NCBI GenBank assembly: GCA_004764695.1
Contig: SMSO01000007.1
Location: 1,495,270 to 1,559,269, forward strand
Reading direction: 5' to 3'
Source of the DNA: Schizochytrium sp. TIO01
Lineage: Eukaryota > Protista > Bigyra: Labyrinthulomycetes
DNA length: 64,000 nucleotides
Made by a program: the position numbers and the translations under genes. The notes under the pieces are model-generated. The model saw only the letters and a list, made by a program, of their open reading frames with translations. It searched no databases and was not told where the DNA came from. Shown here piece after piece: positions 1 through 64,000 of the stretch. The first letter of the stretch is position 1; each line of letters begins with the position of its first letter.

Positions 1-136
1 AGTGCAGGTACTCGTGCAGTTCGTAATCAATCCGTGCAGTTGGTTGATAGCCTGCAGGCATTATCCTGCGCTTAGGGCACGCCTGCTTTGGTGGTTCTGA
101 CGTGCTCTGCTTCGGTCACGGCACAGACGTTGGGGC

Positions 137-1777
137 ATGGATCATGCGGTCGGAGATAGCGCTGATGGGGCCACAAGCGTCCCGGGGGATCTCCAGGTTG
201 CTGCTCACAGAGGACTCCGCGATGGGTCTGGAACCCAGAGCTGGAAAACAGCTCTGGAAAACAGTGAAAAGTCTGCCATTCGAGAGCTGCTAGTGGCGGT
301 TCTGGCAGAGCTTGACGAGAATTCCGCGAAGGAGATCTTGCAGGAAGCAGCCCACTTACAACGTGCCGAGGAGAATGTCTCTCTTGAAAGAGTACATGAG
401 ATTGTGGAGGGTATTTGCAATCATTTAGACCTTTCTGTCTCGCAGACCGTTGGCGTCCAAGGCTCGTACCGGAGGAAATTGCGATACAATATCGTGGCAG
501 AAAACCTTGCCTTCATTGATGCTTTTAATGCACGAAGAAGGATGCAAGAAAATAGCTTAACACCTTTTCTTGAGGCGAATGCATACATTCTGCTGAGCCA
601 CACAGAGTTCGGTCTTGCGATGAGCAATGGCTTGCAGGCAAACCTCACTAAAACCAATGGAAATGAATTTCTCGAAGAACTTCTTCAAGAGGATACCAGC
701 GAAGAAGTGGCCTCCCAGTGGCCTGTGGATACAACGTGGGACTGGAAAATCCATGGTGCCGTCGGGCATGTCAAGAACCAGGGGTTTTGCGGTAGTTGCT
801 GGGCCCACTCGGCAATCGCTGCAATCGAGGGTAAGATGGCCATCCAGCATCAAGAATTGTTCCAACTGAGCGCACAGCAGCTTTTGGATTGTTTTCGGCC
901 CCTCGAGTATGGGTGTCGGGGCGGGAGCTTTCTTGATGTTCTACGCAATTACACCACAAACCATGCAATCTTGACAGAAAAGCGCTTACCATTTGTTGGA
1001 CAAGCCGCAGAACATTGTTTGGAGACGCGCGATCAAGAATCGCATGAAGGTGTTGTCGAGACTGAAAATGTGATTTGGTTTAAAGAAGCGCACCCTTCAG
1101 TCGTCGCAAACTTGGTTCGTCAGCAACCTGTAGCATCAAGCATTAAAGCAGCTAGTCGGTGCTTTCAGTTCTACGCGTCAGGCATTCTGGACGATGATGG
1201 CTGCTCCCAGGGGGATGAAACAATGAACCATGCAGTTACAATTGTAGGCTTCGAGCATACAGACGACCCTGATCGCAGGGCGTGGATCATCAAAAACTCA
1301 TGGGGGCGACATTGGGGTGAGGATGGGTTTGCGCGAATTAAGATCCATGCTAAATCACGTACAAGTGCTTTTGGTATTCACAAGCTCATTGCAGCTCCTT
1401 TATCAGTTTCATATTCCCAGCGCTGTCTTAACAGCTCTCAAGCGTGCAGTGGCGAAGGGCTTGCTGTAAACACAAGTAAAACCACCCCTTATGACGATGG
1501 TTCTTCAAAAGGTTCAGCTAATCGTGTACACATGATTGTCGCTGCTATGTTCTTGGTTTGGGTACTGGTTCTTATTTGCATAGTTGGAAGGGTGGCTTAT
1601 CGACAGTGGACTCGTAAAAGGCGCGGGCCACGGCCTCGAAGAGATCCATCCCTAACTCGTGCTAGTCACGAATCTCTTGTTCGATTGTTAGACGAATACG
1701 TTGATGATGATGATGACGAAGAGGAAACTGGCAACTCAGAGAGTAGACCTCGTCCGTACGACTCCTCCATCATTTAG
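137..1777 (+). CDS. Papain-family (C1A) cysteine protease with I29-like prodomain, C-terminal transmembrane helix and acidic cytosolic tail
   Basis: KNQGFCGSCWA (oxyanion Gln and catalytic Cys, ~776-805), GCRGG, NHAV (His), WIIKNSWGRHWGEDGF (Asn); prodomain-like ENLAFIDAFN...NAYILLSHTEF; hydrophobic MIVAAMFLVWVLVLICIVG followed by RKRR. The true 5' end is probably upstream of 137. Confidence 0.93.
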   Translation: MDHAVGDSADGATSVPGDLQVAAHRGLRDGSGTQSWKTALENSEKSAIRELLVAVLAELDENSAKEILQEAAHLQRAEENVSLERVHEIVEGICNHLDLSVSQTVGVQGSYRRKLRYNIVAENLAFIDAFNARRRMQENSLTPFLEANAYILLSHTEFGLAMSNGLQANLTKTNGNEFLEELLQEDTSEEVASQWPVDTTWDWKIHGAVGHVKNQGFCGSCWAHSAIAAIEGKMAIQHQELFQLSAQQLLDCFRPLEYGCRGGSFLDVLRNYTTNHAILTEKRLPFVGQAAEHCLETRDQESHEGVVETENVIWFKEAHPSVVANLVRQQPVASSIKAASRCFQFYASGILDDDGCSQGDETMNHAVTIVGFEHTDDPDRRAWIIKNSWGRHWGEDGFARIKIHAKSRTSAFGIHKLIAAPLSVSYSQRCLNSSQACSGEGLAVNTSKTTPYDDGSSKGSANRVHMIVAAMFLVWVLVLICIVGRVAYRQWTRKRRGPRPRRDPSLTRASHESLVRLLDEYVDDDDDEEETGNSESRPRPYDSSII

Positions 1778-2557
1778 ATTCTCATGTTTAGGCAAGGATA
1801 ACTTTGAATGGTCATTAATTCACATAGCGTGGCACCCTGTAGTGCCAGTGGTAGTCTAGACTATATATTCATCTATATTATATTTTTTAAGCTTCTTCTT
1901 CTCAGCTTAATTTCGATAAATTATTCTTTGACAAGAACGTCATTAAAACGTCAATATCGTGTACAGGTGTACCTCTTATGTTCAAAGCAGTGCATATAAA
2001 GCCTCCAACTGTTTTAATTTCCTTCCGTCCAACATTAACTAAGACAACCTTTATTATACGAGGCCCTTCTTGAGACAATAAATATAGCAGCGAAATAGCT
2101 AGTATCATGAAAGAGTTCTACATTTAAATGAATATGTGTTCTTGAAGTTATTTATACGTAAGGTGTTCATTGAGTCACTCAGAAGTATGAGGGCTAACTA
2201 TTTATCACAGAAAGAAAGAAAGAGCAAGAATCGCATCATAGGGCCAAACGTGGTACATACAATTCTAAAGTAAACTTCTGAATTATCCATGGACTGCCGT
2301 GCTCTTTGAAAAATATCAGCCACAGAAAATACAACGTAGGCTCATTCATGCTTGTCTTCCATTCTTGGAATATATGTTTCATGGTCATAAGAAAGATGCA
2401 AAGTAAAGACTATACACATGTTGAAGTAAGGTTTAGTCACGTTGCATTGGTTCAGACTGCCACCAACCAGTAAACCCTGGCCAGACCACATGGTGATGCT
2501 ATAGCAAAACTCTGATGAGGAAAAGGGCAGAATTCATTTGATCTGGGTGCTTCAGGT

Positions 2558-3686
2558 TTAGTGGCTCGACCTGCGTTGCTTGATACAAGCCATCAATATG
2601 TCTTGGTAAGTGCTGACGGAGCGACGGATGGCAGAAAAACGAGTGCCATAGTCGATTGGGAAAATCGTAGGCACAATGATACTTGTGAGTGCGTTGGCAT
2701 CCATAAGATTTGTGGAGGAATTGTCAGTGATATCCACAGAAAGATCAATTAACCAGAGAAAGAGAGCCTTCTTCTCTGAGTTAAGAGCCCCAACAACCTT
2801 ATCAAGAATTCCTTGCAGGTTCTTAGTGGGATCATTCTCTGCTATATCGAGAATTGGGTCAGGAATGCGTGCAAGAAGAGGTTCGTCCATCTCATTAAAA
2901 AATCGGAGAATGAGGTTTGCTGCACAATATGATGAACAGCCATCAAGTTCATATTCGCGCCGTTGCAATTCTTTCATGTATTTTGCCTTCTCGTCATTCT
3001 CAGCAGGAATGCGGAAGATACCTTCCGTATGTAAGCCGTCCTCCCTGATAAGTTTCTCCTTTAGCGAAAGAAGTACGCGAGGCAGGGGTGCAGGGTAGCC
3101 GCTAACGTCCTCTTGATCGAGCGGCTGATTGTTGGGTGTAAAGTCAACTGGGGATGTCGTCGAGAAAACACCGATGTCGCTTTGATCTCGGCCTCCTGTG
3201 GTTGTCTCTGCGTAGCTCGAAAGCTCTGTTGTGTCATTAGATGCAGCAGTGGCTTTCCTCGTAAGGAATTTGGACAGTTTAGGTCGACGCTCGTCATCCC
3301 GAGCTGCGGAAGCTGCTGCTGCAACTTTCGAAGCTGCTGCCCGGGATCCACTAATAGCTGATGCAAGAAGTTTTTTGCTACCTGCAGCAATTTTGGTGCC
3401 AACCTTCAGATCTCAGCTGGTCGCTGCCGCTAGATCCCGACCCTTTCCTGCTGTTACCTTGAACTGCATCTGGGTCCTCCTCGGGCTCCTTCATGACTGT
3501 CTGAATGGTGTTTCTCCCCGGTCCAGGCTCACCACGCGGAGCGGGTTTAGGTCCTCGCTTTGCAGGCTTTGGGTGAAGCGCACTGGGCTTTTCGTTGCTG
3601 GCCTCTGACTTTGCGTTCCTTGCAGCGTCGTCCCAAGTTATCTTCTTGTTGTCACTTCCTCCGAGGAATGAGAAACAAGACGTCAT
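2558..3686 (-). CDS. Rho GTPase-activating protein (RhoGAP domain), with an apparent frameshift near 3410
   Basis: The frame of ORF 2558..2977 stays open upstream to ~3412 and reads ...YPAPLPRVLLSLKEKLIREDGLHTEGIFRIPA (arginine finger)...AANLILRFFNEMDEPLL...NLMDANALTSIIVPTIF. The likely N-terminus (MTSCFSFLGG, ATG at 3686) is in the frame of ORF 3378..3719. Confidence 0.85.
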
Positions 3687-5097
3687 GGTGCTCTTGATCC
3701 CTTGGTTCGCTTTCTGCAATCCAACGTAATCCCTTTTCTTGATTTGATCTCAGAAGAGGTTCTGATTTAACTAGGGCTACCTTTCTTCTCGCAGTCTTCG
3801 ACGAACGGACGTGCAAGCAAGCAAACAAACAATCACGTTTTCCACAGAGCCAGCAAGTTCCCCCTTTTCCGGCCCCGCGAACAGGTTTGCTCAGCTCAGA
3901 TTCGCTTGTCAAAGTTTATGCTGATGGTGCTTTTTCCCAATCCCGACTCGCGTCAGACTCAGTTAGAGTTCTGTTGTCGCTCGCCAAGCCTTAACTGACG
4001 CAGCTGGCTAGCTCCCTAGCTATGGCATACCTGCATCATCGCAATTACCCATCCTGGCCCAGACCATCATAATTGCCTGTAGCGCTCTTCTTTATAAGTC
4101 CTGATCATTGGTCATCACGTGCACACAATTCACGGTTCATCTCGGTGCGAACTTCCACAAGCCTCATAATGTCGCCCTGGTCATGCTCAAGTTGTTAGAA
4201 ACAAGCACTGTCGACTCCTGCACTGAGCTCAGCTATTCACAGCGCAAGCCCACTCTTAAGTAGGTGCGCGCAACAACTTCTGGCAAGGTAATCTTCGCAC
4301 TTCAGGACCGCCGGCAAAAACTCGAACTTTTGTTGACGCGCGCCACATCCCTCGCAGGACTCGCAGGTGTTTGCTTCAACATGAAGTTCCCTCAGCTTTA
4401 CCAGCTCCCTGATTCCATTTACTCGCACAAGTATCTGCAGAAGTAAGTCAGTATCCTCGTTCTCATGCTCGTCGCCGTTGGAGTCTTTGATTGCTTTGTC
4501 AGCCTTTGTCCATGCCCTGGGCCCGAAAGAGGTGGAAATGATATAACTCTCGAGGCGCTTTTTTTGGGCTCATCATCACCGCTGCTCAGGAGAGGTGAAG
4601 AAGAACCTCGTTATCGTGGTGAGCTTGTAAAGCTCTCCAATCGAGGAGCGAGGAGCGAGGGTTTCGAGGTCCACGAGCGAAGAAGCACGCACTCGGAAGC
4701 ATCTGCAGTTTATAGTAGTAGTATTTTTTTAATAGGAGGAGGCGGCGCGAGCTCAAGACCATCAGCACGAAATCAGCGACGGAATTGAAGACGAAGAAGA
4801 CCCACGCGCATGATGCCACGACGGTACCATGGAACTTCTACTCTCGCATGCTCGCAGCTACAGCTCCAGCCGTCGGTCTCGTCGGCTTCGCCAGCGCCAC
4901 GGCTTAACTTCCCTCGCTCGTAGCTGCTTCAACGATGGCAGGTGTGCATGGCGGCCACACGCCCAGATTCCTGCAGAAGCAACGGCACCGAAAGCGCGCG
5001 AGCTACTGCTGCTGCTGCCTGGCTGCCCGAGCTAGTGTCAAGCCAGGCGTGGGCCTAGTTTGGTTTGGCACGAGCTTTCAAAAGGCTCGTGGACCAG

Positions 5098-5136
5098 AGA
5101 ACTGAGACTTGAGAACTGAGAACTGAGACTCGAGAT
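5098..5136. repeat. Short imperfect GAGAACT/GAGACT tandem repeat
   Basis: gagaactgagacttgagaactgagaactgagactcgaga. Confidence 0.6.
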
Positions 5137-5452
5137 TCAAGGGAGAAAGAAAGCGTCCAAAGCTGAGAAATGGCGGAGATAGTAATGAAATTTTACAAAA
5201 CTTTCGCTGCAAGCCTGCTGGCTTGGTACTGATCGTGAAACCTTTGCACGGACCTCAGTGCTGCCCACCTGTTAACTGCCGTCGAAATCCCGAGGCAGCA
5301 GAGCCCATAGATCTTGCGCAATGCATCCAGATGTGGCCAGATTCGAGGCGACGTAAACTTTGGTGCACGAGAGATATAATGTAAAAAAATATATATAATT
5401 AAGAAATTAAGAAATTTTAAAAATAATGATGCAACAAGATTATGCAATGTAA

Positions 5453-5493
5453 GGCAAAGCAATGCAATGCAAAGCAAAGCGAAGCAAAGCAAA
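5453..5493. repeat. GCAA(A/T) pentamer microsatellite
   Basis: gcaaagcaatgcaatgcaaagcaaagcgaagcaaagcaaa. Confidence 0.7.
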
Positions 5494-8400
5494 CCATGCG
5501 AAGAGTTATGCAATCAGAATGTACAACGCAATGTAACTACTCTTGAAGAGCCATTTTCTTACAGCTTAACCTACGTGTGGAGCTGCTATCTTGTGACGAC
5601 CTATTGGCTTGAACTCTTTCGCACTCCCGTCAAGCAAGGTGTGTGTATCATATCCAGCCCCAGGAGCTAACACTTCAGAACCAAGAAACCTCGGACCCAA
5701 CTTAGTGATACAAAGGTGTTTATTTTGGCAAGAAGTGGAAGGATTGATAAACATAGTGGTCCCAGATCATAGAACTGAGAGAACCGAAATTGCCTCCACG
5801 ATTGATAACAATTTATTTACGATATCTAGCTAGAGGATCGATCAAATTGTCCATGCTAAATTTCACTTTTCCTCACAAATGTATAGCGCTGCGTCGGCAA
5901 GGTTTCTGATGAGTGTTTAATGGCATCAGTGTCTTCAACTGTAAGCATCCGTTCCAAACTCTCTCTGTTATTCTTTCACAGAGGCCACTATCGTTTACCT
6001 GTGCTGGAGGTATTTCACAAGGTATGATTCGCATTTATACAACAGTAGTAGTAGGTAGCTTTTTATACCAGCTTTAAGAAGCTTTGAAAACGTTTTATAT
6101 GATTTATTTTTTTTCATATATAGATTTTTTTTAAAGAGAGTTAAAAACAATTTTTTTAAAAACTACTCAGGAATTATCATCATCTCAAGTTTTCTTTTCG
6201 CGAAAGAGGACTATGGATGCGGATAGCATGTGCAGTTTCAATGTCAAAATTAGCGATGCAGACCCAAACATTCAAGGGAAAAAAGCATTCTTCAGAGTGC
6301 TCCCTTGAATTTAGCCTGCACTTCTTCATTGGAAAATGCTCGCTTCGGTGCTTTCAGTGAAAAAATATAAAGTGGAACCCCTTTGCACGAGGTCGCAACG
6401 ATTATTCAATGGATAACAACCCTGCAGTTTGAACGAAATTAATCATCCTTGCCAGTTGCACAATGAGACCTTGACACGCCCACTTCATTGTGAAAAAGAC
6501 CTGCATCGCGTTCACTGCTTCGATCGCTTGGTCCTTCTCCCTTGCACTACCAAGAATGACGGAAATTGACCAAAGCAAATTGATGCAATGCAATACCTAG
6601 CAGCGGCACAGTTGCAATCCAGTTGGATCCAATGCTCGCCTTATTTGTAAATGTGAAAAGGAGGACCTTGAGACCGGCACATTTGGCGAATACAGAGCAG
6701 CCCCAGAGCGTGATTTTATGTAGGAGCAGTTGAGTAATTGCAAGAATGAGAACAAGGACGAACCCCCCTCCATGATGACTGGCTGAGCTACAATCAACCT
6801 TGTGAAAACGACAACGATCGCTTCTTGAATGAAGCGTTCATGATTGAGGACATCGAGCGTACTCGTGCGGGGCATTCTGATGAAGTTTACTATATTTGCG
6901 GAACGCCATAAGGATTGCGATATGGTAGAAGACGGTGGTTCTACTTTGGTCGTGGAGTTTAATTGTCCTAAAGACTGAGAGGACGATCTTCACTCGTTTG
7001 ATTTGGTAGATTACGAAAGGAGGCAGCAAATTAAAAAAGATCTCTTCAATCAATCGTAAGTCAACCGGATTGCTATTTGATCAATAGATCAGATGAATGA
7101 ATATGTGGACCTCAATTACTCTAGCTTAGGGTATACTATCAATTATTAGTTGGTCATGGCCTTGATAAGTCACCTTCAACTCAGATTTAACTGTTTGCTC
7201 TCAGTAGAAGGCGTTTCTTGAAACAGCTCAAACTGAAATGCAATGTGAAGGCCCGCGACAAAGCGATTACAAAGTTAAAGCTAGCAAATTCCCAAGGATC
7301 TTTGAAGACAACTCTTACTAATCATTCAGCAAGTCGCAGTGGTGGGTGCCACTCGACTTAAGTCGACTCGAAATGCAAAGTCAAACGCCAGGCTGCTGCT
7401 CGCAGATCTTGGATAGGATTCGGCCAGTCATAGAAGCATAATAGCTGCACAAGCCCACTGCAAAGCAAATTTTATACGAGCGAGGGATAGTTTGCACTTG
7501 CAATCATACCACAGCATTAAATAGACGTAGTAGCAGTAATTAGTTCAAGGAGTAGTACCCTTGAAATGAAAATGAGATGATGGCGCATAAGGGATCATGA
7601 GACAGCGGTACGGGTCAGCTCGCGAGCACAACGAAGAGGAAAATAAACATAATACCGTTCTCTGTTTCTTGCCGACGCTGGTGTTGTTCATCAGTCAAAC
7701 ATATATATGTGGAAGTAAATTTGACTATAACGATTCATTCACTGATAGTATTGTTGGTTTGCAGGGGCAGCTAGTCTCATCGAGTTATCAACTAAGTTAT
7801 AGGCCTGTCTATAATTCCATGAAGCTTTTATTCATTAGGAATATTCTCTCCCTTCCAAAACCAAATAAACGATACTCATATTCAAAGGCAATGCTCCGTA
7901 ACTTAAAGTACATTTCCGAGGTGTCCTACACACGGAGAGAACAGATCAGCTGTTGTGATACCCTGCCATTTGGAAGCACATAATAGCTCGTGCGCCCCGA
8001 GCACAAAATGAAGAGAATCACTTTGTACTTCCGGATCATTTATTCGAGATACTTAAATTTGATACTATAGTAAACTCTTCTGTTGCTCATATCGCTTTCA
8101 AGGTCAGTGGAGATTAGGGATAGAAAACTCTGCAACACGTATCAGGTACTTTAACGAGTGAAACCATTGTTCGAAAAAATGATTGACGCAAAATCTTTTT
8201 TGGGTAATTCTATCAAGCATGGGTAGATAAATGTTTTGTGCTTCTGCAATGTTTTCCTTGGATTTATAACGTCAAGGCAAATTAGACACCAAAGAAACAG
8301 TCTATATTGGTATTACAAACGCAGTCGTTAGCCAATTTTGCAATGCATCACCAAATGTCATTTGGCGTCATGGATTTAATTTTTGGTTTGCTGGCCAATG

Positions 8401-8806
8401 TCGCTCTCTATAGAGAATAGATAGTTCACGATGATAATAGGATAGAAGAAAGTTTGTTTGTTTGCTTGAGAATTTCGATGTCTTATTTGGTCAGCCTTGA
8501 AGTTTCTTAATTTGTCATGCAAAAAAAGAGAGAAAACTTCCAGGATCACCCAAATCTCGAAAACAAAAAACAAACTAGAGAAAGAAATCCTCCTATGAAG
8601 ACGTGCTGAGAGCGCCTATGTTGATGCTGCAATAGGAAATGCGATTGTATATTCTGACGCAGAATAAAGGATAAAAGCACAGAGATTGAAGAGAAAGGCT
8701 TGGGGCTGAATTACATGAAAAAAAAAAGAAGAACGTAAAGAGAAAAAGTAATTGGGATTGTGCGAGTGAAGAGAGAACTCGACCAACAAAGGGTAATTTG
8801 CCTTTT

Positions 8807-11800
8807 CTAAGAGCAGAGCTCAGCAAGGATGATGCGATTTGAGTGCTCATCGTAGACGAGCCACTGAGGGTACTGACGGCAGAATGTCGTGATGCCCATG
8901 AGTGTAATGAGATTGTAATCCTTGTTATGCTTTGCGGAAATATCCATGAGATCGGAAACTTCGGCCGCTCCATTATGTTCGGCCAAGAGCCATGTGCGGA
9001 GAACGCAAAGCGCATGCAATTGCTCACTATCACTGGTATAAGTAACCGTAGGCGCCCCCTTTTTAGTGTTCGCAGCCAGAGCCTGGCGGGAAGAGGGGGA
9101 CAAGCCAGCACGTTTCACTGTAATCACATGTGTTTTTGCATTCCAGGCCAACAAGTGCGGATGCTCACTGCAGAATGCTCCAAGGGTGCGTGTTCTGATA
9201 ATCTTGGCAGCTTCGGGATTCTCCTTGTAGAAGCTTCCGAGCATGGAAGCTTTATAAGGGCCATTGGATTTTTCCATAAGCCAAGAAGCCAAGTGGTTGG
9301 CCACATTGAGGCTCTCTTTCTTCCAATCTGCAGAAGGAAGACGAGCCACACCAGTGTCTTGCATTGTCTGCATATTCTGCTGTTGCTGAGCAAATGAAGG
9401 TACTCCGCTTAGACCACCAATAAAACCTGTGCCTGCTCCCGGTGCTTTGGCAGAGGAAGCGGACGAAGGCGAGGGTGTGCTCGTGGGAGCTGAGGCACCA
9501 TTACGGGCGCTCCAAATCATGTGCGTCTTACAATCCCAACCAAGCAAGTCTGGAACTGCGTTAATGAAGACTTGCAACGTCTTTGATTTGACGTGGCGGT
9601 TGATGTGCGGGTGCGTCTTGTAAAAGGCGCCAAGATTTGCAGCATTGGTGCTCCCATCAAACTCCTTCTCAAGCCACATCGCCATCAGCGTTGCTGCTGA
9701 TCTATCTGACACGGTCAGGCCATCCGAAGTCCCGTCTGCTTGCAATCCGAGCGTTGAGGTGGCACTTGCGTCGGCAAACGGTGACTTGCGATGTCCAAGA
9801 GCTCCAGCGCCAAATGCGTTCGATGGCGATGACACTTGCATAATTGCAGCTGATGAAGCAGAGGACGTAGAAATGGCGGAAACCGAGGTTGAAGAAGACG
9901 GAGAAATAGCCGCTGCCGATGTTGATGTCATCGGCATGCTCGAGCCAGAGTTGTTTGACCCTCCAGGGCCAGATACAGCAGTGAGCATTCTCGTTTTGCT
10001 ATTCCAGCGCAAAATATCGCTGTGCTCCAGAGTAAAATTATGCAAAGTTTGTCCGCGAATAATTTTTGCAAGCACTGGGTATTTGCGATAAAATGCACCC
10101 AGATTGGCAACATTAGTTGCTCCCATATGATTCTCGCATAGCCATTCAGCAACAACCATAGCTGAAAGTGTTGGATTCGAAATGTAAAAGGCCTCTTCGC
10201 CCTCAGACGTCGGATGCTGAATTGCAATCCAATTAGCGAGGCTCCTTCCTTGCATTGAGGTTGCCGCGTTACCTTCGAGCCCATTCATTTCATGGCTCAT
10301 GCCGCTTTTGTCTGCACGGACGAGAGTCACCACGCGTGTCTTTGGATTCCAATTCATTAGATCGGAATTCTGTCTAATGAAAGATGCTAGGGATTGCCCG
10401 CGGACCACATTGGCAAGGTCTGGCCGGGCCTTGTAAAACATACTCAGGGCGTGCGAGTTTGCCTGAGTACCATGTTTTTCACGAATCCAATCTACCATGG
10501 CTTCTGCTGCGGCTCGACTTTGCTCAGGAAGGACCGGGGTGGGTTGTTCTCCTGCGACGGCAATCACGTGTGATGTCGGCGACCACGAGAGCAAATGTTC
10601 ATTCTCTTCCACAAAGTGTCCCAGGGTCATGGTTTTAATCAATTTGGCAATTTCGGGATTCGCCTTGTAAAATCGACCCAGGTGTGCCGCCTTGGTCGAT
10701 CCGCCAAAATCTTTCCTGAGCCAGTTCGCAAGCTTCTCTGCACAATCCTGCATTGTCACGTTGGGAGGGAGGTCAACATCCGACATCGCGGAAGATGAGG
10801 CGACGCCGGCGTTGCTGATGTTATTGCTGATGATTGTTTTGCCTGATAATCCAAATCCTGTAATATTCGTGCTGTTGCTATTGCCGCTGCTACTGCGGGG
10901 CAGTGGTTGGAATGGGTTCGTAGAAAGGGAGGGTAGGCCAGCTGTACCCCAAGGGTTATTTGGGCCATTCGTATTGTTGCTGGTAGAGGAGGAAGAAGAG
11001 CTGCTGCTACTAGAGCTACTGCTGCTAGAGCTGCTGCTCGACGGGTTGGGCGGTGCAACATTATTGTTACTGCTGTGGTGATGGTGGAGGTGGAGATGGT
11101 GATTATGGCTGGCGCTGCCCATTTGGCCATCCATGCCGCCTGAGACACCCCCTTTAACACCAGCGCCATTTGTAGCACTTTTACTAATAGACCTGCCACT
11201 ATTACTGCTACTCAAATTGAGAGTGGTATTTCCATTTCCGGAAACGTACTGATCTTGGTTGTTGAGGCTGTGGTGATGCGGACTCATGAAGGGGTCCATG
11301 GCCATGGTAGACATGGAAGAATTAAGCATGCCGCTTAACAAACCACCAGGGCTCTCAAGGCTTCGCAGAGCAGAAGCCAAAATAGCGTCTTCCTCATCAT
11401 CACCATGGTGGTGGTGGTGGTGGTGTAAGTGATTGTGCAGACCAGACTGTGCTCCGTGTGCATTCATATTATCATGGCCAGACTGCAAATTACTCGGGCG
11501 ATTTCCTGCAGCCTTGAGGCTTTCGCCAAAGCTTGAAAGGCCTGCAGATGAGGAACTTCCCCACATAAGTCCGTGAGATCCACTCGCGGTTGTGGCGGAA
11601 GATGAGGAGGAAGACGACGACGAGGAAGAAGACGACGACGAGGAGGAAGAAGAAGACGAGGAAGAAGAAGAAGATGATGATGATGATGACCGCGCTCCGT
11701 GGGGCCACCCCGAGAGGCCCTCTTGGTTAATGGTTGCAGAGACACGAGCGCCCTCAGCATCAACCTCTGCTCCGGTAAGAATATGGCGGCCTGCCGGCGA

Positions 11801-12871
11801 GGGTGTGGACGCAACAGTTGGCGAGGATGTGACTGAAGATGAAGACGAGGATGAAAAGGCCGCCGGCGCGTGAATTAAAGCGGGCGTGGCAATATCCTTG
11901 GTGTATGCATGCGCCTGCTGATTCTCCAGCATAGTGTTCATGGCGGTGAGCTCATCGGAGTCAATTTCCACTGAAAGAGATGATGCCCTGGCTTTTTCAA
12001 TGAGGTCCGAAATGTCTTGGCTCTGTGGATCCTTCTTGAGCGCTAGCGCGAGTTGAGATATCTGACTCGTTGGTATTGCGAGTGCCTTGGCAATTTTGTC
12101 CACAGTGTACACTTGTGCAGTCCCGTCGTCCATGAGCGAATGCAGCGGCACGTACTGGATATCTTTGACAAAATACAATTCGGGACTCTCCGCCACCACG
12201 TAAATATCGCTGCTTCCCACGCGCACCTCCGTTGCACACAGGTGACACAGAACTGCCAACGCCTCTCCACTACGTGCTCGCGAAAACTCAACATTCATGT
12301 GCTGCTCTGCCATTGTTTTCCACGACTCGCACACCGCCTCCATCACTTCGTCCTCCCGAACTCCTGCAGGGAACGAGACTCCCGAGAACACCCTTTTGCG
12401 TTTCTCCGTCGTTTCCGCACCCTTCTTTACCCCCGCCTTCTCAACTTCTCCAATGTCTTTTCTATCATCTCCGGTATTATGCTCTCCATTTTCACTATGA
12501 TCACCATCACGATCGGCATCAAGATCATGATCACGTCCTTCGCTACTGCCGTCAGTTTCTTCGCGCCGGCCATTTCCAAAATGCTTCGTGCTAGAGCTGG
12601 TATCAGATTGGTCAGCGCCTACACTGTTAGCGCTGGGACTGGCAACGTCGGGGGCGTCGGCAACGCCGTGCACGCGGAAGCCCGCCTGGGTCCAAGTGAG
12701 CACGTGGAGCTCGACTGCCTTACCGATACCGCCCTGGCCTCCAGGCCCTGTAGCGGTCAGGATAGAAGCACAGAGTGTGCGTACATCTACGAGCAGCTCT
12801 CCGCCAGAGCGGAGGCACTCGCGGTCACATGCCTCCGCCAGCACCCCTAGCAGCGGCGTCAGGTGCTCCAT
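8807..12871 (-). CDS. 1354-aa protein: degenerate Asteroid/FAM120-like PIN domain, Ser/His/Asn-rich disordered linker, six ~65-aa winged-helix (OST-HTH/LOTUS-like) repeats
   Basis: Uninterrupted 4-kb ORF. Six internal repeats with consensus A..La.WL....gG...aa.Lg.FYk..P..a..ik..tL..F......lL.W...t.vi. N-terminal LLVD...AGFRVHGVADA...GEALAVL...VVAESPELYF...YVPL...YTVDKIAKALAI pattern. The CDS is secure; the domain labels are inferred. Confidence 0.85.
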   Translation of the reverse strand: MEHLTPLLGVLAEACDRECLRSGGELLVDVRTLCASILTATGPGGQGGIGKAVELHVLTWTQAGFRVHGVADAPDVASPSANSVGADQSDTSSSTKHFGNGRREETDGSSEGRDHDLDADRDGDHSENGEHNTGDDRKDIGEVEKAGVKKGAETTEKRKRVFSGVSFPAGVREDEVMEAVCESWKTMAEQHMNVEFSRARSGEALAVLCHLCATEVRVGSSDIYVVAESPELYFVKDIQYVPLHSLMDDGTAQVYTVDKIAKALAIPTSQISQLALALKKDPQSQDISDLIEKARASSLSVEIDSDELTAMNTMLENQQAHAYTKDIATPALIHAPAAFSSSSSSSVTSSPTVASTPSPAGRHILTGAEVDAEGARVSATINQEGLSGWPHGARSSSSSSSSSSSSSSSSSSSSSSSSSSSSSSSATTASGSHGLMWGSSSSAGLSSFGESLKAAGNRPSNLQSGHDNMNAHGAQSGLHNHLHHHHHHHGDDEEDAILASALRSLESPGGLLSGMLNSSMSTMAMDPFMSPHHHSLNNQDQYVSGNGNTTLNLSSSNSGRSISKSATNGAGVKGGVSGGMDGQMGSASHNHHLHLHHHHSSNNNVAPPNPSSSSSSSSSSSSSSSSSSSTSNNTNGPNNPWGTAGLPSLSTNPFQPLPRSSSGNSNSTNITGFGLSGKTIISNNISNAGVASSSAMSDVDLPPNVTMQDCAEKLANWLRKDFGGSTKAAHLGRFYKANPEIAKLIKTMTLGHFVEENEHLLSWSPTSHVIAVAGEQPTPVLPEQSRAAAEAMVDWIREKHGTQANSHALSMFYKARPDLANVVRGQSLASFIRQNSDLMNWNPKTRVVTLVRADKSGMSHEMNGLEGNAATSMQGRSLANWIAIQHPTSEGEEAFYISNPTLSAMVVAEWLCENHMGATNVANLGAFYRKYPVLAKIIRGQTLHNFTLEHSDILRWNSKTRMLTAVSGPGGSNNSGSSMPMTSTSAAAISPSSSTSVSAISTSSASSAAIMQVSSPSNAFGAGALGHRKSPFADASATSTLGLQADGTSDGLTVSDRSAATLMAMWLEKEFDGSTNAANLGAFYKTHPHINRHVKSKTLQVFINAVPDLLGWDCKTHMIWSARNGASAPTSTPSPSSASSAKAPGAGTGFIGGLSGVPSFAQQQQNMQTMQDTGVARLPSADWKKESLNVANHLASWLMEKSNGPYKASMLGSFYKENPEAAKIIRTRTLGAFCSEHPHLLAWNAKTHVITVKRAGLSPSSRQALAANTKKGAPTVTYTSDSEQLHALCVLRTWLLAEHNGAAEVSDLMDISAKHNKDYNLITLMGITTFCRQYPQWLVYDEHSNRIILAELCS

Positions 12872-13067
12872 CGCAGCGCAGTGAGGCCGACGATGAGGTT
12901 ACCTGCTGCTGCTGCTGCTGCTGAGGCTGCGGAGGCGGGCCGCGACGTTGCTTCGGCGGAGGTCGGCGGCGGTGGATAGACCGAGTCCACTTGACCACCC
13001 ACGCGCCTCGCGCACGAGAGCAGCTCCGTGGATGGTGGTGCACGAGGAGGAGGAGATGCAGACAGAT

Positions 13068-13100
13068 GGACAGATCGATAGATAGATAGATATATAGATG
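13068..13100. repeat. (GATA/GACA)n-like microsatellite upstream of the 1354-aa gene
   Basis: gacagatcgatagatagatagatatatagatg. Confidence 0.55.
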
Positions 13101-13387
13101 GACGGAGGTCGAACGGAGAGAGGGATGGAGACGGGCGATGAAGAAGTCCTCAAAGGGAAGGAAGGAGGCCGGCTCGCGGGATACTCAGTCTACGCGAGAC
13201 CGGCTAAGCGACGCAGGCCCGCACGCGAGGTCCCTCCCGCGGAACCAGGCAAAGGGGAGGGATGTGGAGAAGGGAATAGGATTGGAGACGACTTCTTCTT
13301 CTTCTTCTTCTCCTCTTTCTTCTCCTCTTTCTTCCGCATAGTCAACTTTCGATTTGTTTGTTTATTTTTAACTCACTATATATTCCC

Positions 13388-13596
13388 ATAAAGCATTTAT
13401 TTATATAAAGTATTTATCTATAGAGCATTTATTTATATAAAGTATTTATCTATAGAGCATTTATCTATAGAGCATTTATCTATAAAGCATTTATCTATAA
13501 AGTATTTATCTATAAAGTATTTGTATTTATCTATAAAGTATTTATTTACAAAGTATTTATTTACAAAGTATTTATTTACAAAGTATTTATTTAAAG
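13388..13596. repeat. AT-rich ~15-bp minisatellite (AAAGTATTTATCTAT / AAAGTATTTATTTAC variants)
   Basis: About a dozen imperfect consecutive units are visible, e.g. aagtatttatctata, gagcatttatctata, aaagtatttatttac. Confidence 0.85.
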
Positions 13597-16500
13597 CTAT
13601 TTACCTTTTCGTTTCTTCACAGTCTTCTTCCTCTTATAAGTTATTCTCATCATTCGTTCATTGATGATGTCTCTGTTTTGGATCACTTCTTTCGTCACTC
13701 TTCAGTCCTTTGCCTCCCTGAACCTGGTTTTAGACTGCGTTACACATGGTACGTACCTACGAAAACTGCTGCTTCTATGACCTCCGGTCTCACCTCGGTT
13801 TGTTACGGACGCACGTCCTCGGCTTCGTGGGCTTCTGCAGTTCCAGCCGACATTGGGTCCTCGTTTACACAAAGTGGAGGTGGTGCTCTCGCAGATCTCG
13901 CGAACTGTCGTCGTTCGTAGATCATGACTCGTGAACCATTATTATTTGTGGACTCAAGCTCATCATCGACTTGTGTTCATGAAATACTTAGAACCAGTGT
14001 TTGCCTTCCTCACCGTCTCTGGAAGAATGAGGAGGATGCAGACAGCTGCAATGGACGCATTCCTTGTTGATCGAATTGCGTTCGTAATGAAAGCTTCACA
14101 GACGAGGACTTTGCTGTGTCATCTCAGGGCATTTCCGTGTTCTCTGCACGTTTATCAATCATGCCTCGATGGCAGCAAGCTTGGTGGGGAGATGATTCAT
14201 GCCTTCGATATCCATTGTTACAAGCACTGGAATCCTCACCGGAATCCTCATCGGAATCCACATCGTCATGTGTTCGCAATGACCTTTAAAGAAAGCAGCG
14301 TAGGAGGTGTGCAGGAAGTAAGTGTTGGCGATGTGGATCAATACAACCAAGAGAGAGGTTCAGGACGACGAATACTTGGGGCTGAAGACTGCCAATGTTT
14401 TGCGGTGAAGAAGAAGGTTTTCTGTCTTAGACCTGTGAATTTGGTCGAAACAGCAGGCCATAGAATGACTGGTCACTGACGATGATCCATGATAGTCTAT
14501 GTGGTGTTTTCAACTTGAAGTGAGTTTTTCAAAGAAGGTAACTGCACTTGAAGGGACCAATCGAACGTAAAAGTGGCGCGGTGAAAACTTTTTGCTGCTC
14601 TGAGCTGCTATTTATTGAATTTCAATTGTGTTTTTTTTTGTGAGTTCCTGATTGCAGACAAATAAGTAAGATTATTTGATTGATGAGGTCATGAACTGTG
14701 ATGAAACGAAAAGTTATGAAAGAAACTATCAATTAAAAACCGTAGAACAAAATTGAATGATCTTCCAGAGAAACGAAGAAACACAACCGAGTGACTGCAT
14801 AGCACCACCTCAGATGCATCTATGATGATTCTCAATCCTAGTGAATGACGATTTTCAAGAACTTCTTGAGGAGGAAGAAAAATCGCCTATTCGAGACATT
14901 CGCGTTTGCTCAAGGTCTATGGATAACACCAAACAAGCATAACTGAAAACCAGCCACAAACTTCTCAAAGAAGGACAAACTTGAGTACTGATGGTCAAGG
15001 TTTGCAAAGAACCGTCTTCTGCTTCTCTTATCTCTGAAGTAGTAATTTCCTGCTGTTGCTGGTTTCTTTTCTTTTCTGAGACTAAAAATAGCAAATTATA
15101 TTTATTCTGGTATGTCAAAGCGCCAGCAGCCTGATCTACTTCGCTTCTTACAACTGATGAGATGGACTGCCCAAGAAAGAAAGTCAAAAGTTCAATGTAA
15201 ACGTGACGTGACAATGTCACGGTGGAGCGACGAGGAGCTGAGTGCGCACCCTCACTTTCATTCCATTTCACAAAAATATAAATAATAATACTTATAAATA
15301 CATATATCATATTATGTTTCAATTTTATTAAAAAAAGGTTTTTTAATTAATTGAAATTTTAATAGGTACTACTCTGAATGTTTAGTATTGCTGTTTTCGT
15401 TTTCTTCTTCTTCCTTTTTCCTCTTCCTTTTTTTACTTCAATGTTGTATTAATCTTTGTATAATTTATATATTTAATTTCTTTAATTTAAAAAAATGAAC
15501 ATCATCGTCATGAAAGCTCGTAAGCAGAATCAAAATAATAAAAGGGCCAAAGGTGTTCACATCCTGGGTCAAATCATGCTGGAATTGCTGCAATTGTACT
15601 TTCCTGATTTCCTTTGACAGAACTTGGAGTGAGGTTGCTGATATAAGACTGAAAACCGTGTCACAGAAGTTGTCCTTGTATCTACTCTATCAATCAAATC
15701 AATCTAGTTGTAAAAAGAAATCATTTGCAGGTATGTATATCTCATCTATCTATGTGCTTCTCATCGAGAGTTTCGAGGAATCAACACATCCAAGGTAGAA
15801 CATCAAGTCAGCAGCTACTTTCGTTAATCGCAGCAAGCTCTACACAGAAGTCGATAGGTTCCTACCTCGTTATACTTTCTATCCATTTGCATAGCGAGAA
15901 TCATTTATCGTGAGACTGAGGATATTTCGCATTAAGTGTGTTCATCGTTGCAATGCAAAAACTCAAGGCTCTCATGTCGCGCCAGGGGCCTGAGCGTCTC
16001 GTTCTGCTTTCAATTGTTGCATTGCATCGCATGTTCCACCTCTGAAAATTAGTCTTCAATCTACCGATACCAAGCACTACTAAGAATAGGTCAGCGCTTG
16101 AAAAGAAAAGATGATACGAGCACTGTTATTGCAGTCCCTGAGTTGTCGCGACTAGCTACGAGCTCTAGGTCAATCAATGTGATACAGCTGAGCTAGAGTT
16201 TCCATGTCTACATATGATATCTTTCTACGTTTTAGCCTTTGGAGGTCGGGCACAACGTCTGTCTCACAAGCTCTGCAGGAACTGACATAAACAGAGAGGC
16301 AGCCTAATTCTTAAGATCTTGTGCGGTATCAGCGAGGGTTCTTTTATGCATAACTCATTGCGTGGAGCTTTGCTTGAGCGCGCTTCTACTACACCCAGCA
16401 TGTGTGGTATCCACCTCACCCACGGCTTCACGCATCGTCAGTTGAGCTGATTGTCAAATTATTCACTCATCGATGAAGGAGAATGAATGAACTTTAGGCG

Positions 16501-19500
16501 TGGTAGCTGCTGTTTTAGAATTATGCTCTTATTAGACACGTGCAATCAAATTCACGTTGCCCAGCGCTTTGCCAATATTGAATTCAATGACACCAGCATC
16601 ACCAATATGGCACAATCGTGTGGCACTTGCCCGGATTGTAACCCGGCTTCAAAGTCTGCCGACGATCTTCTGCAGTCTGAGGATCTCTGGCTCCAGAGAG
16701 AAACCAAGCGTATGTTTGAGGAGACAAATATTACTTTGTCTTCGTTTGTTTGCGCCCTTCGTGCAAGACCTTCTCCTCTTCATTTGCATGAACCCAATTT
16801 CCACATGATTTCGTGGAAACCCAGAGTGACATCATCTCGCTTCCCAAATGGTGTTCGACAGCAGGAGCCATCTCTGTGGCCTTTTGCAGTGTCTTTGAGA
16901 ATAAATCCTGATGCTGCCTGCGTTCATTAGCCTGGCTAGATGACTCGGTTATTTATCCCAAAGCATGTGCGTTTGGCTATCTGGCCAGTGCTTTTAATGT
17001 ATCGCCAGATTTTTCATTTTCTATACATTCAAGGTCTTGAAGTCTCCCAGGCAATTTATTAAGCAATATGCCAGGTCACTGCATAAAGCATTCTGTTCGA
17101 GCGTTGGTTACCCTTCGAAAATTGCAATAAAAACTTTTTACTTCTTAAAATTTGCACTGGCATCACAACAAATCATACAACCGAAGAACTGCACCATGGC
17201 CAAAGAGAACAAACTTCAAGAAACATAATTTGAGCTATTAAACTGAAGGCAAAGCAAAGCCGAACCTTATTGCTGATGATTTCTTGAGGAGAGCCAGAAC
17301 CTTAAGGCAACACCTTTCGAGGATGAAAACTCACGTTCTACTCGAGGTGCCTCGAGATGGCAGCACCACAATCAAAAATGAGAAACGCTGCGTACCTACA
17401 ATGACTTCTAGGCTCCGGTAGTAGATACGCATGCTGCGACTCCAGGCTTAGCATGACACTTCTAATTGCAGATCAAGGCTACGAGGAGCTTTGAGATATG
17501 GAGGGCAGTTTAGACATGAGAATTGAATTGACGCTGGGCAACTTGATCTTGATTAAGAAAGTCAAACCGGCCAAACGGGTACTCTTCGTAGAATCCGAGA
17601 TGTTTTGCAAAGCAAAGGATGCTTTCCCTTCTCGGATAGTTAGGATAGTGGTTTGCAGTCAAAGAACTCTCTATCCATCGTCATTTAGGTTCTCACTGAT
17701 ACAGCCTTCCAGCGCACCGACTAACTCCAAACAAGAGCGCTACAGACTAAAAAAACATCAGCCCATAAATTTCACGTGGCCTCGACTTCGTGCCTTGAAG
17801 CTCCACTTTAAGCCCTGCATGGCTTGCTTCTTTACATTACACAATATCCATCGAGTCGTACGATGCTGAGATGATAGCATTTGATATTCACCAGAAACCT
17901 TGCAGATAATCAGCACAAAAAAGTGTTCTGGATACTACTAGCAAGGCAGGTCTCTCCATCATTTGTCTTTGAGATAACCGACTAGATTAAGCTGAGATCT
18001 GCAATTACTATAACAAACGCATCGCAGTTCTAGCGCTCTTTCAACTTATACAGCGAATTTCAGTGCAGCCACAGAACAACTTGAAGGTGCGTACAATTTG
18101 CTTGACTACTACTTCAGTGATCGGGTGGTATCCGGAAAGGTGGCTCCAGCCTTAGGCCCAACGCCCAGCGTATGTATATATACACTGGCAGCTAAAACTA
18201 TCTATAATGCACGCTTGATCTTATGCTCATTCACGAAGTCATAGCGAAGTCCCCGCCGATCACTGCGAAGACCACCATCTTCATCGTGCACCTGTTGTGG
18301 ATGGTCACCACTTTCATTCAACCTTTTAGTCTCGAATAGGGGCATAACTTTGTAACTACCTTACGATGCAATCGTCCTTGAACATAGAAGTAGTAGCCTC
18401 CACTGAGAATGACGATAGAATCATCAAGAGAGTCACGAGAAATGCCAGCTCGAGCGCAACCAAAGACTCGATCAAAATGCTGATCTCAAAATTTGACCTC
18501 TGTAGCGCTCCATGCCGATCTCTGACCCTCGACTCGACTTGTATGCGGGTCAATCGTCACATATTGGCACCTCTTGAGTACACTCGGATTTATGGATTTT
18601 TTTTTAAGTGTGTGAGAAGGTGGTGCCTTCTGACAACGATGAACTCACTGCCAAAGGGAAGAGTATCTGTTAAAACGTATTTGATTGAACGCGCATATAA
18701 AAACCAAACTAAAAAAGCGTTTGGGCTTCATGTTGTGCAGGCAGTAGTACATATGAACGGCAAATAAAGATATGATTGTTGCAAGAACAAGGACCTCATA
18801 TTTTTAAAACGTAGCGCCGTACTTAGTAAATATTTTGTCAAGGCAAACTTGAGAGCACCACTGATGAAGATGTTTTCTAAAAGACTGAACCCAGGGAGGA
18901 CGTACTCTGCATTGCTATCCAAGACATATTTTGCGATCTTTAAATTGGCAGGGCTATCGAGCGAAATTTCCAAACTGACAATTCCTGACTGATGTTGACA
19001 ATATCAGCGCACCTATGAGTCTCTATCCGAAATTTTTGGTGTGTCATTCTCGCTTTCAGCACGTCACCATGCCATAATCTCAGGATCAAGTTGTTATTCG
19101 TTAAGTTTGTTGTAGGTACGGCTCAAGAAATTCATGTAGCAGATGTTTCATGCAGCTACCGAGTTGGAAACTTTGCATTGTTTTCAATCGATGCATGGCA
19201 TGGGTGACATTTTAATAGATCTGTCCATTGCCATGATCATATACGCTACCTTCCCTGGTACATGATTGTGAGAGGTTTTAAAAAGAGCGAATTCGTGGGA
19301 CTGTGCAAGATATCAAGGCGCTCAAGTTTTGAGAGCTTCGCAGAATGGATCAAGTTTCTCTTGAGCGTGGGCTCTACAAGCAGCCTGACTATGTAGAATA
19401 TCTAACGGAGGTCGTAGAAGGATTCTCGAGAACGCCATGGCATTGTACGAACCTTACGAGGATGCTTCTCAAGAACACTCAGAGGAAATCATTTCTAAAA

Positions 19501-21418
19501 AGAGCAAGCAAAGACAGAGAGTCCTCCCGAATGAAGAATGAGCAAATTGACGTTTCCAATGCTGGAGGGCAGAGACAGTGGAGACCAGCACCAGGATTCG
19601 GGTACTTTGAATGTCATGTTATGACGTATAACATTCTAATCATTCCAAAGAAACGAGAACTTCGCACATAAGGGTGTCCGAGTCAGGTACTACGACTCCA
19701 CATCTCGCATCCCTTAATCAAGCTCCACAATATTTCTCCAAGGCCCATACTGCAAATTAAGATCAATTTGTATCAGACTACTTGCGCATTTCGGAGACTC
19801 TGCTCTAGAGTCTGGATCCTGGGACAACTTCAGAAGTGACTCTTATCAGGTACTTTACTAAATTACACTTTCTCTCCTCTTATAAGCAATCAATCATTGT
19901 TGTTTTTTCATTTTAATAAAATAAAGTAAAATATGTCTACCTACTAGGCAGACACTACGCTTAATATCGAAGAGTTGATCTTCGTACTATTATACTAGGA
20001 TATCCTTGAACCCTAGCCCTGACTCCTTGCCGCGGTGTGGGTGTTAGAAATGGGACCAGAAACGACTTTTCTTCTTTCCCTTTAATTTTTTAATTCGAAA
20101 ATGTTCTTTTCTTTGAATGAAGACTGCTCTGGTAAGCATTTTAAGATCTTGAGCGGATATTGAGTGGGACGCAAGACGGGACTCTTCTGACCAAAATGTC
20201 GAAGCGTCAAAGCGTGAATGCGAATCAAGGAAAGAGCATAAGGAAGGTGAATGGAAGAGTCATTTGCAACCTTGAGAAACTGAATTGGAGATCTTGTTGG
20301 AGTTGTTTATTTATGTGACTATTTGTTTGTTTTTCAATTTTAATTTTAATTCTTCTTATTGAATAGTTTCATTGAAAATCCCTCCCTTTGCTTTCATCTT
20401 ATAATACGAAAGTGCTCGCTACTTTTAGGATCTCGGTTTTCGATGGGTGTCACTGTTGTGGAGGAAAACGCGCTTCGGTATGTCTCAAAAAAGAAATAAG
20501 AAATTAATCTTATCCTTTTCTGTGATCTCGTTCAAAGCTTTTCTATCTCGAATGCTTGTGAGATTTGAGGCTGTACTGAAGTATTGGTCGTCCTGAGTTA
20601 GATGGGGCACTCACAGATGAATCAAAGGCGCAAGAACAACAAAGCAAGCATCAGCAGAGTCCTCTCAGGCTAGTAATCCATAGTTTTTCTCGATGTTGGC
20701 ATGACAATATTTATTCAAGTATGAGAAACTTGCTGCATTTTTAAGGTCATGAGAAATCTTACCAAACAGTGAATTGTAGTAAGGTTGGCAACTATATAGT
20801 TTCTTTCTACAATTAAAGAAAGACTTGGTTTTAATCACACGATCCCGAAAACCCCAGGGTTTAGCGAGTAGGTATCGCAAGTTCGTGTTAGTTTTCCACA
20901 TCATTACAGAACAGAAAAAGGACAGAACGATGTTTGCAAGATGGTTTTTATGTTTTTTTTGTTTTGCTTTTATGGCCAGCGAGCTTCATTTTCGCATCTC
21001 TCGAGATCCCCTGACAAAACCTTTCTCGCTCGAGACATTCAATTGCATTTCAGGAGCTTTCCTTGTGGGGCGGGTCAAATAGGGCCAGTAGGTCCCGTGC
21101 TGATCGTACTAGTACCATGCGCTTGCTACCTGGGGTCTCAATTATTACTACAAGTACCTACTACGACTAGGTAAATGTCTCAAGATGGGATGCAAAGTTT
21201 AACGGATAGATGATTAGGCAAAAGCAGGAGCTTGCATTACACTTGAAGCAGCGAACTCTGGATGCGTCAGAATAGTGACAAATAGACGTTAGAAACACCG
21301 ATGGAAATACACTGATTCTGGGTTAGGACCAAGCAGGGTGTCTGTCTAAAAGCCCATTGGCGCTGGAGGCTTCGGGGCCTCCCAGGACTGCTATTCTGCC
21401 CTGCCTCGAAGACAAGCC

Positions 21419-24400
21419 ATGAAAGTGCTCGTCCCAGGGGATCTGGGTTTTGCAGACAGCTACACGGACGACAGAGAAGCATTGCGGCATAGCTCCAGTG
21501 CAAAACTTGCAAGCACTGTAAACAACACCAGCAGGCAGAGCAACAGAAATGCGATGCAGGCCGAAAGCGATGAGGAACTCATCTTGCGACTTCGTTCCGA
21601 GGTAGCAAGGCTTCGCGCTGGATCCAATACGAAAGACGACAGGTCGCCTTTATCGCCGCATGGTACACGTAGTGAGAAAAGAAGTCGAAACATAGCAGGG
21701 AAGTCCTGCCGACCGTGCTCCGCTTCACCTACGCACAGAAGAGGGTCTGCTGCAAAGGAGAAGCGATCTTACGAAGATCGAAAATCTCTCTCCCCAACAA
21801 AGAAAAGAACTCGTAATATGGGAAACAAATCTCAAAGTAAAACAGCGGAACTAGAACGAGCTGTTCGCGAGCTTGCCGAGGAAATTCATCATATTCGCGG
21901 CGAGCATGATGTACAAAAACTACGCAAGCTTGCTTGGGGCCTAAAGCATCAGCTCGATCTTGCAGAAAATGAAAAATCAAAATTGAGGGCAACAGTTCAC
22001 AAAAAAATATTGCAAATCAGACAAATCGAAAAGGAAATGCGACGAACACGCCACGCACTTGATCGTCGATCATCTAGTTCGTCTTCCAAAAAGCGACGGC
22101 CGCGTCATGTGGATGCGCTTGCTGAGGCTCGCGAAATTGAACTGGAATATTTTGGAGATGCAGAACGCTCTGCAATCTCAAGGCGAGACCGCATGGCTCT
22201 TCGTGCACGTGTTCGCTCGATTGAGGAGGAGCGCATAGCAGAAAGTTATGAATTCCGTCGTCGTGAAGAAGCCTTGTACAGAGAAGAAGAACGTCAACGC
22301 AGAAAAGCGGAAAAACGCAGGAGAATGCGAGAAAGACAAAGAGAAAAACGTGATGAGCGACTCCGTGAACTGGAGCAGGAATATCAAACAGAATGGGATG
22401 CGGCGCTACAGCAAGCTCATCCATCTGCTCGCAATACCCGTCCGTCCTTTACCAAGACTGCTAGAGGGAAAGCAAGTAGTGGTGAGGATTATACAGAACA
22501 AGGACAATTTACTGTGCGAATTGCTGAGACATTTTTCCCAACAAATCTTGCTAAACAGAATGTGTTAAGAATGAAGCTTTGCATGTGGCCAAGTGCACAA
22601 ACACAAATGATTGATGCTCCATTCGAAGAATCTGGAACTGTGCAATTTGCTTACTTCAGAGATAATATTCGGACTGCTCCTGAGGCACGTTTGCGAATGG
22701 AGTTATACAGTGATAAAATGCTCATTGCTGTAGGTGATACTTCACTCGAAGATTGCTTGCGAACTTTTCAGGTTGCTCCACGTGTGACAAAACAAGTTTC
22801 CCTAAGCAACGGTTGTGGTGTCCTTAAGCTTGACGTAGCGTATGAAATCTTCCAGGCGCAATCCTCACCGCAATACAGCCAGCAGGAGGCCCACTTTACT
22901 CCGTCTCCTCATAATGACAGACACTATAAGCAAACTCAAAGTCCAACGCTTACCTTGAAAAGCCGACTAGCAATAAGCGACCCAGGAACTGTTCGCGTGC
23001 GAGTAGTACGCGCGATTCAACTTGGGAGATCAGCGAGTAATTTAAATTGCACAGTGCAGCTGACATTGTTACCATGGGAGCAGATCGCGCATACTTCAAC
23101 CAAGTCTATGAATCATAGCGGTGTGAAATGGTCGGCAGAGGAGGCTACATTTGATCTGAACTATCCTGGTCCGCCCCCATTGGGAACTGCCCCTGCGTTA
23201 AAAATTACACTTCTCGGTGCTGATGACATTGCTCCAGGGTCCGCGTTCGTAAGTTTAGAGCCATTTCTTCTATCTCCGTTGGAGACCAAACGTATAGATG
23301 CGCGCCTAATTAACCTTAATGGGCAGGCAACAGGTGAAGTGGAAGTCCATGTTGCGTTTGCTAAAGATGTGCTTGCTCAGCCTAGTCACCTAGAACCCCC
23401 CACCCCCCTCTTTCAAATTGGCAACGACCTTCAATCACGCTTGACACCTAGGAAATCGCCACAAGTTGTAAGCGCTCGACGTGTCAGAGAACCAGCACGA
23501 AGTGTTGAAGCGAATCGCAGGGGGGAGATTCAATCACCACGCAGCGCTATGGTGGAGCAACTAGAATTTACAGGACCTAAAGCGGCACCAAGCGAGCAAC
23601 TTCTTGAACAATTTCGAACTACTGGAACGCTATATATCGTGGCAAAACGCGCCGAGAACCTTTATAATGCCCAAGTTCTCATCAAACAAGACCCCTATGT
23701 TTTAGCTCGACTTCCAGATGGGACTGAAGGGAAAAGCAAACACATCGCACGTGGAGGTGTGAACCCAGTGTGGCACCCAGACGAAGGCACAATTGTTCTC
23801 CAATATTCGGGGCTCCCACAAACTACTCAGTGGCCTTATGTGGATATACAAGTACTAGACAAAGAAATGATTCGAGCTGATCAGGAAATTGGTATTGCAC
23901 GCCTATGGTTGGAGGACTTATCTCCGGTAAAGTTCGAGCACAAACTCACGCTGATCAACTCCACGTCACGAGAGCCTGCTGGCACCTTATACTTGGAAAC
24001 ATGGTGTCATCGTAACAGCCAAGCTCAGATCGTTCATCAACCGTTGTCAAACATAAAACCAGAACTGCAAGTCAGTACCCAAATATCAAAGCAGGAGTCA
24101 CAGATCACACAACGCGGTCTATCTAGCAAGTGGATTACTGAATCAGGTACAATTAAGCTGTCGATAATAGGATGCACAAACTTGAAGAATGTGCAATCCA
24201 TTTCACGCCAAGACCCTTTTGTACAGGTCACTCTACTCCCTGAAAATGATGTTTTCAAATCCAAGACGATCTGGGGAGGAGGTCAAAACCCTGCATGGAG
24301 TGCCGAAGACGGAAGTATCGATATTCCATATGCATGTTCGCCACCTGAAGGAGAGATTGCAGCATTGAAATTTGAAGTATTTGATGCAGAGCATGTTAGA

Positions 24401-27400
24401 TCAAATCGGCTTATTTGTTTCTGCAAATTAATTATATCTCGAGAAGTTTTAGCTGACAAAATATTCAACTCCATTGAAGAATTACAGCATAGTGGAATGA
24501 AACAACATGACCTTGATCTTCATGACTCAGACGGTCACCATGCTGGTATTCTTCATGTAAATCTGGCTTTTCTCAAGACTGTTGTTAGTCCTGTGAACAG
24601 TATTTTGACTGCTAAAGAAACTCAACAACCCCCGACCGGACTACTTACATCACCTCAATCGCATTTGTCTCCGACCTCACTAGCCAGCCCTGGGTCTCTT
24701 GTGTCCCCGCACGGCACCCAAAACGACAGAGTCTTGATCCTTCGAGCTATTCCTATTCGTGCTCGGAACCTGAAGACTGAACAGCGATTGACCAAGCTTG
24801 GTCACTTTGTAAAACTTACACATTTACGAGATATGAAGTCGGTTCAATGCAAACCCCAGAGCTATCAGGGGAAACATTCAGAATGGGACATTGAACACCA
24901 CAAAGCCGATTTGCGACTACCTATTGAATCTTTCGATGTCAGTGCACCAGAAAAGGTACTTCTCGAAGTCTGCCTCGCAGATCGCATTCGCAGCTCTCAA
25001 GTTATCGGTAGCGCTATTTTAGACATATGGAAAGATATCCTTCTTCAACCCAACCATGGGAGTGATACCCCACTCAGTATACGAATTCGAGATAGCCATG
25101 ATCAAGATGCGGGCTTGGTACAAATCAAGTTTGCTGTCTTTGACTCAGAAAAGCTTTCACCAGCCCAGGAAATAACATTAGATCGTAAAGTCCCTTCTTC
25201 TATAACGCCTGGGCAGTTAAAGCTAGAGTCAATGAGCCCAACATCAGTTAAGATTGCATCAATTTGGATTCGAATTTATGAAGCTTCCATTAATTCATCA
25301 GAAAAGGCTGTACTATGTGGTGTAAATTTTGCAAAGGGTCCGCAGAAGTTCACCAAGTCCACCTTATGCTCGAATGGAAGTCCCCTGTGGAATGAAGGAT
25401 CTGGCGATATACTAATCGATCATATGAACTGTGACATTGCAACCCTTGTTCGGGAGAAGCTCGAGCTAACACTTTACTCGAAACCCCCCACAAGTCGAGG
25501 CCGACGTAGTCTCGGGACCTGCCAAGTCAGCCTTTCTTCGGTTCCTTACATTTATCAAGAGGAGATTGAAGATTATGCTTTTAGTGCAAGACAATGGATA
25601 GGTCTGATCAATGCAGGAACAAATAGCAATCCTGAGCATGAGAATAAAGTTCTTGTTAGTATACTGTTTCTAAAGTACCACGAAGAGTTGGAAGCAGCCA
25701 CACGGATTCAAGCAGCATGTCGGGCTAAGTTTGAGAAGAGGAGAAGAGCTAAGGAGGCAGAGGCAGCAACTCGAATTCAACGATTGGCACGGCATAACTA
25801 TCGTGCAAAGGATTCTGAAAAGGAAGCTTCATTGCACCAACTTGATCTGGAAGAGAATGCTCAGCTACTGAGATGTCAGCAGCAGGCTTCAAAGAGAGAC
25901 GTTGCTGTAAGACGTATCCAAAGCAAGACCCGGGACTATTTAAATCGAAGAAGGAATGAGCTGGCAACTATTGCAGCAGCTAAGGTTCTCCAGCGTTCCT
26001 GGCTACGCCGATTCCGACAGAGACGGGCACGCCGTCTCCGGTTGCAGCCCGTGCCACGTGGTGTCATGTACCTCAGAGTTGAACGAGCTTATGACTTGCC
26101 CAATAAGAAATGGTTCAAGCGTGCCTATGATTCATATGCTCAAATTCTATTGGAGCCTGGACATCATATGGAAAAGACTAAAACGGTTGTCAAAGGTGGA
26201 GTGAATCCTACATGGAATCAAACATTTGAGTTCAAGCTGCCACCTGCAGAAAAGGCAACCTGTTTGGAACTAAAACTTGGCATTAAAATCTTTAACGCCG
26301 GGATGATTCGAAAAGATACGGTTGTGAGCGAGCGTGCATTGTGGGAAGATTTTCAAGATCTGATTTCTCGGAACGAAAAGGTTCGAGATAAAAGATTTGA
26401 GGTCACGCTCGATGGAGAATCCGGAGGTAAAATTGAACTTTTCATCTCATGGATACCGCAATCTTATTACATGCGAGCTGTAGCTCGTATTCAAGAAGCA
26501 TTTCGTCTAAAGCTGGCACGCATTCGTCTTCGTGTTCAAAAAGAGGAGGCAGCTCGAGCTTTAGCCAAAAAACGTGAGGATGATGCTCGTGCAACATGTA
26601 TTCAGAAACAAATTCGCCGTCACCTTGCTCAAAAAGAAGTGGAAAAGCGAAAAGGACTAGTGCAGAGCCCTTCACGTCACTTAAAAAGCGAGAATGAAAT
26701 CACTGATCACTTTGATGAGGGGGATTTTGACGGAATGGTTAACGCAGAGTTGAGCAAAGCCAATACAAATGTTCTGCTTCAAGCGCACAGTAATGATAGC
26801 TACATTCGAGAAAGTGTAACCTCGTCCATGAGTGAGGCAGAAGCCTCAACGATGATTCAGAGTATTATTAGAGGAAAGCAGGCACGCCAGGAACTTAATC
26901 GAGAAAAGGTTGCAGCACTCAAAATACAAACTCAATATCGGGGTACTTTGGCGCGTAAAGAGAATGAGAAAAGTTTACAGCAATGTCTTCAGCAGCGACA
27001 CGAAGAATTGTTTGGTAATAAAATAAAGGCTGAGGTAAATCGTGGAAAACAAGATTTCCTAGATTTAGTGCCGATTTCTTTCAAGAGGAGATCGGGTGGC
27101 TCCTTGCCAACCTTTCAGCGGAACTTTGTTATTAGAGCAGTGCTACACCCAAAGGGGCTTCCACAAGTTTCCAATGTCGTCAGGATCTCATCAGATGGAG
27201 TTCTCCGCTGGAACTCAGAGGAAATTATTCAGCTTAAATTACCAGCACACCGATCATTAGATGATCACCCGAAGCTTCAAATTGAGCTTATTCGATGCTC
27301 TCTTGTCAAGAACGTAAGTGAAAATGTAGTTGCTAAAGGTACCTGGCTCCTTTTTGACTCGATGCGGGAAAATGGCCAAGCATGCGAAATTGAGCTTCAG

Positions 27401-27835
27401 CTGTTCGATGGAAATGGTGCTCTCTACGGTGTATTCAGTGCTTCCATTGTCTTTAATCTTGTCGAACTTAATAGTCCATCAGAACTTACGAAGACTTCGA
27501 CACCTACTTTTGCAGAAAGGTACGACCAGACAAATTCGCCTGTTCTCAGCAGAGAAGTTCCAAAGCTTTCTATGTCTGCAGCATCTCTTGCACAAAGTCC
27601 ACTCGAAGCAAAACACTCTTTATCGCCTTATAATCAAGCACCTTTAACACAAAATCCCACGAAAACGATGACTGGTAGATCTTCTTCAAGTGTTGATTCA
27701 AGCTCATCGTCATCATCATCATCTTCATCGTCGTCTTCATCGTCTTCATCATCTTCATCGTCGTCTTCATCGTCCTCGTCGTCCTCATCGTCTGAAGATC
27801 CATCATTCGATTTCTTTGTGGCTAACAATCCTTAA
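21419..27835 (+). CDS. 2138-aa protein with N-terminal coiled coils, multiple (about 7-8) C2 domains and about 8 IQ calmodulin-binding motifs
   Basis: C2 signatures include GTLYIVAKRAENLYN..KQDPYV..GGVNPVW..VLDKEMIRADQEIG, GTIKLSIIGCTNLKN..RQDPFV..GGGQNPAW and GVMYLRVERAYDLP..GGVNPTWNQTFEF. IQ motifs include AATRIQAACRAK, AATRIQRLARHN, ATCIQKQIRRHL, STMIQSIIRGKQAR and ALKIQTQYRGTLAR. Poly-Ser C-terminus. The start could be the later MQAES ATG (~21553). Confidence 0.9.
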   Translation: MKVLVPGDLGFADSYTDDREALRHSSSAKLASTVNNTSRQSNRNAMQAESDEELILRLRSEVARLRAGSNTKDDRSPLSPHGTRSEKRSRNIAGKSCRPCSASPTHRRGSAAKEKRSYEDRKSLSPTKKRTRNMGNKSQSKTAELERAVRELAEEIHHIRGEHDVQKLRKLAWGLKHQLDLAENEKSKLRATVHKKILQIRQIEKEMRRTRHALDRRSSSSSSKKRRPRHVDALAEAREIELEYFGDAERSAISRRDRMALRARVRSIEEERIAESYEFRRREEALYREEERQRRKAEKRRRMRERQREKRDERLRELEQEYQTEWDAALQQAHPSARNTRPSFTKTARGKASSGEDYTEQGQFTVRIAETFFPTNLAKQNVLRMKLCMWPSAQTQMIDAPFEESGTVQFAYFRDNIRTAPEARLRMELYSDKMLIAVGDTSLEDCLRTFQVAPRVTKQVSLSNGCGVLKLDVAYEIFQAQSSPQYSQQEAHFTPSPHNDRHYKQTQSPTLTLKSRLAISDPGTVRVRVVRAIQLGRSASNLNCTVQLTLLPWEQIAHTSTKSMNHSGVKWSAEEATFDLNYPGPPPLGTAPALKITLLGADDIAPGSAFVSLEPFLLSPLETKRIDARLINLNGQATGEVEVHVAFAKDVLAQPSHLEPPTPLFQIGNDLQSRLTPRKSPQVVSARRVREPARSVEANRRGEIQSPRSAMVEQLEFTGPKAAPSEQLLEQFRTTGTLYIVAKRAENLYNAQVLIKQDPYVLARLPDGTEGKSKHIARGGVNPVWHPDEGTIVLQYSGLPQTTQWPYVDIQVLDKEMIRADQEIGIARLWLEDLSPVKFEHKLTLINSTSREPAGTLYLETWCHRNSQAQIVHQPLSNIKPELQVSTQISKQESQITQRGLSSKWITESGTIKLSIIGCTNLKNVQSISRQDPFVQVTLLPENDVFKSKTIWGGGQNPAWSAEDGSIDIPYACSPPEGEIAALKFEVFDAEHVRSNRLICFCKLIISREVLADKIFNSIEELQHSGMKQHDLDLHDSDGHHAGILHVNLAFLKTVVSPVNSILTAKETQQPPTGLLTSPQSHLSPTSLASPGSLVSPHGTQNDRVLILRAIPIRARNLKTEQRLTKLGHFVKLTHLRDMKSVQCKPQSYQGKHSEWDIEHHKADLRLPIESFDVSAPEKVLLEVCLADRIRSSQVIGSAILDIWKDILLQPNHGSDTPLSIRIRDSHDQDAGLVQIKFAVFDSEKLSPAQEITLDRKVPSSITPGQLKLESMSPTSVKIASIWIRIYEASINSSEKAVLCGVNFAKGPQKFTKSTLCSNGSPLWNEGSGDILIDHMNCDIATLVREKLELTLYSKPPTSRGRRSLGTCQVSLSSVPYIYQEEIEDYAFSARQWIGLINAGTNSNPEHENKVLVSILFLKYHEELEAATRIQAACRAKFEKRRRAKEAEAATRIQRLARHNYRAKDSEKEASLHQLDLEENAQLLRCQQQASKRDVAVRRIQSKTRDYLNRRRNELATIAAAKVLQRSWLRRFRQRRARRLRLQPVPRGVMYLRVERAYDLPNKKWFKRAYDSYAQILLEPGHHMEKTKTVVKGGVNPTWNQTFEFKLPPAEKATCLELKLGIKIFNAGMIRKDTVVSERALWEDFQDLISRNEKVRDKRFEVTLDGESGGKIELFISWIPQSYYMRAVARIQEAFRLKLARIRLRVQKEEAARALAKKREDDARATCIQKQIRRHLAQKEVEKRKGLVQSPSRHLKSENEITDHFDEGDFDGMVNAELSKANTNVLLQAHSNDSYIRESVTSSMSEAEASTMIQSIIRGKQARQELNREKVAALKIQTQYRGTLARKENEKSLQQCLQQRHEELFGNKIKAEVNRGKQDFLDLVPISFKRRSGGSLPTFQRNFVIRAVLHPKGLPQVSNVVRISSDGVLRWNSEEIIQLKLPAHRSLDDHPKLQIELIRCSLVKNVSENVVAKGTWLLFDSMRENGQACEIELQLFDGNGALYGVFSASIVFNLVELNSPSELTKTSTPTFAERYDQTNSPVLSREVPKLSMSAASLAQSPLEAKHSLSPYNQAPLTQNPTKTMTGRSSSSVDSSSSSSSSSSSSSSSSSSSSSSSSSSSSSSSSEDPSFDFFVANNP

Positions 27836-28454
27836 AGAATTAAACAACTTCACCCTTGGTTCGGTTCAGCAAACAACAAAATTACTATTTTCAAGGAAAA
27901 GCATGTATAGTTCAAAGCGGGCTTGCTAATTTGAGAACTGGAATTTTCCAGAACATAACATCAGACAATGCACAGTAGAGGATAATATAAAAATATATTT
28001 CTTGCGATGATGATAATAGTAAATTGTTTTCTTTTTTTAACTGCACGAAATAACCTGTCTCCTGTACATGTAAAAAAATAACTTACAATATAGTTGTTAA
28101 TGCTTAGATAACATAAAATAAAGACTTAGATTACACAATATTGCCTCTAAAGCAAAATATGAAAAGATTTCTGTACTAAATTATTTATATTTCTGTAAAA
28201 TGTCAGGAAAGATCAAAGACCGCGCAGAAGAGTCTTGCTTTCGGCCTGGAAATCCTAAAGACCCAAATCCTTTAGCGTATATAATTATTCGTAAGCCATG
28301 ATGAATTGTTATGCCACAACTAATTCAAGAAACAATGTTTAAAGATCATCGAGAAAGCTGGCTTGAAAAAGAAACTGTAAATTAAGCACATCGATAGCCC
28401 AAATTTACAACGTCAGAATTGCAAACCACTCGGTCTTACTATTGAGAATACATA

Positions 28455-29732
28455 TTATTGAGTCAGAAAAGAGGAAATAGACTCCGTACTTAAAGCAGAT
28501 ATGACATTAGACCCTGATCCAGGCAAATTTAGTGCCCTTTCAAGCGCTCGCCGTGCTTCTTGTTGTACTGCCTGCTTTGCCTTAAGACGATCAATGTGTT
28601 CTTGCTCGATTTTTTCAAGCTTATGCAATTTTCGCAAACGTTGCTTCCGTTCAAGCTCCTCCCAAGCAAGCTTTTCCTGAAGATCATGCTGGACTTTTGC
28701 ATGTTTCTCAGCTTCTGCCTGGATTTTGCTTGCTCGAGTAGCCTCACGCATGAGACGAATTTGTTCTCGCTTTTCTGCAACAGCTTCCTCATTTGCAAGT
28801 CGTTGCTTAATAAGAGCTTGGCGCATTTTCTGTTTTGACTTTTTGATTTCACGTGCACGTTCTTTCCGTTCGACTTCCACAAGAGTCTGGGTTCGAGCTT
28901 TACTCACTCGGTGTATCTGATTCTGTAAAGCATTTTTCTCTTTGAATGCGCGACGAGTAGGCTCCAATCGTGTTTCCAGTGGTCCATGCAGCTTTAACTC
29001 TCGGCGCTCCGCACGCCGTTTCTCTACAGCCTTTACATCGTCTTTAGCCTTGCGGATCTTCAACTCCATTTTTGATTCCTCCAGCTGAAGAAGCTTAATT
29101 CTATTCTCAAGCTTTTGACAATCGGTGTCAAGCGTTTTTTTCTGTTTTCGAACCCCAAACAGCCGCTGAATATAAGGTTCCTCTCTCATTTCTAAATCTC
29201 TACTGGACTGCCCTGGCCTGCGAACAAGACGACTCTCACTTGTCTGTGGCCTTCGAACTATTCTAGAGTGTGATTTAGCAGACTTTGTTGAGTGACGTTG
29301 ATTTGGGGTTGTACGTGGCCTTGTTAATGTTAGTGCATAAGATTTATTATAGCTCGATTTTTCCTCTTCAAAGCTGTCGCTGCAATCTTCTGTATTGCTT
29401 GCATAATCGTCCTGGTTGTTATTGTTAACTTCACTATCATTGTCTTCGGCGTCTGTCTCACGAAAATGCCTCGTTGATGATTTTATCTTGTGTTTGCTTT
29501 GAGCAGCAGCGTGACTTTTCTTTTCCTCGTCTAGCAACTCCAAGTTGCGTAGAACGAGAAGGCTTTTAGCGAGACCGAGATCTCCACTGGTATGATCTCC
29601 ATGATCTGTGTCACGGTTACCCTCGTCTCCTTCACGTAACTGCTCCTCAAGACCATCCACAAAATTTGTTTGGGTAAAATCTCTGTGTTCCCCTTGCTGA
29701 GGCCAGTCTACTCCGTCTTTGGAAAGGCTCAT
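28455..29732 (-). CDS. Uncharacterised coiled-coil protein with disordered N-terminus
   Basis: Open frame 28455..29792, first ATG at 29732 (MSLSKDG); K/E/R/Q-rich heptad region QKLENRIKLLQLEESKMELKI...KLEKIEQEHIDRLKAKQAVQQEA. Confidence 0.8.
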   Translation of the reverse strand: MSLSKDGVDWPQQGEHRDFTQTNFVDGLEEQLREGDEGNRDTDHGDHTSGDLGLAKSLLVLRNLELLDEEKKSHAAAQSKHKIKSSTRHFRETDAEDNDSEVNNNNQDDYASNTEDCSDSFEEEKSSYNKSYALTLTRPRTTPNQRHSTKSAKSHSRIVRRPQTSESRLVRRPGQSSRDLEMREEPYIQRLFGVRKQKKTLDTDCQKLENRIKLLQLEESKMELKIRKAKDDVKAVEKRRAERRELKLHGPLETRLEPTRRAFKEKNALQNQIHRVSKARTQTLVEVERKERAREIKKSKQKMRQALIKQRLANEEAVAEKREQIRLMREATRASKIQAEAEKHAKVQHDLQEKLAWEELERKQRLRKLHKLEKIEQEHIDRLKAKQAVQQEARRALERALNLPGSGSNVISALSTESISSFLTQ

Positions 29733-30178
29733 TTCACTGGAGCAGGGGACCTCGGCTGTGACCTCTGACGACCTGCACCCAGTCCTTGTCACTGCAAATG
29801 TGGCAGTATTTGCCGAGCTGAGACTCTGATCCTGTGAAATGACCGCTTAGCTAACACTTGTCACCAGATCGTGCTCGCTCGTTGCCCTCACTCTTGTTTC
29901 CTCTCTCTTCTTTCACTCATTTTCATTTTCATTCTTATTATATCTATATAAGAATATCATACAAGACGACTGAAAGGTTCTCGTGAGAACATAACGGATC
30001 TTTTCAAGGTTGTTGAAGAATCTCATGAGACGAAGCAAGTAGAGCCGTACTTAGAATGACACTTAGTGTAGTGATCCTCTGACAAAGTTATACGAATGGA
30101 GATCTGGTGTAGTGAACAAAAAGAGAAATGAAAGACGCAATATTTAAAGAAAACCTGAAGCCTTTGTTGAGCTAAGGT

Positions 30179-31414
30179 ATGGCGATGCAGCAAAGTAAAC
30201 CACATGGCAAGTTTGCACGTACATCGTCTTTATGGGACTTAGACAAAACCGCACATCTTGGGGACAATCATGCGCTTCTGAGCAGACGTCTTGCATGCCG
30301 ACCGGGCGAAGAGCGTGATGCTGCTCTATTAATAGCTGCCCGGAGAGGCGCTGCTGAAGTCGCACGCAAACTTGCAGAAAGTGGGGCAAACCCGAATGTC
30401 AAAGGAGAAAGAGGGCGAACTGCATTACATTTAGCAACTCTTTCAGGGAATGTAGACTGCGTACGAGCAATACTCGAGCAAGGCGCTGATAAGCGAATCA
30501 AAGACGATGCAAAAGCAAGCGCGGCGCACCTTGCTAGAGCAATTGGAAAGCATCGCATTGCAAGCATAATAGAGTCTTGGAGTTCTCCCTATGATGATGA
30601 AGTATTTGGTCTTGGAGATGCCCATCCTCCCGCTGAGCCTAGTGCAGCTTTAGCGACCTGTAATCAAATCAAACTATTAGAAAGTTGTCTAGAGCAAAAA
30701 AAGGCTGCACTTCCTGATCATCATGAGGGGATCGCGCGGACTATGGATAAGCTCGGTAGAGAGTATTTCGCGATAAATAGGATAGAAGATGCTGCAAAAA
30801 TTCAGGAGGAGGCATGTGAGCTCGCATCAGACCCTGATCGTCTTTTTAGATTGGCAAAGTACTCCATGGCATGTCGGAAGCCACTTGTTGCAGTAAATGC
30901 TTGCAGGAAGGCACTCGACATGATTTCAACAGACATTTCTGCCGATTACACCATTCAAAGAGATCTTCTTCAGGCTCTTGCAGCATCTTTTGGTGGTGCT
31001 CAAAATTATGAAGGTCAACTGGAGGCCTACCAGACTAGCATATCATTTATTGAAGCCCATGTTAAAGATAATATGCATCCATCGCTTGTGCGGCCGTTCG
31101 TAGGCCTTGGGCATGCGAATTGTCGCTTGAAAGACCCTGTGAAAGGAGCTGCTGCGTTTGCTCGTGCTTTGCAGATAGCCGATGCCCATCTAAGCCCAAA
31201 TCATCCAGATATCGCAAAGGTTATGCGAGACTTTGCTGACGCGTTAACGGATGCTTATGAATTTGAGAAAGCCCAAGCTCTTTATCGTCGCATCATGGAG
31301 ATCGAGCAAGCAAATGGGTTGGATACGCGCGCAACACATGACCAAATGGCAAGTTGTATCGTGCGCCACCACAAATTTATGAAGCACCGTTTGAAACAGG
31401 TCCGAAAGAAGTAA
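30179..31414 (+). CDS. Ankyrin-repeat + tetratricopeptide-repeat protein
   Basis: Ankyrin motifs ALLIAARRG..VARKLAESGANPN and GRTALHLATLSGNVDCVRAILEQGAD; kinesin-light-chain-type TPRs LPDHHEGIARTMDKLG, HPSLVRPFVGLG and LSPNHPDIAKVMRDFA..A..LYRRIMEI. Confidence 0.9.
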   Translation: MAMQQSKPHGKFARTSSLWDLDKTAHLGDNHALLSRRLACRPGEERDAALLIAARRGAAEVARKLAESGANPNVKGERGRTALHLATLSGNVDCVRAILEQGADKRIKDDAKASAAHLARAIGKHRIASIIESWSSPYDDEVFGLGDAHPPAEPSAALATCNQIKLLESCLEQKKAALPDHHEGIARTMDKLGREYFAINRIEDAAKIQEEACELASDPDRLFRLAKYSMACRKPLVAVNACRKALDMISTDISADYTIQRDLLQALAASFGGAQNYEGQLEAYQTSISFIEAHVKDNMHPSLVRPFVGLGHANCRLKDPVKGAAAFARALQIADAHLSPNHPDIAKVMRDFADALTDAYEFEKAQALYRRIMEIEQANGLDTRATHDQMASCIVRHHKFMKHRLKQVRKK

Positions 31415-31948
31415 CGACTCCTGTAATTCGGATCATTTTAGATTGTTATATTATGCCATTTATATGAATCTCCAATCTATCATACTTGACATCATGTGTT
31501 TAAACAACATTTATGTGCTCGAACCTTGTTGTTTAATATATCGATGACACCTGGAAAAACTTAAAAATCACTGCATAACCCTCTATGTCTATGTCCATGT
31601 ATAGACACAAGAGAGCATTGCAGCAAACTAAGATAGGCATGCACTTTAAGATATCATACATTTCACATACCACTATGCGCCCATATTTGACCAGTCACTG
31701 TCACTTGATTCGGCTAGCTTTAACTTTTTTTCTCTGCACATCAGGGAAGATGAAGACAAAGTAAACAGCTGAAAGCGCACTGGTTTTGTATGAATGGCTT
31801 GCTTGAGGAGTCTCAATTTAGGCAGCTGTATCGGTAGCTAATTACTTAGTAGGTAGTAGGTACGTTATCTACCTAATGATTAATAGTTACTTAGTAATTA
31901 CGCTAAAGTAACCTGGTACCTACCTTACGCACTACTACTATAGAAGAT

Positions 31949-32521
31949 TTGGATGCAACAGCAATGCGTGCGATCTTGAAAAAGTGCGTGTGCATCGCAC
32001 GACCTCGGTTTCTCAATATTTCCTTTACAGGACTCGAAGGTTATGATCATGGCGTGCATATGTCATATAGTATTGTTCGTGTGTTATTAGACTTGTTGCT
32101 ACTTATCACGAACTGGCCATGCGATGCTCATATTTGCGTAGAACGCTCGATTGATTCAGACTCCAAGTGGCTTGCTGCATTGATAAACATCAATCCTGTT
32201 TATCTTCTCCGTGTGTCGCTATATTATTATACCCGCAGATGTGGGGCCGATTTCCCACTGGTACAGAGAATACCTCGTGAACCGGAATTAGCTCCTGTGA
32301 AGCTTTATTCGGATTTTTTGAAGAGAGAGGTGAGAGCGCACGCTTTGCGCCTGCATGTTGCGACTAAATTCTTCCCTTTTGGTCAAAATCCTTATGGCGG
32401 TGAGATGCACAGTGTTGCTCAGTGTTTTCGCGCATGCTCGTACTACAATCGCCACTTTCCAGAAATGTGTGCGTACCTGGGCGGTGAGTTCCCACCTCGT
32501 CCAGCCGATGTAAAAGATTGA
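31949..32521 (+). CDS. Hypothetical protein or terminal exon convergent on the kinase gene; its 3' end lies inside the duplicated unit
   Basis: 190-aa ORF with a TTG start. The 3' half reads like real protein (GADFPLVQRIPREPELAPVKLYSDFLKREV...FPEMCAYLGGEFPPRPADVKD). Possible acceptor cccgcag at ~32237. Confidence 0.35.
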   Translation: MDATAMRAILKKCVCIARPRFLNISFTGLEGYDHGVHMSYSIVRVLLDLLLLITNWPCDAHICVERSIDSDSKWLAALININPVYLLRVSLYYYTRRCGADFPLVQRIPREPELAPVKLYSDFLKREVRAHALRLHVATKFFPFGQNPYGGEMHSVAQCFRACSYYNRHFPEMCAYLGGEFPPRPADVKD

Positions 32522-32595
32522 TTCCAACAAAAACTTAAATCTTAAATGTTAAATGGTAGTTAAACTTTGCTCGTTTGTTTGGGACTTTGTAATTA

Positions 32596-34479
32596 TTATT
32601 CAACAAACGCAAAGAGCCTGTCAAAAGCAGCATTATCACCTGCAATCAACTTGTCACTTGCTCCAACCGTTGCCATGCCAAAGTCAATCACCCTCACCGC
32701 ACCAATGTGGTCTACGACAAAGTTGTTCAACCGAATGTCATTGTGCGCAACGCCGTACTCGTGCACAGCTGACAGTGCTGCACGAGCCTTGTGCTTGATC
32801 TCACTGGTGATCGACGCTTTCGGTAACTGAGAAAGTGCATCTCCGTCGTACGAGACTGCAATCAGTAAATCGTTGAACATGTGCCTTCCACCGAACAAGT
32901 AGAACGGGATGTGAATGCCCATCAGCGGTCGCAGTTCCTCATACACAGCCATTTCATTCTCGAAGCTTGCAATCGCATCCATCTGATACTGTCTAGAGTC
33001 GTTCTTGGGAGTCATAACCTTGGCAACATAATCGACACCGAATAGCACTGTATGCGCCGAGATCGAGTACTGACCCATCGGGTACTGCTTAATGACACCT
33101 TCAAGTCCGCCTCGATACGGGAACTGTTCAACAGTGCACGGTAGCGAGTCTTGGAGAGCTTTGAGCTTCTTGATCATCGATTCATCGTCGTCGCTCGAGG
33201 AAGTGGTAGTATTCATATTCTTGGTAGCACCCTTGTTACCTCTACCCGTGATGCGCTTTGCTGTGTTGACTAGTGAGGAAACAAAACCACCACTATCACC
33301 AGCACTTTTACCGGAAAGCATGTTGTACGAGCCTTTCCATTGCGTCATATCCTTGAGCAGCATACCGTCAACAAATGGAACAGACGTAAAGATCCTTTCT
33401 CGTTCTGCTTCATTCAACTCAAGCTTTGCATTTTGCAACGCGTTCACAATAAAAGCAGCGTATGCAAGCTTGACAGATTCTTCTCCTGTTCCAGTGCCCT
33501 CAAATACCTGCGAAACAAGTAATGTGTTGTTCGGCTCCAGTCTCAGAAACCACGTGCGATCCGTCGTACTCAAGACACCGTAGCGGACGCACATACGGAG
33601 CATGTACACATAAACCTGTACAATAGGCGACCTGAAGTCTCTAATTTCGGCGTCCTTGTACTTGGGTGTCGTGAAGTGATACCAGTAATCCTTTAGATCA
33701 TCATGCACGTGATGAAGAACTTGTTCTTGGAGAACTTCTTGAACATTTACGTTTTCTTCAGATGCGATTTCTTCAGCTTCTTCGACAACGTCAGCTCGTT
33801 TGACGGAGTTGGGAAATTTAGCACAGGCTTTGTGTTCGTGCACAATTATAGCGTATCGCTCCCCGGGGCCCGTTGCTCGCATACCACAGTGCACGTCTGT
33901 ACTGTCGTTGGTGGCATCAGGATTAGCTGCTCTAGCGATCGTCCAATCAGTTCGAAAACCACTATGCGCGTCTTCAACGAAAAATTCCAGACCATAACGC
34001 CTGAATTCGTCGTGTGGACGAACGACCCACTGCATGAATGGATCAAGGAAATTGATGTTAAATCTATCTACACAAAATCTTTCATTCGGCAGACTCTGAA
34101 CACCTTCTGTTACGTAAGCTAAGAAAAAAATCTCAGGAACTTGTCCGTTCAGGAGATTCTCTTCACCATCCATGATTTCTTCGATTCTCATATCTTCGTT
34201 GAAGGTACCCCATCGTTCCACCGCAGAGGGTACTAGGTTAAACTTTGCCTGAGCACTAGCTGCCGGTGGGTTGGCATCTGGGAGGCGTCGAGTCGAACTA
34301 CTAACAGCTGCAGACTGACCGTAATCATGTGTCGTACCTTCATGAGCCTGTGCTGAGGCCTCTATAGACTGTAGCTCGGAGGATGCGCTTGGATTCCAAA
34401 GTGTTATCAGCATATCAGAGATAAGCCGATACTTACACAGCGCCACGTGTGCCGGTACGGTCGGTGTGCCACCGTACAT
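32596..34479 (-). CDS. PD-(D/E)xK restriction-endonuclease-fold domain fused to a minimal protein kinase domain (Crinkler-like REase-kinase), copy 1
   Basis: REase-like motifs GFRTDWTI...IIVHEHK...IVQVYVYM...RYGVLST..TWFL; kinase motifs YVAK, FENEMAVYEEL, VHEYGVAHNDIRLNN and VRVIDFGMA. The protein ends about 25 aa after DFG. Confidence 0.85.
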   Translation of the reverse strand: MYGGTPTVPAHVALCKYRLISDMLITLWNPSASSELQSIEASAQAHEGTTHDYGQSAAVSSSTRRLPDANPPAASAQAKFNLVPSAVERWGTFNEDMRIEEIMDGEENLLNGQVPEIFFLAYVTEGVQSLPNERFCVDRFNINFLDPFMQWVVRPHDEFRRYGLEFFVEDAHSGFRTDWTIARAANPDATNDSTDVHCGMRATGPGERYAIIVHEHKACAKFPNSVKRADVVEEAEEIASEENVNVQEVLQEQVLHHVHDDLKDYWYHFTTPKYKDAEIRDFRSPIVQVYVYMLRMCVRYGVLSTTDRTWFLRLEPNNTLLVSQVFEGTGTGEESVKLAYAAFIVNALQNAKLELNEAERERIFTSVPFVDGMLLKDMTQWKGSYNMLSGKSAGDSGGFVSSLVNTAKRITGRGNKGATKNMNTTTSSSDDDESMIKKLKALQDSLPCTVEQFPYRGGLEGVIKQYPMGQYSISAHTVLFGVDYVAKVMTPKNDSRQYQMDAIASFENEMAVYEELRPLMGIHIPFYLFGGRHMFNDLLIAVSYDGDALSQLPKASITSEIKHKARAALSAVHEYGVAHNDIRLNNFVVDHIGAVRVIDFGMATVGASDKLIAGDNAAFDRLFAFVE

Positions 34480-34567
34480 TGCTCCTAACCTGACTCAACT
34501 CAACTCTGCACGTGATTCCCAAATTGAGGCTTTGCTTGCTCTTCTTTCTGCTTCGTGTTCACGTCAC

Positions 34568-34635
34568 GTTGCGCTACGCTTTTGCATCGGTGTTGCGCTA
34601 CGCTTTTGCATCGGTGTTGCGCTACGCTTTTTTTG
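34568..34635. promoter_or_regulatory. Three tandem ~24-bp repeats (GTTGCGCTACGCTTTTGCATCGGT) just upstream of kinase copy 1
   Basis: gttgcgctacgctttt occurs three times at 24-bp spacing; the paralogous site at ~36922-36963 has two copies. A regulatory role is inferred from position only. Confidence 0.55.
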
Positions 34636-34921
34636 GTCTGTGTGCATTCCCCTTAATCTGCATGACTCATTGCAGTGTTTCATTCCTCTTACTCTATAGT
34701 CTAAGTAGACTTTATATCTCTTCTGTTAGCTTTTTTTTCTTTTTTTTTTTCATGTGGAATATGCAGTTGCTTAATTTACTTTCCGGAAATGTGTGCGTAC
34801 CTGGTGGGGGTGAGTTCCCACCTCGTCCCGACGATTTGAAAGATTGATTCCAACAAAAACTTAAATCTTAAATGTTAAATGGTAGTTAAACTTTGCACGT
34901 TTGTTTGGGACTTTGTAATTA

Positions 34922-36808
34922 TTACTCAACAAACGCAAAGAGCTTGTCAAAAGCAGCATTATCATCTGCAATCATCTTGTCACTTGCTCCAACCGTTGCC
35001 ATGCCGAAGTCAATCACCCTCACCTCTTCAATGTGGTCTACGACAAAATTGTTCAACCGAATGTCATTGTGCGCAACACCATACTCGTGCACAGCTGAAA
35101 GTGCTACACGCGCCTTGTGCTTGATCTCACTGGTGATTGACGCTTTCGGTAACTGAGAAAGTGCATCACCGTGGTACGAGACTGCAATCAGTAAATCGTT
35201 GAACATGTGCCGTCCACCGAACAAGTAGAACGGGATGTGAATGCCCATCAGCGGTCGCAGTTCCTCATACACAGCCATTTCATTCTCGAAGCTTGCAATC
35301 GCATCCATCTTATACTGTCTAGAGTCGTTCTTGGGAGTCATAACTTTGGCAACATAATCGAGACCGAATGTCACTGTATGTGCCGAGATCGAGTACTGAC
35401 CCATCGGGTACTGCTTAACGACACCTCCAAGTCCGCCTCGATACGGGAACTGTTCAGCAGTGCACGGTAGCGAGTCTTGGAGAGCTTTCAGCTTCTTGAT
35501 CATCGATTCATCGCCGTCGCTCGTGGAAGTGGTAGTATTCATATTCTGGGTAGCACCCTTATTACCTCTACCTGTGATGCGCTTTGCTGCTTTGACCACT
35601 GAGGAAACAAAACTACTACTACCACCAGCACTTTTGCCGGAAAACATGTTGTACGAGTCTTGCCATTGGGTCATATCCTTGAGCAGCTTACCGTCAACAA
35701 ATGGAACAGAAGTGAAGATCTTTTCTCGTTCCACATCATTCAAATCAAGCTTTGCATTTTTCAACGCGTTCACAATAAAAGCAGCGTATGCAAGCTTGAC
35801 AGATTTTTCTCCTTTTTCAGTGCCATAAAACACCTGCGAAACAAGTAATGTGTTGTCTGGCTCCAGTCTCAGAAACCACGTGCGATCCGTCGTACTCAAG
35901 ACACCGTAGCGGACGCACATACGGAGCATGTGCACATAAACCTGTACAATAGGCGACCTGAAGTCTTTAATTTGGGCGTCCTCGTACTCTTCGACTTCCG
36001 TGAAGTGATACCAGTAATCCTTTAGATCATCATGCACGTGATCAAGAACAATTGGTTGGAGAACTTCTTGAACATTTACGTTTTCTTCAGATGCGATTTC
36101 TTCAGCTTTTTTGAGAACGTCAGCTCGTTTGACGGAGTTGGGAAATTTAGCACAGGCTTTGTGCTCGTGCACAATTATAGCGTATCGCGTACTGGGGCCC
36201 GTTGCTGGCATACCACAGTGCACGTCCACTTTGTCGTTGGGGTCATCAGGCTTAGCTTCTCTAGCGATCGTCCAATCAGTTCGAAAACCACTATGCGCGT
36301 CTTCAACGAAAAATTCCACACCATAACAATTGAATTCCTCGTTTGTATGAACAATATCACCTAAGAACGGATAAACGAATGAAGCGTGCATTACAGATGC
36401 ACAAAATGTTTCATTCGGCGTATTAGCATATCTTTCTGTATTGAAAGCACGGAACAAAACGTTTAAAACTTCTCCATTCAGGAGCCCCTCTTGACCATCC
36501 ATGATTTCTTCGATCCTCATTTCTTGGTTGAAGGTACCCCATCGTTCCACCGCAGAGGGTACTAGGTTAAACTTTGACTGAGCGCTAGCTGCCGGTGGAT
36601 TGGCATCTGTGAGGCGTTGAGTCGCACTACTAACAGCTGCAGACTCACCGTAATCATGAGTCGTACCTTCATGAGCCTGTGCTGAGGCCTCTATAGACTG
36701 TATCTCGGAGGATGCGCTTGGATTCCAAAGTGTTATCAGCATACGATCAATAAGCGGAAACTGACACAACGCCTTGTGTGCCGGTAGGAGCTCTACGTTG
36801 TACGACAT
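34922..36808 (-). CDS. PD-(D/E)xK REase-fold + protein kinase (Crinkler-like), copy 2
   Basis: Same motifs as copy 1 (RTDW, VHEHK, QVYVHM, YGVLST; VAK, HNDIRLNN, DFG); intact 628-aa ORF. Confidence 0.85.
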   Translation of the reverse strand: MSYNVELLPAHKALCQFPLIDRMLITLWNPSASSEIQSIEASAQAHEGTTHDYGESAAVSSATQRLTDANPPAASAQSKFNLVPSAVERWGTFNQEMRIEEIMDGQEGLLNGEVLNVLFRAFNTERYANTPNETFCASVMHASFVYPFLGDIVHTNEEFNCYGVEFFVEDAHSGFRTDWTIAREAKPDDPNDKVDVHCGMPATGPSTRYAIIVHEHKACAKFPNSVKRADVLKKAEEIASEENVNVQEVLQPIVLDHVHDDLKDYWYHFTEVEEYEDAQIKDFRSPIVQVYVHMLRMCVRYGVLSTTDRTWFLRLEPDNTLLVSQVFYGTEKGEKSVKLAYAAFIVNALKNAKLDLNDVEREKIFTSVPFVDGKLLKDMTQWQDSYNMFSGKSAGGSSSFVSSVVKAAKRITGRGNKGATQNMNTTTSTSDGDESMIKKLKALQDSLPCTAEQFPYRGGLGGVVKQYPMGQYSISAHTVTFGLDYVAKVMTPKNDSRQYKMDAIASFENEMAVYEELRPLMGIHIPFYLFGGRHMFNDLLIAVSYHGDALSQLPKASITSEIKHKARVALSAVHEYGVAHNDIRLNNFVVDHIEEVRVIDFGMATVGASDKMIADDNAAFDKLFAFVE

Positions 36809-37473
36809 TGCTCCTACCCTGACTCATCTCAACACACCCCAATCTGACTCGACTCAACTCTGCTCGCGATTCCCAAATTGAGGCTTTGCTTGCTCTTCTT
36901 TCTGCTTCGTGTTCACGTCACGTTGCGCTACGCTTTTGCCTGGGTGTTGCGCTACGCTTTTTGTCTGTGTGCATTCCCCTTAATCTGCATGATCGATTGC
37001 AGTAATTCCTTCCTCTTACTCTTTAGATTACCACATTCAACTTACATTCCTTATAACCTGTGTATATCCATAACTTATATTCTTCATGATTATACATAAA
37101 CTAGTTATCCCAAATCTATTCCTCTTAGGCTATAGGTGCCCGTTAAACAAGCGTATGTAGTTTATGTTTCCGCTTAGCACGTACTCATTTTAACAACATA
37201 TCATTCCCCGTTACTAGGTAAGGTTTGGGTACGTATAAGTCATTTCAGGGTTTTTGTATACATATTAACTCCTTATTAGGGAACTTGGAAGAACAGGATA
37301 AATGGTTTATAATTTATGGTACTAGTACATATCTATAGGACAGAGAGAGCGCTATATAATTAGAAGGTAGAGTCAGAGTCAGAGTCACTGGACAACGTGA
37401 GAGAGCTGTTGTTATTCTCTTGAAGGCTTGAAGTTTGCCTAGCCCCAAGCTTAATAGTGAATGCAGCTATAAT

Positions 37474-38440
37474 CTATTCGTAGGAGTTTGCATCTTCAAT
37501 TTTAGAGAAGTTGACAGTATCTTGTAAAACATCTTCAAAACTTAACATTTGCAGGTGTAGGTATGTCGCTGCAATGCCTGTCATCAGTAACTTCGAATGA
37601 GATGCGCAACTGGGGGGCAGAAGAGAGCTCAACTTTCCTAGTAGGCTCATGGATGTCTCCTCCAGAGAAGAGACCATCAATCACTGCCATCACGTAGATT
37701 CCACAATTATAAGAGTTCTCTTGCTCGCCATCAACAAATTCAAATTTCCACTCACCCAGGTCAGTTTTGATGTGCAGAACTTCATCAAGCAACCTTTGAT
37801 AATCCTCGAAACAAGCATGACCCAGAAGAGTTTTTCATTGGATCAAACGCAAGTATACGTCTTTGCACAAAATCCACAGTCATGAGATACCAATCCGAAT
37901 TTTTTAAAATCGGGAAAAGGACAAGCTTTACGCCATGAAGAAATTGATCTCACGATGAGCAATTAGACGTAGTATTCCAAAAGCTATAGCCACATCGTGC
38001 ATTAGTCAGCACCTTCAGGCCACCTGTACCCAACTTTTCAAATTACCCGTATCAAATTGTTTTCAAGCCTGTGCAGAGCTGGATATTTGCGAAACCTCTT
38101 TCAATGCATTCCACTATAAATTTTCCTTTTCGTAATCTGTAATCTGTAATGTTTTGGTGTCTGTCCTCGCTTCGTTCACCTCCTCAAATTCCTGTTCAGG
38201 CTCCTCGTCTAGATCTCTTTCAATCCCAATTTGGTCAAGGAAACACTCCAATATACTTAATTCTTCAGCACTTGGATCGACGGTTTCATTTCGAGAACGT
38301 TTTGAACCTGCGCCGCGAGCTTGGCTATTAATTACCTTGGTCTTGATTATCTCTTCTACAGTCTTTCTCACTTTGAAGAAATTTGGGCTTGGAGCTTTTA
38401 CAGTTCAACTCCTCCAATCCAACTCGCATGAGTGACTCGA
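37474..38440 (-). pseudogene. Disrupted Ulp1-like (C48) cysteine protease, probable DNA-transposon relic
   Basis: The minus strand at ~37928-37830 reads KLVLFPILKNSDWYLMTVDFVQRRILAFDPM, matching the Ulp1 'PI...HW.L..vD....I..fDS' pattern with the catalytic His replaced by Asp. In another frame ~37723-37690 reads QENSYNCGIYV (oxyanion Gln and catalytic Cys). Stops and frameshifts separate the segments. Confidence 0.7.
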
Positions 38441-39323
38441 CATCTAGTTTTACTAGCAATATATTAAAAGGCTAGATAGCGAACTCTCAGCTCAGTGGAG
38501 TGTGAGAGAGCTAAATCACAGTGACGTAAGAGGCATAGAAAGCTTTTCTTAGACAGAAAATGAAATTCAAAAACCTTGAAATGAAATTCAACTTTTTAAC
38601 TTTTCTCTCTAAACCCGACTGAGACTTTTAGTTACTGTGTTACATAGAGGCAGAAGTAATTTTATAGGCACTAAAAATAAAATTACCAATTTTTAATCAA
38701 AAAATCATGAGGTACACATGCTATGTGTCCCCTCCACAGAATCCATACAAATTTTTTCCGGGATTTGCTTGGCGAATAAATTACATAGCAACTTTTTGTA
38801 TGCCGTGCCTCGCCTGTTCTTTTTCTGTTCTTTTCCCCCTTCCCTGTACAAAAAACACCCCCCTGACGGGGATCTATGCAAAATTTACCGCAAAAGCTAA
38901 CCACCGTGGGGTGTATTTGAGCGAGCGCTCAAGAGGCAGTCCAATGTCTTCACGAGTTTCTTGAGAACGAGGGACCAAATCGACATCAGGATCTCCCTGT
39001 TGTGCCATCCCCACGTAGCGACCCTCAAGGCCGCTTGTACTTAAAGGCTGTGGCCTAGGATTGCTGCAGTTTTCGTCAGTCACAGTTTCACTTGGGCGGC
39101 TGGCTTAGCTTGCTCGGAGTATTTGGAGATCAAGTACTCTGTTCTGTCTTTAGTTGGAGGATAACCTAACGACCTGCTTCATCAAAGCATCGTTGACCTT
39201 TGCAAAGCACGTTCAACGTACTCTCAGCTTAGAGTGAGAGTGAAGATTTTTGTGACTTACCTGATTGGTTGGACCTGGGTTTTGCACAGAGTTTGGCCGC
39301 GTTAAAAATATAGCAGAACCACG

Positions 39324-40769
39324 ATGGAGGTCAGTGTTCCTGCTGCTCTGCAGCGCTCAAGTAAGAATAACCCAGAGGAGGATGGCATGGACGTAGACCA
39401 TGAAGGTCCTTTGGCTCGTGATACAAGCGAATGCAAATACACATATAATCGATTTGTGCTGCCTCAAGTTCGAAAGTTCACCGCACAATACTCCCATGTG
39501 TACCAGAAACGCATGACTGCTCTCAAACCGGTGGTGAAACGCGAGGCCCAGCGCCTCTGGGGTGAAGTAGCCTTTGTAGATCGAGTGATTGATCTTGATT
39601 CCTCAAGGCCCACCTGCGTTTTAGTAGGAACTCTTTATAAGATCCAGCAGCTGAAACCTTCGGTGCTTGATGAATTTGCTTCTGAGTTTAGTGGCAAAGC
39701 AACTGCACCCACACTTGACAACTTTTGTTCTGATGAGGATGAATTCGTGCTGGAAGACGAGTCTGGCCGTGTGAACCTTGTCGGTCTTGAACAAATGCTG
39801 GTTGATTCTCTTGTGAGCGGTCTCGTTGTTGCTCTTCAGGGCCGTCTTGATGAAGAAGGTCGGTTTGTGGTATCTCGGTATTGTTTTCCTGGCCATGCTG
39901 CCCAGCCTGAACGCCGCTTAGTGAGCAGCAAGCCAGAGAAGCAACGCTTTCTCATGCTTGTGAGTGGTTTGCGCATGGGTGCAGGATTCGATTCTCTTCC
40001 CTTCCAGCTGTTGACCGAGTACATTTGTGGCCACATCGGCAACTCTGCAGACCATAATCTTGAATCTGAAATTGTTCGCGTTGTTATTGCAGGTAGCTCC
40101 GTCGACATTCCAGAGGAGATGAAAACAAAGGATGATGCCACTGGGTCAAAGGAGAGAAAGTTCGGAAAGTCACGTGGAACTAACCAACTGGTTGAACCTA
40201 TCAAGCAGCTTGATTGTGCCCTTGCGGAGATCGCGTCGAGTATCTGTGTTGATGTCATCCCTGGACCTAGCGATCCTGTTAATGTAACAATGCCTCAGCA
40301 ACCACTTCACAAGTGTTTGTTTCCCCACGCTGGTCGTTTTCAGTCTTCTTTTAAGCTTACAACCAACCCTTACGAATGTGTTTTGGAGGAGGATGTCTTA
40401 GTTCTAGGTCACGGTGGCCAGCCAGTTCTTGACATGCTCATGTACACTCGTAATCGTTCTCCTGTAGACCTTATGGAGGAAACACTTCAATGGCGCCATA
40501 TTGCTCCTACCGCTCCGGATACTCTTCCTTGCTACCCGCTCACATCAATTGATCCCTTTGTCATGCAGGAGCGGCCCCATCTTTACTTTTGTGGTAACCA
40601 GACAGCATTCGAGCAACGTCTGGTTCAGAGTGAGCATGGTGGATTTACTCGTGTTGTTGCCGTGCCTGAATTCTCAAAGACAGGTCAAGTCGTTCTTGTG
40701 GACCTCAACTCTGAACGTCTTGAATGCACAACTATTCAGTTCGATGGACTTGATTCGTCGTCAGAGTAA
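39324..40769 (+). CDS. POLD2: DNA polymerase delta small subunit (POLD2/Pol31)
   Basis: QYSHVYQKRM, GTLYK..LKPSVLDE, LEDESGRVNL, LVSGL, IVRVVIAGSS, PGPSDP.N..MPQQPLH, TNPY, GQPVLDM, WRHIAPTAPDTL.CYP...DPF....PHLYFCGNQ, VPEFSKTG. Confidence 0.97.
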   Translation: MEVSVPAALQRSSKNNPEEDGMDVDHEGPLARDTSECKYTYNRFVLPQVRKFTAQYSHVYQKRMTALKPVVKREAQRLWGEVAFVDRVIDLDSSRPTCVLVGTLYKIQQLKPSVLDEFASEFSGKATAPTLDNFCSDEDEFVLEDESGRVNLVGLEQMLVDSLVSGLVVALQGRLDEEGRFVVSRYCFPGHAAQPERRLVSSKPEKQRFLMLVSGLRMGAGFDSLPFQLLTEYICGHIGNSADHNLESEIVRVVIAGSSVDIPEEMKTKDDATGSKERKFGKSRGTNQLVEPIKQLDCALAEIASSICVDVIPGPSDPVNVTMPQQPLHKCLFPHAGRFQSSFKLTTNPYECVLEEDVLVLGHGGQPVLDMLMYTRNRSPVDLMEETLQWRHIAPTAPDTLPCYPLTSIDPFVMQERPHLYFCGNQTAFEQRLVQSEHGGFTRVVAVPEFSKTGQVVLVDLNSERLECTTIQFDGLDSSSE

Positions 40770-41110
40770 GCCTCTCCGAAATGGAAAACAGCAAATGCCT
40801 TTGATTTTACTTTCTCACTGTGCCACTTTCACATCTAAACGCTGAACTATGTATAGCAACATACTATATCTTGACTGGTATTGAGATTGAGAAGCAGGCA
40901 CTCCTAATGCCTCAATCTAAAGGAGAGGAATGATTTATCTGAAGAACGAAGTTAAAAAAAAAACTTAGGATATTATGAGAAAAAAAGGAAACGTCTTACG
41001 CAAAAATGTTTAAATGGTTTACATTTGTCTGGCCTTAAGTTTGGCTGCGCCTAGCACTAAAATATTAAAAAAAAAATCTAAAAGTAGAAGAGGTAGGGTC
41101 TACTTTATTA

Positions 41111-42091
41111 TTACACATCTTGATTGCTTAAGAAAAGATCTTGTGGAGACTCTTCTTCTGAAAATGCTTCCTTTCTCTTTGATAATTCAGAACTGTCTTC
41201 CTTGTTTGAAGGTGCACTAGATTGAACACTTTTGTCCTTCTCAACTTCAGTAGTGACCTCTGACTCTGGTGCAGCGACCTCAGGAGAGGTGGGCTCCGAA
41301 GATTCGAAATCTTCTACTGGGGCTGGAGTCGAAGGAATATCTTGGTTCGCCACAGAAGATCGTAAGGATGGGCGGAGATGAGCATTATTAAGTGTTTGAG
41401 CCGCAGCATGTGCATTATCAGAGGGCGTAAATGCGGCGTCGATATCTGCTTTTTGTACCATGAATGCCTCTTCCTGGAATTGGTCTGAGTGCTGCCCGTA
41501 CATCTCAATGAACCCGAACGCATATAAAAGAATCAGGAGCGATAATAGCGTTATTGCTATGAGCACTGATCGAGGAAACCCGCGAAATCTTGAAACCGCA
41601 AGATCCTTTGCTGTATAAACGACTGAGAAGTTTGTAGCAGTAGCTGCTGCTGCAGCGCTCTCGGAGTCTAGCTGTGCTTTGGTCCTTTCACGTTGACGTC
41701 TCTCTGCCTCAATTTCGCGCAAACGCGCAAGCTCCTGGCGTTGCCTTGATTTAGCACCGTTTTTGAGCACGCGATCTCGAACCTTATGTTGAAGTGATTC
41801 ATCGGTTCTGCCAAATCTCAAGCTAATTGGTCTCTGCGAAGCTCTCAGCTTCTGCAAAACCACATCATAATTTACTAAACTGATTGGCACTTCATCAATA
41901 CACAGTAGAGCATCTCCAACTTGAGCGCGACCATCCCTCTCTACAGGTCCCGGAAGTGAATTTCCATCACGCGTAAACGCTAAGAGTACAACCTCGCCAG
42001 TTTCTAATTGGTCGAGCTGTACACCTAAAGCCTGATCAAAGCAGTCCACATCAAACCTTTCAAAGACTGGCGGTACGCTCACAAGTCCCAT
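41111..42091 (-). CDS. PDZ-domain, coiled-coil, single-pass membrane protein
   Basis: PDZ pattern ALGVQL...VERDGRAQVGDALLCIDEV...VLQKLRASQRPISLRF; R/E-rich coiled coil; TM segment VLIAITLLSLLILLYAFGFI; S/E/P-rich tail. Confidence 0.85.
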   Translation of the reverse strand: MGLVSVPPVFERFDVDCFDQALGVQLDQLETGEVVLLAFTRDGNSLPGPVERDGRAQVGDALLCIDEVPISLVNYDVVLQKLRASQRPISLRFGRTDESLQHKVRDRVLKNGAKSRQRQELARLREIEAERRQRERTKAQLDSESAAAAATATNFSVVYTAKDLAVSRFRGFPRSVLIAITLLSLLILLYAFGFIEMYGQHSDQFQEEAFMVQKADIDAAFTPSDNAHAAAQTLNNAHLRPSLRSSVANQDIPSTPAPVEDFESSEPTSPEVAAPESEVTTEVEKDKSVQSSAPSNKEDSSELSKRKEAFSEEESPQDLFLSNQDV

Positions 42092-44159
42092 CCTCGCTGC
42101 AAATTAGAGTAACCCTAAGCTATAACCCACCCTGACCCGGCTTCTCAGGCTTGCCCGTGCGAATGTCTGTGCCCTAACCAGAGTTGGACTATGCTGAGCC
42201 ATCGCAATGTATTTCTCATGCTTGTGCAATACGTTCCAAAATAGTTCCGCACTTGTTCCGGCTAGCTGTATTTCTTTTAGAAATGGATGTTTCTATAAAA
42301 TTTGCAGAACTTGGATTTCCTGTGGTAACAAAGTGGGGCTATTCAAAGGCTGTTCTTCAATCATGTCCTTGGATAGGTTGCACAAAAGGATGCCTCCTGC
42401 GGCGTCGATATCACGATCGACTTTGTGGGGCATGTGAAAACCTAAGGTGCTCCAAGCTTGTCGTGGATGGTTTTGAAGTGCAATCCTCTCGACAAATGAC
42501 CAGTCTACACAACTGGCAGCGGAGAAGCTCGGCTTTGTGAATGTGGACTTGTCGGAAGCCAACGAATAATACATTAGTCGAGCTGCCTTGATTTGGATCC
42601 ATCTGGTCAGCCCGTTGAGGCTTCACTTTAAGGCAAACGGATAACACCGTAGTTTTCATAGAGCCAAAGTGCAAGCTGGCGCCGAATCTCGGTAGTCCAG
42701 TAGGGCGCCCAAGCCTAGCCTGTTGAAGCTGATCCCTCTACCGATGTCTTTGCAGACGGCGGAGCTGTCTGGATAGGAACGTTGGAGGCCACCAATCTTG
42801 CATTTGCAATTCTCTCTTCACGTGACGGAGGACACTATGGAGTAGATCATGGTAAGGTCAGTGCTGCGTCCGGCCTCCACAATAAACTGCAGCCATAGGT
42901 GCCCTCAAAGTCGTCACTTACGTATATACGATAATCTCGGGGAAGCGCCCGAAGAACATTTGCTGAGACGCCAAACTTCCGGTTGAAGTACTTTGCTGGC
43001 TTGTATTAAAAGTTTGTTTCACTTGTAGTGTTTAGAGCTTGCTGGTTCCTTGGCCGTGCCATTTTCTTACCTAGCCTCCACTTCCTAAATAACTGGAATA
43101 CATCATTTATATGGAATAGACACTACCATTTGGAGTTTATGCAAGCTCTAACGTTTTCACAAGTGCAGCAGAGAAAACGGTGAGGTTATCAAGACCACTG
43201 AGCTGGAGCTTTGGAGTTATGCATAGCGTTAAGCTTGAGCAGCCTTCTATCTAGGTACTATATTAGAATGCAGTCACAATTGACTGAGCATTTTCTCTGT
43301 GAAACGAAGCCTCTCAAGCTCTGATGTATCTACGTGCAGAGAACCTAGTATTTGATATAGCCGATAAGGCGCGGTATGCACTTTCTTCTTGGCGAGGAAG
43401 GCAAGCAAGGAATGTAAGCACTAATCTAAGAATTAGAATCTGCCATTGCCTTGATGATGAAGATATATCTAGGTACTCTGTTTTGTTGCGATGAAATTAT
43501 AGCCAACATGCTGGATGAGACTACATCTTTAATACCCAGAGCCTTAGCACGGCAAGTGATGAACACCGAGAGCGAATAACCACGGTTATTGAGCTTATCT
43601 TCTTCTTTTTTAAATTAAAAAAACAAAAACATTTCTACTAAACTAAAAATTAAAAATGAACCAGCTCGTATATATCGATGAAAGCCACTTTTTCTAAACA
43701 TAATTCTTGGGCAGATACTATTAACTATTAAGGCCTTATCACACCCCTTTCACAGGAGAACGACTCACAAGCCCTGCGTTTAATGCACCTATTGTCAAAT
43801 TACACGCAACTTGTAGTATTGGGTTGAAAACGACCCCATCTAAATAACCAGAAAGCCGGCAACAGTGCAAAACACAGGCCTCCCTCACATCAAAATTTCT
43901 ACTCGCAATCATGATTTATCGCCCAATATCTTGCTGCTTGCATGTGCCTTCAGTTTAAGACTCAATCTGCAGTCTTGACGAGTCGCATTCCTTTTCACAG
44001 GCATCAACGATAATCAGCCTGAGGGTTATCCTCCATTAACCTGAAATAATCAATGCTAATTAGTAGTGAATATACTCAATTAATCATCGATTATGTTTCT
44101 TGCCACGTGCGCCGAAGGATTCCCGCAAACCCCAATTTTACGACCAGATACGCTCCACG

Positions 44160-45701
44160 ATGAGTAGTTTTCTGTACGAGCATAGCGAGAGTGAGCTCCT
44201 ACAGGCCCTGGGCCTCGTGGACCCTCTGGGCTGCCTGGGTGTGGAAGAAGGTGGCACTTGGGACGAGGATGGATTTGCATTCTTTGACGAGGAGGCTGCC
44301 ACAGACACCGAGGAGGATGAGCCACCAACAGTGCAGTCTCACGGCGAGGAAAACCTCGCTTTGGATGGATCTCGCAGCCGGAGCCACCATGGCAGTGACG
44401 TCTTCTCTTCGGAAGGGGAGGTGCAAAAAAATATGTCGTCTTCCTCGATTCGGAGTCTCTCACAGAGGTCTCCGAGGAGTAACGGAGATTTGCAGAAACT
44501 CGGCTCCAGCGCGGCGAAGCTTCAGCCGCATAAATTTTCTGCGGAAAGCCTCCCAGATCTGGACTCGAGATCAAGAAAAAGTGAGGAGGACAATGAAGAA
44601 CGTGGCCGTGTAGAAGACGGCGGGTTTGACGATTTGGCAGATGGAAATGAAGTCAACGCCGCAGCAAAGTTATCATCCTCGCGAAGGAGCTTAGGCCCTA
44701 ATGGTGGATCCGGACGATTTGAGGCTACAGGTGATGGGGGTCATACCTCTGAGATTGCTTCGCCTCCTTTCGCTACACAGTCGACGCGAGCCAGAAGGGT
44801 TTCGCAAGCGCCTCTGCTAGTTGCAGGAGCTACTACACAGGAGGCTGATGAGCGCGATGGTGTGCCAAACTCATGGAGTGACGGAGATGCCAGCGAGTTC
44901 AAGGTGCGTGCTGGGCCAAATTATAACCGAACAAAGCGAAAGCAGGTATCCAAAGAGTCCCTATATAGGCAAATTGGAATGGATATGTTTCGCAATACCT
45001 ACGATGACGCGGAGCGTATCAAGAATATTGGAGCGCACGTCAAATTACCTGAGTCTCGCTTACCAGAGCTTCCTGCTGGCTGCCCCTTCCCTCGCATCAT
45101 TGTCTGCAATTTGCAAGTCCCGATGCAAGCTCCAAAAATGTTTGGCAAGAGTGACCCAGACGCAGGAATCAGTATTGTGCTATACTATGAAATTAAACGC
45201 TCCACGCTTGATTTGCTCGAAAATGAAGAATCAGCTCAATCTCCATCAATCAAGCTCTTGAACAAGTTCTTTACAGACTTTCGCCACTCTGAAGATATGC
45301 AGCGTCGCTTTAAGGTGATTGGCTTGGTGCATAATACAGTCGAAGTTGGGGTGCCAGCAATGTTTCAAAGCTACAATGGTAAACCTGCAATTATTTTCAA
45401 GACAGGTAAAATCTATTCAGGATCCATCAATGGCAATCCACAAGACCAATATGTAGAATTTGACGTCTGTGTTCATGACTTTGCGTATCTTGCGCGCAAA
45501 GCGCTGCACGCCATGATTGACCGCGCTCCGCAAATGCGGCTGCGTTGTGCCTTTATTGTACAAGGCGAAACGGATGAAGAGCTTCCAGAACAAGTATTCG
45601 CTTGCTCTGCAGTTCACAAGCTCAATCTTCACTCTGCAAGGCCTGTCAATTTGCCGCCACATGATATACATGCTGTTCACAAAAGCCGCACTTTTGCATG
45701 A
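44160..45701 (+). CDS. EDR2 C-terminal domain (DUF1336) protein with acidic disordered N-terminus
   Basis: NSWS...FKVRAGPNY...K..S..SLY, RFKVIG, YNGKPAII, YVEFDVCVHDFAYLARKAL, AFIVQGETDEELPEQV. First ATG at 44160; the frame is open from 44100. Confidence 0.9.
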   Translation: MSSFLYEHSESELLQALGLVDPLGCLGVEEGGTWDEDGFAFFDEEAATDTEEDEPPTVQSHGEENLALDGSRSRSHHGSDVFSSEGEVQKNMSSSSIRSLSQRSPRSNGDLQKLGSSAAKLQPHKFSAESLPDLDSRSRKSEEDNEERGRVEDGGFDDLADGNEVNAAAKLSSSRRSLGPNGGSGRFEATGDGGHTSEIASPPFATQSTRARRVSQAPLLVAGATTQEADERDGVPNSWSDGDASEFKVRAGPNYNRTKRKQVSKESLYRQIGMDMFRNTYDDAERIKNIGAHVKLPESRLPELPAGCPFPRIIVCNLQVPMQAPKMFGKSDPDAGISIVLYYEIKRSTLDLLENEESAQSPSIKLLNKFFTDFRHSEDMQRRFKVIGLVHNTVEVGVPAMFQSYNGKPAIIFKTGKIYSGSINGNPQDQYVEFDVCVHDFAYLARKALHAMIDRAPQMRLRCAFIVQGETDEELPEQVFACSAVHKLNLHSARPVNLPPHDIHAVHKSRTFA

Positions 45702-46670
45702 TCTCCCTGTTAGTATTGATAGTTTCAAAAGACCCCCTGAAGAACTACCAGGCACCTAGTCAGAACCTCGGTTCGGTTCTGGCTTTCTGTCTGCCCTATG
45801 TAAAAGACCAACCAATAATATCCTAACCTTTTGAATTTTCGTATATATCCCCTCCCTCCCCAATCCCCCCAGAGCAAAAAAGAAGAGAATTACGAAGAGC
45901 TACACTTTGCAAGATTTCGTTGCACCGGCGAGTTTATTTTCTGTATTTGTAAATCCTGAATTGCGAATTGTAAATATCAATGATTGCTGCGCAAGCCTGT
46001 CTCCTGGTCAGAGTCTTGAAATACTATCATTAAACTTCCACTAATATAGCTGTTCTGAAGTGAGGATAGTAGATTGATTTGGCTTGTCTCCTGTCGTTAT
46101 TTTCTCGTCGCCTCAAATTCTATATCTGCAAGGTGAGAGTGCAGAAAACAATAAAAGGGTAAGTACTACTTCATCCCAACAGAGGCTAGTACCTACCTTC
46201 TGGTCACCTTTGACCGTGAGATCTCGACCGCTTTCAGGTTCTTCACTTTAAAAAGTTGGAGTACTTACCTTCCTTTGAAGGCACACATGGAGGGTGGGGG
46301 GTACAAGAGACCTCTGATCATTGACGAATAGATACATATATAGTTTAATATAGCAAAAAGCTAATGATCGTAGAGGAATTGGGTGAGAAGTTCTCGTGTG
46401 CCGCCTCAGTTAGGGTTCATGTTGCGTTGCATGTGCCTCCTTGCCTTTGTAGAAAGCAATTTTCATCCGGTGCCCTCTTCTAAAACACTCTGCAGCAGAT
46501 AGTTCACGCCCTGAGCTCACTCGGGCAATAGGGCAAACCCGTAACTTCAATCACCCCCGCTGCCTGGATCAGAGTTGCCGGAAGACCTGACCTGCCTTGA
46601 GAGACTGGTTCATTCACCTGCTGCGTTCAGGTAGAACCGACAGTCAAAGCTTGTACAGAGGTTGAAGGCC

Positions 46671-49600
46671 ATGCTGACTGGCGTTGCTCGAGTCTATGCA
46701 ACGCTTGTTGTGATAATATGTATATTCTGCAGCTGTCATGGAGAGACAGTCTGCGCAGAGACAAGTATAACACCAGTCACGCTTACTGACACAGAAGCAG
46801 TATGCGCAGACGGGTCTCGGGCTATGTATTATATATCTCCTGGCTCTTCGAAAAACTTTATTGTTTGGCTTGGTGATAACGAATTATGTGCAAACCCTAT
46901 TCAATGTGAGGAATTTTGTCAAGGCAGCAATGAAAGTGCTGATTGTATTTCAAGCCCATCAGCAATTAATTCGTCCAATTTTGAGTGCTACTATCAACAG
47001 TTACAGTGTTCATCTTCAATGTATCCATTAACAGACATGCGATTTTCAACCCTTCTATGTGATGAAGAAGACTTGAGTTCTGTGACAAGGGTGTATATTC
47101 CATCGTGCACACTTGACTGGCACCTCGGGCGTGGAGATCAAATTGAACCAACAAATAATTACTTTCACGGTGCTGATGTAGTAGACGCTGTTTTTGCTGA
47201 CCTTGCGTTCTCTTATAACTTAACTTCTACAAGCTCGGTCATTATCGGAGGTACCCGAGGAGGTGGAATCGGAGCCGTGCATCATGCCGAACGATTAAGC
47301 ACAGGTAGCATGGTTGCAGTCGACAATGTTCGCACAATTCTAGACTCTGCCTGGCTCCTCAATCATCCCCAGTTTGCTGTTCGTGGGTACTCTAACGAAA
47401 CAAGAACATTTCAGTATGACACTGACTTGAAGCTGAAGTCGGCACGCTGGATCAATGGCGCTCCTCTTGCTCAAGATTGTAACGAAACAATAGGGCAGGA
47501 GGAGGGCCTCCATCGTTGCCTATACATTTCAAATGTGCTGTCTTTGATGGCATTTCAATATATTCCATCTCTAATCTTACAAAGTCAATTCGAGATGACT
47601 CAGCTTTCAGAACTAGGGGTGACTGATAGTGACTTGTCTAGCTCTTTTGTAGATTCAACAGAGTACGCACAAGCAATTTTTTCGTTCATTACGGGTTACG
47701 GAATGAGGATGAGACAAGGCTTTGAACGCATGTCCAATACTGCGATTAATCCCTTCACCGGGACTGCAACCCATTACGTCTGGAGTCCAGCTTGCGCTCA
47801 ATACGGATGGATTCTCCCTGTAATGTCTCAGTCTACAAGTACGAGAGAAATTCAACTTGGTACAATTGGAACTATTTCGTACCAGCGCATAGGATCTGAA
47901 TGGTCAAGTACAGAGGTGCATGGATTATCTGCGAAAACTATTATACTCGAGTGGATCTTTAATGGAACTGTCCAAAGCTCACCAAATGTAGAGAATGGAG
48001 TCTGTGCAGATCGCTGCGGAGAGTTTCTTTGTGGTGCTTCTTGCCCCAGTTCCATTGACGAGGCACCGTTGGAAAGCCACACATCTTCCTGTGAACAATC
48101 AACGGTACGCGGCTACGCATTGTTTGTGATAGGTTCCGGCTGGCTGGCGTTTCTTTTAATGCGTGGACGTATTCTTTTATTTGACATTACATGTCGTAGA
48201 TTTCGCCGAGAGATGGAACGTGGCGTAAATGAAAAGGGTATATCTGAAAGCAAGGAACATGTAGAGAACATCGTTTTAAAGGAAGCACGAGAAACGAATA
48301 AAGGTCGCTCTATTCATTTGATGTTGAGCAAGGTGTCCTATTGGGCCCCAGCGAAGAAGAGATCTGCGCCACCTGTGCGTATTCTGGACACTGTAAGCGT
48401 TGTTTTCAAACCTGGTACTGTTCATGCGCTTTTAGGACCTTCAGGTAGTGGAAAGTCTACCTTGCTGGACCTCTTGTCATATACCCGTGAGGCAGGTCGA
48501 ATGACTGGCCAGCACATGATCAATGGAGTCCCATCTCATTTGGGACGTGCTGCCTTTTTACGTGAATGGCTTCGAAATTCTACCTCATATGTGCGGCAGA
48601 CTGATGTTCTTTTCCCTAAGCTGACCGTCCGCCAGCATCTACAGCATGCAGCCTGGTTGCAGCTTCCACAATTTGCGACTGATCGAGAGAAATTGGAACG
48701 CGTTGAGCAAATTATCAAGTTGCTGGAATTAGAAAGTTGTGCTGATACAGTTTGTGGTGATGGAGGAATTCTAATTGAAGGAGGCATTTCAGGGGGGCAA
48801 CGAAGGCGGGTTTCTGTGGCTACGCAGCTTTTGTCCATGCCAGCAGCTCTTCTGCTGGATGAGCCAACATCTGGTTTAGATAGCACCAATGCACTGCTGC
48901 TTGTTAAAAGTCTGACCCAACTTGCCCATAATGCTGGTATAAACATTATTTTAACAATTCACCAACCACGCAGAGAGATTTTTAATCTGCTAGATCAGGT
49001 GACTATTTTAATGCGGGGTCAAATTGTTTTCTCAGGTGCACCAAATACTGCTGGCCAATTTTTTGACGTCCCTTTGGACGAAGTTAATATTGGCGATGAA
49101 ATTCTCGATAAGCTTCAAGGTGCATCAGAAAGTATCATTGAAAGATACCGTGTGCGTTATGAACAAGGCCCTTTGGGCAGAAAGGTGCAGCAAACGATCG
49201 AGGCAGAACGGACGAGATTTTCTCCCGAACTTGGTCGTGCACTCCGCAAAACATTGGTAGAGCACGCTCTTGCTTCTGGCCGCTGGTCTTGGAGTGCTCC
49301 TATCAGCGTTCTCACCGCATTCTGGGTGTTGATGTCTCGAACAATCAAACGAGGTGGTTTCGATATTTTTCGAACCGCACTCTTTGCTCTATTTGCTGGA
49401 GTGCTTGTGGGGGTCGTATTCACGAAAAGTGATACGTATACAAGTCAAATCGCTTTAGCATACCTTTCAACAAGTACTCTGACATTTCTAGCTTCAGTCT
49501 TTTTGGGAGATCGTTACAACCTAGAAAAGGGGACTTGGTCATTCGAGCGTGCCAACGGGAATATGGTTCCCTTTCAGGCCTTTTTATTAAGCGTGTTTTC

Positions 49601-51089
49601 TCGTAATATGGTGGCGGCCACTATAGAGTCCTTATGTTATTCGATCCCGCTCTATTACATGTCATTCTACTTTCAAGATGATATAGAAAAGCTCTATAAT
49701 TTCCTACTTCTCATGGTGCTGACAAGTGTTGCAGTAACTTCGCAAAACACCATGGTGGAGATTTTCGTTATTGAACGTGGAGGAGAAGCATCTGATGACA
49801 CACGAAAAGCTGCACTTGTAAACATGTCCTTGATGGCGCTATCGGCAGTCTTGAATGGATTTATTATCAATCTCGAAGATATCCCGATATTTTTGCGTTG
49901 GATATCCTATCTTATGATTACACTGTATGGTTTTGCTGGCACTCTAATTAACTCTTTAGGCGACGAGGTGATTACTGAGGATGGTCTGTCTAAGCTCGAA
50001 CAAGCTCAACGCGCCGGCTCTAATGTCATTCGCGCATATGACCTAGGCAACTTTGATGTGACGACGTGCATCTTTGCGCTTTTGCTGATTGTTATTCTTT
50101 ACCACGTGACTTCGGTTCTTGTATTCTTTTTTCTTTACGTCTTTCAGACCAATCACTTAAAACGTGAAATCCCAGCTGTTACGAGACGTTTGGAAGGTCG
50201 TGGATCGGAGGAAGAGGGAGAGGAAGAAGACTCTGTACCATACCTTGGAAAGACAGGCGAGTCTATTCGAGCACTGGTTAACAAGCAACTGGAGACATCT
50301 GGTATTGCGGCGCCCGACTCGCATGGTCTCGTCTTCACATTTCTTTTAAGCCGACAGATGTTGACGATCTTTCTTGTTGTAGACATCTTTCTAGCCGGCA
50401 CACTATGCGCCTTTACGGATGGGGAAACGTCAGTATTGAGCTCAGGCGCTTCCGGAAGTGAGATACTCGGAGGGTTGAAGGTACTGTCGTGGAGTCAGAT
50501 TAATGTTGGATTCATGCTTCTTAATGCCTTTTTATTTCTTGTCTATCTAGGACAGTTCTTTGTTCAAATCTTCTTTCTAGTTCCAGCTTCAAGTCTTGGC
50601 TTACGAAGTTTGGTCTTTTGGGTATCGCGACAAGATTTTCTAAGTGCGATTCTCTTATTTGCTGACGCTCTCGCAATATTCTTGCTCATTTTCATTGCGC
50701 CAGGTCATATTCTCCTGCAGATAGGCCTCCTTGTTTTGAGCCGAGTGTTCCGATTCGGATTTGTACTATGCTACTACTTAAAGGTTAACTTATTCCATCG
50801 TTCACGAGCACGGAAGCTCAAAGAGACAGCTGTAGAAGGAGATCGGGGAGGTGAATCTTCAGCTACAACACGCCGAAGAGACTCTCCATTTGGTTTTGTT
50901 GGTGTAACTCCCCCGCCAGGCCTTTTGAGACCTGTCTCGACTCGTAGTCCTTTTTCAGCCAGATTTCACGGCACTTCACTAGAGAACAATGCTACCGTTG
51001 GCGTAATAGAGCGCCCCGTTAATCTTGGGCCGATGTGGCGAGCATATCAAAGCAGCGAGGATACTGATATAGGTGATGACGAAGTTTAG
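46671..51089 (+). CDS. ABCG half-transporter with N-terminal signal peptide, pectin-acetylesterase/Notum-like ectodomain and extra C-terminal 4-TM module
   Basis: Walker A GPSGSGKST (48435), YVRQTD, signature ISGGQRRRV, Walker B LLLDEPTSGLD, H-loop TIHQP and an ABC2-type TMD after the NBD. N-terminal hydrophobic signal followed by AVCADGS..YY, VYIPSCTLD, FHG..VVDAVFADL and DSAW. ATG at 46671; the frame is open from 46662. Confidence 0.93.
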   Translation: MLTGVARVYATLVVIICIFCSCHGETVCAETSITPVTLTDTEAVCADGSRAMYYISPGSSKNFIVWLGDNELCANPIQCEEFCQGSNESADCISSPSAINSSNFECYYQQLQCSSSMYPLTDMRFSTLLCDEEDLSSVTRVYIPSCTLDWHLGRGDQIEPTNNYFHGADVVDAVFADLAFSYNLTSTSSVIIGGTRGGGIGAVHHAERLSTGSMVAVDNVRTILDSAWLLNHPQFAVRGYSNETRTFQYDTDLKLKSARWINGAPLAQDCNETIGQEEGLHRCLYISNVLSLMAFQYIPSLILQSQFEMTQLSELGVTDSDLSSSFVDSTEYAQAIFSFITGYGMRMRQGFERMSNTAINPFTGTATHYVWSPACAQYGWILPVMSQSTSTREIQLGTIGTISYQRIGSEWSSTEVHGLSAKTIILEWIFNGTVQSSPNVENGVCADRCGEFLCGASCPSSIDEAPLESHTSSCEQSTVRGYALFVIGSGWLAFLLMRGRILLFDITCRRFRREMERGVNEKGISESKEHVENIVLKEARETNKGRSIHLMLSKVSYWAPAKKRSAPPVRILDTVSVVFKPGTVHALLGPSGSGKSTLLDLLSYTREAGRMTGQHMINGVPSHLGRAAFLREWLRNSTSYVRQTDVLFPKLTVRQHLQHAAWLQLPQFATDREKLERVEQIIKLLELESCADTVCGDGGILIEGGISGGQRRRVSVATQLLSMPAALLLDEPTSGLDSTNALLLVKSLTQLAHNAGINIILTIHQPRREIFNLLDQVTILMRGQIVFSGAPNTAGQFFDVPLDEVNIGDEILDKLQGASESIIERYRVRYEQGPLGRKVQQTIEAERTRFSPELGRALRKTLVEHALASGRWSWSAPISVLTAFWVLMSRTIKRGGFDIFRTALFALFAGVLVGVVFTKSDTYTSQIALAYLSTSTLTFLASVFLGDRYNLEKGTWSFERANGNMVPFQAFLLSVFSRNMVAATIESLCYSIPLYYMSFYFQDDIEKLYNFLLLMVLTSVAVTSQNTMVEIFVIERGGEASDDTRKAALVNMSLMALSAVLNGFIINLEDIPIFLRWISYLMITLYGFAGTLINSLGDEVITEDGLSKLEQAQRAGSNVIRAYDLGNFDVTTCIFALLLIVILYHVTSVLVFFFLYVFQTNHLKREIPAVTRRLEGRGSEEEGEEEDSVPYLGKTGESIRALVNKQLETSGIAAPDSHGLVFTFLLSRQMLTIFLVVDIFLAGTLCAFTDGETSVLSSGASGSEILGGLKVLSWSQINVGFMLLNAFLFLVYLGQFFVQIFFLVPASSLGLRSLVFWVSRQDFLSAILLFADALAIFLLIFIAPGHILLQIGLLVLSRVFRFGFVLCYYLKVNLFHRSRARKLKETAVEGDRGGESSATTRRRDSPFGFVGVTPPPGLLRPVSTRSPFSARFHGTSLENNATVGVIERPVNLGPMWRAYQSSEDTDIGDDEV

Positions 51090-51689
51090 TCATTCTTTGT
51101 ATTTTCTTTTGGTCCTTTATATAAATTTGCAAGGCAAAAATTTGTACTCTGGATTCTAGTTCTTTAAAAAAAAAATAGCTTACTTTCATTTAATCCATAG
51201 TAACCAGAAGGCTGGGCTTGCACCCCCCAATACGCTGATCAACTTTGCCCTGCTCGGAATACTGACATCGCGCTTAATAAAAGCCAAGTGTATTTCAGGT
51301 AAGAAATTGTATTACAGAGACTGTATACAGGACTATTATTGAAGTTACTACTACTAATACTAATTGTAGAGATGACACTAGCGAAGAACCATTCTGGTGC
51401 AATTCAGGGATTGTTGAGCGCTTCTGATAGATTTTGATAACAAGGAAAAGGCGAGGGATAGGTGCGCAAATATACAAACGAATCAAATTTCTGATGTTGG
51501 AAAAAAGTTGTCATCGAATTGACAAGAAATCTGATCATAGAAAGATTTCATCTCGGACAGAACACTGTGAGATGTCCAGAATACCAGTAGGGAAGGTAAT
51601 ATCCTCCCGATCGTCTTTAAAAGGACACTTTGCTTGAACACAAAGAGTTGATGGGGTATGATGAAGTCAGGTCTAGAGCTTTTCACAAC

Positions 51690-53075
51690 TTAGAACTCTT
51701 CATTACCACGGCCTTTGATCTGGCGGAGCTCTTCTTCGGTGCTCTTCTTGTACACTTTGCCACCGTCATAGCCAGCAGCTACCTTGGCAGAGATTTCTAC
51801 CTGAGCGTCTTTAGGCACAAGCTCCTCAGGAATGGGAACACGCTCGACGATCTCGATACCCGTGGAGACAATAGCGTCGTACTTCATGTTACTCATGGAG
51901 ATAAATTTATCAATCTTGGTGATTCCGAGCCAGTGCAACGCATCCGGCATAAGTGCTTGGAAGCGGGAGTCCTCGACTCCAGCAACGTTTGCGGTACATC
52001 TAAAATACTCGCTCGCCTGATCACCACCCTTCTGGCGCTTGCGAGAGTTGTATACAAGGTACTTGGTAACCTCACCAAGTGCGCGTCCTTCCTTGCGAAA
52101 GTAGACGAGAATGCCAGCACCACCTTGCTGAGCAGTCTCAATGGCTACCTCCATTGCGTGCGCAAGGAAGGGGCGGCACGTGCAAATATCTGAGCCAAAG
52201 ACATCACTACCGTTGCACTCATCATGAACGCGAACCGCCAGCTTCTTATTCGGGTCACGAATAGCATCCATCTCACCGAAAATGTAGATGGTGAAGCCGC
52301 CGATGGGCGGCAGAAAGACGCTAAGATCCGTGCGGGTAACCAGTTCGGGATACATGCCATTGGTCTCCTTGAACAGCAAATGACGGAGTTCATTCTCACT
52401 CACGCCAAAGCGCTCAGCTACACCCGGCAAATACCAGACAGGCTCAACAGCGGCCTTAGTAACCTTTGCCTGGCCGTCGGCGGTGAGGACCTTGCCATCT
52501 GGCTTAAGGCGACCGAGGCGCAGAGCTTCCTTGACTTCTGGGAAGTCAACATGTGCCTTGGTGATAGCAATCGTCGGGCGCACATCCATGTTTTCTCCCT
52601 TGATGTAGTCCTTGTAAGCATCTTGTACAACGGCGCCAAACGGGTCGATTGTACAAATCTTCTTGGGATCAAACCATGACGGGTAAGGGCCAATATCTAC
52701 GGCCGGCTCAGTGTTGTCAAAGTTAGGGACGTAGTCCGGGTCCAGAGCTCCGGATGCAATAGCAAGTGCGCGGTAGATCGAGTATGAACCACCATGGGCA
52801 CCGATGGAATTTCTTCGGATCTTCTCCTTGCTCGTGCACACAATTGGCCCACGAGTCGCCGGGTCAGACGCGCCCCAATTGATCGGGATCGGGTCAACAC
52901 CTACGCCAGGGTGAGAGGTAAGTGACACATACGATGCAACCTTGCGCCGCTTGGACCCCGTCGATCCCGTTGTGCCTGTGGACACAATGGACGACGATCT
53001 TCCTCGGATCTTTTCATCTTCCCCCTTCACAACGCCATTACCGTTGGCATGTACTTTCTCGCCTTCAGCGGCCAT
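51690..53075 (-). CDS. urg1: Uracil-regulated protein 1 (URG1/URC1) family GTP cyclohydrolase II-like protein
   Basis: LTSHPG..PIPINWGASDP..RGP, RNSIGAHGGSYSIYRALA, KICTIDPFG, DVRPTIAITKAH, RVHDECNGSDVFGSDICTCRP (Zn-binding cysteines), YFRKEGRALGEVTKYLVYN, MSNMKYDAI, DAQVEISAKVAAGY. Confidence 0.93.
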   Translation of the reverse strand: MAAEGEKVHANGNGVVKGEDEKIRGRSSSIVSTGTTGSTGSKRRKVASYVSLTSHPGVGVDPIPINWGASDPATRGPIVCTSKEKIRRNSIGAHGGSYSIYRALAIASGALDPDYVPNFDNTEPAVDIGPYPSWFDPKKICTIDPFGAVVQDAYKDYIKGENMDVRPTIAITKAHVDFPEVKEALRLGRLKPDGKVLTADGQAKVTKAAVEPVWYLPGVAERFGVSENELRHLLFKETNGMYPELVTRTDLSVFLPPIGGFTIYIFGEMDAIRDPNKKLAVRVHDECNGSDVFGSDICTCRPFLAHAMEVAIETAQQGGAGILVYFRKEGRALGEVTKYLVYNSRKRQKGGDQASEYFRCTANVAGVEDSRFQALMPDALHWLGITKIDKFISMSNMKYDAIVSTGIEIVERVPIPEELVPKDAQVEISAKVAAGYDGGKVYKKSTEEELRQIKGRGNEEF

Positions 53076-54216
53076 TTTCCCGCACTTGCTGTTCTACACA
53101 AATCTACTCGCTCCTCTCCAGCGCAGTCTCTCTTCCAGGCCTCCGAACACGCTCTACCTCGTGCACGCTCTCGCACCAAGTCCGCAACCACCGCAAACCA
53201 GCAACGCAGTCACGATCTCTCAACAGACAGATGGATACAGTTCTGTTGCGAGCAAGATACGAAATGTACTACCTGCTTCTATTACTTCACGAGCAACTCA
53301 GTCAAAGAAGCTTCTCCTGCTTTTCCACTACAGTGACTAAGCCACTCTTATGCTCTCTGTCTCTTCGTATGTTCCCTAAAACTCAAATTAAAAATTCAAA
53401 TTCAAGCACTCCAGCGGCCGAGCTCCGGTGCGGGCTTCTCGGCTCGTGCGGGCGGCGGCGGCTACCTTTGGGGCGCTGCCAGCGTCTTCCTGTCGGTATC
53501 CCGGGTGCTCGTGCGTGTGGTGCGTCCGTCTGGCGCTCTGATTATCTCGCTTCGCGTGAATGAATCGCGAGAACAGTTGAGGTTTTGCTGCTCTGGTTTT
53601 GGTCTTCTTTGCACGAAATGCGCTTTTTCTGTCTTTCCTTTCCTTTCTTCACCTTTTCTTCGCCTTTTCTTTCTTTGCAGCCCCTCACCACCCTCACTGA
53701 GCCCACCTCCCCTCATACACCCAAACCCATTCCCCTCTCAATACCCAACTCTCTGTTCCACAAATTTGCTTTCCCCTCTACCCTCCTCTACCACTTCTTC
53801 ACTGTCCTCCTGACGCTTCCTCTCAAACCATCCTGGGAAGGGTATTTACCCCATTTCAAATCTTCCCCCCCCTCTTCTTCCCTCACACCTCCTCTGGGCA
53901 TCTCCGAAGCTCTCGTTCCTTCTCTTCAATTACGCGCCTCCCAAGGACAGATTGTATAAGTCCCACTGTGGGCAGTCGTCTTTCGGATTTTTCCTATTAC
54001 TATCCAAAGTGGCGTGTAGTATATATATAACCTAAACTCTAGCACTTGCATTTGTGCTTGCTTTATTGTACGTAATAGGTAGCTCGGTAGTAGCTGCCTA
54101 AGCAATTGCTAGCGAGAGTGAAGAGACTGCCCCGGGGGGGGGGGTATCAGGGAAAAGGTTAGGAGGGCGTATAGAGTGGAGCCCGCTTCGGGTGCTGGGT
54201 CTTTCAATGAAAGCGC

Positions 54217-54566
54217 TTTCTTTCTTTCTCTCTTTCTCTCTTTCTCTCTTTCTCTCTTTCTCTCTTTCTCTCTTTCTCTCTTTCTCTCTTTCTCTCTTTC
54301 TCTCTTTCTCTCTTTCTCTCTTTCTCTCTTTCTCTCTTTCTCTCTTTCTCTCTTTCTCTCTTTCTCTCTTTCTCTCTTTCTCTCTTTCTCTCTTTCTCTC
54401 TTTCTCTCTTTCTCTCTTTCTCTCTTTCTCTCTTTCTCTCTTTCTCTCTTTCTCTCTTTCTCTCTTTCTCTCTTTCTCTCTTTCTCTCTTTCTCTCTTTC
54501 TCTCTTTCTCTCTTTCTCTCTTTCTCTCTTTCTCTCTTTCTCTCTTTCTCTCTTTCTCTCTTTCTT
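54217..54566. repeat. Perfect (TTTCTCTC)n polypyrimidine microsatellite, roughly 42 units
   Basis: Strict 8-bp periodicity over ~340 bp; it produces the spurious FLSFSLSL and KERKRERE ORFs. Confidence 0.97.
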
Positions 54567-54669
54567 TGGATCACAAACTTGGAAATCGAAGGGGATAGAA
54601 ACAACAATATTAAAAGTAATATTTGAGGATTTTAGTTTATTAGAAAGTATCATATGATAATGATGATAA

Positions 54670-54732
54670 GCATAAAATGATAAAATGACGATAAAATGAT
54701 AAAATGATAAAATTGTAAAACTGTAAAACTGT
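54670..54732. repeat. ATAAAATG / GTAAAACT octamer tandem repeat
   Basis: cataaaatgataaaatgacgataaaatgataaaatgataaaattgtaaaactgtaaaactg. Confidence 0.75.
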
Positions 54733-56481
54733 AATATCTTGTGCATTCGCAAACCAAAAATGGATGTAAAAGAAGTAGAATCGTGAAGGATCGTGAAGGA
54801 TCGTTCGTGTCGTTCGACGGACCTCTACGGCCTTGGCCAGGATGCTCCATGATCAAAGTTTCTCTCGGCTGGCAGGTTTTCAACTTATGAAGCAGCTGCC
54901 TTAGCCTGACTTTGACTACCTCTATTTGTGTGCATGATAGAGCGGGTTCCGCGGTCGTTCCTTGCGGGAGGGTGGGGAAGGGACGATAGTTATGGACAAT
55001 TATATCAAAATGGATCACTAGCATCTGCTGCCTTTTTGGTTTCCTTTCTTTCTTTTTTTAAAATAAAAATTAAAAAGTTTTTAAGTAAATGTATCTGGTA
55101 CATTGAAATGTACGTTTTCAATGCAGGAATTGTGGAGTCTTGAAGTTGAGATGGCAGTCTACACAAATCGATGCTTGCTATGGCAGAGATGTTGGGCTTA
55201 GACACTGGCCGATAGCATGAAGGGAGAAGTAAGAACGAAGAACTTGAGCTCGAGTGCGACGACCTGGAGGCTTTTTGGCCTGCTTGAGCGACTCAGAGAT
55301 GGTAGGGCCGTTTTAAAAGAGGGTGGAGGGACATTTTGGGCTATACGTTACAATTGGGTAGACGAAGTATAGCTCGTGACTGGGGGTCCTTTCGATGCTT
55401 TGAACAAAACTGCCTATCCCTTGATGACACATATCGAGCTTGATTCGACGATCATCGTCAGGAAGAGAACAAAAAATGTCATCTAACTCTTCCTGATAAT
55501 TCCTCTTTTGGCACCAAAGAGGAATTCTACACTTCTGACGCCAAGGATAAGCATACTGACCATGGTTTGTAATCCGCAACTTATCAATGTAAGACAACCG
55601 AGCGAACAACCGCACGAGAGTCCTGCCTGAGCTTCTCGTGGCGCTCAGAAGAAGATCTGCATTGATAGATTCTAAACATGTTTTACATTTTAAAACTTAC
55701 CCAAGCTCACCTTATTCTTCATTTGTGAGTAACTAGCTTACATCAATGACACCATTTTGTCTAAAAACTACAATTGCATAAAATGTACTACTTAATCACA
55801 CATTCCTTTGACTGCTATAGTATAGCATAACTTGCTAATCAATTTAATATTTATAAGTTGTAAATAGTAAAAACAGCACGGTAAGAAGGATGTTTCTCAC
55901 CTTTTTTTCCTGTTCCATATTTCATATTTCCTGCTCACTTATAATGATATATTCTAAACAAACTTTGGATTCAAAAATTCACCAAAACTCACCTAGTTCT
56001 CTACAAGTTAGTGGTGAGCTTATACGAAGGACACCCTATCGTTAAAAAATATAAAAGTAAAGTTTTTACTATACATTTAAAGTGTCGCTTTTCAAGATAG
56101 TAAAAACAGCACAGAATGAGAGATGTTTCTCATTTTTCAATGTTCCATCTTTTCACTTCACTCATATTTGGATTCTCTAAATAGACCTTACATTCCAAAT
56201 TTCATATACTATCCTAACTCTTCGCATTTACCCTGCAAATTATTGCAACTTCACCCAGTCGTGAAATTCTCGAGCTCCTCCCTAAAATTCACATTACATG
56301 GCAGTGGCCTTTATTGTCACAGATACACAGATATAGCACCCGCCAAAAATGAGAAATTCCATGTGTTTCATGTGAGAGGAACGCAAGGTTGGGACTTTCT
56401 AAGACATTTTAAACAGGGACAAACCGGAAGAGTCCAATTGATCACTACACATCAAAAACATTCACTTTGTAGTAGTAGAGC

Positions 56482-56700
56482 GCATCAGACGAATCTGCTT
56501 CAGACTCGAGCAGCTCCGAAAGCAGCTTCGAAAGCAGCAGCGGCTCGGGAGGTATATCCGGAGGAGCAATCACCGGAATTATCATCTTCCTGGGTACCGT
56601 CTTCATCATACTTGCCATAGGCTCCGTGTACTACTAAAGAAAGCGTCGGTCGATGTATGATGGTGATGATTTTCCAATGCTACTGGTGACGATTCTGATA
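56482..56700 (+). pseudogene. Isolated C-terminal fragment of a type-I membrane protein (Ser stalk + TM + basic cluster) with an in-frame stop
   Basis: The frame from 56482 reads ASDESASDSSSSESSFESSSGSGGISGGAITGIIIFLGTVFIILAIGSVYY*RKRRSMYDGDDF; not in the ORF track. Confidence 0.6.
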
Positions 56701-56929
56701 GATGGGAAAATAATGAACACAGAGAAGACAAAGACAACTATCCGCTGCGCACTGATGACGAGAGAAACTTGTACTACGACAGACAGTAAAGAACTGGCTC
56801 AATAACAAGGAAATTCTTGCAACTCAATCGAAATATTATACTGACAAGTTTGGAGTCATTCTTACTTGCTGGCAGAATATTTGGCCGAATGTAGAGGTCT
56901 GATGCTGAGGAACTAGTTACCTGGTTGAT

Positions 56930-59900
56930 TTAGTGGTCTCGGTCTTCACGGTGTTGATGCTGCTGGTGATGCCGGGATCTATTGTCAGGGTGTTGAGAAT
57001 GTCTGTGAGTCTGAGACGAAGAAATATGCACAGATCGCTCACCGCCTTCCGGGGACCGTATACGTCGTTGCTGGGCAGATAGATCTTGTTGCACTTGGCG
57101 ATTTTGGCGATGGACAGCATCTTCACGGGAGTGGTGATGGCGAACTTGCCTTTCTAGCTCTTCAGATGTGAGATACTGGTCTCTGTATCCCCTATTGCCC
57201 TCCCTGTGATGCCTACTAATCTCTGTTTCCTGTTGTTGGTGTTGTTGATGTTGTTGATGTTGTTGATGTTGCCTTTGAGCAGAAGAAGGAGGTGGTCGAT
57301 GTTGTTGTCGATACTCTTGATCCCGAGAATGAGCTTCCCTGGAGCCTTGGCCATGTCGATTCGCCTGCTGGTGCCTGGAATCCAAGTAGCCCTCTTGTTG
57401 CTGGTGTTGAGAAGAGTTTGGATCGTGACCTCGGTCTCGAGCGTGAGAAACATGTTTCTCATTAATTCCGGGCTCTTGATGTAGTTGCTCAACTTCTTGG
57501 CGGTGATGGTGCTGCTGGTGCTTCTGATCGTGATGGCGGACGTGACGATCAGTTCCCTTAGATTCGTCTTGTTGATGATTACTTCTGGTTTCCATTCTTC
57601 CTCTTTGGTGTCGGTTTTCTTGCCCTCTCAGCACTTGCTCTTGCAAGTTTCCTTCCTCCTGAATGTGATCGACGTGAGATGATAATTGCTCCAACTGATG
57701 CTCGTGCGTCTCGTTTTTGGGCTCGCGCTCACGATGCTGTGCTGAACGTCTAACATGCTGTTCTCCTTGTTGATGTTGCTGGGGCTGGGGCTGCTGCCGC
57801 TGTGGAGAACTCGTGTCCACATTTGGTTGTTCAGTATTTTGTTGGGACCGTTGGGCCTCGTGATGAGGAGGGTGTGTGTGTTCTCTAACGTGTTGCGGTT
57901 GCACTTGGGGCTCTTTATGAAGTGCATGCTGAGAATCTTGTCCTCTGTCGATCTCCCTTGAGCCTTCGTTTTCATTCTTTTGCTCAAGTTCGAGGGGAGT
58001 TACAAGATTGTGGGCTCGGTGCATACTCTGCGACTCTTCTTCTCGGCTTTGCTGTTGAGATGATCCATAGCCCTGCTTCTTCTCATCTTGAACCACACCA
58101 AGTCGATTAGTAGTGGAAGAGCTCCTGCGAGAGATGTCAGAAGTTGTGCTTTTTCGTGGCTTGTCGGCGCCCTGCACATGAATAGCATTGACATCATCAA
58201 GAGCTTCCTTGTTTCTGCGGCCTTGGTTCTGCTTTCTTGACTTATCCTTGCGTTCCGTTGAGGAGGAAAGTTGAGAGGCAGATTGATCTATGACTGTTAA
58301 TTCGATTTTTGGAATTTCTTCAGTTGCTTTTGTTGTGACTACCTCTTCGAGCTTTTCAAAATGTCTCGTGTCGGCTTTAACTGGAGTTTTCTCTAGATCT
58401 CCAAGCTCAGCAGGTTCTTGACAACCATCTTCTCTGTACACAGTACCTTCATTGGTGCTTGGACCTGAATTTAAAAGCGCTTGATCGTTGGCTGGAATTT
58501 TGAGTCTCCGTGATTCGATCTTTGCGTTTTCTGTGGATACTTGTGTTTCCGTTGCATCATTGCTATGGGCATGACCATGTAAGTTAGGCTGTTTGGTCTT
58601 AATTGGAGTACGGGTTGGCCTCTCTTCAGAACGCATGACTCTCGTCGATGTTTCAGAAGGGCCCGGCTCCTGTACCTTCTGGAGAGGTCCAGTTCTGGCA
58701 CCAGTCGAGGAGCTTTGTTTGACGTGGTCACTAGCAGATTCTGGATCTACAGAGTCTTGAGGTTCACTCCTTTCTTGGGTGCGAGGTTTTAGATCTGTGC
58801 CCTCTTTTCTTTGTTGAGAGTTTGGCCCAGTTAACCGGGTTACTGCTTTTCTAGACTTGCTTATCTTCTCAGGTTGTGGATTCCCTTCAGATCCTGCATT
58901 TTCTTCCTCTATTTTTAGAGTAAGTTCTGCTTGCTTTGTAATATTTGAACCTTTTGCTGCCGCTCGCGAATTGATCTGTTTTTTTGCACTGCGCTGTTTT
59001 GCGTCTGCAGTAAGTACTTTATCACCCTCGAACTCTGGTAATAAAATCTCTGTGTTTGCTTGCATTCCTTTAGAAGCATCACCATGCGGTTCTGGTGGTT
59101 CTATACCATCATATGTAACGCTCGAGTCATCCCAAACCATGTTAATAACTGTCAAAGAGTCCGATTTCTCAAGTGGGTCAGGAGCATCCATGTGTTCGTA
59201 GAACACCATTTCACCCAGATCCAAATTCACTACCGACAATTGTTGTTTAAATATGTGATCTTCAGATTGTTTTTCAGAATCCATAGACCTGTTAGCCCTT
59301 TGAGTGTCCCGCATGCTCACCTTTCCTGCAGGGCTCTTCTTATTTACTGGGGACACCGGGCGGTCAAGGGGTGACTCGTGAAGCCTTTTCAACACTGCAC
59401 GCTGCTTGTTCTTTGTCTTGCACTTGGGTTTGACATCTAGGCTACCTGAGTCTGCTTTTTCATTTTCAGCACGACGCTTTGCCCTTAGTTTTCTTTTCTC
59501 AACGCGCTTAGCTAGAGCTTGATCATGAACACGGATCTGCTCTTCCATTCGTTTTATAGCTGCAGCAAGAGCCTCATCTAAGGAAGATATTTCTCTAGTT
59601 GACGGGCGCCGCATGCTTGGATCCAAATCATTAACGTCAAGTATCGGCTTCCCAGCTCCCTCTTGGGATACTATTGCAGGGGGCGTTAAAGTATTCCATT
59701 GTTGTTGTGCTGTCTGTTTTGGAGAAGATGCACTTGCCTCCATACCAGGGGCGCATTTTTCATTTTGAACGATACGATGTCTTCGACCATATAGCTTTAG
59801 AGCCCTCGCCAACTCTGTGTACTCTAGTACACCAGAACTGTCGTGGTCAATACGTTTGATCACCCCAATCGCATCGTCCAAAGTTATATCTGTAACACCC

Positions 59901-61498
59901 AAACCTTCAAGAATTCTTAGAAGCTCTTGAGCATCGATAGTGCCATCCCCAGATGCATCAATTTCCGTAAAAATATGGACAAAACGCTTTTTGTCTTTTT
60001 CCATTGCTGTATATAATGCTGAAATAGCTTGCTCGACGTTCTTTAGATGCTTGACAAGATCAGCAACATGTGCAGGTTGCATACCGTCACGTATTGCAAA
60101 CTTCCAGGTTGTAAAACCTTGGAAAATCTCAGGGTAGCGTAGTCGACCCAAAACCTTCTTAGAGAGCTTCGATTTAAGATTTCGATAGTACTCTTTTTGC
60201 TGGAATCGACGCTTTCGATCTTGATTGCGACGATATCTCTGTAGGAAATCGCAAAGCTTTTGTGGCACGTCGCGTACAGCTCGATCCAGTTCAAAATATG
60301 AGATAGCTCCACTAGCATCGTGGTCTAGCAAAACGAACACCTCGTGAGCATCTTTGATTGTAATATCGGGGGTGACGCTCCCCAGAAGCGTGCATAGCTC
60401 ATGCTCGGTTAGTTTGGCATCAGCACAGGTGTCAAGCGCATCGAATTTCCCCTTTAAATTGCATTTGTCTTGGGCTAATGTCAAACGAACAAAACCCAAC
60501 GCTCGCTGTGCAGGAGATATCTCATTATATTTAACGTTAAGCTCAGACTCCTCCAGACTCAGTGTACCTATGTCCTTGGTCTTTTTTACATTCAATTTAT
60601 TTTCATTAATTCGGCTTATATGGAGCTTTTCTTGCAGGTTATTTGTTTCTCTTTCACTGTTTGCTCCACCATGAGACATATCGGTATTATTTGTCGAGTC
60701 TTTCCCACTACTGTCGTCCTCTGCATCATCCTCTGGTCTACTCGTACGCGTATGTTGTCCATCTACCTCGTGAACTAGAGAAGAAACGTTCTCACGCAGA
60801 AGCAAGGCAAGCTGCCTTCTTGACTTGAGCCAACGAACCTCTAGTTTCTGACGTAATATACTTTGTGTTGTAACACAGCTGGTGACTTTTTTTTGTTGCT
60901 TGGCTTTGGCAAGTTGTTGATCGATATCGTGTAGATCCTTGCGGGCTTTCCATTCTTTGAAGCGTGCCGCGCTGACCAATTTACGATGCAGTGTACGCTG
61001 ATCGCGGGAATGGAAAAATGCATGAGTGGCTTGACGACTTTGCCTAGCAGAACGCGACTTTTCTTTTTGCCAGCGCAAGTACTCGTCATGGGCAAATTCT
61101 CGTCGGTAGGCCAGTTTTTGAGCCTCCTTTAACACATCTTTAGTAGTTGGCTCTTTTGGTGGATACCATCGCTCAGGCCATTTCTGGAGGCGGGGGTCTT
61201 TAGTGTCGCTCAAGGGCTTAATCATAGCTACAACATCTTGTGATTTAGGCGACAATGGGTCAATAGGCGCTCTCAAACAGGTCATCTCATCTGAAGAGCG
61301 AATGATTGGCTTGATATCTTTCTCGGGGTCTTTTGGTCTCTTTGCAAGCTCCTCACGCCAAGCCCGCATTCCTCGATCGGACTTCAGGCATGGCTCGAGC
61401 AAATATTTTGCGTGACGGGTTTCCTGAGTAGCAACCACATCAGTTCGGGCACCTGCTGCGAGCTTCTGCTCCACATGTAATAAATTCATGGACGGCAT
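56930..61498 (-). CDS. 1522-aa protein with four EF-hand motifs and a long disordered Q/H/R-rich C-terminus
   Basis: EF-hand loops LDTCADAKLTEHEL, LDHDASGAISYFEL, IDASGDGTIDAQEL and IDHDSSGVLEYTEL in two pairs; coiled-coil segments; low-complexity tail. Confidence 0.9.
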   Translation of the reverse strand: MPSMNLLHVEQKLAAGARTDVVATQETRHAKYLLEPCLKSDRGMRAWREELAKRPKDPEKDIKPIIRSSDEMTCLRAPIDPLSPKSQDVVAMIKPLSDTKDPRLQKWPERWYPPKEPTTKDVLKEAQKLAYRREFAHDEYLRWQKEKSRSARQSRQATHAFFHSRDQRTLHRKLVSAARFKEWKARKDLHDIDQQLAKAKQQKKVTSCVTTQSILRQKLEVRWLKSRRQLALLLRENVSSLVHEVDGQHTRTSRPEDDAEDDSSGKDSTNNTDMSHGGANSERETNNLQEKLHISRINENKLNVKKTKDIGTLSLEESELNVKYNEISPAQRALGFVRLTLAQDKCNLKGKFDALDTCADAKLTEHELCTLLGSVTPDITIKDAHEVFVLLDHDASGAISYFELDRAVRDVPQKLCDFLQRYRRNQDRKRRFQQKEYYRNLKSKLSKKVLGRLRYPEIFQGFTTWKFAIRDGMQPAHVADLVKHLKNVEQAISALYTAMEKDKKRFVHIFTEIDASGDGTIDAQELLRILEGLGVTDITLDDAIGVIKRIDHDSSGVLEYTELARALKLYGRRHRIVQNEKCAPGMEASASSPKQTAQQQWNTLTPPAIVSQEGAGKPILDVNDLDPSMRRPSTREISSLDEALAAAIKRMEEQIRVHDQALAKRVEKRKLRAKRRAENEKADSGSLDVKPKCKTKNKQRAVLKRLHESPLDRPVSPVNKKSPAGKVSMRDTQRANRSMDSEKQSEDHIFKQQLSVVNLDLGEMVFYEHMDAPDPLEKSDSLTVINMVWDDSSVTYDGIEPPEPHGDASKGMQANTEILLPEFEGDKVLTADAKQRSAKKQINSRAAAKGSNITKQAELTLKIEEENAGSEGNPQPEKISKSRKAVTRLTGPNSQQRKEGTDLKPRTQERSEPQDSVDPESASDHVKQSSSTGARTGPLQKVQEPGPSETSTRVMRSEERPTRTPIKTKQPNLHGHAHSNDATETQVSTENAKIESRRLKIPANDQALLNSGPSTNEGTVYREDGCQEPAELGDLEKTPVKADTRHFEKLEEVVTTKATEEIPKIELTVIDQSASQLSSSTERKDKSRKQNQGRRNKEALDDVNAIHVQGADKPRKSTTSDISRRSSSTTNRLGVVQDEKKQGYGSSQQQSREEESQSMHRAHNLVTPLELEQKNENEGSREIDRGQDSQHALHKEPQVQPQHVREHTHPPHHEAQRSQQNTEQPNVDTSSPQRQQPQPQQHQQGEQHVRRSAQHREREPKNETHEHQLEQLSSHVDHIQEEGNLQEQVLRGQENRHQRGRMETRSNHQQDESKGTDRHVRHHDQKHQQHHHRQEVEQLHQEPGINEKHVSHARDRGHDPNSSQHQQQEGYLDSRHQQANRHGQGSREAHSRDQEYRQQHRPPPSSAQRQHQQHQQHQQHQQQETEISRHHREGNRGYRDQYLTSEELERQVRHHHSREDAVHRQNRQVQQDLSAQQRRIRSPEGGERSVHISSSQTHRHSQHPDNRSRHHQQHQHREDRDH

Positions 61499-63000
61499 TT
61501 TCTAACATCAAAAGAAAGCAAGCGTAACAAATTTGTTGGCAGCACGGCGCTCAACACAATCGGAGGAATGACGTGATTTCCCCTCAAGCCATCTGCGATA
61601 GAGCGCCCAATCTTTGAACCCCAAGGCTCGCCCCTTTCCCTTGAATGGATCTTCATCACCGCGCCATGCGCGTTTTTGCACATACGTTCTAGTACACACA
61701 CTTTGCTAGGTCTGGGAACAGATGCTACTGTGGGAACGAACCAGTAGTCACTGGCCTTTGACTCAGGTTTATATCACAACAGTGCGGAGGGCTGCGACTT
61801 TAATTCGAAAGTCCTCATCACAGCATCGTTGATGCTTGAAGCATAGTTTTGATTTAATCTTGTAGGTAAGCTAGTTCAACAGTTACATCACACAATGAAT
61901 GGAAAGTTACCTTTTCGATTTTTAAAAACAAAACAAAAAACTGTTATTTAAATAAAACAAAAATAATTATTAATGAAAGAAAACACAGCTAATTGACAAT
62001 GGGAGTTGTTAATTTAAAATAAATAAAAAACACAATAGAGTCACATTGGTACTTGAGATGGACACTAATGCCTTCATCTGAAATAAATAAGAAAAATGGA
62101 GGTGCCTGCTACTGAGGTAGAAATATTATCACCTGTTATATGTCAGTAAAAGAATAAGGTCTACCTAGCACTGATATAAATCACTCGATTTAAATTTAGT
62201 CCTGATGCTTCTAGATTGAAGTTTGGAAAACAAATTTACAGCGTTTCAACGCCGCAAGAGTTACACATGCATGATTCCATTGTGGTCGCACCGAGTGCCA
62301 TCTCGTATAAAGCTGCTGGCAAGGTAGTGGATTTAAAGTAGGGCATTCCTTCTCTTTGCTGTAGCGAGATAAAAAAATAGCAGAATCCTGCTACATATTC
62401 AGAAGAATACTTCAATTTTATTTTGCAAACTATGAGCTTGTTTGATTATGTTTATATAAACTGCAACTTGAAGATTGTAAATAAATAATAATAATACTTC
62501 CTAACTATAACACATGGGTAGAAGACTCGAGGTAAAAGTTAAATATTAAAAATGAATTTAATGTAAAATGTTTTTTTAATGTTTAAATATAAATTAAAGT
62601 CTAAAATATTATAAAGAGTAAAATGCCATACAAAATACCATACCATACAAACAATAGGTACATCTCTAGCTAGGTATCGCACCTAACTAATCCGTTAACG
62701 ATATCGAGAAAAGTATGATGAACCTTTGACTTGTAGTAGGGAGGAAGTACAGGAACCACTACGGCAAAGTGATACAGTCTGTACAGCGTTTGCTCACATG
62801 AAATGGGAAACTTGAGCTTCGCAAATACCTTTTATAAAGAGTGGACTTATGGAGTGACCGATCAACATACTTGAGCAGCGTGTATGTGGTCAGGGTCGAC
62901 GCATAACAGCAGCACCCACGACGTAAGAGTAATTAGCACGATAGTCTTCGTGGTGACAGTGACGTCCAGAGAGCGAACTTTGTAGAGCTGGACAGCTCTC

Positions 63001-63042
63001 ATGACATGGACCTACAACAGCAAGAGCAGCAGCAGCAGCAGC

Positions 63043-63101
<59 letters not shown>

Positions 63102-64000
63102 ACAACAACGTCCAGGTTAATATATCTCTAAAAGAACCACTGAAGACGTCACTTATTTTGAGTTTAGAACTATGTAGTCTCGGGGCATGCACTATTGTTG
63201 GCTTGATCTTTGTTCTATGGGTTCGCTATGCGCCTCTACAAAATGAAATTGACATTTCGAAAAATGCCACCATAATTCTGCGTAGACCGGAGCCGTACGG
63301 AAACATTATCTTGAACAATATTCTCTTGACTACGATGATTCCACTCAACATGATTTTCTTCTTCCCAATGTATGTATTTTTTGTGGTAAGAGTGAAGAAA
63401 ACCTGGATAGTCGTTTTATGCTGCGTTTTCAGTACATTGGTAGCTTTTTCCATAATGTGGCTGAGCGTGTATGCTATACCGCAATATAGGTTTATAATCT
63501 CCCAGGCACCTTACCTCGTTATACCTATCGTGCTTAGGTTTGTTCTACCCAGCTCAGCTCAAGTCTGGCTTGTAAGTTTGATTCTCTGGATTTTTTTCAG
63601 TTTCGCACTGATTGGTGTTTATACAATAAGCAAACTGCCCTCGGATGAACCTGCTACACGGATTGCCGTATCTGTATTTGTTCTCCCAATAGCGAGAGAG
63701 CTTGCAAGCATACCCGTTCGAGTCATGGTCCGTGGACTCATTTGCACTGATTGGCTTGAGCATGAATTCCTACATATTCGAAAGGCCTATTGCATCTTAT
63801 TTCCTTTGGTTATAAACTCTCTCCTCTCTGGCTTAGCGAGGCTTATGGCTGCTAGCATCATGGACTGGGGATACAACGTTGCAACAATTCTTGCGAACCT
63901 AGTATTTGAAATCTTTATTCGTCTGACTATTGATAGCCGTGACAAGTTTCTGATGCGGATTTTATCACATTTTACCCCGTGTTTCAAAGGGGTTGTCAAA
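63001..64000 (+). CDS. Multipass membrane protein, 3'-partial (runs off the window); 5' end disrupted at the CAA repeat
   Basis: The frame starting at 63005 has no stop through 64000: ...NNNVQVNISLKEPLKTSLILSLELCSLGACTIVGLIFVLWVRY...MIPLNMIFFFPMYVFFVV..TWIVVLCCVFSTLVAFSIMWLSVY...VWLVSLILWIFFSFALIGVY...ILFPLVINSLLSGLARLMAAS..VATILANLVFEIFIRL, with many hydrophobic helices. The ORF track missed it because there is no stop codon in the window. Confidence 0.8.
63024..63109. repeat. (GCA)n(ACA/CAA)n trinucleotide microsatellite with a one-base phase break at ~63100
   Basis: gcagcagcagcagcagcaacaacaac...aacaacaaca|aacaacaacg. Confidence 0.95.

Follow-up and report, generated by a model that had tools for sequence, protein, structure and literature searches.

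What kind of element places two uninterrupted genes, each joining a predicted restriction-type nuclease to a protein kinase, between an ankyrin-TPR gene and POLD2 in Schizochytrium sp. TIO01, and what might its proteins do? The window analysed here is a stretch of 64,000 nucleotides (contig SMSO01000007.1, forward-strand positions 1,495,270 to 1,559,269), and all coordinates below refer to it. A first-pass annotation, made from the sequence alone, had placed an accessory island at 31949..38440 between these two neighbours, and had described it as a convergent orphan ORF, two intact paralogues and a broken Ulp1-like protease, together forming an intracellular, possibly mobile defence or toxin module. 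The island, its flanking genes and all four of its parts are present, but its right edge lies ~450 bases further out than had been supposed.

Results

The island is an insertion that is polymorphic between strains

The REase-kinase cassette lies on an insertion whose presence differs between strains. We compared contigs and depth from four public runs (X1, X3, X5 and X13). One contig in one of the four (X13, record 8) runs straight from 30893-31927 into 38889-41000 with the island absent, and its depth (320.6) equals that of the flanks. The whole insertion (31932..38889, ~6.96 kb, no strand assigned) separates the ankyrin-TPR gene on the left (30179..31414, plus strand) from POLD2 on the right (39324..40769, plus strand), both at single-copy depth. 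The junction slides over 4 bases, giving a candidate target-site duplication of 3-4 bases at the island ends, with CGCA (or GCA, if the last base of the element is 38889) at 31928..31931 and again at 38889..38892, both on the plus strand. Parts of the island were also found at other loci in all four runs, in copies ~85% identical in DNA, and contig depths added up over the bins of the orphan and of Ulp1 come to 3.9-9.1 times the flank depth, which is a sign of repeats and not a copy number. The earlier suggestion of mobility is supported by the empty site and by the copies elsewhere; the module is multi-locus and not fixed at this site.

Much of the interior is a tandem duplication, whose units at 32454..34699 and 34778..37026 (no strand assigned) are 88% identical in nucleotides. 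The first comprises the 3′ end of the orphan, a REase-kinase gene and its upstream region, and the second opens on what remains of that 3′ end. The orphan itself (31964..32521, plus strand, 185 aa) converges on paralogue 1 and belongs to no family: searches of Pfam, PADLOC and the ESM Atlas gave no match, and the Atlas gave it a lower recognition score than known families typically reach. It has two relatives, each 66% identical in protein, one of which ends early at 115 aa, and its middle part is its variable part. Orphan-like sequence adjoins the end of the kinase gene at other loci too, again convergently (X1 record 3, X3 record 13 and X13 record 9). Because the duplication carried only the last ~20 codons of the orphan, paralogue 2 is left without one. 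Rfam gave no match.

The right end of the island is a Ulp1-bearing transposon remnant

As had been proposed, the island is associated with a transposon remnant, being joined on its right to a repeat unit of 1,673 bp (37217..38889, no strand assigned) that has degenerate inverted ends, encloses the Ulp1 relic and has the form of a non-autonomous DNA transposon. Its boundaries were fixed by loose contig ends (37217 in X1 and X13; 38889 in X1 and X5), and so independently of the inverted-end test. The inner, left end (37217..37256, plus strand) and the outer, right end (38850..38889, minus strand), where the whole insertion also stops, match at 23 of 40 terminal bases. Seven lengths were tried, the best of which gave a shuffle p of 5e-5 and the others 0.001-0.015; an equally good score occurs at 4 of 63,960 positions on the plus strand.

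The protease domain (37538..37949, minus strand) is indeed broken, into two co-linear pieces in different minus-strand frames that match the Ulp1 (C48) profile PF02902 at positions 81-119 (37788-37949, E 0.034) and 154-213 (37538-37834, E 0.0017); these were the two matches among 35 open pieces, and both fall below the Pfam cut-off. An acidic open stretch of no family upstream of them (38117..38404, minus strand) is probably the N-terminal part of the same relic. The 35 open pieces of at least 30 aa in 37030-38900 gave no match to a transposase family at E 0.1, and neither a DDE transposase nor a recombinase was found in the island. No longer relative of the Ulp1 piece appeared among 229 candidates, which is weak evidence. 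The left end of the island is unlike the inverted end, and the short duplication flanks the whole island and not the Ulp1 unit, whose own flanks, to the left of 37217 and to the right of 38889, carry different bases.

Several known element types were compared with these ends. The Mutator duplication is 9 bases long and that of the island 3-4. A CACTA element, defined by the ends CACTA ... TAGTG, was rejected: CACTA reads at 31930, yet the right end has no matching TAGTG. A Helitron of either type (HLE1 or HLE2) was also rejected, since the ends fail the definition (a TC...CTRR pair of ends inserted between A and T, or inverted repeats of 11-18 nt plus a terminal stem-loop; PMC11417382); inverted matches between the island ends are at or below shuffle level, and folds of the island ends have z scores of -0.5 to -2.0. 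A Ulp1/C48 protease within a unit bounded by short inverted ends recalls the Ulp1-carrying DNA transposons of the Mutator and Ginger1 groups (PMC2836005), from which this unit differs in having no transposase. Ginger1 has TGTNR ends and duplicates CCGG or CCGT (PMC2836005), and was rejected on both counts, the ends here beginning GGTAA and the duplication being a different one.

The paralogues are predicted nuclease-kinase proteins of a Crinkler-related family

The two paralogues, P0001 (32596..34479, 627 aa) and P0002 (34922..36808, 628 aa), are uninterrupted ORFs on the minus strand whose products are 82% identical. Their middle domain is predicted to adopt a PD-(D/E)xK nuclease fold and their C-terminal domain a kinase fold. 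In P0001 the nuclease domain covers residues ~80-352 (33424..34242, minus strand), and the motifs read in it before are exact (T177-D178, E215-H-K217, Q288-xxx-Y292 and Y300GVLST). Its model comes closest to the nuclease domains of type IIG and type I restriction enzymes, namely BpuSI (Z 10.6, rmsd 2.9, 141 aligned), followed by DrdV (Z 9.2) and the HsdR of V. vulnificus (Z 7.8). Foldseek with the same domain returned nothing at E 0.001, its best hit also being BpuSI (E 0.018), while whole-protein fold searches returned kinases only and the PDB sequence search was dominated by them. These structural matches, together with the retention of all PD-(D/E)xK catalytic residues, argue for the REase fold that the first-pass annotation had assigned. 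Across an alignment of 97 proteins, counted over the rows that have a residue at the position, E133 is kept in 72/78, D178 in 78/83, E215 in 82/89, K217 in 77/90, Q288 in 89/94 and Y292 in 87/94.

The compact kinase domain of P0001 (residues ~445-627; 32599..33147, minus strand) has K487, E509, H579-x-D581, N586 and D599, its model matches kinases with a Z of 14, and D581 is kept in 88/92 rows of the same alignment. It had been described as truncated after DFG, which is wrong: 26 residues follow DFG, against a median of 26.5 in 78 two-domain relatives, and a 39%-identical relative has the same C-terminal end point. Judged from these relatives, the short tail is a family trait and not a truncation. 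At the other end of P0001, residues 1-30 are modelled with confidence and include a short helix, residues 34-79 are disordered, and no long high-confidence N-terminal helix is present. In a hydropathy scan, no 11-residue stretch within the first 60 residues exceeds 1.2-1.4, in keeping with the earlier remark that no signal peptide is visible, and the Crinkler header is absent from both proteins, as also remarked, with neither a PF20147 match nor LxLFLAK. Family profiles and the structure model gave no sensor domain.

The proposed link to Crinkler-type proteins held up as homology to proteins that do carry the header. PF20147 is present in 7 of the 97 aligned proteins, and these seven also match the nuclease-region profile, which was iterated on a pre-selected set. 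In a tree built by quick search, with 18 of the 97 rows left out as fragments, the window proteins lie apart from the header-bearing rows and branch separately together with a protein from Hondaea (SH-aLRT 99). Family members occur in transcriptome sets, and some (P0016, P0020) are fragmentary or short. Neither viral contigs nor JGI metagenome contigs yielded a relative, and the PADLOC matches of the REase-kinase span the generic kinase core only.

The two halves of the protein diverge differently

Between P0001 and P0002, dN/dS is 1.51 over residues 1-355 and 0.38 over residues 356-627, both being pairwise values with no significance test against 1. A hypervariable block at residues 108-165 (33985..34158, minus strand in P0001), which was chosen after inspection of the alignment and surrounds the first catalytic helix, differs at 35 of its 58 residues. 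Synonymous divergence is also higher in this block (0.27 vs 0.10), which fits conversion from a diverged donor. Comparison of P0001 with P0004 gives 34/58 differences in the block and 3/197 in the kinase, and P0007 and P0008 are mosaic alleles, although the contigs behind them are short and the mosaics could have arisen as chimeras in assembly. These sequence comparisons suggest that the nuclease half diversifies and exchanges blocks among alleles, and that the kinase half is conserved and, at a dN/dS of 0.38, probably under purifying selection.

Discussion

The explanation that we favour, with a probability of about one half, is by analogy: the paralogues would be headerless Crinkler-type nuclease-kinases that each act as a SPOK-like poison and antidote in a single protein, carried on a composite DNA transposon. 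The nuclease would damage DNA wherever a cell, nucleus or zoospore contains the protein but lacks the gene, whereas the kinase, made where the gene is present, would restrain its own nuclease through autophosphorylation or modification of a shared target. Loss of the cassette would then be costly, and the cassette would be kept or would spread. Against this reading, the literature covered gave no evidence of sex or heterokaryons in the host. New blocks at 108-165, arising by substitution and inter-copy exchange, may provide new specificities, which would explain why two diverged copies are retained next to each other. The cassette probably travelled with the neighbouring Ulp1-bearing element, by way of that element's outer end and a transposase encoded elsewhere; we infer this route because the island's left end is unlike the inverted end and no transposase was found.

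The comparison with the SPOK proteins of fungal spore killers (Podospora Spok1-4, Fusarium FuSpoks), the closest experimentally tested analogue, was missed by the first-pass annotation, and it favours a selfish poison-antidote role over the antiviral example given there. As SPOK is described in those sections of the reports on which we draw, both systems share an HsdR-type PD-(D/E)xK nuclease with QxxxY followed by a C-terminal kinase, and in both the paralogues sit together on a transposon, exchange sequence between copies and vary in presence between strains. The same sections state that SPOK3, which carries QxxxY and has V. vulnificus HsdR as its best HHpred match, requires its nuclease lysine for killing, and its kinase aspartate and a cysteine cluster for resistance (PMC6660238), that SPOK1 kills via DNA (PMC9972908), and that Spok3 and Spok4 share a transposon and show gene conversion (PMC6660238; PMC12693581). 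How one SPOK is both poison and antidote, and what sets copy specificity, are given as open questions (PMC12693581). Set against the systems as described there, P0001 and P0002 have a shorter N-terminus and lack the C-x3-C-x13-C-x5-H-x7-H cluster, the host is a stramenopile and not an ascomycete, and what carries the genes is a composite of 7 kb that includes a Ulp1 relic, in place of a ~110-kb Starship. The cluster was found in 0/166 proteins, and P0001 has only C448 in that region; for want of it the paralogues, judged by sequence, are not SPOK family members. The likeness is drawn from motifs, from the fold and from a language-model score rather than from an alignment: in the ESM Atlas a SPOK2_N cluster scored 0.93 with 197/256 shared features, at rank 11 of 30 in a list in which 25 of the 30 are unnamed fungal clusters.

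The main rival to a selfish poison-antidote, rather unlikely but the one to be taken most seriously, is antiviral host defence, in which the nuclease would be aimed at foreign DNA, whether of giant or integrated viruses or of other transposons, or would kill a cell once infected, with the kinase as its switch; the variable block would track the invaders, and the transposon would do no more than spread the module. A diversifying nuclease half would suit such a role, as would the missing secretion signal in the hydropathy scan, and the available part of one survey proposes intracellular invasive DNA as the target of CR (Crinkler-RHS) proteins without secretion headers (PMC5289972). However, no sensor domain is present, the PADLOC matches reach no further than a generic kinase core, and the nearest architecture to have been tested experimentally is selfish. 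An exported, Crinkler-like effector directed against prey, hosts or competing microbes would account for the homology of the body to Crinkler-headed proteins (7/97 aligned), but is very improbable for proteins that lack PF20147 and LxLFLAK, reach a hydropathy of only 1.2-1.4, are modelled as disordered over residues 34-79 and do not group with the header-bearing rows.

The layout of the island raises further alternatives. The recurrence of orphan-like sequence beside the kinase gene end in three runs, and the variability of the orphan's own middle part, might point to a two-gene toxin-antitoxin system with the REase-kinase as toxin and the orphan, or its antisense RNA, as antidote. We think this quite unlikely, given a second paralogue with no more than the orphan's last ~20 codons, a relative that stops at 115 aa, and 66% protein against ~85% DNA identity among orphan relatives, which would be near unconstrained drift. 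A shade less likely still is a site-cutting, homing-like nuclease that serves as the element's own mobility enzyme and whose variable block shifts the target site. It would supply the function of the missing DDE transposase or recombinase and suit a left end without inverted repeat, and in its accessible part the CR survey ties NTPase+REase bodies to prokaryotic transposable elements (PMC5289972). Against this, the island ends on the right in an inverted end that belongs to the Ulp1 unit, a unit with separate copies, and this points to an ordinary transposase in trans; the nuclease is toxic in the REase-kinase proteins whose tests are described in the parts of the reports used here (PMC6660238; PMC5289972). 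Finally, the decay of the adjacent Ulp1 gene and the short or fragmentary relatives P0016 and P0020 could suggest passive cargo, now functionless and copied along by the transposon; we hold this, like an exported effector, to be very improbable, because both ORFs are intact at 627-628 codons, the catalytic residues are all kept, the kinase half has a dN/dS of 0.38 and family members come from transcriptome sets.

The poison-antidote reading may have a wider, and more tentative, implication. It is possible, though we would not put it at even odds, that a SPOK-type system exists outside fungi as a selfish stramenopile cassette that hitchhikes on a small Ulp1-bearing transposon, in which the kinase protects without a cysteine cluster and killing specificities are made by swapping a 58-residue nuclease block between copies. 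If so, the numerous and so far unstudied genes for headerless REase-kinases in microbial eukaryotes could serve in addiction or drive, and this locus would offer a distant and compact natural set, with near-identical kinases paired with highly divergent nuclease blocks, as well as both cassette-bearing and cassette-free strains. The literature covered yielded no report of such an element in thraustochytrids, although Zhang et al. 2016 may list members. A precise insertion with an empty site would also be tied to the Crinkler-type REase+kinase body, as direct support for the proposed link between transposons and toxins. In the consulted part of the CR survey, about one sixth of CR C-termini are REase+kinase, so the architecture is common, and other roles are proposed for it (PMC5289972). 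Compared with that group (the CRN8 type, PMC5289972, and PF20147-headed proteins of Mortierellomycota and Glomeromycota), as far as it is described there, the window proteins have a homologous body and an equally short post-DFG tail, but lack the ubiquitin-like LxLFLAK header, form their own branch with the Hondaea protein and lie on a polymorphic insertion. A further parallel, found in free-living eukaryotes, is the headerless, selfish and Crinkler-like gene AACRNL, which on the available description has likewise lost its targeting header and been copied by adjacent DNA transposons, but which encodes an ADP-ribosyltransferase where the protist genes studied here encode a predicted nuclease-kinase (PMC12957317).

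Insertion polymorphism and gene content of the island

The window is gene-dense eukaryotic sequence, and its island (31932-38889) is flanked, as the first-pass annotation had it, by an ankyrin-TPR gene on one side and POLD2 on the other. Contigs of four public sequencing runs, from four studies, were compared with 29500-41000, and one of the four runs shows an empty site: an X13 contig spans 30893-31927 and resumes at 38889, with a depth equal to the full flank depth. In X1, X3 and X5, contigs cross the left junction, and contigs covering the final 30 bases of the island extend into the right flank, with zero differences; one of these three runs may be the window's own source. CGCA stands at each end of the island and is single-copy in the empty X13 form. 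Other contigs stop matching at 31936 and 38889 and then run into different sequence, and unique right-flank contigs start about one word length inside the island end. The breakpoints therefore fall on the edges of repeats, a coincidence that a random deletion would probably not produce. Orphan or kinase sequence of 82-88% identity occurs elsewhere in long contigs at single-copy depth, and summed contig depth is 4-9 times that of the flanks, a rough sign only. Immediately left of the insertion point is a TAG/GGTA-rich low-complexity stretch (31820-31930), which belongs to the target region because the empty allele retains it.

The two intact, intronless paralogues and the convergent orphan ORF described earlier are all present. 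P0001 (32596-34479) and P0002 (34922-36808) are minus-strand ORFs free of interruptions, 627 and 628 aa long and 82% identical, each inside a tandem unit of ~2.25 kb (units 88% identical), and the plus-strand orphan (31964-32521, 185 aa) faces the first. In both units a 24-base tandem repeat (34568-34632 and 36922-36962) lies ~90-150 bases upstream of the REase-kinase start codon and is a candidate promoter element.

A diversifying nuclease joined to a conserved kinase, both predicted

An AlphaFold2 model of the REase-kinase (97 sequences) has a pTM of 0.80, with residues 34-79 disordered. When residues 1-355 were modelled separately and used as the fold-search query, the predicted structure agreed with the proposed PD-(D/E)xK middle domain, matching BpuSI (Z 10.6, rmsd 2.9 over 141 aligned residues), DrdV (Z 9.2) and the HsdR of V. 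vulnificus (Z 7.8). Two chains of mitoribosomes, with higher rmsd, also match (Z 9.8 and 8.8), and PD-(D/E)xK enzymes make up most remaining rows. Foldseek alone was weak, with BpuSI again top at E 0.018. E133, D178, E215, K217 and a QxxxY pair are present in both paralogues, and this set is kept in 86-95% of alignment rows covering each position. The predicted kinase fold matches the kinases of RNase L, Rio2 and BRAF with tied scores (Z ~14), and K487, E509, H579, D581, N586 and D599 are all kept. Among the best 150 of 563 representatives at E 0.001, 95 have the same upstream domain. A supposed truncation of the kinase after DFG did not hold: the P0001 tail is 26 residues long, against a median of 26.5 in the 78 of those 95 with a readable kinase motif.

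Divergence between P0001 and P0002 is uneven: dN/dS is 1.51 for the first 355 residues and 0.38 for the rest (356-627). It is strongest in block 108-165, which has 35 differing residues out of 58 and a dN/dS of 1.76 (Fisher p 0.002 relative to the kinase, for a block chosen post hoc); the adjoining stretch 166-183, which contains D178, shows no differences. Compared with P0001, a third allele (P0004) has 34 changed residues in the block and only 3 among 197 in the kinase, and the distant pair P0005/P0009 is likewise most different in the block (10/58 versus 4/197). P0007 and P0008 join the P0002 block to a P0004-like or P0001-like rear half; both are known from short contigs and are possible chimeras.

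Family relationships and proposed function

The nearest named relatives are from the thraustochytrid Hondaea fermentalgiana, one of whose proteins clusters with the window proteins (SH-aLRT 99; quick tree, 79 of 97 rows); on these grounds the host is itself probably a thraustochytrid. Seven proteins in the 97-member alignment, from fungi of the Mortierellomycota and Glomeromycota, have the Crinkler header PF20147, and on this basis the REase-kinase body is of CR type, as had been suggested; REase+kinase is said to form roughly a sixth of the C-termini of CR proteins (PMC5289972). The window proteins themselves are without PF20147, LxLFLAK or a strongly hydrophobic start, in line with the earlier reading, and are therefore not classed as Crinkler effectors. 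Several members of the family (P0006, P0009, P0016, P0020) come from transcriptome sets. Two of these, P0016 and P0020 (173 and 104 aa), have the N-terminal part only or the kinase end only and are possibly decayed copies or antidote-only forms. P0014 and P0023 from Hondaea, and P0031, which carries a Durusdinium label, have the body fused behind unrelated parts, namely a second kinase, an esterase and domains of Dam-like and TM2 type. Such joins may be fused gene models where the module has inserted, and would then be consistent with its movement in other species.

The nuclease-kinase architecture is already known, and the Fusarium homologue paper ties it to Zhang et al. (PMC12693581). SPOK is the nearest system that has been tested by experiment. 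In SPOK3 an HsdR-like PD-(D/E)xK domain with QxxxY, for which V. vulnificus HsdR is the best hit, is combined with a C-terminal kinase; killing requires the nuclease lysine, and resistance depends on a cysteine cluster and on the aspartate of the kinase (PMC6660238). SPOK1 kills E. coli and yeast by DNA targeting (PMC9972908), and Fusarium homologues are described as toxin-antidotes with a vegetative-growth role also proposed (PMC12693581). The window proteins similarly pair a predicted nuclease and QxxxY with a C-terminal kinase, and the same V. vulnificus HsdR is among their matches, but the cysteine cluster is missing. In the ESM Atlas a SPOK2_N cluster appears at 0.93, rank 11 of 30 listed, after unnamed fungal clusters. 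On present tests the island protein thus appears to resemble SPOK in design rather than being a SPOK member.

We consider a putative self-guarded poison the best explanation, at roughly even odds, because a polymorphic insertion here carries an intact, diversifying nuclease tied to a kinase that is conserved, in a protein that has no export signal. The nuclease would harm cells or nuclei without the gene, the kinase would protect those having it, and exchange of the nuclease block could create new specificities. Defence against viral or mobile DNA is the main rival; it would account for most of these observations too, but we give it clearly less weight. A two-gene system with the orphan ORF is less likely: in its favour, orphan-like sequence adjoins a kinase gene end in several long contigs from other loci; against it, the second tandem unit has a copy of only the last ~20 orphan codons. 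Also less likely are an exported effector, a nuclease serving as mobility enzyme, and passive cargo. There is a precedent, with a different enzyme, for transposons copying a Crinkler-like gene that has no header (PMC12957317). The novelty here is a nuclease-kinase of SPOK-like design outside fungi, with a swappable nuclease block and on an insertion that is precise and varies between strains; among the literature matches listed, none reports such an element.

The Ulp1 unit and mode of movement

The broken Ulp1-like protease is recognisable as two co-linear pieces in different frames with weak matches to the Ulp1 profile. Asp-Trp stands at the place of the catalytic His-Trp motif. A loose-end boundary at 37217 is seen in X1 and X13, and the sequences at 37217 and 38889 match as a degenerate inverted repeat at 23 of 40 bases (shuffle p 5e-5 for the best-scoring of seven lengths, with 4 of 63,960 plus-strand positions scoring equally). 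The relic therefore lies inside a 1,673-bp transposon-type unit, in line with the first-pass annotation's view of it as a transposon relic. Mutator and Ginger1 elements are known to carry Ulp1 (PMC2836005). The ends fit neither Ginger1 nor Helitron, as defined in PMC2836005 and PMC11417382, respectively. A family search at E 0.1 with 35 open pieces (at least 30 aa each) in 37030-38900 found no transposase gene. The left end of the island is dissimilar to the unit's inverted end, and the base duplication borders the whole island, not the Ulp1 unit. On the simplest reading, the island would be a composite moved via the unit's outer end by a transposase from elsewhere. More loose ends within the unit, at 37358 and 38537, are common to several runs and suggest subfamilies with internal replacements. 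Elsewhere in the window, a near-perfect tandem array (54216-54565) has about six copies of a 56-base period at 99% identity.

Follow-up and report, generated by a model that had tools for sequence, protein, structure and literature searches.

Introduction

Voltage-sensor domains (VSDs) are defined by basic residues at every third position of the S4 helix (PMC10651576). Only one transporter, SLC9C1, is said to be under VSD regulation (PMC10620092). Its sensor makes no intramembrane contact with the transporter and acts via an extended S4 of about 60 Å; the sensor residues include N736, Y743 and E746 as well as D767 and D777 (PMC10620092). In Ci-VSP/TPTE and in the Phytophthora VSD-cyclases PPTG_13136 and PPTG_13761, which are likewise a stramenopile case, a VSD module sits on a non-channel effector (PMC12223298). 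Hv1 carries the S4 signature RxWRxxR (PMC4621752). No ABC protein is among the VSD protein types listed in section 4 of a 2023 review (PMC10651576), and ABC proteins have 0 occurrences in a 2024 voltage-sensor review (PMC13095418).

Here we describe a locus in a window of 64,000 nucleotides (the whole stretch of DNA that was analyzed), at which a Notum-like ectodomain, an ABCG transporter and a four-helix tail resembling a VSD are encoded in one reading frame. This conserved chimera is a new architecture made from known parts. Among the literature matches listed, none described a fusion of ABC with VSD or of PAE with ABCG, in a search with most subscription journals and supplements outside its scope. 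A conserved fusion of ABCG and VSD would extend the known VSD effectors to a primary active transporter.

Results

One intronless reading frame encodes an ectodomain, an ABCG transporter and a four-helix tail

The forward-strand open reading frame (ORF) at 46671..51089 is intronless, with a single exon, and encodes 1,472 amino acids (aa). Its features are as follows.

46671..51089, + strand: whole ORF, with signal peptide, Notum/pectin-acetylesterase (PAE)-like ectodomain, transmembrane (TM) helix, ABCG nucleotide-binding domain (NBD), ABC2 transmembrane domain (TMD) and VSD-like four-helix tail
46671..46742, + strand: likely signal peptide, aa 1-24, a hydrophobic N-terminus (hydropathy peak 2.19; putative role)
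46788..47738, + strand: Notum/PAE-like ectodomain, Pfam PAE at aa 40-356 (Pfam E 2.4e-17)
48105..48161, + strand: single TM helix, aa 479-497, joining the ectodomain to the cytosolic NBD (hydropathy 1.61)
48384..49070, + strand: ABC NBD, Pfam ABC_tran at aa 572-734 (Pfam E 3.8e-24)
49320..50153, + strand: ABCG-type (ABC2) TMD, aa 884-1161, with Pfam ABC2_membrane at aa 884-1094 (Pfam E 5.3e-10)
50154..50324, + strand: variable linker with an acidic run, presumably cytosolic, unconserved in the alignment (from sequence and alignment)
50355..50414, + strand: S1-like helix, aa 1229-1248, with invariant mid-helix Asp1238 and invariant Cys1246
50499..50582, + strand: S2-like helix, aa 1277-1304, with Tyr1292, Gln1295 and Gln1299
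50634..50696, + strand: S3-like helix, aa 1322-1342, with invariant Asp1322 and Asp1332
50709..50780, + strand: S4-like helix proper, aa 1347-1370, with Arg1358, Arg1361 and Phe1364
50709..50825, + strand: S4-like helix with its predicted continuous basic extension, which holds invariant Lys1371 and His1376
50826..51086, + strand: Pro/Ser-rich low-complexity C-terminal tail (from sequence and alignment)

The four-helix domain sits in the last fifth of the ORF. The initial annotation had quoted peptides for four extra hydrophobic helices after the ABC2 TMD and an acidic linker, and these peptides were located in this frame, with Kyte-Doolittle peaks of 2.3, 2.2, 2.7 and 1.8 for S1, S2, S3 and S4, respectively. 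In the last 329 residues of the protein, no Pfam family was found.

The fusion is real and conserved

The closest named relative is GBG26845.1 of the thraustochytrid Hondaea fermentalgiana, which is 54% identical over 1,481 columns and makes a thraustochytrid the likely origin of the window. Sequence searches yielded 13 relatives with the tail and thus, together with the window protein, 14 tail sequences. Ten near-complete relatives carry PAE, ABC_tran and ABC2_membrane. With the window protein, the architecture is common to 11/11 near-complete members, which bears out the ectodomain-ABCG-four-helix chimera read from the single sequence by the initial annotation. In addition, relative P0015 begins within the NBD and shows the same fusion with the tail. 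Since the tail is present with invariant residues in all 14 aligned family sequences, it is more than a chance product.

Sequencing runs also covered the locus. Four runs were inspected over the region 43500-53600; two of them, X4 and X7, from different studies, show coverage on three genes and almost none in between, a transcript-like pattern from which their RNA nature is a guess, as no run is recorded as RNA. A transcript-like X7 contig (48553-51127) extends without a joint from the NBD across the tail, and a transcript-like X4 contig (48515-50407) links the TMD to S1. X7 and the window differ at 20 codons; 15 of the differences are silent, including both of those in the tail. A DNA-like contig covers the whole fusion and may itself be the source of the window. 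A metagenome scan with the full-length alignment (1/64 parts) was dominated by generic ABC genes, and its best rows matched the ABC part only.

In our view, it is scarcely credible that an assembly or read-through artifact has joined the tail, as a gene of its own, to the transporter. The Hondaea gene model does merge neighboring genes at its N-terminus, and P0011 and P0012 have the tail without ABC domains. However, P0011 lies on a contig of 1,030 bases and P0012 is perhaps an incompletely called gene, the window frame is open throughout, the same fusion occurs in 11 near-complete proteins and P0015, and contigs of two studies bridge the TMD and the tail. An artifactual fusion was rejected on these grounds, and the ectodomain-ABCG-four-helix fusion is confirmed as real and conserved.

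P0012 (465 aa) lies on a contig of up to 702 kb and has an S4 with three arginines, a weak C-terminal WW match and no ABC domain; either an incomplete gene call or a protein that stands alone would account for it. By eye, the C-termini of P0005 and P0006 show a WW-like motif resembling that of P0012.

The ABC part is of the ABCG type, and the ectodomain has lost its catalytic triad

The best PDB matches of the ABC part were ABCG25 (E 6e-51), Pdr5/Cdr1, ABCG16 and ABCG2. The NBD is N-terminal to the ABC2 TMD, and both exceed their Pfam cut-offs. This NBD-then-TMD order, the ABC2 TMD and the full set of ATPase motifs are shared with AtABCG25, ABCG2, ABCG1 and ABCG5/8, and the sequence features tested place the window protein in the ABCG family. 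Walker A, Q-loop, signature, Walker B, D-loop and H-switch are intact in 11/11 near-complete members; with every catalytic motif kept, the NBD is likely an active ATPase. Unlike ABCG half-transporters, the protein has an added N-terminal ectodomain with a TM helix and an added C-terminal four-helix domain. Fungal Adp1-type ABCGs carry an EGF-like ectodomain.

The ectodomain scored 63.5 bits with PF03283 (cut-off, 26.6) and was aligned with human Notum at E 9e-7. It belongs to the same domain family as Notum and plant pectin acetylesterase (CE13) and has the same motif order; in these enzymes, the Ser-Asp-His triad lies in the motifs GCSxG, NxayDxxQ and HCQ (PMC5465549). In the window protein all three triad residues are lost, with Arg196 in the Ser column, Glu308 in the Asp column and Tyr378 in the His column. 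Across the 11 members, the catalytic Ser position is occupied by Arg (7), Gly (3) or Leu (1) and never by Ser, the triad Asp is kept in 10 and the His in 7. In contrast to Notum/CE13, the domain is thus devoid of the Ser and is membrane-anchored on an ABC transporter. An active Notum/PAE esterase was rejected on the absence of the catalytic Ser. Because the triad is lost, the ectodomain is likely a binding domain and not an enzyme; the substrate of Notum suggests, as a guess, a lipid ligand.

Conserved charges of the tail follow a VSD-like pattern

Tail identity to the window protein is 22-47% for the ten near-complete relatives. R1228, D1238, C1246, D1322, D1332, R1361, K1371 and H1376 are invariant in 14/14 tail sequences. 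In S2, position 1292 is aromatic (Tyr or Phe) in all of them. Position 1295, three residues further, is Gln in 12, Leu in 1 and Tyr in 1, and is acidic in none. One position-group outward in S1, no acidic residue was found.

In S4, position 1358 (R1) is Arg in 11, Lys in 1 and His in 2 members, and position 1361 (R2) is Arg throughout. Position 1364 (R3) is Arg in 9, Phe in 4 and His in 1; the window protein has Phe1364 here. Both members with His at R1 are among the five without R3. S4 therefore reads basic-x-x-R-x-x-R in 9/14 members, the window protein has two arginines only, and a fourth S4 Arg is absent. The initial annotation had named in advance the conservation of the Asp and Arg residues in homologues as a point on which its reading would stand or fall, and the pattern held: the S1 Asp and R2 are kept in 14/14, and R1 is basic or His in 14/14.

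The suspicion in the initial annotation that the S4 is degenerate is supported and can be made more precise. In a tree of the ABC part (11 members and 4 outgroups), the five R3-less members fall on one side of a branch with 99/100 support. They form a clade nested beside an R3-containing member, in a tree whose root rests on long branches. From this nesting, the two-arginine S4 of the window protein is likely a derived loss of the third Arg, and this copy looks degenerate.

The loops fit a topology with cytosolic termini. Lys+Arg content is 2.7% in the S1-S2 loop, 9.9% in S2-S3, 3.1% in S3-S4 and 22.4% after S4, which is consistent with the N-in/C-in arrangement of a VSD (S1-S2 out, S2-S3 in, S3-S4 out). 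N-glycosylation sequons were counted in S1-S2 loops (3) and in the post-S4 stretch supposed to be cytosolic (1). Four TM helices with cytosolic termini are thus predicted by hydropathy, model and loop charge bias.

How common such S4 patterns are was assessed in other ORFs with at least four predicted TM helices. The strict pattern occurs in 7/14 members vs 0/90 other ORFs, and a two-charge pattern in 12/14 vs 4/90; both patterns were composed after the family had been seen, and the 90 ORFs include six-frame ones that are perhaps not genes.

Cys1246 (50406-50408) lies where S1 ends on the outer side; it is invariant in 14/14 and has no obvious partner inside the tail. A disulfide to the ectodomain, to a TMD loop or to another subunit is possible.

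Comparison of the tail with described voltage sensors

Like SLC9C1/sNHE, the family has a C-terminal S1-S4 that is set apart from the preceding transporter by a cytosolic linker and whose long S4 reaches into the cytosol. By eye, the spacing of N736/Y743/E746 in SLC9C1 is matched by N1285/Y1292/Q1295, and that of D767/D777 by D1322/D1332, both pairs being 10 residues apart. In this register, assigned by eye against SLC9C1, the charge-transfer center of a VSD is represented by the S2 aromatic and Asp1322, both in 14/14, and the S2 acid three residues after the aromatic is missing from the 14 sequences. Unlike SLC9C1, the family is of the ATP-driven ABCG type, has an ectodomain and no CNBD, and carries 2-3 S4 charges rather than 6, with the S2 Glu mostly replaced by Gln. 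Membership in SLC9C was rejected, with neither an NHE domain nor a CNBD found by Pfam in the window protein.

The likeness to Hv1 proposed in the initial annotation stands only in part. Shared with Hv1/TMEM266 are the mid-S1 Asp, the S2 aromatic, three S4 basic residues in most relatives and a helix past S4. Asp1238, which is conserved in 14/14 and lies mid-helix in the model, recalls Hv1 D112, a resemblance short of established equivalence. In contrast, the Trp of RxWRxxR, which precedes R2, is found in 0/14, and membership in Hv1 was rejected on this basis. Moreover, unlike Hv1/TMEM266, the tail is fused to a transporter, and the window protein is without R3.

As in Ci-VSP/TPTE and the Phytophthora VSD-cyclases, a VSD-like module is combined with a non-channel effector. 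There, the VSD precedes a soluble enzyme, whereas the tail described here follows a membrane transporter; in addition, the Phytophthora VSDs match Pfam Ion_trans (PMC12223298), whereas the window tail does not.

Structure prediction and homology searches

AlphaFold2 with an 11-row alignment predicted four long helices (mean pLDDT 78.4, pTM 0.74), in which S4 and the conserved extension, with its invariant Lys and His, form one 37-residue helix. For this four-helix bundle, Foldseek ranked VSDs high: Ci-VSP was at rank 1, Nav1.7 chimeras at ranks 2 and 4, and SLC9C1 at rank 12 (18% identity). These matches are non-significant (E 2.1 or worse, rmsd 7.5 Å). With VIA-align, soluble bundles (FAT domains, Z about 11, maximum 11.6) outscored VSDs (Z 7.2-8.9, rmsd 4.2-5.7 Å). 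Single-sequence AlphaFold2 gave a poor model (pLDDT 59), for which a wide structural search was uninformative, returning generic bundles and, at rank 13, the Hv1 chimera 3wkv (Z 7.2).

For the tail of P0012, the ten best family-bearing matches among named ESM Atlas clusters all belonged to the Ion_trans family or clan. The best Ion_trans clusters scored 0.88 (171 shared features), 0.87 and 0.86, with Ion_trans on 25-66% of their members; the 0.88 is below 0.9 and serves as a lead only, and a third of shuffled proteins also obtain ten same-clan matches. The window's own tail matched no family (0.78).

Profile searches gave little. Pfam Ion_trans matched neither the tail nor any of the 11/11 members scanned, a tail profile search detected no VSD in the PDB (one unrelated weak row), and phmmer of the tail against PDB sequences likewise returned one unrelated weak row only. 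HHalign against 30 bacterial (Bacteroidota-side) channel VSDs gave probabilities of 5-7.5%, in S4 or S3-S4 only, and the HMM ranking of channels was unremarkable (best rank 32 of 1,017). A custom profile test against bacterial VSDs reached z 1.4-2.3; in its controls, shuffles of S1-S3 only matched the real score in 7-8/60 runs, and wrong helix orders equaled it. All VSD profile templates were bacterial. In a viral fold library, no match was found at E 0.001 or better. A complex prediction of the ABC part with the tail, in which alignments were not used, was uninformative (score 0.00).

Mainly on the combined evidence of helix order, topology and invariant charges, we consider it probable that the tail descends from a VSD. 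The homology is suggestive and statistically unproven, and the tail would function like a VSD at best: given the missing S2 acid and the non-significant homology tests, we do not classify it as a proven VSD.

A model for the chimera and its alternatives

The reading that we tentatively prefer, while giving it slightly less than an even chance, is that of an ABCG half-transporter with a dead Notum domain and a likely diverged VSD that tunes the transporter through its long S4. By analogy with the ABCG family, two chains would dimerize and export a lipid-like cargo driven by ATP. Outside, the dead Notum ectodomains might bind a lipid or another ligand without cleavage, as the Notum fold suggests, and have an acceptor or sensor role, with the VSD-like tails lying at the periphery of the dimer. 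If SLC9C1 is a guide, the S4 arginines would form pairs with the aspartates of S1 and S3, membrane voltage or pH would shift S4, and the cytosolic S4 extension would relay this movement to the ABC part with no need for an intramembrane contact. In the R3-less clade of the window protein, less charge would be moved by the sensor, or pH or lipid would be its main stimulus; steep voltage sensing is less likely for the two-arginine window copy than for the R3-containing relatives.

A bolder version, in which the family is a voltage- or pH-gated ABCG exporter with a true S1-S4 sensor and a Notum domain that captures lipid cargo or an outside signal, is conceivable but doubtful. If such gating were true, the protein would integrate three inputs (ligand, voltage and ATP) and represent a second class of VSD-controlled transporter after SLC9C1. 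The three-Arg members and the derived two-Arg clade offer a natural pair for the question of the minimal sensor charge number, and the isolated 170-residue domain is directly amenable to gating-current or fluorometry methods.

The same residues can be read in other ways. Asp-Arg pairs might simply hold the fold of a locked, VSD-derived tail, with docking, dimerization or trafficking as its role. Replacement of the S2 acidic counter-charge in 14/14 points in this direction, as do the loss of R3 in 5/14, the change of R1 to His in two of those five, and S4 charges that number only two or three. However, three S4 charges suffice for gating of Hv1 (PMC13095418), and the i+3 register of three Arg is kept in 9/14 deeply diverged members, and we regard a locked tail as unlikely. 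Rather improbable, too, is a tail unrelated to VSDs, that is, a lineage-specific membrane four-helix bundle with convergent buried Asp-Arg pairs. The sequence-profile tests, all weak or blank, and the higher structural alignment scores of generic four-helix bundles would agree with convergence. Yet those weak profiles used bacterial templates only, Foldseek and ESM Atlas both rank VSD proteins first, and the order and topology of the helices, the aromatic residue of S2, the S3 Asp and the 3-periodic Arg of S4 are all VSD-like.

A further alternative makes the tail a proton or ion pathway beside the ABC pump, Hv1-like or of the gating-pore type, for instance for charge balance. The invariant mid-S1 Asp, reminiscent of Hv1 D112, and three S4 basic residues in 9/14 members would suit such a role, and VSDs without S4 charges give gating-pore currents (PMC10651576). 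Against it, the Hv1 signature Trp is absent in 14/14, and in the clade of the window protein the missing Arg is mostly replaced by bulky Phe, which leaves this alternative with little probability.

Neighboring genes

The Hondaea model GBG26845.1 (P0003) has 2,181 aa, in which an EF-hand part, a GTP-cyclohydrolase-II-like part and the transporter are merged. In the window, a GTP-cyclohydrolase-like gene (51690-53093, - strand) lies downstream of the transporter on the opposite strand, and its product is 75% identical to the middle part of GBG26845.1. Conserved linkage with an inversion, combined with a merged Hondaea gene model, is the likely explanation. The upstream neighbor (44070-45701, + strand) encodes an EDR2_C domain and is covered by transcript-like contigs.

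Farther away, two tandem ORFs (32596-34494 and 34922-36823, - strand) encode proteins of about 632 aa that are 82% identical; they show a weak C-terminal kinase-like match, which is below the cut-off in Pfam, and their differences cluster at aa 105-170. Larger ORFs of the window are a 2,161-aa ORF with C2 and IQ motifs (21350-27835, + strand), a 1,523-aa ORF with EF-hands (56930-61501, - strand) and a 1,363-aa ORF with no Pfam family over the cut-off (8807-12898, - strand). Elsewhere, on a contig with compact, AT-rich, giant-virus-like genes, an ORF resembling a two-pore-domain K+ channel comes immediately after an ABCG half-transporter (L009:1303-3945).
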